A DNA stretch of 60,149 bases, counting the filler, from Sphacelaria rigidula (lineage: Eukaryota), in the NCBI GenBank assembly GCA_964200075.2. It is 4 parts of 4 records of this genome, joined end to end, with 100 filler letters (N's around TTAATTAATTAA, not from the genome) between each part and the next. Parts side by side here need not be neighbours in the genome. Positions count along the whole stretch, not along the records: positions 45,188 to 60,149 come from CAXNAA020001975.1; 3 more parts are not named here. One strand, 5' to 3'. The position numbers were made by a program, and so were the translations under genes. The notes under the pieces are model-generated. The model was given only the letters and a program-made list of their open reading frames with translations. It ran no database searches and was not told where the DNA came from. Numbering within the stretch: the stretch's first letter is position 1; the number at the start of each line of letters is the position of its first letter. Shown here one piece after another: positions 1-60,149 of this stretch.

Positions 1-722
1 AGTAGAGTCGCTCATTTTGATAATACCTCCTCGACTACTCGTCTATTCGATTACTCCATAATGATGAGTAGCGCTCTGTATTGAAAGTAATATCGGAGGC
101 GTTGCGAGGTATCGAGAATGAACTGCCGTGGGTGGGGGCTGGTGAGATGGGGCGCTGGGGCAGGTAGGTTCACTCCCCTGCACGTTTTTTTAATTTCTTT
201 ATGGCCATCGTTCGCCCATGCATTCAACATAGTCTATAAAGTGACGTCACGAAGTCGCCGACGGTCAGGGGTACTCACCATACCCAAGGGGTACTCTATA
301 CTCAAGTATTACTGAGAGTGGTTACTCAATATTTGAGTAGAGTATTTGAGGTCGTACTCGATCTACTCAAAGATTGAGTAGAGTATTTGAGGCCGTACTC
401 GACGTATTCAAAACTTGAGTAGAGTATTTGAGATCATACTCAACGTACTCAAAATTTGAGTAGAGTATTTGAGGTCGTCCTCAACGTACTCAAATTTTGA
501 GTAGAGTATTGAGGTTATACTCAAGTGATACTCTCTACTCGAGTGTTGCCGAGAGTGCTTACTCAATATTTGAGTAGAGTATTTGAGGTCGTACTCGACG
601 TACTAAAAATTTGAGTAGAGTATTTGAGGCCGTGCTCGACCTACTCAAACGTCGAGTAGAGTACATACTCGAGTATTTTACTAGAGTACTCGAAAATACA
701 TACTCTACTCGACCTACCCTTG
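1..722. mobile_element. MITE-like non-autonomous element, left end cut by the window edge
   Basis: The window starts AGTAGAGT, the reverse complement of ACTCTACT at 702-709, which lies within the right terminus ACTCTACTCGACCTACCCTTG (702-722). The interior is packed with TACTC/GAGTA motifs and a 41-bp array. No credible coding capacity. Confidence 0.55.
333..660. repeat. 41-bp tandem repeat in two blocks (5 + 3 units)
   Basis: Unit ~TTGAGTAGAGTATTTGAGGTCGTACTCGACGTACTCAAAAT starts at 333, 374, 415, 456, 497 and again at 570, 611, 652. Both blocks are preceded by GAGAGTGSTTACTCAATA, implying a ~237-bp higher-order duplication. Confidence 0.9.
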
Positions 723-2016
723 CAGGTATCCTGCAGTGCCCTTTATCGAGACTCTAGCTGCGGTACCTCTACAACTGAAGTTGGCACACCCAGGGGAAGA
801 GGTGAAATCCCTTCCGAAGGCTCCCATGCATGCTAGTGATAGCTGACAGATTGTGATTTGTCCAACGAAGGACGATTACGTCTCTTTCGACTTTGTACTT
901 TTATGTGAAATCCATGCTTATATCCAATTTCATTGTCGAATTCAGAGCACCGCCGGCGATACGAACAGTACATACACAAAATGACGAGCTTAATCTTGAA
1001 GTTGCGCTAGACATTTGGGTTGCAATACAGTGTGGTGAGCGATAATGCCACTGCTCGCGTATTGTGCATTCTGAGCTTGATACTGCAACCGTTTGCCGTG
1101 TGTCATGGTAGACTTGGTGCAGTGCGGCAAGGAAATTTGAGGTGGGAGGAAGCCTGATCTCGGAGGTGGCCTGTTCGGTACCGATCGATCTTCTAGCAGC
1201 TACACGTATCTCCTTTGTCATGAAGATATAAAGCACGGCGTGATTGTTTCAAATTTCCTAGTATGAGCGCATGCTGAATTGCCCTCGCGAGGTCTGCAAC
1301 GCTGGGCGAGTGAAACGGCCGTAATATCTGGTCGACCGTTACGAACGCAGACTCGGAAATAGCCCCTTTCTGACTTTAGAATGCCACTGGTGACGAATAT
1401 ACAGCACACGACAGAGGCCGGAATATGACGGTTACGCTGCTTGGTTCGGTTGTTTAGTTATTCGATGGAGTGACGACATGGCGTCCAGTTTTAGATTGTT
1501 AGAAACTCTGCGATGATAGCATGTGATTGTACGTCTAGCAAGTGCCGATGTGAGTAATCAGAACGTCGTAGAGCCTTTGGTGGTGTAATATTTGGGCAGG
1601 CTAACTGCATTTTCAAAGAAGACAAGAAGATTGGCTGCGTCATTGAAAAAACGACAAGGCCTTCAAGGTGGAATCCCGATAGATTTGTCGGTCGGGCGTT
1701 CATAGTACACGGAGCATGTTGATGTATTGCGGAGATCTTGTGATCTTACAAGACCGTACGAAACAAAGTAAAACGGGGCCGAATAGTGTGTTGCTCCTGT
1801 GTGGAAGACAAACACGCGATCAACTGAATCGAACCGCTCCTCTACAAGCACAACTGTCTCGTTTCAGGAACACGTAGAGGCTGACAGCAATGCCAATACA
1901 GCCAAAAACGTGCAGTCATGAAAGTCTCACGAAATTCTCACCGTGTCGAACCAACAGCATTAGGTTACACACGCGTATTACGCCTTTTTTTTCCGATCGC
2001 ATCTGCATATCTGCAG

Positions 2017-3792
2017 ATTCAGTCTCTAGTTCGAGGTCAGCAAGCGCGAAGCCGTAGAAGAAGGAAACGTGGCGAGGATTTGCACCCCCAAACTCCCGCG
2101 GGCGCGACCGAGACTGATGTTCAGGCCACGACAATTCAAACCACCTGTCGCCAAGAACAACGGAAGAGTGATGGGGCAATAGAAATCAAGCGAGATAGCG
2201 AGCACGACACAAATAGTATCTCTCTTCAATCCGCCCGCGATGACTTGGAGCGGCATTTGAAGTCGATATCATCCCTGCTGGATTCTCTCGCGGTTGAGAC
2301 AAGCGGTGAAAGGTCAAGATGGGATTCGCCGTCGCGGGGAAAGAGTGAAAATGTCGCTGGGCGGGTGAGCAGTTCCCAGCGTGAAGCAATGGCTGTCGTG
2401 GCCAAGTTTTTGGAAACCAACCAAGAGGACGGCCTAGCCAAACCGCCGTTTGAATTGCTGCGTTCGATGTACGGCTTACTCGGAGAGCTCAGGCAGACCT
2501 TGTCGTTACTTGTAACGGCAGTCGACGAGACCGGACACGCCGAAGAAGGTCTTCGCACAGTGTGTAGCTCTCTCATGGAATCTTTTGCAGGTGCACAGAT
2601 TGTTATAGGGGAAATAAGAGACGCAGTGGGCGCAGGAGACAACGAGCTGTTAACGGCCGGGCTTTTACTAGTCGCCTCATCCGCACCAACGATCCACACG
2701 CATCGATTACCAGCGGGTAGCGGTAGAGCGGTAGCGGTCGCTGCGGCATCGGGAAAAGGTGGAATACTTGTTTCCCCAAGAGAACGAGAATCCACTTCGC
2801 AGCCGACATTTCACGGCAATGCACTTGTGCTTGACAAGGTGCCGCCAGCACACGCCGCCCAAGAAAAGGATCGTGTCAAGTTGAATACTCTTAGCGTTGG
2901 TGATGTTGGACGATTGCTTCGATCGGAAGGATTTTTAGGTGAGGCTGCACGGTTTATATCACAGTCTGTGGACGGGGCGATGCTGAGCGATCCAAACCTC
3001 TGCGAAACAGACTTCCTGGAGCTGGGGCTGGGTCAGACTGTTGGTGAATCAGGTGGTGTGAGTGACGACGGGACCTCGATAGCTCGGCTGCTGGCGTTTT
3101 TCAGGGCATGCCAAACGGACGGGGTTGCGGAGCTGATCTCTACCGTAGAACATGATGATGACGATTGTGAAATTGATCGAGGACCGGACCGCGAAGGTTT
3201 CGGAAGCATACCTGGTGCTGAGGCGATCGGGCCGGGGATGGAGGGGATGGAGCCGAAGGGAGCTTTGGCGACGAAAGCGAGTGATGCCTCCTGCGGAGAA
3301 TTGTGGAGTCGAAGTTCAATGGACCTGAACCGCGAAAACCAAACCATCGTCGCTGACGTCTCGCTCGATACCGTGGAAGACGTGGAGGATGACACGGCGA
3401 CGCCTCCACTGGCACGACCAACCAGCGGAGGGACGGTGGTGACTGGTGGTGGAAGACGCATCTCAGTCAAGTGTAACAGTGGAGTTGTGGTTACAGTGGG
3501 CGGCCTAGAGCCCGCCCTAGTTAGTAACATCGATGACCTCGGGAACACCGAGGTCAACGGTGGATCGGCAGACGTAGAACGACGCGAGTCTTCTGCGACA
3601 AGTAGGACGTGTCGATCTCTTGGTAATAATGCCGGGCGAAGGGGCACCATAGGGTTAACTGCGGTGATCCTAGACGCGGAAGACGATACATCCGTCACAG
3701 AGAACCGACGTTTGTCACAGGGGCCGCGTGAAGGATTGCCTCCGGAGATGGTTGTGATGACAGGGAATGAAACAATAGATATATTTCGATAG
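2017..3792 (+). CDS. Large terminal exon (or single-exon ORF from 1918) of a protein with a helical region and a SAM-like domain
   Basis: 624-codon ORF 1918-3792. Pyrimidine tract and in-frame CTGCAG acceptor end at 2016. LNTLSVGDVGRLLRSEGFLGEAARFISQSVDGAMLSDPNLCETDFLELGL (2881-3030) fits the SAM pattern (SV.DV..WL.S.G...A..F....IDG..L..L.E.DL.ELG). Upstream exons not resolved. Confidence 0.6.
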   Translation: MQSLVRGQQARSRRRRKRGEDLHPQTPAGATETDVQATTIQTTCRQEQRKSDGAIEIKRDSEHDTNSISLQSARDDLERHLKSISSLLDSLAVETSGERSRWDSPSRGKSENVAGRVSSSQREAMAVVAKFLETNQEDGLAKPPFELLRSMYGLLGELRQTLSLLVTAVDETGHAEEGLRTVCSSLMESFAGAQIVIGEIRDAVGAGDNELLTAGLLLVASSAPTIHTHRLPAGSGRAVAVAAASGKGGILVSPRERESTSQPTFHGNALVLDKVPPAHAAQEKDRVKLNTLSVGDVGRLLRSEGFLGEAARFISQSVDGAMLSDPNLCETDFLELGLGQTVGESGGVSDDGTSIARLLAFFRACQTDGVAELISTVEHDDDDCEIDRGPDREGFGSIPGAEAIGPGMEGMEPKGALATKASDASCGELWSRSSMDLNRENQTIVADVSLDTVEDVEDDTATPPLARPTSGGTVVTGGGRRISVKCNSGVVVTVGGLEPALVSNIDDLGNTEVNGGSADVERRESSATSRTCRSLGNNAGRRGTIGLTAVILDAEDDTSVTENRRLSQGPREGLPPEMVVMTGNETIDIFR

Positions 3793-6286
3793 TTGTTTTG
3801 CCAGTGGACCGTCGCGAAGCTCATGACCTGTGATACTTCGCAACGGTATCAGCATTAGTGGGTCGGCTTTTGCTCGTCACAACGGTCATCACATAAATTG
3901 CTGTGTCCAATTGGCACAGAGCCACGGACTAGGTTGCACGCATGGCGCAACGTCGATGCGATGTAGCCGCAACAGGATTACTCAGACGTCCGTTTGGGAA
4001 TACGACATAGTACTGTCCGCGTCGATGCAGGTGTGCTTGTCCAAGGCTCCGTTTGTATTGTTTTGCAAGCAACTCACGACGGCCATCTATACCTTGCCAA
4101 AGTGTCACAGCAACTTGCTGTGCATCCCGTTGGTGCAACGGCCACGGACCTGACAATCGGTCGCCACGACGTTTCCAACCCCCGAAGGGGTATCACAAAT
4201 GTCCATACTCCGCCTGAATTTTTCAGCTTCATGTGCATGGAGGGACTACGGCCCATGCAAGTAGAAATGAGGGACATTCCTCAACGGAACCCAAGAAGAA
4301 TAAGGATGAAGTAGGATGATCCCGGTCTCCGCTACACTCCTTACGTCGACTCCGTCAGGAATGGTGTTCATCCGTGTTCATCAGAGCCAACTGGCTCGAT
4401 GTTTTTATTTCCCACCGTAACCATGTTCACGGGCCTTTCCATGTGCCGTCGTTTCTATCATATCATTTCTTCCAGGCTCGGCCCCGAACTTGTGGGATTC
4501 ATGTTGCCACCGTCTTGTTTCATATACCGTTTCCTTCTTGTGTGTGCAAGCATTGAGGCACGTGACCTGTTGGGTACGAGATCTACGAAGCGGGTTGATA
4601 AGCCTGCACTCCGCAATCTCGCCCCTGCCTTTTCAGAACCCGCCGATCCAACGAAGAATCTTCTCGTTCTACGCGTGTATCGTTTCGTCTAAGCTCTGTT
4701 TTTTTTGCAGGCACGTCTTCGCGTAGCGACTTTTTTTCTCGCTATTTATTCCAAACCCCTCCGTTTCTGGGGAGAAAATGCGTGGTCGGGAGGAATCACA
4801 ATTTCTCCACCGGTACCCGCCTGAGATTTTGCTATGAAGGATTGGGTCGGCACTTCTACACCCCGTCGACTCTCTTCGAGTTTTCTCTGCTGCTCGCGCC
4901 GTTGCGCTTTCAACGACGGAAACCAGACTCTGCTCGAGAAGATCGCATCTGTCTGGATTCAAATCCGTAACGTTCCACCCTACCGAGCTGTTGGTGTACA
5001 GTAGCAGTGAAACCACCGAAGCGCAGCGACTAAAAGTGTTCGTGGAATGATATCGTGACAAATCTCAAGATCCAGACAAAAGGGGGAAACGTACCCGCAG
5101 TTTTCTTCTTAGTCAATTTTCTCCTGAAACGTGAAATCTTATCGGCTAAAGAGTCTTGACGAACGGATTGATGCCGTTCACAGCTCATGAGCGATAGATA
5201 GCGTTTTACCCTCGGACCCTCACTTTCTTCTTGCACTTTGCACATCTTCGCCATCGACATCAACACATGTCGACCATTCTAGCGAAATTGGGAGGCTAGA
5301 ATATTGCTAGTGCTACACTCTTGCTTCCGCCTGCAGTCAAGACTATCTCAACTGAAAAAGCATAACTTCTTTGCGAGTATACATTGCACAGTACGCCAAA
5401 GTCATTTCAACGGATCACCCGTGTAGCTGAAGTCTTCTGAAAGACACTTAGACACCTCATATACTATTTTTTGCCTGACTTCACTCGACTCCTACCATAG
5501 GCTGCTTTTCAAAACCCGCCGAACCACCATAGTAAAATACTATCAAATGATACCTCAGCTATAGACGCCACAATTACACAACTTTGCCGATCTCACGTCA
5601 AGGTTCACGACTATCGAAAATAATTACACTTCCAACGCACACCCATCTGAAACTGACACAGATCGCCGAAACCACAGGTTGACACACACAAAGCGAAACC
5701 GCCTCCATTTCATGAACAAATGTGTTATTTCCCGCTTCCATCTCCGCTCCAAGCTTGCTCCTATGAAGGACGCGTGGACAATGACTCGACCAGTCAGCTT
5801 GAAAACTTCGATTTCGAAGCGGACTACCCCGCCGTCTCCTAGGGAGTACTTCGCAGCACGCAGGCAGTGGCGCCGGCATCATCATCTGGAATTTTCCCTC
5901 GCTTCGTTTCGAACAGGCCGATTCTTTTGCTGGGGCTCCCTGATCCCACTACAGACGATGGCGGGTGGGTAGGTGGCCCGCGATAGCAACAGGGCGATCA
6001 AGACCGGTTAGAATAAGCGTGCTGCTGTGTTGAAATGTGGAAGCTTGAAGTAGCATCACGATCGGTGGGCACCATCCTGATATTCTCTGGACTGCGGGGC
6101 ATGCGTTCGGTACTGACGCTCTGGTATCCGCAGGGAATGAAAACCATTATTGCGTAAGCGTGACACAGAAACGAGATAAATTGTCAGCTCACCTGCAAAT
6201 ACTATCCGTCTAAGTTGGGTTTCTGATTCGCTGCTAGCAAGATAAATACTGGCTAATATCCCGTTTGGTGTTTCCTCCAGGTGCTC

Positions 6287-13430
<7,144 letters not shown>

Positions 13431-14963
13431 CTGCTCGGATAGTTTCACATGATGCGTGGACAAACCGAAATGGAAAAGAAGGGTGAGCCAGGATCTACAC
13501 TTCTACGACATGATCTGATACCTTCGTTTCACCGACAACGAGAGCGGAAGTAAAGCATTGCCCTACAGTGTTAAGGCTGATGAGCATGCGTCCTCGGGAG
13601 GGCGGAATATCCACGCAGGAGGGGGGGCGGATTCGAAGCTAATCACTCCACATTTGAAGGCCAATAAAAAAAAGCATGATGGGCTATGCACTAGACCCAT
13701 GAACACTTTTCGTTCTTGGTGATTGACAACAAGAGCAAAATCTACTCCATAAGGAGGTGATATCAAAATGACGCGCTGCATTTCGCTTGTACAAGTGTCT
13801 GCGATGCCAAAAGGATACTAGATATAGGCAGCAATGGTATTGCTGTCTGGAGAATATTGTTTGAATGTAACACCGAAGACCAAAACGTGGGGGGAAACAA
13901 CCGTGAACAATAACATTCTAGGTGATCTCGGTTCTCGTCAAACCGACTAGAAAATGACGCCCCGGATGGGGTGCATTTTCAAGTCCAAAAGTAATCTGAG
14001 GTTGCACACCAAGGCCCAGATGCTTATCATCGAGCGCCTCCTAAACTGAAGAGCCTCAGAAATAAATTGTGCAGCCCTACTGTACGACCACTCTAGACAA
14101 TACCTGGCTATCTTGCTCCTGCGGTTGGAAACGGTGTATATGGGATTTATCTCTGTTAATGGATATTTTCACACATTTTTTTATCATCATGCCATGCTTC
14201 CCTGTACCTTCTTCTACTTCCTCCGAACTTGCTCCACCACCGAGTGACGATCACAGGCATGGTACAGTATATTAAAAACGAATACAAATAACCCATCGGA
14301 AGTACACGGCAGCGGGCTTGCGCAGTATTGCAAGCTGTAACTTGTGAGTGTCGGTGTTTGAGTCGATCAAAAATAGCACCGAGGTCTTATTCAGGATTTT
14401 AGTTCCAATAAATAAGTGCTTCACCCCTCGTCGCTGAAGGGGCCCGGTCTGGACAGCTCTGCCGGGATTCCACGATCGTCATCGTCACCAAAACAGGAGT
14501 AACATGTAAAGCCATACAGCAGTTGCCGGAACTCATTAATGGCGTGATCAAACATGATATATATTTAGACAGTTCCGAAAACATATGTGTTTTTCTCCGG
14601 AAGTTGTCTTCTAGGAAGTACTTTTTGATCCCCGTTACTGTTTCCTTATTCTTGTTTTTTCTCTGAGCTGCATCATGACTGCTGTGTCTCGCCCCTACAC
14701 CGCTGACGGATGAGAGTCCCTGCCCGATAATGTGATCTCAAGATAGCATAGCCGCAACCTGCTTTCACGGGGTTAGTTTTTTCACGGGATTCCTCGCCTC
14801 AAGTTCCTCACAAGGGCGTGCCGAGTGTTCCCTGGGGACCGATACTAGATATTGGCCTGGCATCTTTATCGCCCTTGTTTTCTCTCGTGGTCGTTCCTTT
14901 TCCTTCCATATGTTTATTCTAGTTTTTTTTATTACAGCCCCTCCCCCCCCATCCCGATTTTTT

Positions 14964-15063
14964 NNNNNNNNNNNNNNNNNNNNNNNNNNNNNNNNNNNNN
15001 NNNNNNNTTAATTAATTAANNNNNNNNNNNNNNNNNNNNNNNNNNNNNNNNNNNNNNNNNNNN
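14964..15063. other. Artificial linker between concatenated sequence pieces
   Basis: N44-TTAATTAATTAA-N44 (stops in all six frames). Identical linkers recur every 15,062 nt. Confidence 0.97.
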
Positions 15064-16377
15064 GATCAAACCCGCGATATCAATATGTAAGGCGCGTACT
15101 GGGGGAAGGGGGGGGGGGGATACGTTGATCCATGGAGACCGCATATACACGTCCCCAGGAAGGAGAGGAGTTAGAAGTGAGAACAAAAGAAAAGGAAAAA
15201 AAAAACTCCTGAGCTCAACTTGAAAAAAAAAAGCACTTCAAAAGCAATTTCAGGTATGAAAAAAAGGTGGAATGCTCACAGATGAACAGAGAGGGGGAGA
15301 GAAAACAACCTCCGAGTAAATGGTCAAAATGACCAGGTCTAACTCTGAAAGCGAGGGAGCAGGAAAATATCACGAAACAGGGAGTATTTGCTCTGTTCAC
15401 AGCCTGTAGTGATACGAGTACATGATGCCCGAGTGTGCAGCCAACATCTTGTGAGGCAAATCCAAAATTTCGAACAACACGTTGCACAAGTGACACGAGA
15501 TGCGGCACATACCCAAGGGTGGCATGAATTTTCCATTCCTACATCAGTTCAAAACAAAGGATTGCTCAAGAGACAGTGATCCCGGATATTGTTCGCGGCG
15601 GCAAATGCTGTGTTCGATATAAGTTGTGCATACGTCAACGGCGACAGTGTCAGCCTGGCAACCCCCCCGAATCAGCAGCTTCAGGTCTTGAAACACTCGG
15701 CGGCCCGTAAAACTGATTTCAGCAAGTACAAGTGTCGTCGGTCGCCAATATGTCTTCTTCATCGTCCGAAAAATGTCCTCCCCCCTGCTGCATACTACAG
15801 TACCCTCTCCTTTTCCCGAGCTGCACTATAACCTCGCCGAGCTGTCCCCTTAGCTACGTAACGCCACGACCATATTTGGTGCGCTTGGGCCCTCAAGCCC
15901 AATACATATTTCTTACAGCACAAATGCAAACTTGAACCTGCTGGCATAGCAGTGCCCTAGCGATGCTGAACAACACCCCCCTCCCCCTCTGCGATAATTC
16001 CTACCTCGATTCTTCTCGGAAAACTGCGGTGCCTTGCAGTGACACCAGAAATTGCGCCATCGGAGAGAGGGATGCTGAAGTTTTACATACAAATGTTTTT
16101 TTCTTGTTGACAATGCGGCGGCGACAACTTCCTCATCTCGATCGCAGAAAACGTTTTCCGTAAAAAAACACACACCACACATTGTGCGTAATGACCCACC
16201 GTACGACAGCTCCCCCCTCCCCTCTCCCCCCCCCGTTCTAAGGATGTAGGTGTAATTGCAAATAAGAGTACCCAGCCCGCCGTTTTCAGTTGTTGTCAAT
16301 TCTTTCAGACGCAGGCTGTTGTTGAAGTCGTCCCCCCCTTCCCTCCCCGGAGTTGAACTTTCCCAACTTTTTATTAC

Positions 16378-19300
16378 CTGGGCATTCCTGGACTGTTGTT
16401 GTCGGTGCTGATGTTGCCGCGGGACGAGAACCATGATTCGGCTTCCTCCGCTAACATCTGGGGGACATCGCACCTGCATCATCAGACAACACCCGGCCAA
16501 CCCCCCCCCCCGTGAATCATCGAACAAAGAACGAAAAAATGATCAAAACTGGGTCGAGGGCATCCTCGATCATCACCATCGAATATTCTACTTTCATGGT
16601 CGAGTGCCCAATAATGGCTACTCTCTCGTATCTTGAGATAGAGATGTCGCGTGGCCATTGCTCTTGATAAAAAGCTACCGGATGAAAAACTATGACCATT
16701 CAGTACGCTTACGTACTTCCTTCCTTGCTTGGTTGATTTCCATTTCGTCTACAGTAGAGGCAAGCATTCAACAGCAACACAGCTTGTCGAACTTGGCTGA
16801 TCCTCTTGCATTTTGTAGATACACACACATATATATATACCAACACGTGACTTTTTTTTACATGAAGCTCTTCGAAACACGGGATCGTCCGCGCACGCGA
16901 TTGGGGCAGCATCTTTTCCGCACGCATGGTACAAAAGGGACTCTCGGACCAAAATGACACCATCAAGAGCTGTATCTTATCCATCCCCTCTGCGTGTAGC
17001 TGCTGATTGATAAACACCGGACTATATATTATCTAGACTCCCTTTCCCCCGGTCAATACAGTTCTGCGGCACAAAAGCGAGTGACAAACTCACCACCATT
17101 GGCAAACCGCCTGCCATAACCTGGAACTCCTCTCCAGGCCTCACTCCAGGCGGCACCGTCACCGTGTACGGTATAGAATCATTTTGCTGGCGCCCCCCCG
17201 CGCCTGGGATGGAGTATGCTCCCGGATTTTGGTCCACCTATTTGCGCGCGAGAGAGAGACGGGCAGGCAGAAGGGGAGGATAAATATAGCACAGGCAGAG
17301 GACGGCATGTCAAACGAGGAGTGGAGGAGCGAGGGAGGCAGACTTCACACGGGTTCGACATCGAGTCACCATAGCTGCACACTCTGGGAAATTGACACAA
17401 CGATAGCTCATTGCTTGCTTAATAATAGCGGGGGCGAACCTATCGATATACATATGTATATATTGTAGAGCACGATAGATGGTGAAACACATGTACTTAC
17501 GCGTATTTCAAGGGACAACGGGTGTTGTCAGCGTCGACCAACAGTCTACTGCAACTACACTAGATAGAGACCACTGAACATCGATGGAAATTGTACACAG
17601 CAGTAGATTGTTGGATGTGTCTATCGATAGTCACCGCCGTCATCAAAAGATCGAGTAAGTCATGTATCAATATCCATTGTCTTCATCAACACATGTGGTG
17701 AACAATATATCGATACGATAGTCCGCACGCAAACTGGGCGAACTCGATTTGTTTTTTCTTCTCACGTATTACTTTTCCTTAGCACTCGAAAGTGCTTGAA
17801 TCGATAGATACTGGGAAAAAAAAGGACGTGCGCAGGACACAATCCCCAAGTAGGTGTTGTCGGGGTGATACGGAGTTAAGACCTCGTTATCAGTGGGTGT
17901 TACTGACCGTTATTGAACAAAAACACGGCGTTTTGGCTCTAGCGAGTGAGCAGGCAAAAGTGCGGGGATATATATATATATATTTAGTTGTTCACACGAG
18001 AATTATCAGGATTGGTTTAATCGAGCAATAATACTCAAGAGTCTTAACCTGGGACTGCGCAGTTGCAGGACCCCGAGAAAGTCGTTCAATACTGAGTGCA
18101 AAAATGATTGTCCCTTCGGAATGTGAAGCGGACGCAAACATCTTCCGAACCCCAAACGTTGAGGTCATACATTGACTGTGATGAGCAGTGGCACGCAAAA
18201 TCGCCGAAAAAAACACTTACAAAATTTGCATAATTCACATGCGGACGGGCTACTGTGGCTTTTGCCGACAACAAAGTATTATTGTAGGGAGCGACTATCG
18301 ATAGACAATACCGCCAACAACAGGTTTAAAATCAATATATTCATATATACGTGTGGGTGGACACTGCTCACTGCAGCGGTCTTCCGGCATCACCGGCAAT
18401 AATCCTAATACGTGCTCATCTACCTCAGGCGATAGCTGGCAACATCCACATAAAAATGTATGTATCAGTAGCTATTGATCGATGCCGTTCAGCTCCCGTC
18501 GTGGCTAGCAATAGATTTTGGTGGCCACGGCTCAGATTATTTCATGACCGGCATATTACATTGATGGCCGCAATTCAAATCCTGTTGTGGTCAACAATGT
18601 ACATTGGGCACCGAGTCCATGGGGACGGGTCGTTACGGGAATATTAAACTGAAATGAGCGATTTTTTCGTTGTTTTCCATGATCTTTGTCGGGTTTTTCC
18701 CTGGATACACGTGCGCTACTCAAACTCTATCTGACGCAGAGGGTCAACAAGAGTGCACCGTTTGATAATTTGTTGTCTGGACCTGCTCTGGGCTTTATTT
18801 CCATCGGTTAGCTTGCTGCAGCCTAGTACAGAAGCAGGGGGAGAGCTGAAAAAAAGATGAGCAGTCAGCATCGATAATATTTATGATAAGCATCAAGTCA
18901 TCAAGCAAGCGAAGCGTACTGTGTACCTTCGAAAGGAAGTGGCGTTCTAGCACACGGGATCGTAAACTCAAGAGAGATACATTACTGCGTTAGCTATCTG
19001 ATGCCCCGTGTGTGGAGTGCTTGGTTGTCTCCAGCTCTGTACCTCAACAACTTTCTGTTGCGATACCGACCGACTGTATCTGTGTTGCACAAAGATTCGC
19101 GAGCGCTGGCCAGCCAGTTGGTACTGTGTTTTTTATGTCTGTACGGCACCGATCAACGCGAGCCATCGAGAACAATAGCACGACAGCCTACAAAGGGGAG
19201 CCAGCCGCGTTGATGCGGGTACAGTCTTTTTTCTCGGGTTATGTTCCATCCAAGCAGCATGAAACAACACACGATGACGATGGACTTGTCTTAAACAATG

Positions 19301-22300
19301 CCCCGTACCCGAGGTCGTGCAAAATGAGCAGCAAGCTGAGCGCAAATGGAGACCGCAAATGTCTGAAGTGAAGCTTGACTGCCCAATTTGCACAGGGATC
19401 TGAAACACTCCTCTGCCCTGCCGGATGACAGTTTTGAAATCGGTATAGAGGGTAAGGCAGGTACCCGGTACTGGTATTTGGGGCATCTCATACCCCACCA
19501 ATACCGGTCCAATCGGGTATTTTCAATTGTCATACCAACGATACCCACGACACCACGGCATTTCACCTGTCGTACCCGCTCAATCGTTTTTTTTCAAGTG
19601 CCATACCTACGATACCACAATATTTCGAGATACTAGCACCTACCGTACCCGCTTCATCAGATATTTTCAAGACTCATACTTACGATACCACGGTTTGTCG
19701 AAATTTCAATACCTACCGTACCCGCTTAGTCAGATAATTTCGAAATTCATACCCACGATACCCACGCATACCACAGTACGGGATACACCGGTAAATACCG
19801 GGGGTACGCTCGGTACGGTACCTTACCTACGGTTCCCGTGGTCCACTACATGGTCTGTCGTTCAGGGCATAAGCACATGTCACCTACGGGCGAAAGTACT
19901 TCGAGCGCTTTTGTCGATCAGAGGGAGAACCCTGAGCACCTATACAACACCCACAAAACTGGTGAACCTCTGCTCACACCCACACATGTAGCGGATTCCT
20001 ACATGATACAGCCGTCTCGATATGCCGCAAAGTGACATCACTTTTTTACAAGAACTATTAGATCATCATATATCGACCGCATGATCAAATGCGGACTCTC
20101 TACCATACTGTGTGTGTTGTCCCATCTATTCTGGATGCCAGTCTGCACCTTTCGGTACATGTGGGCGCACCAGCCGGAGTCACACAGGAGGAGGGTCAAC
20201 AGAGGAATTTTTCCTTGTTTGTTCTTGGTACTCCACCTTACTTCTGCGGTGCTCGCCTTTATTTTTTATCGCGAGAGGGGTTCAGCAGTCCCTTTCCCTC
20301 GTCGACCGTCAAGTCGTTTTTTTCTTCATTTTCTTTTGTACTTCAATAGAGATTATACACAAAATATTAAATTGCACGTGTAGCAATAGACGACAGAAGA
20401 TATCAATTGATAGACATTGTACACCACAGTAGATTCTCGTATGAATCTATCGACAGTCCTTGCTGTTATCAACAGATTTTGTGCGCAATCAATAAGTAGC
20501 CATTGCCACCACCAATATATTTGGTGCACAATCCATCAATAGTCCTTTTGCGTCATCGATACAGCTGGAAAGTTATCTATCGATATATCTGGTCGGCCGT
20601 AATAGCCTTCCGTGTAGGGCCTGAACAGCCAGGGGCCCGGGAATAAGTTGCAGGAAAGGGGTCTATCGATGGATACTACAGACAACATTAGATAGAAAAA
20701 CCTGTCGATTGGTAGCCTTTTACGGACGGCAATATTGGCGTCAATTGCAATAAATTCTATGATTATCTTGTCATTGCTGGTGCGTCGTCTCTTGTCTCTC
20801 GTTGTCCAGGATGTGCGCGGTTAACGCACTCTGGACATAACTCCAACCGCAACTCAACCCTTCGACAGCGACCCCCGCAGGTGGACTGAAATGGACCATG
20901 TCACATTTGGGGTTTAGAACAGCTCTTGACGCCCCCGCAGGTGGACTGAAATAGAATATGCCACATTCTGGGTTCAGTACAGCTCTTCTTTCGCTACGCA
21001 AAAGGCCCTCTTCATGAACGTGTGGATGTTTGGCATGTATATTCAGTATAGGAATTAGTCCCGGAGAACCCCTGACCGGTTTTGACTCTGCAGTCAACTG
21101 CGTGCAGTCAGTATGTCGTGCATGTCTTCGCTGGATATAATTGCAAAAACAGTCAGCGTGCCATCGCTCTTCATTGAGCACAGCCTACTGCATGCCGCTG
21201 ATATCTCTGCTTAGTGTTCCACAAGAAGGCTACAGAAAATGTCAAGCCATGCTGGCACAACACATGAGGGGTCAGGCAGGCGGCGTAGACCAATAGCAGA
21301 GATGGCACGTTATTTGTGTCCATGTTATCTATGGTTGACTTGTCAGTACAAAAATGAGAAACACGGCTAGGCAGCGAAGTAGTCTACGTGTAGTCCACCT
21401 GAAAGAGAACAAAGTGACCATTTTGATGGCTGTGATTGGTCAGAATGGTCACCCCGCTTCTCTCGACCTCGTTCCCAGCTTATAATTTTCTGTGGAAAAC
21501 TTCCAAATACACATGGTTAACTTGGTGAGCTTTTCGAATATTCCGCGCACAGGCCCCCACCCCATGTCAAAAACCGTCCCCCTCCCCGCCCGCAGAAGGG
21601 AGGTGAAGTACTGAAGCGAAAGAAAAAAGAAGAAACTCCTCTGTTGGCCTTCCTCCTGTGTGTCGTCGGCTGATGCGTCTACATATACCAAGAGGTGTAG
21701 ACTGGCGTCCAGAATGGATGCTAATCAACACACACAAACACACACTGTTGCAGTCTTACGCCAAAAAAAAGAGAAGTCAACTGCCAAGATTCACGCATAC
21801 AAAAATCATACGCCTCATGTATCTTTCGACGGTTCAACAGGGTTTAGTACTGTATTTTCAGTACAAATCAAGGGCTATTTTGATTGTGGATTTCTCCGCC
21901 GTGTCTGCTCGAACCAGCCTGAAACTTGGCACAGAGGTAGACCACAACACAGACAGCATAGTCCCGGAGCGGCGGCACGTTTCACGTGGTGCGCTAGTTG
22001 CACGAAGCAAAATATGGATTTTGGGTAATGCTATCGATACGCCCTCAAAACGTAGTCCCCTCGGCCCAGACTACGTGAGACGTCAATGGATGCATATCTT
22101 GACACGCAGATACGCTCACTTCCTGCTGGGTGGCTCCTGCCTCGGCAAACGAACACATCGATCCGTGTTGCGCACCTCTGGATGATGTCATTCTACGCGG
22201 TACCTATCTTGGTATCGCCTGTAGAGGTGCTCACTTCAGGAGACACGGCCGGGCAAGCGCTGTTAGTGCTTTTACGTGCTGAAACTTCGACCACATGTCA

Positions 22301-23961
22301 TGTAGACTACAGACAACAACCCCCTCTTCCTCAATTTGGGGTTGCGCGGTGTGTGCTTGCGTATTGGGACGAAAAGATGTCGGATTATGTTCCGATTTTT
22401 TTTTCTTTTTTTTTGACGTAAGACGGAGGGAGAGGGTGATAGCGACATACCTACTGACTCATTTTAGTCTGCTACTGACTGTACAGCATTGCCAAAGTGG
22501 TACAACAGTTGGGCAGTAGCGAGCGCGGAAGATTCAAATAAGTCATTTCATACCGCGAATAGCAGGTTGGCTTTACGGTTCCGGAAACATGACAAGCACA
22601 AATGGTCGTTGATGCAGCCCTAAAAAAATGCTGATTTCCTCTCTTATTTTATTATTCTCAAAATCAGGCGTGTCTTAGACGCAGTTGGCATTAATCAATC
22701 ATTACACTGCTCTACTAATATGTATGTTCGGCGTCAGGTACATTGCGCAATGCGCGTGCTGCCATAGCACATGATATCCCTTCGTTGCCCTCGAACCCAT
22801 GGCACGAGACGGTGTCTTAGCATAACTAACCTTGCACACACAAGGGTTTCACTACAATGCCGTCACATCCTCGCAAGAGGAACGGGGCGGAGGAAGGGGG
22901 GGGGGGGTCCATAAAAACACATAAAAGAGCTCGGGGCAATAGGACACCCATCTTGTCTTTCTTGCGATCATGGTACATTACCAAGGGCTGAGCTGTGTGG
23001 TGCTCGGGGGTGCTAGCGCATGCTTCGATGTTGTGCATGCAAAACATGCGACCCTGCAGCGCACTTGTGGTGTTGAACTATAACGTACTCAACTGGTTGT
23101 CGTGCCCTGCGGGGACAAACAGGTTCTCGAGCAAATGTCTCGTTGATGTTCAAGAAGGGTTTCGTTAAATCAACAACTCGACGCGAGGCCTTCTTGGTAT
23201 CATACCGTTGTCCGTTTTAAATTTGGGATACTTACTGTGGAATCAAACGTAAAGAGAAGTGGAAGCAAGGACATGCACGGGCTCAGCATCCAAGCCCCAT
23301 GACAATGCCTTCTCATTCGGCAGTAATTTCCATCGACACCAACGCTAGCATTCCAAGGGGGGCGGTGGCGGTACACGCGTTGCGGTTGCACGCTGTGACA
23401 TACACACAGAACTCGCATACACGCCTTAGACTGCATTTCACGCCAATCCATGCGGGTGCCTCCGTGCCTCAGCTCACTGGTCACGAACACTACTTCACTT
23501 TGAAGAAGAGGACACGCCATAGTATCATCACTACTGTACAGATCTTATAGTATGCCGTACGTGATAGAACGCACAACAAAATGGACAACGCATCACGAGT
23601 AGACGAGTGAAGAGTGCACTACTTGTGCAACATCGCGGAGAGCGTCCAATTCAGCAGGGGTAGAGGTGAAAAGTGCAGTACAGACAGGGCAGTTGACATT
23701 TTTAGCAAAAGTCAAGCCAGAGCAAGGTGTTTATAAAAACATCAAAACCCATGCAAAACTCACCGGTACACCATGACCCCGCCGAGTCTGCCCCCCTCCT
23801 GTCCCGCTCCCTGGCCCACCACTAGCCCTCACAGCCGCCGCAGCAGGCCTCCCCCCCGTCTGAACTCTACCAGGACCAACAGGCGGCCGATTCCTATTCG
23901 AGTTCGAGACCGAGGTCGATGCGCCTTCAGCGCCGGAGGCACTGGTTGCAGTATTGCCCAT
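16378..23961 (-). CDS. 3'-partial multi-exon gene: MGN-start (predicted N-myristoylated) protein with a VPPGVRPG-F-V...V-CP module; possibly a stramenopile HECT-type E3 ligase
   Basis: Three phase-0 exons: 23764-23961 (MGNTATSASG...HGVP, donor GTGAGT); 17094-17237 (strong pyrimidine tract + TAG; VDQNPG...YTVTVPPGVRPGEEFQVMAGGLPMV, donor GTGAGT); 16378-16473 (VRCPPDVSGGSRIMVLVPRQ...NAQ, donor GTAATA). The HECT link comes only from my recollection of diatom proteins with this N-terminal module; no HECT domain is visible here. Confidence 0.7.
17575..17720 (+). repeat. Dispersed ATCGAT-rich repeat, copy 1
   Basis: attgtacacagcagtagattgttggatgtgtctatcgatagtcaccgccgtcatcaaaagat...ccattgtc...tggtgaacaat aligns with the copy at 20400-20545. 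CTATCGATA motifs are scattered over about 17440-18310. Confidence 0.7.
19447..19830. mobile_element. MITE-like element with TACC/GGTA motifs and a 73-bp internal periodicity
   Basis: Imperfect terminal inverted match GGTAAGGCAGGTACC ... GGTACGGTACCTTACC. CGTACCCGCT occurs at 19571, 19644 and 19717 (period 73). Confidence 0.6.
20109..20250 (+). repeat. Short interspersed repeat with (TG)n head, copy A
   Basis: tgtgtgttgtcccatctattctggatgccagtctgcacctttcggta...cacacaggaggagggtcaacagagga...cttctgcgg; matches 21590-21760 (inverted) and 29968-30025. Confidence 0.85.
20400..20545 (+). repeat. Dispersed ATCGAT-rich repeat, copy 2
   Basis: attgtacaccacagtagattctcgtatgaatctatcgacagtccttgctgttatcaacagat...ccattgcc...tggtgcacaat; diverged direct copy of 17575-17720. 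Confidence 0.7.
20872..20987. repeat. 60-bp tandem duplication
   Basis: CCCCCGCAGGTGGACTGAAAT...ACAGCTCTT starts at 20872 and at 20932. Confidence 0.9.
21590..21760 (-). repeat. Short interspersed repeat with (TG)n head, copy B (inverted relative to copy A)
   Basis: Reverse complement reads tgtgtgttgattagcatccattctggacgccagtctacacctcttggta...cacacaggaggaaggccaacagagga...cttctgcgg. Confidence 0.85.
21751..22426. mobile_element. MITE with ~22-bp terminal inverted repeats
   Basis: Left CAGTCTTACGCCAAAAAAAAGA; right TCTTTTTTTTTGACGTAAGACGG (reverse complement CCGTCTTACGTCAAAAAAAAAGA). No clear target-site duplication. Confidence 0.65.
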
Positions 23962-24498
23962 GCTCTAGTGACACGCCAAAACCTCAACGACGGTGCCTCT
24001 TCTAGTTGCTGCAACCTATGCTCAAGATAGCTCCCCGATACCAGGTCGCTCCCTTTCCACTAGCTTGTCTCCCTCCTTCTCTCGTCCGCTATTGAGTCCC
24101 CGCCTGACCAGTGTGAGAATTTCGGCTCCGGCACGTTCCCCGTAGGATGGTATGAGTCCGCAGAACAAACAACGACGTATACGTTTTGCTTCCTCGATCA
24201 GTGGAGGAACTCCTTCAGGATCCTCACTTGAAGACGAGATTCAGATGCGCTATGCTGAGTGCATACAGATCACTGCGTGTGTAGATTGTCGTGGGCTCGG
24301 TGTTGCCTTCTTCGGCAGAAGACCGTCCTCGGTCCGTGCCTGGAAAATCACAGAATAATGACACATAAACAGGGCTCAACACAATGGCACATGACAATCG
24401 TATGTATGTAGGCGGCATCTCTGCCTGGGGTGTGTTGAGCTCGGTGCAGGAGAGGCGTGTCGCTGGTCGAGCGAGCTTTCCAAAGGTGACTACAAATC
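23962..24498. promoter_or_regulatory. Putative bidirectional promoter / shared 5' region
   Basis: 537 nt between divergent start codons (ATG at 23961 on minus, ATG at 24499 on plus). Confidence 0.55.
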
Positions 24499-25516
24499 AT
24501 GGCGGAAAAGCACCAGGAGACCCTCCAGAAGGCTTTCCAAGCCATGGGCGAGAATGTAGATAAAAATCACGTCAGGCCATTGCAGAAGGTATGTCCGCAT
24601 AAAAACTGTGGCTATTATTTGGCATTAAAGTGTTTTGTGTGGATGTTGGACTCAAGGTTCGCGGACTTGGGACCGCTCCTATTTATCTAATCCAAACTGG
24701 CGGTGTGGCTGTGAGTTGTTGTCTGCTGTAACCAATTTTGTAACTTGTGCAACGAGTCTGTAACTTATGCAACGAATTACAGAAATCGAGATGTAGAAGG
24801 TGCATCCATCATGTATGGTGTAGTCGAAAAGCGGCAGGTTATTTGCTACATGCCATAAGCCCTTGTCAACATCACGCAGCAACACGAAGGACAGGCTGCG
24901 CCTGATCTCTGAGTGGTCATCCTGACATGAACACGGCATTGCTGTCGTTAAAATGTACAAGGTATTGGACCGAGCATTCTTGCTTGGACCGTCTACATTA
25001 ACGTGCCATTCACTTCATCGGAGCCGAGTCATGCTCGCAGTCCTGCCTCGATTTCTTCCCGCGTGTGGTACTTCCGTAATAGACTTCGACTTGAGGCTTA
25101 TCCCTTCCATACTTTCATCATTTATATCTTGACCAACATATGAGGTACGCTCCGCAGGTTCCGAAGTGTTCAGTCGAGTGCTGTCACCATCATAGGGCAC
25201 GTGTCAACACAGCAGCTCCGCGTCGACACGAAGATTTAGATTTGTTCTCGCTTTTGTAATTCTATTTCCATGCCATTATTTTCTTTTCCACGATGCTCGG
25301 TATACCTGGCCTGCATCCGAGTTGCAAGTCGTGCCCAAGCTATATGCTGAAAGAGTGGGATGGGGGGGGGGGGGGGGGGCTTATTATTCCCCCACCTGTT
25401 CCCCCACTCCCTTTCTAGCTCCCGCTTGCTGCTCTTGTACGTGGTGGATGGCCCNNNNNNNNNNGGTGTCCGTTGGGCAGTGCGGTGAGGCCGGGGGGCG
25501 GGCCGTCCGCGGGAAT

Positions 25517-25553
<37 letters not shown>

Positions 25554-27041
25554 CTTATGATTACTCGACATGTTCCTCTACGCTCTTTCTAGATCCGCCT
25601 TGCTGCTCTTGTACGTGATGGATGTCACTTCCAGAACAATCAAATACAACAGCCACTGCGAGGAATGTTTCAGCACAAAGTTCTCTTTCGCGTGGAACGA
25701 TCAATCCAGACTCTTTGACGACAGCTTTGTCCTCCTGCCGTACAATAATGCTAACTATGCACATCTCGGGCTGCACTACGCGGCGTGTACACCTCTTGAA
25801 AACTTGCGCAGCGCGATATTCCCCAAGAACTCCGGAGGTGGCATGAACAGCGAACTTAAACTGGCTCTAAAAGCATTGTTCGCCAAGGTCCCCTTGCAAC
25901 GTTCCCAGGTCCGGCCCCCTCCCGTTGTTCCCCCGAGGCGGCAGATTTTAATGGAATGATTTTGAATTTGCCCACCCCGTTTGTATGTACGGTCAAATCC
26001 TTGGAGCTGTGAGCATGCTTCAGCCAACATGACGAATCTGACTGACGCAGGTTGCCGTGTTTCTCTTTCGCTGTACGCGGAGATTCTCACGCTCCTTGAA
26101 CAGAAACGGTTGTAGTCAGTCATGTCGTGATCGATGGAACAGAGATTGATTTGCATCACAGTCAGTATATGGTCCTGTGCGACTCTGTGCAGGAACGCTC
26201 GAGTACGGTCGTACCGCAGATGAGAGACAGGAAAGATATACTAATACCTGAAACAACCAAGACGCGAAAACGGAAGTGAACTGACGAAGGGCTTCAACAG
26301 GAGTTCGCACAAAAAGCGCTCTCATGAGATCAGTTGGGAGAGACCAGTCTGAGAAGACCCACTGCAGCAGCAGTCTCATGAGAATGCTCATCACACGGGG
26401 TGGTGTGTTGACCATACAAACAGGTGGTTTTTCTCTAAAGAAGGACTACGTGGAATTCCTCAACCGCATGAGTATCCGTGCAGAAAATTTGCGGTACGAG
26501 GTGGCTCAATGTTAGATCTTGTATCTTGGACTCCATGCTCACGATGGATGCACCACTGAGTGTTGAACTGACTGCCCAGGCGAAAAAAGACTTGAAAAAG
26601 TTGACACACTAGGCTGGGCAACCCCGCAAAGATATATTCTTCTCCCAGCGTGTCGATTGATCAATGAGTGAACGATAGGTGGCCGCAGCCAATTGTGCGC
26701 TGCGCTACCCAACCACCAAACCGTCGACCACCATTGGCACCCATGCGCTGCGCGCTGCATGTGTGAAGTGAGCGGCGGATGATCTGACGTTCTTCCACCA
26801 GCTGTGGCAAAATGCGACGCATTCCTCACCACCTTCACCAGTACGTTTGTTCCTGCTCGAAACGAAACAAATCAACACTTGCCTCTACGACGACATAAAA
26901 CAGGCGGCCTATTTGTGCATGGCGAAGTGCTACGATAACCCCAAAGCGAGCGCAGCTCAAGTCCAGGCGTGTGCGCAGCGGTGCGAGCAACCCCTCCAAC
27001 AGGTCAATCATTGCGTTCAACAGGAGATCAATTCTTTCCAG
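24499..27041 (+). CDS. FAM136A: FAM136A / DUF842-like protein, 3'-partial (exons 24499-24588 and 26904-27041)
   Basis: Exon 1 MAEKHQETLQKAFQAMGENVDKNHVRPLQK (donor GTATGT) joins exon 2 AAYLCMAKCYDNPKASAAQVQACAQRCEQPLQQVNHCVQQEINSFQ (CAG/GTACTA), both phase 0. The twin CX3C pattern and the 'RPLQK..Y.C.A.C.D....V..C...C..PL...Q..VQ.E...FQ' signature are typical of DUF842. The last exon was not found. Confidence 0.85.
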
Positions 27042-29956
27042 GTACTAACCCCCCTCCTGCTGTGCATGTGTGTGTATAGAGTACATGTGTTCGTGATGTA
27101 GAGATTCCCCCCCCCCCCTCACTCCCGCCCCTCTGGATCTTGGTTGTTATCGTGTGTTGGTTTGTCAACGGCGTTTCTCCAGGTATCACATGCTGCATGT
27201 AGCGCACGTAGGTGACGGGAGAGGTTGCACTCCCCGCCACAACATCTGTATATTTCGAAATAACACCCGAAGTCTACCGCAAGAAGTCGCTGTCTTGAAC
27301 AAAAAGTATTGCAAGCTAGGTTCTAAGTGTCATTCCATCGGCCGGTCATGCGCGTGCCGAGATTTTACGCGGAATATGTATCTTACTGCAGTGTCAACTT
27401 CCTCCGACACTAGAGCGCTACAGAGAATGGTGCGACGCCGAATACCTGTCAATTTCGTCCGGCGAAGATCCCTTTTGATACTGTCGTACGTGCATGATTT
27501 TTTTTTGCAGTATTGTACGAAGTCACTGTTGGAAAAATCGAGGCTTCAAAGTAATTACCAACGGCGGCGGGATATTGACGTGTGTGTATTGCTGGCGGCA
27601 CCGCAAAAACGAAGAAGCATATACCCGGAAACCCACCGGAAACGACGCGCACGACACCCTGTATTCTACTGTCATGAGGCACGGAGGCTTCGGAATCGGT
27701 TGACAAACTGCACGTACTGGACCTACGCTAACGATTTGCCAAGAGAGGAAATGTGTGAGCGGAAATTCCGACGCTGAGGCAAGGTGTTCTTACGGCGACG
27801 TGAATTTTATTGTGCCCTGGTCCAAAAATCCGATCGGTCAACATGGCGATTTTGCAGTTTTTTTGTACCGCTACAACCCACAACTGTCCGCACATGCCGA
27901 CGAGCGGAGTCAGCCCTTCTGCATAACGTACCGACGCACTTACTGGGGCGGCATGCCACATCTCGGGGCATGGGTTGAGCCGTGTTGACCGCGACCGTCG
28001 TGGTGCTCCCACTCGTGAGAGGTGTCGAGCCTTCACCTCGTTTGTTCCTCGACCCGATATTTGTAGAGAAGGGCGATGTGAAAAAACTTGGAGGTCCGCC
28101 ACTACCCGCAGCGGCATAACGGCCGCGATCCACTACAGGACAAGGAGTAGGTGTGGTTTTAGTGAAATAGACAAGGATCTATTTTAAACCACACAGTCTC
28201 AGTGGGGAGGGGGTTGATAGGGTCATCCACGGTAAAAGTTTATGCGAGCAGTTGAGATCCATTTTTGGCTTCCCCTTATGTGAAAGGAAGACTTGACGAG
28301 TCTTGTTATACAGGATGTTTGTAAACGGTTTTCACATCCGGGAATACAGGACAGCGGGGCACTATAGCGAGATAAAATAGCAGTCAAGATCAACGGAATA
28401 TATTACTCTGAGCTAGTGTAATATAAAGACTGTGACCGCAATGTCTGCCGTGTAGGGTTCAGTAGAGATCCAGAACATGATGGAGCAGCAGGCAATGTTG
28501 CTTTCGAGGGATAGTGCAATTTTTTTCTCTATATAGCACGCACATCGCTAATTATTCACCTGTGAAATGGTGAAAGAGTGGAGAAGTGAAGGAGCACCAG
28601 CAAGGAGTAGTGTCGGTACGACTCCCGGGTCACGGATGAGTGGTCGTAAGGCCGTAGTGAAGGTTCTAGTATGAATAGCAAGCAAGCTTCGAAATCGAAC
28701 AATGGTTCGTGGCCCGACGCCACCCGCAGCAATGCGCTTCGTGTAACGGTACAAACTGTTTAAAACGGACCTGCTACCCAAACGATACGTAACTGAGACC
28801 TATTGTCTTGATCCGCATATCTCACTGTAAATTTATTACCGGTGAAAACGACACAACATTGCCTCTGTTGTATTATTTGTAGTACGGAGGCATTCCACCG
28901 TTTGGCTGCCAGGTTGAGTCATATGTAGAATCGGCATCGTGTCTACTTGAACAATATCTACAATAGGACCCATACCCCCGCTGGCGGTCAAACTGTTGAA
29001 TGTCATTCGCAAGCCAAGTTGGGGTGGGTATCCAGCGATAACACCAGAGCAGAACGGTCTACCCTTTGCCTCAAGACCCGGCATGCAGCTCCGGTGAATA
29101 TACCGATCGTCACGTGATCAAGAAGAGCTGACACCAATCCACGACATGTGCCGGGAGTTGTGGCCCGTGTAGTGTATGGCACAGCGATATTTCGTGAAAG
29201 AAAATAGAAAAATCGGCGTGTGAGCCGATTGGTAATTTTGATTGGGAAGAAAGACTGACATTGCTCCAAGAAGTGGCCGTGGGCGGGTGTCTCGTCGAAA
29301 GAAGGAGAAAAAATAATGGAAACAAGAAGAACGAGCAAGGCAGCTTGCCTGCCCACAACAAAACATTTTTTCTTGAAAGAACGGTGATCCCTCAGGACCT
29401 GGGCGCCGTCGGAAACGGGTCTGGAAATTCAACGGGCGTGACTGAACCACGTGACTGAAACACGGTCACACCCACGAAAACGAGCCCGAGCAAACAAGCA
29501 CAGACGCCCACAGCACAAGCGGATCACGCCTAGCGCTGTAATTGCTCTTGCTTATCCATACACAGTGCTGTTTGTTTCCAGTGATCCGTTCGGTATTGGA
29601 ACAAGGTGTGGCCGTATGTATGTAGCAAGAGTTGCTCACGGTGGAGTCCTTGACAGTTTTGTGGGTGTCCTGTACAGCGCTCGTCTGACATGAATGATGG
29701 TCTCGATCCCTTTTGAACCGATTCGCACGGAGCCAGTGACATCGTTCTTCAGTGGATCAACAGCTACGACTTGCGCTATTCACTGCTGTCTATCCAGGAA
29801 CAGTGCTGTGATGCATGTCTGTCACATGGTTCAGACCTCAGACAAATGCTCACATCTACAAGGTGCATGTTTTCACCTTGTTGCACAGAAGCTATGATCA
29901 GCCGTCGCCCCAGGTAGTTGCGTGTTCATGTGTGACTGGTATTGCCGTTGATGCCA

Positions 29957-30025
29957 TAAGACCGCAGCAGTGTGTGTGTGTGTTGTCGTCCCATTTATTC
30001 TGGGCACCAGTCTGCACCTTTCGGT
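29957..30025 (+). repeat. Short interspersed repeat with (TG)n head, copy C (cut by linker)
   Basis: taagaccgcagcagtgtgtgtgtgtgttgtcgtcccatttattctgggcaccagtctgcacctttcggt matches copies A and B. Confidence 0.85.
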
Positions 30026-30125
30026 NNNNNNNNNNNNNNNNNNNNNNNNNNNNNNNNNNNNNNNNNNNNTTAATTAATTAANNNNNNNNNNNNNNNNNNN
30101 NNNNNNNNNNNNNNNNNNNNNNNNN
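30026..30125. other. Artificial linker
   Basis: N44-TTAATTAATTAA-N44. Confidence 0.97.
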
Positions 30126-30190
30126 ATCTACAGGATGCCCTTGTCCCCTGATCATCATCCAGGATCCAATATATACTCAACCGTTACGGC

Positions 30191-33060
30191 GTGATTTCGC
30201 CGCAGACTACGGGCTTGAGCATGAGTGGGCTGACACCTTCTGCCCCGAAAACGGTGCTAGATGGCTTGCCCCCCAGATCTTTCCTTTCGGTGTTTGGAAA
30301 TGCCAACACCAATTCAAGTCCCATATCCGGATACGACCTTTTCAGAGTGACGGGCCGCCGCATCAGTATTGCCGCCGACCCGGAACTCACCGTCTCCCCA
30401 TCTGTTTTCCCTGTACAAGTACGCGATATCATTTCTAGTAGAATGCGGGGTCGCAGAGCAGCGGAGGCCGCCGCGCACGCCGCTGTTTCTGGACCTGATC
30501 TTCCCCCGCCTTCTCCCGTTCCTGTACCGGCGAGTTTCCTCGCCCCACCCCAACCGCGTCGATACAAGTCAGCGCCCAGGGCGGGCTCACCCCCTGCTGG
30601 CCTGCCGACGATCGACGATTCTGCGGAGGACGATGCTCCGATCATTGACCTCTCCTGTACCAGTGACTGTGCTGTCCCACAGCATTCCACTCCTAACGAA
30701 TCTCTTGGCGAGGCTGAAGCTACTGGTACGGATCTATTGTCGGAGCTCGCCCCCCCTTGTACCCTACCTTCCGAGGGTGAAAGTCCAACAGACACCGTGA
30801 ACGATGCCTACGACTATCTCCTTGGCCCCGATGTCGAGAGTGGACAAAAAATTAAGCTTGTTTTCCCGCCAAGATTGGGCGCGAGAACAATTAGACGAGC
30901 CCGTGTGCTGCGCAGCTATACTTTTACCTGTCCCAAAGTTGTCCCATTCCATTCTCCTCCGCGGATATCCTCAAACCCGTTGGACGGCGCCGGGCACCCA
31001 CGCAGGATGAAGTTGTTGAGCTGGCCCGCAAAGGCAAACTGCATATGGATGATGATGGTGTTGTACTTCTTGTCTGCAAACCCACGCGGACACCTCAGTC
31101 AGACCGCCCTACCGGTAGGTATGCTCGCTTACTCGGTCAAGAACCTGTTCGCATTTACGTGCCCATGCTCATGCAACCATGGGTCCTACACGAGTGTCAT
31201 TCCAATGTTGTCAACCCATCTGGGTACAACTCGGACGGCCCAGCTCATCGAGAGATTCTACTGGTGGGTAGGTATCGACCAATGTGTCCGTTGGTGGGTA
31301 CAGCGTTGCTTGATCTGTCAGGCACGCAAGACGTCTCGCGAGACCGTGCGTTGGCCAGTCATGTCCACGCCGCTCCCCAATGGGCCCGGTGAAGTCATAT
31401 CTTGGGACTATTTCGGATCGTTGCCCCTTACGGAGAGTGGTAACAAGTACATTTTGTTGATTACTGATCGCTTCAGTCGCCACGCCGTCATGCACGCCGT
31501 CCCCGAAACCAACTATTCCGCAGACGGCACCGCTAATTTTCTGGTGTACAACTACATGCCACAATGGGGTGTCCCCCGGAAATTGTTGTCCGACAACGGC
31601 CAACACGTTTCTGGCAACCTTTCTGCTGCGGTTAGTACACTGCTGGGTTCCCATCGCATCTTTACAAGTACGTATCACCCCTAAACAAACGGTGGAACGG
31701 AACGTGTCAACCATACGATGGCGCAAATGCTGTCAGCCGCCACAAACGGACGGCAAACAAATTGGGATCTGCACCTGACCTTCGTCCAAATGAACTATAA
31801 TCATTCCGTCCACACCGCCACTGGCCTTGCACCAAATGAAATTCAAATTGGTCGCATGTCGAGGCTGCCGTTGACCATATTCGAGCGCCGCAACGTGGGC
31901 GGTCATGAGAGTTTTGACCGGGATACCAGGGAGTATCATGACCTTTTGAGTCATCGTCTGCGGTTGGCATATGAACTGGTGCGCGAGCAAAACCAAATCA
32001 ATTTGGCAAAAGCGGTTAGTGCCAATGCCACGTTGGATGCGGTGATGCATAAGCGCCCAGTGTGGAAGGTAAGTGCATGGGCGTGGGTGTACAACGATGT
32101 ACAGACGATTCGTCAAGGAGCCAGCGCGAGTAAGGATTCGCCGGATAAGGTATTGAAGGTCAAGCTGCCCCTCAATTGGACCGGGCCGTGGAAAATATTG
32201 AGTGTTGGGCCAAGCGCTACAGCACCGGATGATCGTCCGATCGGGGAAAACCTCTTGTACCTCTATTTCCCCACGGATGAAGCTGGGCCTCCGCAGAAAA
32301 ACCGCGTATCTGTGTGGCGCTGTAAACCTTGCACCGCCCGGCACGAAACCACGGATATGCCCGAACAGTTGCCGTTAGGACTCAGCCAGTACGTATTGAC
32401 GAGGCATGCCACCAAGTCGCCGCCTTTTTATGTCACGGGTGAAGACGTTCAAGCCCCCGTGGAACGCGTGGCAGTCGATCAAATCAGCGGACACCAACTG
32501 ATCCGCGGTTGTGGTGGTAAAATAGCCGTGGTGTATCAGACGAACTGGAAAGGATTTATGCGGGTCACGTGGGAACGAGAAGTCGACTTGCGACATTTCC
32601 GTGGACGAATTTTGCTGTACTGGGTAGGCGATGTTGCGCAACATCGTCCGTTGAATCGAAGATACAGGTCTACACGGAAAGGCGCGGCAGCACGGGAGCT
32701 GGCCCGGGAGCATTCGACCCGGTTCGTCATGGCTGGCTATAGCCTTATTTCGCGTGCGCAATACTTGCTTTGTTTTCGCAGGAAACGTCTACCGAAGCGT
32801 GCGTACTTCTGGTACGAGGCGCAGGAATCCCTCTGGTGCTGAGCAAGATTCACTTACCAGTACCCGACTCCGACAACTCCTACTACATCCGCTTCCTCGA
32901 TGACCCCGGCCCCCTGAAGCTCGTTTTGGACGATGCTTACTACACTGAAGCGTCGTCCGCTCGCCGCGGGTCCTGGTGTCTCCAGCATCATGACGACGGC
33001 AACAAAGACGACGCTATTCTCCGGAATATCGAAAAATCATGGAGAGAACACGAGTCTTGA
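30191..33060 (+). pseudogene. Gypsy pol remnant: integrase (HHCC + DDE core) and chromodomain-like C-terminus
   Basis: HECHS / HLGTTRT...FYWW...VQRCLICQARK (frameshift near 31210); ISWDYFG, ITDRFSR, LLSDNG; YHP*TNGGTERVNHTMAQML with an in-frame TAA at 31682-31684 where Gln is expected; KLPLNWTGPWKI (GPY/F motif); VDQISGHQ...YQTNWKG...TWEREVDL at 32474-32590; a further frameshift near 32840. Confidence 0.9.
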
Positions 33061-33146
33061 TGCGTTCTGTCGTATATTCCCCGTTGTATCGCCTAGCTAT
33101 TTCGACGCTATGGCCGCAAACCCCTCCTTTTTTATTTTTCTTATTG

Positions 33147-33300
33147 ATGTGTGTATGTGAATGTGCGTGTATATGTGTAAGAGTGTGTGTGCGCATATCT
33201 ATGTGCGTGTATGCCTGTATGTATATTTGGAGGTATGTATGCGTATACGTGTGTATGCGTGTGCGCGTATGGGGATATATGTGTATGTGTATGTGTGTGT
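33147..33300. repeat. Degenerate (GT/AT) microsatellite
   Basis: Alternating gtgtatgtgcgtgtat-type purine-pyrimidine tract. Confidence 0.85.
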
Positions 33301-33376
33301 ACCTGGCCATGGTCGCGTTTCCATGTCATTTTGGAGCCGTCGCATGTTGTAGGTCAGGTTGAACTGGTTCTGGAAC

Positions 33377-35281
33377 TGTGATGCCCTTTTTCGAACACAC
33401 TTGTGTCCCCAGACAACAAGGTGATACAAGCGCACTGGCACAAGCGTATTTTCTTCGTTCCGTTTCGACAGTTGGCTCGACCCACTGTCATAGCCCGTCG
33501 TATGGTAGTTGTGAAGACCCCTCATTGAGGTTTTACATCCATTAACCCACCTGAAATTGATGACCGGGTGAATTGCTCGAGGACGTGTGTGTGTTAATCG
33601 TATCAACTTGTGAGTTGCGAATATTCCGCAACTTCACCCTTCCGTCCTCGTTTGGCTCGACGTTTCTGGAGAACTGAGACCACGTTGTAGTCTTTCCCTC
33701 CACTGTCATCCATTTTGTGCTGAGACACTCACTGCACTTGCTCCTCGCTAGCTATGAGAGTCTCAGCCCCCCCTTTCTCTTGTTCATTCTTTTGGTTTTT
33801 CTTGTTTTATGTTCCTGCGTCTCTCCGATCTTCACGGAAGCCACCACCACTGGCGGTTCTACTGGCCTGTCGGACCCGAGACGACCTGTCCCTTCTTTCC
33901 AGCCCAACATTTGCAAGAAAGGATGACCGATACCCCAAGGGCTTCCTCAGCAAATTGCCATGTGTCAGTGCCCATTGTCGTTTTTGTTTCTCGTTTATTT
34001 TTATTTTTCTTGTTTTCGTTCCTGGGTCTCCACGACCTTCACTCCCTCGTGAATCGTTGGACCCGAGACACCCCGTCTCTTCTCCTCAACCGAACATTTG
34101 CGAAAACGATTCCCCAAGGGCTTCCTCAGTAAGTGTTCCTTTATATAACCGGCTGTGTGTTCGACGTTGTGTGTTCGACGTTGTGTGTTCGACGTTTGTG
34201 CCAACGGATGACCGATACCCCAAGGGCTTCTTCAGCAAATTGTCACGTGTTTTTGGGTATGACGACGGTGGCTTTTGTTTGTCGGCGTGTTCGAAAACGG
34301 ATGACCACTCCCCTCGGGCTTCCCCAGTACGCGCCGCGCGGCGATTATCGCTGCACCATCCTGGAGCTTCAATCGGCCACTGCTGCCGCTCCTAGATCCT
34401 ATATCGAGAGCTCTCTCGTTGGTCTTTCCACCGGTACGAGTTCTTGCATGCACTACCTCAATGTTGAACGTGATGTCTTCTTGATCGTTATGCCTTGGCG
34501 GGCCCTTTTGAAACCGATTAACGTGAAATCCTATCGCGACTGTTGCGCTCCCCCTTGATGTTCGTTCGACTGTGGGTAATACGGTTCCCGTTGCCTGAGG
34601 AATAGTCTGGTTTGTGTGGGTTTGCAGAGGGTTGGCCGTGAGACCAGCCGAGTTACGCACGGATTTTATCGGCGGCGTGTAGCGATTTTGTACTTCATGT
34701 CGATGGGTTGAAGTTGACCGTCCGGGTGATGTGCTTGTCTTGTAGGTTGTCGTTTGCAGGCCAAGCGCCTCCTCTGTGTGTACCAGAGCCTGACCGATCG
34801 CGCAACCACATGAACCCTGCGCCGAAGCTGGAACTCCGTTTTTGACCATCATGCGGGAGTTCTTCTTTGTCTTGTTTTATTGCCTTCCTTTTTTTGTGGT
34901 GTGGGAGATGATGGTAAAACGTGAGCCTCCGAAGCACTTCGAGCGTCTGCATGCTCACCTTTTAGAGTGGGCTATTGTTACGGTATTTGAAGGAACTAGC
35001 GTCGACAAGGTAACGCAGCGCCCTGGGTGTCGGAGTAAATGAACGTTAGATATGACTCTTGGTTGGCCGTCGAGGCATGTCAGCTTGTTGGAAGATACAA
35101 ATATACACTGTGTTCTGGATAGTCGATGGGAGATACAGGATGGCTGATGTCTGCTGAACATCGAATAATCATGTGCACGACGGATAGTGTTCCCGGAACG
35201 TTCGTTGGATGGAGGATTTTTGCTCTTTGGTTATTGTATTATGATTTGATGCGGATGTAATTCCTGCGTAAGGTGGTTACA
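33377..35281 (+). repeat. Probable 3' LTR (~1.9 kb)
   Basis: Begins TGTGAT shortly after pol and the 3' UTR; ends ...GGTGGTTACA (TG...CA with an imperfect short inverted repeat). Contains internal repeats. The 5' LTR is not in the window, so the boundaries are unconfirmed. Confidence 0.5.
33872..34330 (+). repeat. Internal repeats of the putative LTR
   Basis: GATGACCGATACCCCAAGGGCTTCYTCAG-like motif at ~33922, ~34108, ~34207, ~34300; 187-bp duplication (GGACCCGAGAC at 33872 and 34059); 14-bp TGTGTGTTCGACGT x3 at 34154-34195. Confidence 0.85.
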
Positions 35282-35867
35282 CCGTCGCCCCGAGCCCATC
35301 CAAGCTCACTTCATTTTGGGCCCAGGATACCATCAGCGTTGGCCTGCCGTTGCTCTGAGTTCCAAGTGAGTCCTTACCAGAGATTTTTTGGGATCGTGGG
35401 GAGACTACTGGATCTGGTTCGTATTGCGAACTGGAAGGAGATAATCTATTTTGTTTGTGTGAACACCTGGATTCAATTGCTACTGCGGTTATTGGATCTC
35501 TATTGATTTGCTTCACCCAGCTGTGCGCATTGCAACCTAGCACACACAGCTTGAGCCTCTGTTCGTGAGAACATATCAGGGCAAAGGTGGACTGAGGCTG
35601 CCTTCTCCAAGGCGATTAGCCATGAGTTCAAAAGAAAATGTAGCGTAGGGTTGGATTTCCAGAAATAGGTTTCGCCAATGCTGCGGAATACCCCAATGTT
35701 GATGATTTTTATCTTCGATAGGTTTGGATTACGATCGGGTATCATAATATGGATACGTGGAAAAAGAAAAAAGGGGGGGGGGGGGGGGGGGGGGTGGGTG
35801 TTGGGAATCCCCGTGAGCGCGTTTTCCGCGCCTTGCACCAACNNNNNNNNNNGAGAGAGGAGGGGGG

Positions 35868-35909
<42 letters not shown>

Positions 35910-36585
35910 GGGGGATGGGTGCTTCGAGTCCCCTGATTGACGCTTTCAGAGCCTTCAAGGCACCATGCCGTGGGGTGCCATCTTTGCTGTCAGCGAGGAA
36001 GTCGTGAATCACAGCCGCCCTTTCTGAATTCATTCTTTCTCCTTGGCACTTGGGAGGCACTCCCAGCAGCATTCGTGGTCGAAGATGACATGGGAAGGCT
36101 TTTGACCGGGGGTTCAAAGTGAGGGTGGTGATTCCGAGCTTCTTGTGCTGGGGCAAACAAGAATTTGCTAGTGGAGTAGGAGAAGAGAGCGGATTTTGGC
36201 CGTAGGGCATGAGTGCCGAAAAACCGAGGAAAAAAAACGTTCGGGAAAAGCTCATCATAGATAGGCCGAAGTTATACCGCATTATGTCCAAACCTACACT
36301 ACATTTCCGGATAGAGGGAGTATCCTGCTATTATTGTCGGGTAGATTAAACGTCCCTATTACGAAAGAGTACCAATCAAGGAGTCCTTTATTCCAATCGT
36401 CCATAACTCCACGAAATATCGATCGTTTTCCATTTTGTCTTTTGCTGCGCGTGCACAAGAGCACGGCGCTGCGTTTGAGCTACTGCACAAGCCGTTTGCA
36501 TCTAGAACACCCTTCCACAGCACTGGGAATAGGCTCGTGTGTGTCTTTCTCCAAAATCAGCTTTTTGGTCGATCGGCTGCTAAGC

Positions 36586-37105
36586 ATGCAAAGAGTAAGA
36601 GTGGACCCAGAACGTGCAGCAGAGGCCGTAGAAGCGGTACGCAGCAGTCGCATGACCTTCCATGCTGCTGCAAAGACCTTTGACATCTCCGTTGGTTCGC
36701 TGCAGAAGCGTATCAGTGCTAGCTTCGGAATAGCTGGCCGGGATGGCCCGGGTAATATACTGTTGACGGAGGAAGAAAATTCCATCGAATATATGTTGAA
36801 ATTTGCTGCAGCTCGTCAACGGGCCTGGATACAAATGGCCTGAAACAACAGGCGGTTATGGCACTCTGCAGCAACAATCGACCGGTGCCATAGGAGCCGA
36901 CAGTAGGCTCAGGTCAAAAATGGCTCGACTTGTTCCTTCGGAGGCACCTGCGGCTGGGTGAGCGCAGCAACCGCATCTACAAGGCCGACAGGGTGGTGTG
37001 GCCGACGAAGAAGCTCGCATGCCGGAGTTTTATGCTGCCTGTGAGGACTATGTGGACAAGGAGAAACCAGCAATCGACCACAGATGGAACACTGACGAGA
37101 CAGGT
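36586..37105 (+). pseudogene. pogo/Fot1-like (Tc1-mariner superfamily) transposase relic, N-terminal part
   Basis: psq-type HTH (AAEAVEAVRSSRMTFHAAAKTFDISVGSLQKRI), then L..EEE..I; across frameshifts and a stop come G.KWL..FLRRH..L (CENP-B-type HTH) and WNTDETG (first catalytic Asp motif, 37085-37105). Confidence 0.8.
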
Positions 37106-40089
37106 GCTTTAGAGTCTGTCAAGAGTCGCTCCGTTCATGTGATACAACGCACGTATCTACAGCTATAGCCAAAGGCTGTTGCTGTGGAGTGGTGTTTGTC
37201 TGCCCTCAATTATGCTGCATTTGAAACTGTATTGTTCTCGCCGCATTCTTCGCCGACAAAGCACTTGGCGTTTGCCTGCTCATTGCTCTCTCGGCGTGTT
37301 CTGTTGATTGCACTTACTCTCCAAAGAGGTACTCCCTATACTGTCTATAGAGGTGTTGCAAGTACCGCGTTTGAGGTGGTGCCAGTACTGTGTGTACCAC
37401 CCGATACTCGACGTACTACTCTGTACCGTGTCCCCCCTCCCCCCCTCTCCCCCTCTCCCGCCTATACCCGCCACTCGTGGATATCTTCGCCGTAGGTGTT
37501 ACTCCGCAAGGGACCAGGGCGGGGAAGGTCATCGCCGAGAAAGATTCGGCGAAGTTTTCGCTGATTGGTTTGCTATATTTCGTGCTCGCTGCTGTCTGCA
37601 AGCTGCGTCTGCCGTTCTCGTATCCATCGCCGGTTTTGGTGAAAGTTTTGTGTGTGGGGGGGGAGAGTGGGGGACGGGGGGGCAGCAAAGGTGTTTGAAT
37701 TTAAATCGATCACATCCGTCGAACATCAAGTTTTGCGATAGTTATATCAACACTCATTCCACTTGGTTGGGTAGCTCTAAACAAACAGAAAGCATAGAGC
37801 TCTACGAACGTGTTCGTCGAGTTCGGTGTTGCTAAACACGGAGAAGAATGCTCAAATTTGTTCCGAAAATCCAGGGATAGGCCAATTGTATCCCCGAATT
37901 GACTCTTTTCCCTCTTTGGTGCCGGAAAGTAAAACATTATGATGCATTTCGTTCCATGAAGGTTTGTGCCAAAGAAAGGTAGCTGGAACGTGCTAGCTCT
38001 AGGTGTTCCATTTTCGTGGTCATGTGTCATCAGGACGCATATTAGCCTGTTATCATGCCGCTTCAGACCCGTTGATGAGTCCGGCTTTATATTTGCAATG
38101 AGGGTACACTAAGGCCCAATAATTCAGGTCTGTTTAGAGTTGGTTAGGCACGAGTGTGAATTTGTATATATGGCAGAGACGATAATGGCTTGAGCGTGCC
38201 TTTGGCGAGCGAGGGCCACCCTCTGTCACTACCGTCTACTGCCCCTCTCTCAGCAAGGAGTCTAACACTGGTGAGACTGACATACTGAGCGTGAGATATT
38301 GGTATTTGTCGGACACGTCTTGTGTGAGACGGTGCCTTCTTGTTTGGCCTGGTCGTTCAGTGTGAGGACTGACCCCCTTGCCTTGCCCAGTGAGCCTGTG
38401 CCTGCCATGAAAGCACCGTAACCCCATTACATTTAGCGTTTGACTAAGGAGTCTCTTCTTTCGCAAGTGTGTTTCCCTTCTCGACACCGATTGCATCCCT
38501 GCTTGTCGGGCTGCGCGCGCGTGGCGTTTGTTGACAATTTTTTCTCCTTGTGCTTTTTGATACAGGTAGTCACACCTATCTCGTTGCTTGCGGCAGCTTG
38601 ATAGTCAGTTCTTACTTACTGCAAAAAACGTTTCCCCTGTGTGTTTACACCGTGATAGTACTCGTGACTCTTGCTGCTTGCTGCAGTGCTTGATTGCACG
38701 CCTTGTGCCACGCTGGGTCAACGCGCATCGCACGCCGGCCCCGCTTTTCTGTGTTTTCGTGTATTTTGTGACGTACACACCTGCACGTTGCACTGTGGTA
38801 CGTGCTCCCTACAGTACGCAACCTTTCCTGGCCGTTCAGCACAGCTCGCGTATTTGATCTTGCTGCCCTCTCTTCTCTGACAGGAAAATTTTTCTACTAC
38901 ACGTTTGTTACAGATCAACGCTGCACAGGGTGCATCGTTGCTCACAGCCACCTGCTGTTTCTGACTGGAGCCTCTGCCCAGCCAGCCATCTGCCGCTTTC
39001 ACATTTCAGTATCGATTGTACACGGCTGTTGCATCTTTTGTTCACGGGTCGTTGCGCAACACAACCCGTGCTTCCTCAAGAGGTGACCACGGACATCTGT
39101 ACACGAGACTTGTACCCGTTCTGGCACTTTCGCTGCGTCGCGATATGCGTTATTCGTAGCTAGTTTTGTTGTTGTTGTGCTCTTCTAGTGTGCTTCGCAC
39201 ATCTGTAGAGCGGCGCTGTACATCACCGTAGTAACTAACAATACACAGCCCGACCCACTGTGAGATTTTCTCATTAAACCCTTCTCAGCCAAAAACACAA
39301 TTATTTGTTCCGAGACTGTTCCGTTCGCGACAATACTCGCCTGTAAGATCCCAGACCTACGTCACCTGCTCACTTCGAGCACACGGCCCTCAAAACCAGT
39401 GCCCCTTGGCTGTGTACCTCTTTTTCGGAACACGCCCTCAGCGTTGCCCTTGCTGCGCACTACTTCAACTTTGTTTCATATATGTACGTTGCCACAACTC
39501 CGTTGTGTGACAAGCCTTCGTGCTGCGCTACGCAGCCTGATCTTACGGTCTCCACTCCAAGCTTTTGTAGAAGCTTTTGTGCTGCCCTACGCGCACGACC
39601 CTTCGGTGCTTATCTACATTTTGTTCTGAATACAGCCAATCGTTTGTCCGCTTATGCCGGGATAATACAGTTGTAGTCTGCCCTTGACACCACCACCGGA
39701 GCACGTGTAAATTGTACTACGTTCAGGTACCAACCGCTGATACAGCCGATTAGATTTGTGCATTTTTTTATGCCTTCCGTCTGTTCTGTGCGCGATCGCG
39801 AGCTCCCGTTGCTAACTATCACCGCCTCGACTTGACTAGTTGTATGAGACCATACCTCCGATATTGTTGTGACTTACAGCAATTAGCTTGACTAACAATA
39901 CTCGAGTTCCTCAGGTTCCCAACGAAGGTCCCTCCAGGCGCTATTAGGCTCCATTATCCCGTAATTCTTGATACAAGCTTCGGCCGTTGCACCTAGCATT
40001 TCTTGGTGTCACGCTCCTTTAATTTGAGCCCGACGACAACTCACTGCCCCCACTTTTGCTAAGCACAAAAGTGGCGTACGACTATCACG

Positions 40090-43000
40090 TTGCACAGAAA
40101 TAACGCCGGCTCTTCCCTTCAATTGAGAAACCAACCGCTTCGCCGGACACGGAGCCAAACCACTGGCGGTTGGAAACATTTTGATATGAGTATCACGTCA
40201 CCTTTGACTACTCGACGCACGTACGCGAGCGCTGCTCGATCTTTGGGATCTGAAGACCAACCTTCGAGCGGTGCTCGTTCTTCGGGGCTTGAAGAAAATA
40301 CTATGAAGCCGCGACCTGTTCTCTCCAGTACCGATTCGGACTCAGAGAACAGGACTGTGCTACCGGCCGCGTCATTGGCTCCTGACAGACATGTCAGTGA
40401 ACCCATAACGGTGGATTCCGTAGCACCCCCCTCGCTGCGGCCTGTTCTTTCGAACCCCAATGTGGAATCTGAAGACAGGATTGCGCCCCCAGCTCAGTCG
40501 TCGCCTCTGGACACACGTGTCCAGCATGGCCCTGTAACGGTTGCTTCAACCTGGCACCCCGTCGAACGACGGTTGACAACTCTCGAGACGGCTCAGTACC
40601 GACGAAGCGTATCGCTTCTGGAGCAAGAGATTTTGTCACGCGGGTTGCTTCCGTCACGGACCCCAATCACACGACTCTCGGCAGTCCAATGCGCGTTGCT
40701 TCGCAGTCCAATGTCGAATCAGCAGTCGCGGCCATGCAGTCTGCCCTGCAGAATTTGCATCGCCCTTCTTCAGCGTCAGCGCACACGCCAGTCCCAGCTC
40801 TAATCGAGGCATTTACGGCTTTTCGCCAGGCCGAGCTCGAAGACCAATCGGCTTCTGCTCACGTGCAATTCAACGATGACTCTGCACCTGCCGCGCCAAA
40901 ACCCGTACGTTTGGCGCCCCGATCGGCGACACCGCGTTTTCCGTTCGTCTCTCATGATAAACTCAACGAACATGAGTCCAGCCCCTTCTCCACTTCAAAC
41001 CAAAGTACTGCTTGCACTCCTGAACGGCGCCGCTCACCGACAGTTGGTCACGACCACGCCAGCCGTGCTGGCAGTTCCAAGGACACCTCCCAGCACAGCT
41101 TGAATTCATCACGCGTTTTCACACGCCCGAAGAATGTCGCTCATGGCCGCACATATGAAGGTAGTTCACAACACAGTTCCAACTCATCGCGCGCTCCAAA
41201 GCGCACGATGAATGCCGACCGTGACCGTAGTCACGAGGATAATTCGCGGCACAGATCAAATTCATCGCGCGTTCACTCGCGCTCGAAGAACGCTGATCAT
41301 GCAACCGCGCGCACTCCTCCTGCTCCGCCTCAGTCACGCCGCCGTCATTTACGCAATGATAATACTGTACATGCTGACGACATGCAGAATATATTTTCGG
41401 ACATGCCACCGGCTCTGGAATCCTCGATTGAGGGATCCAGCCGTAATTCATCGCGCAACCGATGACCCCGCAATGACCGCGACGCCCCATCCCGCTCTGA
41501 TGCTGCGATTATTTTCTCCCTCAAACAACGACCGACAGGTCTCGAGCGAGAACTGATCAAGTCAAGAACAGAAAACAAGGGAGTAACCACCGCCGCTGCC
41601 GCCGAGATCAGCAGGGAAAACAAAGGGGTTACCGCCACTGCTACTGCCTCCATCACTACCGCTGCCGGCGCTGCTGCCACGACCGCTGCGCCTCCCGCCA
41701 CGATGACTACAGTCACGGCTCCTACAACCGTTGCCGCCCCGTCTGCTGTCGATACCGACACTGATAGTGGCCCAACCACTGGTCCCGTCACGGATGCCCC
41801 CGTGCCCTCGCCTCCGTCTGTGGAGGATCTCCCTCCGCTTGGCGACGAGCACTGCCCGACTGGCCTCCTCTTGAGGCTGTTCAGGAACCGCCCCCGCGCG
41901 GAACGGTTGCTGCTCATCGAGGATTACGCCTCACAAGCTCCAGCGCTTGCCAAGGACATCCTAGAGCAACATCGTGAGGCTGACGCCGCTGCTGCACGCC
42001 TTCTAGCGGAAGAACATGCTGACATGCAAAACGATTTTCAGCGGCAGGCTTCACACGCACAAACTACGAACTCCGCTGCTCAACGCGCCCTGCAGGAAGG
42101 TCGCACTGCTGCCATGGAGACGAGTGCGGGACCTCGAGGGCTATGTCCGACGGACCGCTCACGAAGCGGCTACGTCAGTGGCCCGCCTAAACAACCATCA
42201 GGCCTCTCCGCCGTCCACCGGCAACCCGCTCAGTGGTTGCCCTTCTCACCAGCCTTCGGCTCACAAGGCTCAGCCCAAGACCGGCACGCCGGCTTACACT
42301 ATTCCCCGTGAGTCGGACCAACCATCGTATGCTGCGTCCGGTGCCGTCCCCAAGACGGCCCCAACACCCCCCCCTTCGAGCAGCTAGCTCGGCGGCCAAT
42401 GCCGGCCCGACACCAGGCCTGCAACTCACGCCCCACGAACGAACGTGGCTTTCTCGTTCCGCGGCCGACTATACCGGCCCGTTCCTCCGGACCAATCACC
42501 TACACTGCTCCCGCCAAGCTTGGAACTTGATGTCGCAACGTCTTCACCACGTTATTGGTCTTTACGTGGACCAGGGTGGATTCTTTCCCGACAACAGCAT
42601 ACCGTCCCTCATCCTGGGCCAACTTGTTCTTCACATGACCATCGGCGACAGCCCTGATCACCAGCATTATGTCGAAATTGTCAACGATTTTTTTCGTGGC
42701 TCTACGTGCCGCTTACCGCTCTGATCCTGGCGCCACGATCGCCGACGATGACCGGGATGACGATGGTTTGACTCCACCGAGTGCCAACTGCAGAGGAAAG
42801 AAGAAGAGCCACCAGCGGGATGACGACGACAACGGTGGAGGAGGCACACGCCACCGCCATAGCGGCGGAGGATCGTCCTCGGGCGGTTCCAGACCGAACC
42901 GCCCGGTCCACAATAACCGCGGCTCGACCCGGAAGAAAACAGGAGGCATTTCTTCCGGATCTTCCGCGACAGACTGCAACCGGTCTAGCGCAGACCTGCC

Positions 43001-44436
43001 CCCCTCGGGGTCGGCGACACCCAGGCAAGTGATACCCAAGTTGGCCGATATTTCGGGTCGCATTTTGGGTTTATCTGATTCGGACACACCAGACCGTCCA
43101 TTGTCTTCTACTGCAGCCCGCGCTTTAGCAACCGCTGCGGCCGACAAAGAACGTTCCGGAACTAGTAAAAAAAGCAGCTTCCGATAGAGTCGAGTCTGCC
43201 CGTGTAGCTTCAGTACAGAGAGTATATTTAAATGGACGTGAAAAAGCTTTGGCATGTGAAAAACATGCCTGCTGCCGATAACGAAGACTCGGGACAGTTT
43301 ACGTCTGCCCTCATCACATCTGTTCGCCGTACCGTTTGCAATATCCTTCACTTGGCGGATGCAACGGATGTCCAACGCTTTAAAGATCCCAATTGGGTAG
43401 ACGGCTGGCAGACCCCCTTGCATAAAGCATTGCGTCGATCCATCAGCCGCCGCTCTCCCGACATCGCTGCTTCTTTAACACAGATCCTCGACGGCTTCAT
43501 CGCCGAAATGGGTCCGGATCGTGCCAAGCGGAAGACAGACCTGGTATTGCTTTCTGATCTGGAAAGGCGTCTGATAGGATATTTTGACGAAAGTGATCGA
43601 GCAAGCGCCATCCAGAGGCTGAGTTCTTTTGCTGTCGCATCGGATGTCCCCTTCGCGAATTATGTTCGCGAATATAAGCTTTTAGTCTCTGGTACTACGG
43701 GTGTCAGACGCAAAACGGACCGAGCGACGCAATGTGTCAGACTTACGTTCGCAATAGCGTTGCTTAACAGTATCCGGCTCTGATGCTGTCGTTGTTTCCG
43801 GGTGTCTTGCCGCATCGCGAGGTGCCTTACGCCTTCGTTGGTGATATGTGGTCTGCTTTTGTACACCAAGAGTGCAGTATAACACCCGCCATAAGTGGCA
43901 AACCTTATACGCCTCTGCGTTCACAACCTACCGTTGTGTCCTCCACTCAAGCCCAAGGGTCTCGCGGTAGGAATTCGAGTTCATCTCGCGCTTCATGGAC
44001 CCCCGCTTCGGTCGCCGGTTCAGTTATGCATGATCAAAGTAACAGAGATGCATTCAGCGCGAGTTTTGATGGTCGGCCGTTTTTCGAGGAAGCGTGGGAT
44101 GATGTTTATTTGACCTCAACAACGGCATTCATTACAGACGATCCCCATTTGTGGAATCCACTTCTTTCGTCCCCTGCTAGACGCAATATCTGCAGCAGTC
44201 ATGCCAATAGTTGCATCAACTGTAGTGTTCAAGGCCACAGTATGCGCGACTGCGGCAGCCCATGCATCAATGCCTTTGATCTCATGAACCCTGAATTGCA
44301 GGACAATCCAAGCGCGTGGCGCCGATGGCAAAAACGCATGAGGGACTATCGCATACCAAATCGAAATTGTCGCGGTCATAGATTACTCTGCTTCGCAATC
44401 GCGCTTCCTATTTCTATTTTCCTTTTCCTCTGTTAG
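40090..44436 (+). pseudogene. Decayed gag-like polyprotein of a retroelement (low-complexity N-terminus, capsid-like helical region, CCHC zinc knuckle)
   Basis: Chain of collinear overlapping plus-strand ORFs (40090-40803, 40689-41465, 41703-42311, 42233-42724, 42669-43187, 43232-43783, 43783-44436). CINCSVQGHSMRDC = CX2CX4HX4C at 44212-44253. LSSF...VPFANYVREYKLLVS resembles a gag homology region. A 78-bp frame-preserving repeat occurs at 41103/41181/41259. Confidence 0.65.
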
Positions 44437-44973
44437 GCTGCTTGTTATACTTCGTATGTATCGAAAAAAATAACTTGTTGAAAAGTGCTTTTTTTATCCT
44501 TCTCCGTCGTTTTTGCCCCGAGAAGAGGGCTCAGCGGATGTCGACACCTCAGACCATTCCAGAGCACCTTTGCGTTTTCCGTAGGTCACAGTGTAGTAGG
44601 TGAGAAGACCGCGTGCTTAGAGGACCGCACCGTAGCTCGAAATACCTCAGTGTCGACGTTTTCCAAAATCCATCGGGCCAGTCCCTGCAGGTACCACGAC
44701 CCTGACCCCATCACTAACCCTAACCCCAACCATAGGGATGTTCAACTTCCGACGCGGTCCTCCAAGCACGCGATCCTCTCACGCATTACAAGAGTTTTGT
44801 TCTTGGCCAAAACTTAGACTGTACAGTTATGGGTAGGAATTGCAGATTTTCGGTACTCTATTTATGGAAAGTGCAAGCTGAACGCTACATGCGTCAGAAG
44901 TGGCCGGTAATCCAACGAGTCATACAGTATCAACGGAAAATACAAGCGTCACCTACAAATGACGATTTGGGTC

Positions 44974-45063
44974 TGTGACGGTTTAAGAGACTACCAACTA
45001 GACTACTGACAAGTCAGCGCTGACTGGTCAGTAGTCTAGTTGGTAGTCTCTTCAGCCGTCACA
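44974..45063. repeat. 90-bp near-perfect palindrome (45-bp arms, no loop)
   Basis: TGTGACGGTTTAAGAGACTACCAACTAGACTACTGACAAGTCAGC|GCTGACTGGTCAGTAGTCTAGTTGGTAGTCTCTTCAGCCGTCACA; 3 mismatches; centre at 45018/45019. Confidence 0.95.
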
Positions 45064-45087
45064 AAAGTTAGTCGCTGGTTCGATTCC
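45025..45087 (+). mobile_element. tRNA-derived sequence (SINE head or tRNA pseudogene) with Pol III A and B boxes, cut by linker
   Basis: A-box TAGTCTAGTTGG 45032-45043, B-box GGTTCGATTCC 45077-45087, 33-nt spacing. The anticodon stem does not pair well, so this is not called a tRNA. Confidence 0.6.
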
Positions 45088-45187
45088 NNNNNNNNNNNNN
45101 NNNNNNNNNNNNNNNNNNNNNNNNNNNNNNNTTAATTAATTAANNNNNNNNNNNNNNNNNNNNNNNNNNNNNNNNNNNNNNNNNNNN
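45088..45187. other. Artificial linker
   Basis: N44-TTAATTAATTAA-N44. It supplies the false stop of the 4992-aa ORF. Confidence 0.97.
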
Positions 45188-48100
45188 CACGTCGCCGCCC
45201 GATCCGGACGTGGCCGCCCCGCTGCCGATCTGGACCATGCCGGTGTTGCCGGAGCTGCTGGTGCCCGAGCTGAACACCAGCACGCCACTCACGCCGTCCG
45301 TCCCGGCGTTCGGCGAGCGGATCGTCACGGATCCACTGGTGGTCTCTGTGCCCTCGCCGCTGAGGATCGTCACCGACCCGCCGGTGCTGGCCGTGGCCGC
45401 GGTGGACGCTCCGGCCGTCACATGCACTGCACCGCCCTGGCCCGTGTCGCCGGTGCCAACGGTTAAGCCTACCAGACCTCCGGAGCCGCCGAGGGCGGCC
45501 CCGCTTCCGATCATGATGTCTCCGCTGTCTCCTACGGTGGTGGAGCCGGAGCTGAAGGTCATGGTTCCGCTGTTGCCGGCGGTACCGGCCGGGGGCGACG
45601 TGATGGTGACGGTGCCGCTATTCCCGCTCGTCACTGCTCCGCTGATCACTGATACCGCGCCACCTCCTATGCTACCACTACCAGCCATCATCGTCAAGTC
45701 GCCGCCCGTCACCGCCGAGCTCATCCCAGCTGACACGCTCACGTCGCCTCCCTCATCCGCCACACCGATCCCGGCCGATATGCTCACGGCCCCACCCACC
45801 GTCGCTCCCTGTCCCGCTGTCACCGTCACCGACCCGCCGGAGGCCGACGTGCCCTCGCCGGCCAACACGTCCAACGCACCGCCCGTCGACCCCACGCCCG
45901 CTGCCATCGCCACCTCGCCCCCAGTGCCCGTGCTTCCCGTCCCGGCCGCCAGCGATACGACGCCTCCCGTCACGCCTGTGCCGCCCGTCAACGTCAACGC
46001 GCCGCCCATCGCCAGGTCACCTGTGCCCACCGTCAAGCTCACGTCGCCGCCCGACCCGGACGTGGCCGCGCCGCTACCGATCTGGACCATGCCGGTACTG
46101 CCGGAGCTGCTGGTGCCCGAGCTGAACACCAGCACGCCGCTCACGCCGTCCGTCCCGGCGTTCGGCGAGCGTATCGTCACGGACCCGCTGGTGGTCTCTG
46201 TCCCCTCGCCGCTGAGGATCGTCACCGATCCTCCCGTGCCGGCCGTGGCCGCGGTGGACGCTCCGGCGGTGATTTGGACAAGGCCGCCCTGGTCCGTGTC
46301 GCCGGAGCCGACGGTCAGGCTCAGCAAGCCGCCGGAGCCACCAAGGGCTGCTCCACTTCCGATCATGATGTCTCCACTATCTCCGACGGTGGTGGAGCCG
46401 GAGCTGAAGGTCACGGTGCCGCTGTTCCCTGTTGTGCCTGCGGCGAGGGACGTGATGGTGATGGTCCCGCTGTTTCCATTTGTTACAGTCCCACTGGACA
46501 ACGAAAGGTGACCGCCACTTGTTTCTCCACTTCCACCGATGATCGATACGTCACCGCCAGCCGTTGCACCTTCCCCTGCTGCAATACTAACTGACCCACC
46601 TGAAGCCGATGTGCCCTCGCCCGCCACCACGTCGAACGCACCGCCCGTAGACCCGACGCCCGCAGCCATCGCCACCTCGCCCCCAGTACCTGTACTCCCT
46701 ATCCCGGCCGCCAGCGACACGGCGCCACCAGTCACGCCCGTCCCGCCCGTCAACGTCAACGCGCCGCCTGTCGCCAGGTCGCCCGTGCCCACCGTCACGC
46801 TCACGTCGCCGCCCGAACCCGACGTGGCCGCTCCGCTGCCGATCTGGACCATGCCGGTGTTGCCGGAGCTGCTGGTGCCCGAGCTGAACACCAGCACGCC
46901 GCTAACCCCGTCCGTACCGGCGTTCGGCGAGCGGATCGTCACGGATCCGCTGGTGGTCTCGGTGCCCTCGCCGCTCAGGATCGTCACCGACCCACCCGTG
47001 CCGGCCGTGACCGCGGTGGATGCTCCGGCCGTCAGCTGCACGAGACCGCCCTGATTGGTGTCACCAGTTCCGACGGTCAAGCTCAGCAGTCCGCCGGAGC
47101 CGCCGAGGGCGGCCCCGCTTCCGACCATGATGTCTCCGCTGTCTCCGACGGTGGTGGAGCCAGAGCTGAAGGTCATCACACCACTGTTCCCCGCGGTACC
47201 GGCGGCGGGGGACGTGATTGTGACAGTTCCGCTGTTTCCGCTCGTCACGGCCCCGCTCGCCACCAAGACGGCGCCCCCACCCACGCTGCCGCTGCCGGCG
47301 ACAATCGTCAAGTCGCCGCCCGTGACCGCCGAGCTCACTCCAGCCGACACGCTCACGTCGCCTCCCTCATCCGCCACACCAGCTCCGGCCGCTATGCTCA
47401 CGGCCCCACCCACCGTCGCTCCCAGTCCCGCTGTCACCGTCACCGACCCACCGGACGCCGTCGTGCCCTCGCCGGCCACCACGTCCAACGCACCGCCCGT
47501 CGACCCGACGCCCGCAGCCATCGCCACCTCGCCGCCGGTGCCCGTGCTTCCCGTCCCGGCCGCCAGCGACACGCCGCCCCCCGTCACGCCTGTCCCGCCT
47601 GTCAACGTCAACTCGCCGCCCGTTGCCAGGTCGCCCGTGCCCACCGTCACGCTCACGTCGCCGCCTGAACCTGACGTGGCCGCCCCGCTGCCGATCTGGA
47701 CCATGCCAGTGTCGCCGGAGCTGCTGGTGCCCGAGCTGAACACCAGCACGCCGCTGACGCCGTCCGTCCCGGCGTTCGGCGAGCGTATCGTCACGGATCC
47801 GCTGGTGGTCTCGGTGCCCTCGCCGCTCAGGATCGTCACCGACCCGCCCGTACCGGCCGTGACCGCGGTAGATGCTCCGGCGATGATTTGGACAAGACCG
47901 CCCTGGCCCGTATCACCGGTGCCGACCGTTAGGCTTAGCAGACCTCCGGAGCCGCCGAGGGCGGCCCCGCTTCCGATCATGATGTCTCCGCTGTCTCCGA
48001 CGGTGGTAGAGCCGGAGCTGAAGGTCATGACGCCGCTGTTGCCGGACGTACCCGCGGCGAGGGACGTAATGGTGACGGTCCCGCTGTTCCCGCTTGTCAC

Positions 48101-51100
48101 GGCTCCGCTCATCACTGAAACGGCACCACCACCCGCGCTGCCGCTGCCGGCCACCATCGTCAGGTCGCCACCTGTAAGGGTCGAGCTCATCCCGGCCGAT
48201 ACACTTACATCGCCTCCTTCATCCGCCACGCCATTACCTGCTGCTATACTCACGGCCCCACCAACGGTTGCGCCAAGTCCCGCCGTCACCGTTACCGACC
48301 CGCCGGACGCCGACGTGCCCTCGCCGGCCACCACGTCCAACGCCCCGCCCGTCGACCCGACGCCCGCCGCCATCGCCACCTCGCCCCCAGTGCCCGTGCT
48401 TCCTGTCCCGGCCGCTAAGGACACGGTGCCTCCCGTCACGCCCGTCCCGCCCGTCAACGTCAACGCGCCGCCGGTTGACAGGTCGCCTGTGCCTACCGTC
48501 AAGCTCACGTCGCCGCCCGATCCGGACGTGGCCGCGCCGCTGCCGATCTGGACCATGCCGGTACTGCCGGAGCTGCTGGTGCCCGAGCTGAACATCATGA
48601 CGCCGCTGACGCCGTTTGTGCCGGCGTTCGGCGAGCGGATCGTCACGGACCCGCTGGTGGTCTCGGTGCCCTCGCCGCTCAGGATTGTCACCGACCCTCC
48701 CGTGCCGGCCGTGGCCGCGGTGGACGCTCCGGCGGTGATTCGGACAAGACCGCCCTGGTCCGTGTCGCCGGAGCCGACCGTCAAGCTCACCAGACCTCCG
48801 GAGCCGCCCAGGGCAGTCCCGCTCCCAATCATGATGTCTCCGCTGTCTCCGACGGTGGTGGAACCGGAGCTGAAGGTCATGACGCCGCTGTTCCCGGAGG
48901 TACCGGCCGGGGGCGATGTGATGGTGACGGTCCCACTGTTGCCGTTCGTCACGGCTCCGCTCGTGACGACCACTGAACCGCCACGCACGCTGCCGCTCCC
49001 GGATACTAACGCCAGGTCGCCTCCAGTGACGGTCGAACTCGCCCCGGCCGATACGCTCACATCTCCGCCTTCACCGGTGCCTCCGCTACCGGCTGCGATA
49101 CTCACGCTGCCACCCGTTTCAGCACCGGAGCCAGCTTCCATGCTAAGCGATCCCCCGTTGTTCGTTGTTCCTGCTCCGGCTGCGATACTCAAAGCCCCGC
49201 CAGAGGTAGATCCTACTCCGGCATGAAGCGTAACAGCCCCACCAGTGCCAGATGTGCCGTCCCCAGCAGCAACACTCACTGCCCCACCTGTGGCCGCATT
49301 CCCAGCGATCACAGTGACTTCTCCGCCGGTGCCTGCTCCGCCTGTGCCCGCGGCGACATGTACAGGACCACCCGTGACCCCAGTACCTGCGCGAAGATAT
49401 AGCATGCCGCCCGTCGCCAGGTCGCCTGTGCCCACCGTCACGCTCACGTCGCCGCCCGATCCGGACGTAGCCGCCCCGCTGCCGATCTGGACCATGCCGG
49501 TGTTGCCGGAGCTGCTGGTGCCCGAGCTGAACACCAGCACGCCGCTAACCCCGTCCGTACCGGCGTTCGGCGAGCGTATCGTCACGGATCCGCTGGTGGT
49601 CTCTGTTCCCTCGCCGCTCAGGATCGTCACCGACCCACCCGTGCCGGCCGTGACCGCGGTGGACCCTCCGGCCGTCAACTGAACCTGACCGCCCTGGCCC
49701 GTGTCACCAGTGCCGACGGTCAAGCTCAGTAGACCTCCGGAGCCGCCCAGAGCAGTCCCGCTTCCGACCATGATGTCTCCGCTGTCTCCGACGGTGGTGG
49801 AGCCGGAGCTGAAGGTCATCACACCGCTGTTCCCCGCGGTACCGGCGGCGGGTGACGTGATTGTGACAGTTCCGCTGTTTCCGCTCGTCACGGCCCCGCT
49901 CGTCACCGATACGGTCCCGCCACCCACGCTGCCGCTGCCGGCGACAATCGTCAAGTCTCCACCTGTGACCGCCGAGCTCACTCCAGCCGACACGCTCACG
50001 TCGCCTCCCTCATCCGCCGCACCGGCCCCGGCCGCTATACTCACGGCCCCACCCACCGTCGCTCCCAGTCCTGCAGTAACCGTCACCGACCCACCGGAGG
50101 CCGTCGTGCCCTCGCCGGCCACCACGTCCAACGCACCGCCCGTCGACCCGACGCCCGCAGCCATCGCCACCTCGCCGCCGGTGCCCGTGCTTCCCGTCCC
50201 GGCCGCCAGCGACACGCCGCCTCCCGTCACGCCTGTCCCGCCTGTCAACGTCAACTCGCCGCCCGTTGCCAGGTCGCCCGTGCCCACCGTCACGCTCACG
50301 TCGCCGCCTGAACCTGACGTGGCCGCCCCGCTGCCGATCTGGACCATGCCAGTGTCGCCGGAGCTGCTGGTGCCCGAGCTGAACACCAGCACGCCGCTGA
50401 CGCCGTCCGTACCGGCGTTCGGCGAGCGTATCGTCACGGACCCGCTGGTGGTCTCGGTGCCCTCGCCGCTCAGGATCGTCACCGACCCGCCCGTGCCGGC
50501 CGTGGCCGCGGTAGATGCTCCGGCGATGATTTGGACAAGACCGCCCTGGCCCGTATCACCGGTGCCGACCGTTAGGCTTAGCAGACCTCCGGAGCCGCCG
50601 AGGGCGGCCCCGCTTCCGATCATGATGTCTCCGCTGTCTCCGACGGTGGTAGAGCCGGAGCTGAAGGTAATCGATCCGCTGTTGCCGGACGTACCCGCTG
50701 AGGGCGACGTGATGGTGACGGTGCCACTGTTACCGCTCGTCGCCGGTCCGCTGGTTACCGATACGGCGCCGCCGCCCGCGCTGCCGCTGCCGGCCACCAT
50801 CGTCAAGTCGCCGCCTGTGACCGCCAAGCTCACACCCGCAGACACGCTCACATCGCCTCCCTCATCCGCCGCACCGGCCCCGGCCGCTATGCTCACGGCC
50901 CCACCCACCGTCGCTCCCAGTCCCGCCGTCACCGTTACCGACCCACCGGACGCCGATGTGCCCTCGCCGGCCAACACGTCGAACGCTCCGCCCGTAGACC
51001 CGACCCCTGCAGCCATCGCCACCTCGCCTCCTATTCCCATGCTTCCTGTCCCGGCCGCTAAGGACACGGTGCCCCCCGTTACGCCCGTCCCGCCCGTTAA

Positions 51101-54100
51101 CGTCAACGCGCCACCTGTCGCTAGGTCGCCCGTGCCCACTGTCACGCTCACGTCGCCGCCGGACCCCGATGTGGCCGCGCCGCTCCCGATCTGGACCATG
51201 CCAGTGTTACCGGAGCTGCTTGTGCCCGAGCTGAACACTAGCACGCCGCTCACGCCGTCCGTACCGGCGTTCGGCGAGCGGATCGTCACGGACCCACTGG
51301 TGGTCTCGGTGCCTTCACCGCTCAGGATTGTCACCGAGCCTCCCGTGCCGGTCGTGGCCGCGGTAGATGTTCCGGCCGTCAGCTGCACCAGTCCGCCCTG
51401 GCCCGTATCACCAGTGCCGACTGTGAGGCTGAGCAGACCTCCGGAGCCGCCCAGGGCGGCTCCACTCCCGATCATGATGTCTCCACTATCTCCGACGGTG
51501 GTGGAGCCGGAGCTGAAGGTCATGGTGCCGCTGTTTCCGACCGTACCGGCGGCCGGGGACGTGATGGTAACAGTCCCGCTGTTGCCGCTTGTCACGGCGC
51601 CACTCGCCATCAACACGCGACCGCCACCTGTCCCGCCGCTGCCAGCGGCAATTGATAGGTCCCCGCCAGCCGTCGCTCCCAGTCCCGCCGTCATCGTCAC
51701 TGACCCGCCAGAAGTCACCGTGCCATCGCCCGCCCACACATCGAACGCCCCGCCTGTCGATCCCACGCCCGCAGCCATCGCCACCTCGCCGCCGGTGCCC
51801 GTGCTTCCCGTCCCGGCCGCCAGCGACACGGCGCCCCCCGTCACGCCTGTACCGCCCGTCAACGTCAACGCGCCGCCTGTCGCCAGGTCGCCCGTGCCCA
51901 CCGTCACGCTCACGTCGCCGCCCGACCCGGACGTGGCTGCCCCGCTGCCGATCTGGACCATGCCAGTGTTGCCGGAGCTGCTGGTGCCCGAGCTGAACAC
52001 CAGCACGCCGCTCACGCCGTCGGTGCCGGCGTTCGGCGAGCGTATCGTCACGGATCCGCTGGTGGTCTCTGTGCCCTCGCCGCTGAGGATCGTCACCGAC
52101 CCGCCAGTGCCGGCCGTGGCCGCGGTGGATGCGCCGGCCGTCACTTGCACCAGACCGCCCTGACCCGTGTCGCCGGTGCCGACCGCCAAGCTCAACAGGC
52201 CTCCTGACCCGCCGAGGGCGGCCCCGCTTCCGATCATGATATCTCCGCTGTCTCCGACGGTGGTGGAGCCGGAGCTGAAGGTCATCACACCGCTGTTCCC
52301 AGCGGTACCCGCCGCGGGGGACGTGATTGTGACAGTTCCGCTGTTGCCGCTTGTCACGGCGCCACTAGTCAATGATAACGCACCACCTCCTGTGCTGCCG
52401 CTGCCGGCCACCATCGTCAAGTCCCCTCCTGTCACCGCCGAGCTCACTCCAGCCGACACGCTCACGTCGCCTCCCTCATCCGCCGCACCGGCCCCGGCCG
52501 CTATGCTCACGGCCCCACCCACCGTCGCGCCAAGTCCCGCCGTCACCGTCACCGACCCGCCGGACGCCGATGTGCCCTCGCCCGCCACCACGTCCAACGC
52601 ACCGCCTGTCGATCCCACGCCCGCAACCAACGTCGCCTCGCCGCCGGTGCCCGTGCTTCCCGTCCCGGCCGCCAGCGACACGACGCCTCCCGTCACGCCC
52701 GTACCGCCCGTCAACGTCAACGCGCCGCCCGTCGCCAGGTCGCCCGTGCCCACCGTCACGCTCACGTCGCCGCCCGACCCGGACGTAGCCGCCCCGCTGC
52801 CGATCTGGACCATGCCGGTGTTGCCGGAGCTGCTGGTGCCCGAGCTGAACACCAGCACGCCGCTCACGCCGTCCGTGCCGGCGTTCGGCGAGCGGATCGT
52901 CACGGACCCGCTGGTGGTCTCTGTTCCCTCGCCGCTGAGGATCGTCACCGATCCGCCCGTGCCGGCCGTGGCTGCGGTGGACGCTCCGGCCGTCACTTGC
53001 ACCAGGCCGCCTTGGCTCGTGTCGCCGGTGCCGACCGTCAGGCTCAGCAGTCCGCCCGAGCCACCGAGGGCGGCCCCGCTTCCGATCATGATGTCTCCGC
53101 TGTCTCCTACAGTGGTGGAGCCGGAGCTGAAGGTCATGACGCCGCTGTTCCCCGCGGTCCCCGCGGCGGGGGACGAGATGGTGACCGTACCGCTGTTTCC
53201 GCTCGTCACCGCTCCACTGGCTACCGATACCGCTCCACCGCCCGCGCTACCGCTGCCAGCCACCATCGTCAAGTCGCCGCCCGTGACCGCCGAGCTCACA
53301 CCGGCCGATATACCCACGTCGCCTCCCTCGTCTGCCGCACCGGCCCCGGCCGCTATGCTCACGGCCCCACCCGCTGTCACGCCAAGTCCCGCCGTCACCG
53401 TCACCGAACCCCCAGAAGCCGTCGTGCCCTCGCCCGCCACCACGTCCAACGCCCCGCCTGTAGACCCGACGCCCGCAGCCATCGCCACCTCGCCGCCGGT
53501 GCCCGTGCTTCCCGTCCCGGCCGCCAGCGACACGGCGCCCCCCGTCACCCCCGTGCCGCCCGTCAACGTCAACGCGCCGCCCGTCGCCAGGTCGCCCGTG
53601 CCTACCGTCAAGCTCACGTCGCCGCCCGACCCGGACGTGGCCGCGCCGCTGCCGATCTGGACCATGCCAGTGTTGCCGGAGCTGCTGGTGCCCGAGCTGA
53701 ACACCAGCACGCCGCTCACGCCGTCCGTGCCGGCGTTCGGCGAGCGGATCGTCACGGATCCGCTGGTGGTCTCTGTGCCCTCGCCGCTGAGGATCGTCAC
53801 CGACCCGCCCGTGCCGGCCGTGGCCGCGGCGGACGCTCCGGCGGTGATTTGGACATTACCACCCTGACCCGTGTCGCCTGCGCCGACCGTCATGCTCAGC
53901 ATGCCTCCAGAGCCTCCTAGAGCAGTCCCGCTTCCGATCATGATGTCTCCGCTGTCTCCAATAGTCGTAGACCCAGAGCTGAAGGTCATGGTTCCGCTGT
54001 TCCCGGTCGTACCCGCGACAGGGGACGTGATCGTGACAGTACCGCTGTTGCCACTTGTCACGGCTCCGCTTGTCAGAGCCATCGCGCCACCGCCGGCGCT

Positions 54101-57100
54101 GCCGCTGCCAGCCACCATCGTCAAGTCTCCGCCCGTGACCGCCGAGCTCACACCGGCCGATACGCTCACGTCGCCTCCCTCGTCCGCCACGCCGGCCCCG
54201 GCCGCTATGCTCACGGCCCCACCCACCGTCGCTCCCAGTCCCGCCGTCACCGTCACCGACCCCCCAGAAGCCGTCGTGCCCTCGCCCGCCACCACGTCCA
54301 ACGCACCGCCTGTCGATCCCACGCCCGCAGCCATCGCCACCTCGCCGCCGGTGCCCGTGCTTCCCGTCCCGGCCGCCAGCGACACGCCCCCGCCCGTCAT
54401 GCCGGTGCCGCCCGTCAACGTCAACGCGCCGCCCGTCGCCAGGTCGCCCGTGCCCACCGTCACGCTCACGTCGCCGCCCGATCCGGACGTGGCTGCTCCG
54501 CTGCCGATCTGGACCATGCCAGTGTTGCCGGAGCTGCTGGTGCCCGAGCTGAACACCAGCACGCCGCTCACGCCGTCGGTGCCGGCGTTCGGCGAGCGTA
54601 TCGTCACGGACCCGCTGGTGGTCTCTGTTCCCTCGCCGCTGAGGATCGTCACCGACCCGCCCGTGCCGGCCGTGGCCGCGGAGGACGCTCCGGCCGTCAG
54701 CTGGACAAGCCCACCCTGACCCATGTCGCCGGTGCCGACTGTCAAGCTCAGCAGCCCACCCGAGCCACCAAGGGCAGCCCCGCTTCCGATCATGATGTCT
54801 CCGCTGTCTCCTATAGTGGTTGATCCGGAGCTGAAGGTCATGGTTCCGCTGTTCCCCGTGGTACCGGCTGGAGACGAGACGATGGTGACGATCCCGCTAT
54901 TTCCGCTCAAAACAGCTCCGCTTGTCAAGGCAATGCTGCCGCCGTCGGTGCCTCCATATCCAGCACTTATCGATACATCCCCGCCGAAGGAAGAACCCTC
55001 ACCAGCTGTAAAAGTCACCGACCCACCAGAAGCCGTCGTGCCCTCGCCCGCCACCACGTCCAACGCACCGCCTACCGACCCCACGCCCGCCGCCATCGTC
55101 ACCTCGCCGCCGGTGCCCGTGCTTCCCGTCCCGGCCGCCAGCGACACGACGCCTCCCGTCACGCCCGTACCGCCCGTCAACGTCAACGCACCGCCCGTCG
55201 CCAGGTCGCCTGTGCCCACCGTCAAGCTCACGTCGCCGCCCGACCCGGACGTGGCCCCTCCACTGCCGATCTGGACCATGCCAGTGTCGCCGGAGCTGCT
55301 GGTGCCCGAGCTGAACACCAGCACGCCGCTCACGCCGTCCGTGCCGGCGTTCGGCGAGCGGATCGTCACGGACCCGCTGGTGGTCTCTGTGCCCTCGCCG
55401 CTGAGGATCGTCACCGACCCGCCCGTGCCGGCCGTGGCCGCGGTGGACCCTCCGGCTGTGATTCGGACGAGACCTCCCTGGCTCGTGTCGCCGGTGCCGA
55501 CCGTCAGGCTCAGCAGTCCGCCCGAGCCGCCGATGGCGGCCCCGCTTCCGATCATGATGTCTCCGCTGTCTCCTACAGTGGTGGATCCGGAGCTGAAGGT
55601 CATGGCGCCGCTGTTCCCGGTGGTACCAGCTTGTGGCGAGGTGATGGTGACGGTTCCGCTGTTTCCGCTCATCACAGCACCACTGGTCAATGACATTTCA
55701 CCACCACCCGTGTCACCATACCCAGCAGCAAGCAAAAGCTTGCCACCTACACTAGCGCCCTCTCCGGCCGTCACCGTCACCGACCCACCAGACGCCGTCG
55801 TGCCCTCGCCGGCAACGACGTCAAACGCACCACCTGTCGACCCCACGCCCGCCGCCATCGCCACCTCGCCGCCGGTGCCCGTGCTTCCCGTCCCGGCCGC
55901 CAGCGACACGACGCCTCCCGTCACGCCCGTCCCGCCTGTCAACGTCAACGCGCCGCCCGTCGCCAGGTCGCCCGTGCCCACCGTCACGCTCACGTCGCCG
56001 CCCGACCCGGACGTGGCTGCTCCGCTGCCGATCTGGACCATGCCGGTGTTGCCGGAGCTGCTGGTGCCCGAGCTAAACACCAGCACGCCGCTCACGCCGT
56101 CGGTGCCGGCGTTCGGCGAGCGTATCGTCACGGACCCGCTGGTGGTCTCTGTTCCCTCGCCGCTGAGGATCGTCACCGACCCGCCCGTGCCGGCCGTGGC
56201 TGCGGTGGATGCACCAGCCGTCAGCTGGACAAGCCCACCCTGACCCGTGTTGCCGGTGCCGACGGTCAAGCTCATCAGACCGCCCGAGCCACCAAGGGCA
56301 GCTCCACTTCCGATCATGATGTCTCCGCTGTCTCCTATGGTGGTAGATCCAGAGCTCAATGTCATGATGCCGCTGTTTCCAGTAGATCCGGCTGGAGGAG
56401 AAGTGATAGTCACCGTACCGCTGTTGCCGCTAGTCACGGCCCCGCTCGTCACTGCTACGACCCCACCCCCTGAGCTGCCGCTGCCGGCCACCATCGTCAA
56501 GTCGCCGCCAGTGACCGCCGAGCTCACACCCGCCGACACGCTCACGTCGCCTCCCTCATCCGCCACGCCGTCACCCGCCGCTATGCTCACGGCCCCACCC
56601 ACCGTCGCTCCCAGTCCCGCGATCACCGTCACCGACCCCCCAGAAGCCGTCGTGCCTTCACCCGCCACCACGTCGAACGATCCGCCCGTAGACCCCACGC
56701 CCGCCGCCATCGCCACCTCGCCGCCGGTGCCCGTGCTTCCCGTCCCGGCCGCCAGCGACACGGCGCCCCCCGTCACCCCCGTGCCGCCCGTCAACGTCAA
56801 CGCGCCGCCCGTCGCCAGGTCGCCCGTGCCCACCGTCACGCTCACGTCGCCGCCCGATCCGGACGTGGCCGCGCCGCTGCCGATCTGGACCATGCCAGTG
56901 TTGCCGGAGCTGCTGGTGCCCGAGCTGAACACCAACACGCCGCTCACGCCGTCGGTGCCGGCGTTCGGCGAGCGTATCGTCACGGACCCGCTGGTGGTCT
57001 CGGTGCCCTCGCCGCTCAGGATCGTCATCGACCCGCCAGTGCCGGCCGTAGCCGCGGTGGACCCTCCGGCCGCTACTTGCACCAGACCGCCCTGGCCCGT

Positions 57101-60100
57101 GTCGCCTGCGCCGACCGTCATGCTCAGCACGCCTCCAGAGCCCCCTAGAGCAGTCCCGCTTCCGATCATGATGTCTCCGCTGTCTCCTATAGTTGTAGAC
57201 CCAGAGCTGAAGGTCATGATTCCGCTGTTCCCTGTCGTACCCGCCGCGGGGGAAGTGATCGTGACCGTACCGCTGTTGCCACTTGTCACGGCTCCGCTTG
57301 TCAGCACCACCGCGCCACCGCCCCCACTGCCGCTGCCCGCCACCATCGTCAAGTCTCCGCCCGTGACCGCCGAGCTCACCCCGGCCGATATACTCACGTC
57401 GCCTCCCTCATCCAACACACCGACCCCGGCCGCTAAACTCATGGCCCCACCCACCGTCGCTCCCAGTCCCGCCATCACCATCACCGACCCGCCGGACGCC
57501 GATGTGCCCTCGCCCGCCACCACGTCCAACGCCCCGCCTGTCGACCCCACGCCCGCCGCCATCGCCACCTCGCCGCCTGTGCCCGTGCTTCCCGTCCCGG
57601 CCGCCAGCGACACGCCCCCGCCCGTCACGCCGGTACCGCCCGTCAACGTCAACGCGCCGCCCGTCGCCAGGTCACCTGTGCCCACCGTCAAGCTCACGTC
57701 GCCGCCCGACCCGGACGTGGCCGCTCCGCTGCCGATCTGGACCATGCCAGTGTTGCCGGAGCTGCTGGTGCCCGAGCTGAACACCAACACGCCGCTCACG
57801 CCGTCGGTGCCGGCGTTCGGCGAGCGTATCGTCACGGACCCGCTGGTGGTCTCGGTGCCCTGGCCGCTCAGGATCGTCACCGACCCGCCCGTGCCGGCCG
57901 TGACCGCAGTGGACGCTCCGGCCGTCACCTGCACCAGACCGCCCTGGCCCGTGTCGCCGGTGCCGACGGTCAAGCTCAGCACGCCTCCCGAGCCACCAAG
58001 GGCGGCCCCGCTTCCGATCATGATGTCTCCGCTGTCCCCGACGGTAGTTGAGCCGGAGCTGAAGGTCATGGTTCCGCTGTTTCCGGACGTACCGGCGGCC
58101 GGGGACGTGATGGTAACAGTCCCGCTGTTGCCGCTGGTGACGGCTCCACTAGACAAGACCATGTGACCCCCTCCCGTTCCACCGCTTCCTGCGACAGCCG
58201 ATAAATCGCCCCCAGCCGTGACACCTTTTCCCCCCGACAAGATGACTGACCCACCAGAAGCCGTCGTGCCCTCGCCCGCCACCACGTCGAACGACCCGCC
58301 TGTCGACCCCACACCCGCCGCCATCGCCACCTCGCCGCCGGTGCCCGTGCTTCCCACCCCGGCCGCCAGCGACACGTCGCCCCCCGTCACGCCCGTCCCG
58401 CCCGTCAACGTTAACGCGCCGCCCGTTGCCAGGTCGCCCGTGCCCACCGTCAAGCTCACGTCGCCGCCCGATCCGGACGTGGCCGCTCCGCTGCCGATCT
58501 GGACCATGCCGGTGTTGCCGGAACTACTGGTGCCCGAGCTGAACATCAATACGCCGCTGACACCGTCAGTACCGGCGTTCGGTGACCGGATCGTCACGGG
58601 TCCGCTGGTGGTCTCTGTTCCCTCGCCGCTGAGAATCGTCACCGACCCGCCCGTGCCGGCCGTGGCCGCGGTGGACGCTCCGGCCGTCAACTGGACAAGA
58701 CCACCTTGGCCCGTGTCGCCTGAGCCGACCGTCAAGCCAAGAAAGCCGCCCGAGCCACCATGGGCGGCCCCGCTGCCGATCATGATGTCCCCGCTGTCTC
58801 CTATGGTAGTCGATCCGGAGCTGAAGGTCATGGTTCCGCTGTTCCCGGCGGTACCCGCGGCGGGGGACGTGATCGTGACCGTACCGCTGTTGCCGCTCGT
58901 TACCGCTCCGCCAGCGATTGATACGGCGCCACCGCCCGCGCTGCCGCTGCCCGCCACCATCGTCAAGTCTCCGCCCGTGACCGCCGAGCTCACACCGGCC
59001 GATATACTCACGTCGCCTCCCTCATCCAACACACCATCACCCGCCGCTATGCTCACGGCCCCACCCACCGTCGCTCCAAGTCCCGCCGTCACCGTCACCG
59101 ACCCCCCAGAAGCCGTCGTGCCCTCGCCCGCCACCACGTCCAACGCACCGCCCGTCGACCCCACGCCCGCCGCCATCGCCACCTCGCCGCCTGTGCCCGT
59201 GCTTCCCGTCCCGGCCGCCAGCGACACGCCCCCGCCCGTCACGCCCGTGCCGCCCGTCAACGTCAACGCGCCGCCCGTCGCCAGGTCGCCCGTGCCCACC
59301 GTCACGCTCACGTCGCCGCCCGATCCGGACGTGGCCGCGCCGCTGCCGATCTGGATCATGCCGGTGTTGCCGGAGCTGCTGGTGCCCGAGCTGAACACCA
59401 GCACGCCGCTCACGCCGTCCGTCCCGGCGTTCGGCGAGCGGATCGCTACGGACCCGCTGGTGGTCTCTGTGCCCTCGCCGCTCAAGATCGTCACCGACCC
59501 GCCCGTGCCGGCCGTGGCCGCGGTGGACGCTCCGGCCGTCACCTGCACCAGACCGCCCTGACCCGTGTCGCCGGTGCCGACGGTCAAGCTCAGCAGTCCT
59601 CCTGAGCCACCAAGGGCAGTCCCGCTTCCGATCATGATGTCTCCGCTGTCTCCCACCGTCGTAGACCCAGAGCTGAAGGTCATGGTTCCACTGTTCCCAG
59701 CTGTGCCGGCGGCGGGGGACGTGATGGTGACCGTGCCGCTGTTGCCGCTAGTCACGGCGCCGCTCGTCACCCAGACGGCGCCACCACCCCCGCTGCCGCT
59801 GCCGGCCACCATCATCAAGTCGCCGCCAGTGACCGCCGAGCTCACACCGGCCGATACACTCACGTCGCCTCCCTCATCCGCAACGCCGTCACCCGCCGCT
59901 ATGCTCACGGCCCCACCAACCGTCGCTCCCAGTCCCGCCGTCACCGTCACCGACCCCCCAGAAGCCGTCGTGCCCTCGCCCGCCACCACGTCGAACGATC
60001 CGCCCGTCGACCCCACGCCCGCCGCCATTGCCACCTCGCCGCCGGTACCAGTGCTTCCCGTCCCGGCCGCCAGCGACACGCCCCCGCCCGTCACGCCCGT

Positions 60101-60148
60101 GCCACCCGTCAACGTCAACGCGCCGCCCGTCGCCAGGTCGCCGGTGCC
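45188..60148 (-). CDS. Giant Gly/Ser/Thr/Ala/Val-rich repeat protein (predicted beta-solenoid/fibre), internal fragment of at least 4,987 aa
   Basis: Stop-free frame across the whole piece. The frame continues upstream of the track's TTG 'start' (GTGDLATGGAL...) and runs into the linker downstream. Differences between repeat copies are frame-preserving and largely at third codon positions or conservative, which indicates purifying selection. Confidence 0.93.
45228..59349. repeat. Coding tandem array of 852/762/939-bp super-repeats
   Basis: The marker ATCTGGA(C/T)CATGCC occurs at 45228, 46080, 46842, 47694, 48546, 49485, 50337, 51189, 51951, 52803, 53655, 54507, 55269, 56031, 56883, 57735, 58497, 59349: eleven 852-bp, five 762-bp and one 939-bp intervals. 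Confidence 0.95.
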
Positions 60149-60149
60149 C

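Follow-up and report, generated by a model that had tools for sequence, protein, structure and literature searches.

What kind of protein is encoded by a reading frame that runs without a stop through an entire 15-kb excerpt of the Sphacelaria rigidula assembly, and does that protein belong to the alga? The window analysed here (60,149 nt in all) was put together from four excerpts, each about 14,962 nt long, with N44-TTAATTAATTAA-N44 spacers between them, and the frame in question fills the fourth piece (45188-60149), which was taken from within a larger gene:

45188..60148, minus strand: giant ORF, internal fragment; 4,987 codons, 0 stops, both ends coinciding with the excerpt boundaries

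An earlier note on this locus described an uninterrupted ORF of at least 4,987 codons, open at both ends. The first part is confirmed, as the minus-strand frame from 60148 to 45188 is free of stops (against 381, 54, 46, 11 and 173 in the five other frames of the piece); the frame is indeed open at both edges, but only because the excerpt was cut mid-gene, both edges falling inside a repeat array. The gene is without an intron across at least 15 kb.

Such an array could be a non-coding satellite whose 852-bp unit is open in one frame by chance. The base composition predicts that a single unit of 284 codons stays open with P of about 0.0015 per frame, which by itself leaves room for an open satellite, and further ORFs of up to 824 codons are present in other frames of the piece. 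Against this, the super-repeat units come in three lengths, each of them a multiple of 3, and the differences between them fall mostly at third codon positions. Variable alignment columns number 99, 61 and 237 (of 284 each) at codon positions 1, 2 and 3, and the pairwise differences between units are distributed in the same order as 3,382, 1,820 and 11,645. By the Nei-Gojobori method, all 136 unit pairs give a mean dN of 0.076, a mean dS of 0.51 and a median dN/dS of 0.146 (maximum 0.25). Because the repeats are only about 85% identical in DNA and their changes are concentrated at third codon positions, the array encodes protein under purifying selection and its frame is not there by chance; with relatives at the protein level in other genera as well, the satellite reading is effectively refuted.

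The architecture of the array is hierarchical, and its parts are as follows:

59438..60148, minus strand: partial super-repeat of 237 aa at the upstream (N-terminal) excerpt edge; the first SPNAGT anchor lies at residue 238
45317..59437, minus strand: array of 17 complete super-repeats (eleven of 284 aa, five of 254 aa, one of 313 aa), delimited by SPNAGT anchors (n=18)
58586..59437, minus strand: reference 284-aa super-repeat (P0001) with 19 sub-repeats of about 15 aa, used as query for searches and models
58586..58960, minus strand: residues 160-284 of the reference unit, the best-conserved module in relatives and the best-modelled part
57824..58585, minus strand: 254-aa short super-repeat variant with two sub-repeats fewer
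55358..56119, 54596..55357, 51278..52039 and 46169..46930, minus strand: the other four 254-aa short variants
48635..49573, minus strand: 313-aa long super-repeat variant with 21 sub-repeats, the most divergent unit
45188..45316, minus strand: partial super-repeat of 43 aa at the downstream (C-terminal) excerpt edge; the last SPNAGT anchor lies at residue 4945 of 4987

Pairwise identity between units ranges from 75 to 95% at the DNA level and from 77 to 97% at the protein level, the 313-aa unit being 75-78% identical in DNA to the others. Nineteen sub-repeats per 284-aa super-repeat, as the earlier note had it, is the correct number for 10 of the 11 units of that length; one has 18. At the lower level, the proposed figure of about 330 copies of a 13-18-aa unit agrees with our count of 331 strand cores in the 4,987 residues, whose 330 spacings are exactly 15 aa in 202 cases (16 aa in 36, 14 in 35, 13 in 33, 18 in 18 and other values in 6). 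The autocorrelations of hydrophobic residues and of Gly are both maximal at lag 15 (0.35 and 0.37, respectively). The consensus of the 202 regular 15-mers is x-[VLMI]-[ST]-[IVL]-x-[SAV]-G-x-[GA]-[TDS]-x-[GAD]-[TS]-[GS]-G, with V, L, M, I or F at position 2 in 99% and at position 4 in 99%, and Gly at positions 7 and 15 in 91%. This is the tandem-repeat pattern of triple-beta-helix fibres, in which hydrophobic residues facing the core alternate with small or polar ones. The composition is extreme (G 27.2%, T 15.0%, S 14.8%, A 11.4%, V 10.5%; Ser+Thr 29.8%), and residue counts bear out the earlier description of a net acidic protein with no Cys and hardly any Lys, Tyr or Trp (0, 2, 3 and 2 residues, respectively; 269 D+E vs 25 K+R). 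There are 0 N-x-S/T sequons among the 77 Asn, an absence that is not significant since Asn is confined to about four repeated contexts.

The pattern had been read earlier as either a beta-solenoid or a trimeric fibre, with modelling of the super-repeat as monomer and as trimer proposed as a check, and the two sets of models differ sharply. The monomer fared poorly: AF2 with a 115-row alignment gave no DSSP strands and a pLDDT of 59.3, which rose to 64-74 in residues 160-284 of the reference unit, the part covered by about 100 of the 115 rows. Three copies, modelled with one program in a set-up (custom alignment, three chains) that departs from the tool's calibration, gave ipSAE values of 0.80, 0.81 and 0.80 and a partner pLDDT of 89, where the best of 3 controls scored 0.00, although such predictors can place repetitive strand-formers side by side. 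In the calibration, 20 of the 30 homo-pairs with solved structures reach the mark, as does 1 of 23 single chains; for eukaryotes, the corresponding figures are 17 of 29 and 0 of 30. The three-copy runs share at least 88% of their contacts, and the lowest-error residue pairs between chains join chain2:i with chain3:i+15 and chain1:i with chain3:i-17. In this prediction, neighbouring strands come from different chains and are shifted by one sub-repeat, as in an interwoven homotrimer; the trimer and its register are predicted only.

Of the two folds proposed earlier, it is thus the trimeric one that the models favour. In the other, a single-chain beta-helix or beta-roll, each 15-aa unit would form one rung and no oligomer would be obligatory; a flat Ser/Thr ladder would be the binding face, much as in the antifreeze proteins of insects or in ice-nucleation proteins. 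The strict 15-aa period and the alternation of hydrophobic residues with Ser/Thr would suit this fold, and single-sequence AF2 of the monomer shows 25 short strands, one per ~14-15 aa, but that model has a pLDDT of only 42 and the strands are gone from the alignment-based monomer, in contrast to the confident three-copy model. Searches for known folds are consistent with a fibre at most in a weak sense: Foldseek with the monomer model returned 0 matches in the PDB, and VIA-align against 48,161 chains placed the phage protein HylP1 first (2c3f_A, Z 3.9, 119 aligned at rmsd 4.2), with 6wv2_A and 2wb3_A next, all of them below the tool's noise level (Z<5), with 0 chains at Z>=5. HylP1 (2c3f) is a tail fibre that we take to be a triple-stranded beta-helix; the beta-solenoids EtpA (Z 2.5) and CsgA (Z 2.2) also appear among these weak matches. 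The Pfam repeat models of ice-nucleation, RTX/HemolysinCabind, YadA-head/Hep_Hag, pentapeptide and hexapeptide proteins have no match at E<=1 in two 1,000-aa stretches, and a trimerising chaperone is present in relatives (below), so that we regard the single-chain solenoid as unlikely.

A protein of which Gly, Ser, Thr and Ala make up 68% might instead lack a defined fold and be a disordered spacer or part of a matrix, mucin-like and rich in Gly, Ser and Thr, as the low-confidence monomer models and the absence of a known-fold match from Foldseek and VIA-align could suggest. This is very unlikely in our judgement, given that hydrophobic residues are fixed at positions 2 and 4 of the regular 15-mers, that a dN/dS of 0.15 at a dS of 0.5 keeps the exact sequence and not the composition alone, and that the three-copy model is confident.

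Relatives of the protein are numerous. A phmmer search of 1.84 billion representatives with the reference unit gave 375 matches at E<=1e-3, 47 of them at <=1e-10, the top one being a protein of Ectocarpus sp. CCAP 1310/34 (CAB1099194.1, E 7.7e-65); oomycete relatives include proteins of Lagenidium giganteum (DAZ94475.1) and Aphanomyces euteiches (CAK4417441.1). The similarity is significant and centres on a conserved module, SG-x-V-x-I-x-[ST]-x-NAG-x-x-G-x-SG...GDSG-x-I-x-IG[ST]G. In the ESM Atlas, the clusters closest to it come from eukaryotes (Oomycota and Bacillariophyta), a weak indication given the low recognition value. Judged by these similarities, the protein belongs to an unnamed, mostly stramenopile family. 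The earlier view that it cannot be assigned to a characterised family holds in that no match was found in Pfam, PHROGs or PDB sequences; it needs amending in that the protein is not an orphan, since this stramenopile-centred family exists. By the same searches, and with Foldseek at 0, a match to a characterised family, which the earlier note had named as a ground for giving up its reading, did not appear. Pfam at E<=1 returned only GAF_3 for the two 1,000-aa stretches, which we rejected as a composition artefact, no single stretch passing by itself; PHROGs gave no family for P0001, P0005, P0008 or P0157, and PDB sequences gave 0 matches at E<=1 with P0001 or with the alignment profile A1. We found no published description of the repeat family for brown algae or other stramenopiles.

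Some relatives carry domains that suggest how such a protein is made. Peptidase_S74, the intramolecular chaperone (ICA) domain of phage tailspikes, which serves in trimerisation and auto-cleavage, was detected in 9 of the 150 relatives among the matches listed (8 of the 39 that are at least 500 aa long) and not in the other 141, and one relative bearing it (P0077) aligns across the whole 284-aa unit with 33% identity (E 4e-13, composition-adjusted BLASTP). A search with the S74 region of P0007 returned that protein itself and one other, 89% identical to it. A Phage_T7_tail domain occurs in P0159, a relative outside the 150 listed. Among 79 matches scanned, three have teneurin-type EGF domains and one a Kringle domain; it is only in relatives that such secretory-type features, including signal-like N-termini, are seen. 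Phytophthora mastigoneme proteins are described as EGF-domain proteins (10.64898/2026.09.11.750887); a mastigoneme identity was set aside, the three relatives with teneurin-type EGF providing no link to this gene. Among proteins of giant size (2,742-8,728 aa), one relative came up, P0203, with 3,935 aa and 28% identity, in which no Pfam family was found.

The presence of phage-type domains in the family raises the question of whether the array is the alga's own, or comes from an integrated or co-assembled virus (a giant virus or polinton-like element) or from another eukaryote or a bacterium living on the alga. We keep a foreign origin as a rival because GC is 70% in piece 4 vs 49-53% in the other three pieces, and GC3 is 0.80 in the array vs 0.65-0.72 in three small host exons. 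In the same direction, one of the two studies whose runs contain the stretch is labelled 'algae metagenome', S74 and T7-tail-fibre domains occur in relatives, one of which is named a tail-fibre protein and comes from an archaeal MAG, and BFVD gives, as its three best matches, uncharacterised proteins from uncultured phages, albeit at E 1.9e-3 to 4.6e-3, with 0 matches at E<=0.001. Polinton-like viruses (PLVs) are described as encoding fibres of up to 3.9k aa that end in S74, but in the same account the PLVs of ochrophytes are without S74 fibres (PMC12220804), and an exon of more than 15 kb is the size of an entire PLV. The GC excess is largely driven by amino acids (GC 0.70 at codon position 2, from Gly, Ala, Thr and Ser), and the host exons likewise have a high GC3. 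By far the best relative is a protein of the Ectocarpus nuclear assembly, on a 268-kb contig, whereas pattern-limited scans found no close relative in 185,579 prokaryote species genomes or in IMG/VR and confirmed none with P0001 in metagenome contigs, and tblastn against 50,697 phage records gave no match. A foreign source is therefore distinctly unlikely. Bacterial contamination in particular, a concern of the earlier note, finds no support, with Ectocarpus as the best relative and no close prokaryote relative found; on these comparisons the array is eukaryotic, not bacterial.

Read data add little. No RNA run is listed as containing the stretch. Two short contigs from run X9 (presumed RNA from a guessed run type, and possibly containing DNA) match the stretch, one over 205 nt (49777-49981) without a difference and the other over 80 nt with 3, and run X8 (likewise presumed RNA, type guessed) has no contig on the stretch; as evidence on transcription, these contigs show nothing either way. 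Short-read contigs from X1 and X2 leave none of the 30 bins uncovered, though they are fragmentary. Joints between distant repeats in X1/X2 contigs were disregarded, their sides being only 21-34 nt long.

We propose, with a probability of roughly 0.6, that piece 4 encodes the central shaft of a giant fibre, a secreted homotrimer with a triple-beta-helix core, from a nuclear gene of a brown-alga-like stramenopile. Each ~15-aa sub-repeat would give one short strand, with alternate hydrophobic residues pointing to the core and Ser, Thr and Asp to the solvent, and a Gly-rich corner would lead the chain onto the next face; on each face, the adjacent strands would be those of the other two chains, offset by one sub-repeat. 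With a rise of 0.48 nm for each strand step, 331 sub-repeats would add up to a rod of about 160 nm from this fragment alone, and this length, first estimated in the earlier note, survives because the predicted register shift between chains equals one 15-aa unit. By analogy with relatives, a C-terminal Peptidase_S74 chaperone may nucleate folding and then cleave itself off. The very acidic surface, 30% Ser/Thr, could carry O-glycans, as in the TLP-12 glycofibril. For this gene, we infer secretion, the C-terminal chaperone, glycosylation and the length; extracellular, adhesive or flagellar-hair roles are guesses.

TLP-12, a triple beta-helix of 12-aa repeats seen by cryo-EM in a glycofibril from pond water, is probably the closest described analogue; its candidates are giant alveolate proteins, such as one of 19,853 aa from Amoebophrya with a C-terminal ICA domain (10.1101/2025.09.30.679562). 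As described there, it shares with the present protein a protist origin, giant size and a make-up almost entirely of short Gly/Ser-rich tandem repeats, three interwoven chains in a triangular triple beta-helix (here predicted), and an ICA/Peptidase_S74 domain in the family (here in relatives). Its outer Ser/Thr-rich surface is O-glycosylated; glycosylation here is putative. The repeat differs, being 12 aa (GSxxSx7) in TLP-12 and 15 aa here, where GSxxSx7 occurs once in 4,987 aa, and TLP-12 has two strands per repeat vs one predicted here. A 284-aa super-repeat is a further feature of the protein here, and the lineage is stramenopile rather than alveolate, the comparison being one of descriptions. 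The fibre would be a stramenopile counterpart of the TLP-12 glycofibril.

The predicted intertwined homotrimer also resembles the triple beta-helices of phage tailspikes and tail fibres, with their endosialidase-type C-terminal chaperone (PF13884), the same domain as in the nine relatives above, and the hyaluronate-lyase tail fibres HylP1 and HylP3 (2c3f, 2wb3) are the top, if weak, fold matches. The differences are that the host is eukaryotic here and that no PHROG, phage-record or PDB-chain sequence match was obtained. The fibre proposed here would be longer than phage fibres by about an order of magnitude.

Among eukaryotic proteins, MYRF/MrfA resemble the family in having a phage-type ICA module for trimerisation and self-cleavage (PMC8326128, PMC3742443). 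They differ in their very short beta-helical stalk and their DNA-binding domain, none such having been found here or in the scanned relatives. The Lpv (large-peripheral-vesicle) gene of Phytophthora, a name absent among 30 relatives looked up, is intronless and has long near-identical tandem repeats. Its product is a giant stramenopile glycoprotein (>400 kDa; PMC3869178), as the protein here may be, but it is a stored vesicle protein and is not known to form a fibre.

The family has a 15-aa period and a 284-aa super-period, and no Pfam model. Triple-beta-helix fibres with a self-cleaving chaperone were long regarded as a phage speciality, with MYRF a eukaryotic curiosity. The locus suggests a second, sequence-unrelated-looking repeat family with the same design in stramenopiles, multicellular brown algae included. 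A wider and more doubtful extension is that stramenopiles, including brown algae, made a viral, ICA-chaperoned and self-cleaving triple beta-helix into giant cellular extracellular fibres, and that the product of this gene ranks among the longest triple beta-helices known (at least 160 nm) and forms the core of a surface or extracellular fibril such as a matrix glycofibril, a spore or zoid adhesive thread or flagellar-hair filaments. If the proposed fibre is real, it would identify a protein behind the fibrous material outside the cells of brown algae and oomycetes and supply a defined repeat on which a family model could be based; strong purifying selection would be holding at least 17 old copies near-identical in protein while their DNA drifts, and the very long, regular, acidic, Ser/Thr-faced rod might serve as a biomaterial scaffold. 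The locus also carries a warning for annotation, as gene callers break or miss genes of this kind: the Ectocarpus relative is visibly fragmented.

The window is a composite of four excerpts, each about 14,962 nt long, with N44-TTAATTAATTAA-N44 spacers between them and is not one locus; because the pieces are separate excerpts, features cannot be linked from one to another. The repeat gene fills all of the fourth excerpt (45188-60149), where a single frame is free of stops and the remaining five contain 11 to 381.

14964-15063, spacer between excerpts 1 and 2
30026-30125, spacer between excerpts 2 and 3
45088-45187, spacer between excerpts 3 and 4
60148 to 45188, minus strand, stop-free frame of 4,987 codons with 0 stops

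The earlier note, which gave no strand, had described an uninterrupted frame of this length, open at both ends. The frame does run off both edges, although this reflects the cutting of the excerpt from the middle of something larger. A simple strand-core scan of the 4,987 aa finds 331 sub-repeats, whose 330 spacings (15 aa in 202 cases, 16 in 36, 14 in 35, 13 in 33 and 18 in 18) agree with the roughly 330 copies of a 13-18-aa unit proposed earlier. Autocorrelation is maximal at lag 15 for hydrophobic residues and for glycine alike, and the 202 exact units yield the consensus x-[VLMI]-[ST]-[IVL]-x-[SAV]-G-x-[GA]-[TDS]-x-[GAD]-[TS]-[GS]-G. Eighteen SPNAGT anchors delimit 17 complete super-repeats (11 of 284 aa, five of 254 aa and one of 313 aa), and the nineteen sub-repeats ascribed to the 284-aa unit are found in 10 of the 11. 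The composition (G 27%, T 15%, S 15%, A 11%, V 10.5%; Cys 0, Lys 2, Tyr 3, Trp 2; D+E 269 vs K+R 25) likewise matches the Cys-free, net acidic protein, poor in Lys, Tyr and Trp, that had been described. Apart from the strand, which it left out, the earlier description is confirmed throughout. None of the 77 Asn in 45188-60148 (minus strand) lies in an N-x-S/T sequon, though Ser and Thr make up 30% of residues; the depletion is not statistically meaningful because Asn is confined to about four repeated contexts, each with Gly at +2.

A tandem repeat in 70%-GC DNA may be open by luck, and base composition gives P ~0.0015 per frame for one 284-codon unit being open. The decisive evidence is the pattern of differences among the copies. 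The super-repeats share 75-95% of their DNA sequence (mean 84.6%) and 77-97% of their protein sequence (mean 87.9%); adjacent copies are no more alike than distant ones, and the copies are old. Variable columns at codon positions 1/2/3 number 99/61/237, of 284 each, and pairwise differences number 3,382/1,820/11,645. Across all 136 pairs, Nei-Gojobori estimates give a mean dN of 0.076 and a mean dS of 0.51, with a median dN/dS of 0.146 and a maximum of 0.25, and the three unit lengths of 284, 254 and 313 aa each correspond to a multiple of three in the DNA. The array is therefore translated, and each repeat is under purifying selection. The third-position excess, the low median dN/dS and the unit lengths together rule out a tandem repeat that is open by chance.

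Piece 4 has a GC content of 0.70 vs 0.49-0.53 in the three other excerpts, an excess that stems mostly from amino-acid composition: GC at codon positions 1/2/3 of the giant frame is 0.60/0.70/0.80, and GC3 is 0.65-0.72 in three small Pfam-matched host exons. The other excerpts carry the following.

9807-10517 and 12464-12892, minus strand, split protein-kinase exons (piece 1)
26772-27098, plus strand, DUF842 exon (piece 2)
30152-31684, on to 32842, plus strand, retroelement pol fragment with Integrase_H2C2 (E 7.7e-12), rve and zf-H2C2

The 385-aa open frame after the pol fragment has no Pfam match. The split exons and the retroelement integrase indicate a eukaryotic nuclear genome, and the exons in pieces 1 and 2 fit the MAPK and FAM136A-like genes of an intron-rich host reported previously. 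Pattern-based scans that covered 185,579 prokaryote species at one genome per species, IMG/VR and JGI metagenomes returned no close relative of the repeat protein, and tblastn against 50,697 phage records found no relative. Bacterial contamination, which the earlier note had listed as something that would refute its reading, is not supported by the prokaryote scan for close relatives or by the top protein match, which is from Ectocarpus. It is quite unlikely that the array, whose flanks lie outside the excerpt, derives from a virus or an epibiont. Public sequencing runs with 41-46% of the sampled words come from two studies, one of a single coded organism and one labelled 'algae metagenome', and one of these may be the source of the assembly. 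Most probably the gene belongs to the alga itself.

When 1.84 billion representative proteins were searched in full with HMMER, 375 matched at E<=1e-3, 47 of them at <=1e-10 and one at <=1e-30. The last (7.7e-65, 45% identity over the matched stretches), a protein without a name, is encoded on a 268-kb contig of Ectocarpus sp. CCAP 1310/34. An organism name is attached to four of the 30 matches looked up; besides the Ectocarpus protein, these are from two oomycetes, Lagenidium giganteum and Aphanomyces euteiches, and from an archaeal MAG, where a 3.5-kb contig encodes a 'tail fiber domain-containing protein'. Several of the relatives were drawn from a source labelled 'merc', which we take to be a marine eukaryote transcript catalogue, and the nearest ESM Atlas clusters (a weak indication, of low recognition value) are eukaryotic 'hypothetical proteins' whose commonest phylum is Oomycota or Bacillariophyta. 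The earlier note could not assign the protein to a characterised family, and indeed no curated model fits it: Pfam returned GAF_3 alone, taken as an artefact, PHROGs no family, and PDB sequences 0 matches with either the protein or its profile. The giant repeat gene is real and selected, and its family is nameless and mainly stramenopile.

The relatives have in common a module of about 110 aa (...SG-x-V-x-I-x-T-x-NAG-x-x-G-x-SG-x-h-x-h-S[ST]G-x-S-x-x-G-x-SG-x-I-x-IG[ST]G-x-A-x-x-G-x-GG...), which occurs twice in each 284-aa unit. All 150 listed matches were scanned with Pfam, the first 79 at E<=1e-3 and the remaining 71 at E<=1e-5. Peptidase_S74 ('chaperone of endosialidase') is present in nine, including eight of the 39 that are at least 500 aa long; the carriers are P0007 (three copies), P0023 (from Aphanomyces), P0042, P0077, P0092, P0093, P0099, P0110 and P0127. 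Among the first 79, three have teneurin-type EGF and one has Kringle. P0159, a relative outside this list, bears a T7-tail-fibre domain at its N-terminus, and P0122, clearly a bacterial surface protein, is probably among the matches by composition. The 2,250-aa relative P0077 has a complete layout, comprising an N-terminus that resembles a signal, EGF domains, Gly-rich repeats of other kinds, a repeat of the giant-gene type at about 700-1070 and S74 at 2065-2139, and is 33% identical to the whole 284-aa unit (composition-adjusted E 4e-13); another, P0157, opens with a hydrophobic segment resembling an anchor and has at its end a domain of about 110 aa that is free of the repeat. In P0007 (1,767 aa) and P0202 (2,114 aa), Gly-rich repeat alternates with three Peptidase_S74 domains per polypeptide, and by their layout they look like polyproteins of several self-cleaving fibre modules. 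The gene model of the Ectocarpus relative P0002 (CAB1099194.1) has repeats broken by Arg/His-rich, out-of-frame-looking segments and an indistinct start and end; it looks broken, which suggests that gene callers mishandle this family.

The earlier note had proposed a beta-solenoid or a trimeric beta-helix, and the structure predictions favour the trimer over the single chain. Modelled by AF2 from a single sequence, a stretch of 426 aa shows a short strand every 14-15 aa, though at pLDDT 42. With an alignment of 115 rows (17 window units and 98 short relatives), the 284-aa monomer reaches pLDDT 59, rising to 70-74 over residues 200-284, and DSSP assigns it no strands, which is the look of a chain that forms its sheets with other chains. 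With three copies of that unit, ipSAE is 0.80/0.81/0.80 vs 0.00 for the best of three controls, partner pLDDT is 89, there are about 2,500 inter-chain contacts, and the runs have at least 88% of contacts in common. In calibration, 20 of the 30 solved homo-pairs and 1 of the 23 solved single chains attained the tool's mark, as did, in eukaryotes, 17 of 29 homo-pairs and 0 of 30 single chains (but only 1 of 7 lacking an older solved relative), a calibration from which the three-copy job differs in its own alignment and number of chains.

The least-error contacts join residue i of chain 2 to i+15 of chain 3 (266-281, 268-283, 174-189, 220-235) and i of chain 1 to i-17 of chain 3 (266-248, 251-234, 219-202), and contacts at offsets 0 and +7 are present too; we read this predicted pattern as the geometry of a triple-stranded beta-helix. 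Neighbouring strands on each face would come from different chains, offset by one sub-repeat, and each chain would climb one strand spacing, about 0.48 nm, per 15 aa. Over 331 sub-repeats this register would produce a rod of about 160 nm, the same length as estimated previously, or double that if the 15-mer spans two faces as does the 12-mer of the glycofibril TLP-12. Foldseek of the monomer model against the PDB gave 0 matches. The best fold matches in 48,161 chains, all below the tool's noise level, are the phage tail-fibre hyaluronate lyases 2c3f_A (Z 3.9, rmsd 4.2, 119 aligned), 6wv2_A (Z 3.3) and 2wb3_A (Z 2.4), with designed repeat proteins, EtpA and CsgA interspersed, and BFVD yielded three uncultured-phage proteins (E 2e-3 to 5e-3); these matches are consistent with the triple-beta-helix model and prove nothing.

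The Peptidase_S74 or ICA domain is known in phage tailspikes and fibres and in MYRF, where it trimerises, aids folding of the upstream triple beta-helix and cuts itself off (10.1101/2025.09.30.679562, PMC12220804; for MYRF see also PMC8326128, PMC3742443). The closest described object to the Sphacelaria protein is TLP-12 (CryoSeek), a pond-water glycofibril with a C3 triple-beta-helix core of dodecapeptide repeats and O-glycans on two Ser in each. It has been matched to giant proteins of Amoebophrya with a terminal ICA domain, one of which has 1,263 repeats in 19,853 aa; the candidates described there number about 150, all alveolate (10.1101/2025.09.30.679562). The likeness is one of outline, a giant repeat protein with a triple beta-helix that in Sphacelaria is predicted, whereas the Sphacelaria protein has a repeat of 15 rather than 12 aa, contains the GS..S motif of TLP-12 only once, has a second-order period of 284 aa and belongs to a stramenopile rather than an alveolate. 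Polinton-like viruses have modular fibres of up to 3.9k aa with a terminal S74, and such fibres are reported to be lacking in those of ochrophytes (PMC12220804). For brown algae and oomycetes, our literature search found nothing on a Sphacelaria-type repeat family. The most likely mechanism, at a probability of roughly 60%, is a homotrimeric triple-beta-helix fibre of the phage-fibre/TLP-12 type, and the Sphacelaria protein may be secreted, end in a chaperone domain and carry glycans. Such a fibre would extend to brown algae a fold class known from protists only since 2025, through a repeat that has no family model.

Two further features lie in piece 3.

44974-45063, perfect-centre palindrome of 90 nt, whose two arms of 45 nt are 93% complementary and 0 nt apart
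33014-33362, (CA/TG)-rich microsatellite-like tract

ARAGORN found no tRNA in piece 3; after the palindrome, its cut end reads ...GGTTCGATTCC, resembling a tRNA T-arm. When translated on the two strands, the microsatellite-like tract gives Cys/Val/Tyr or His/Thr runs.
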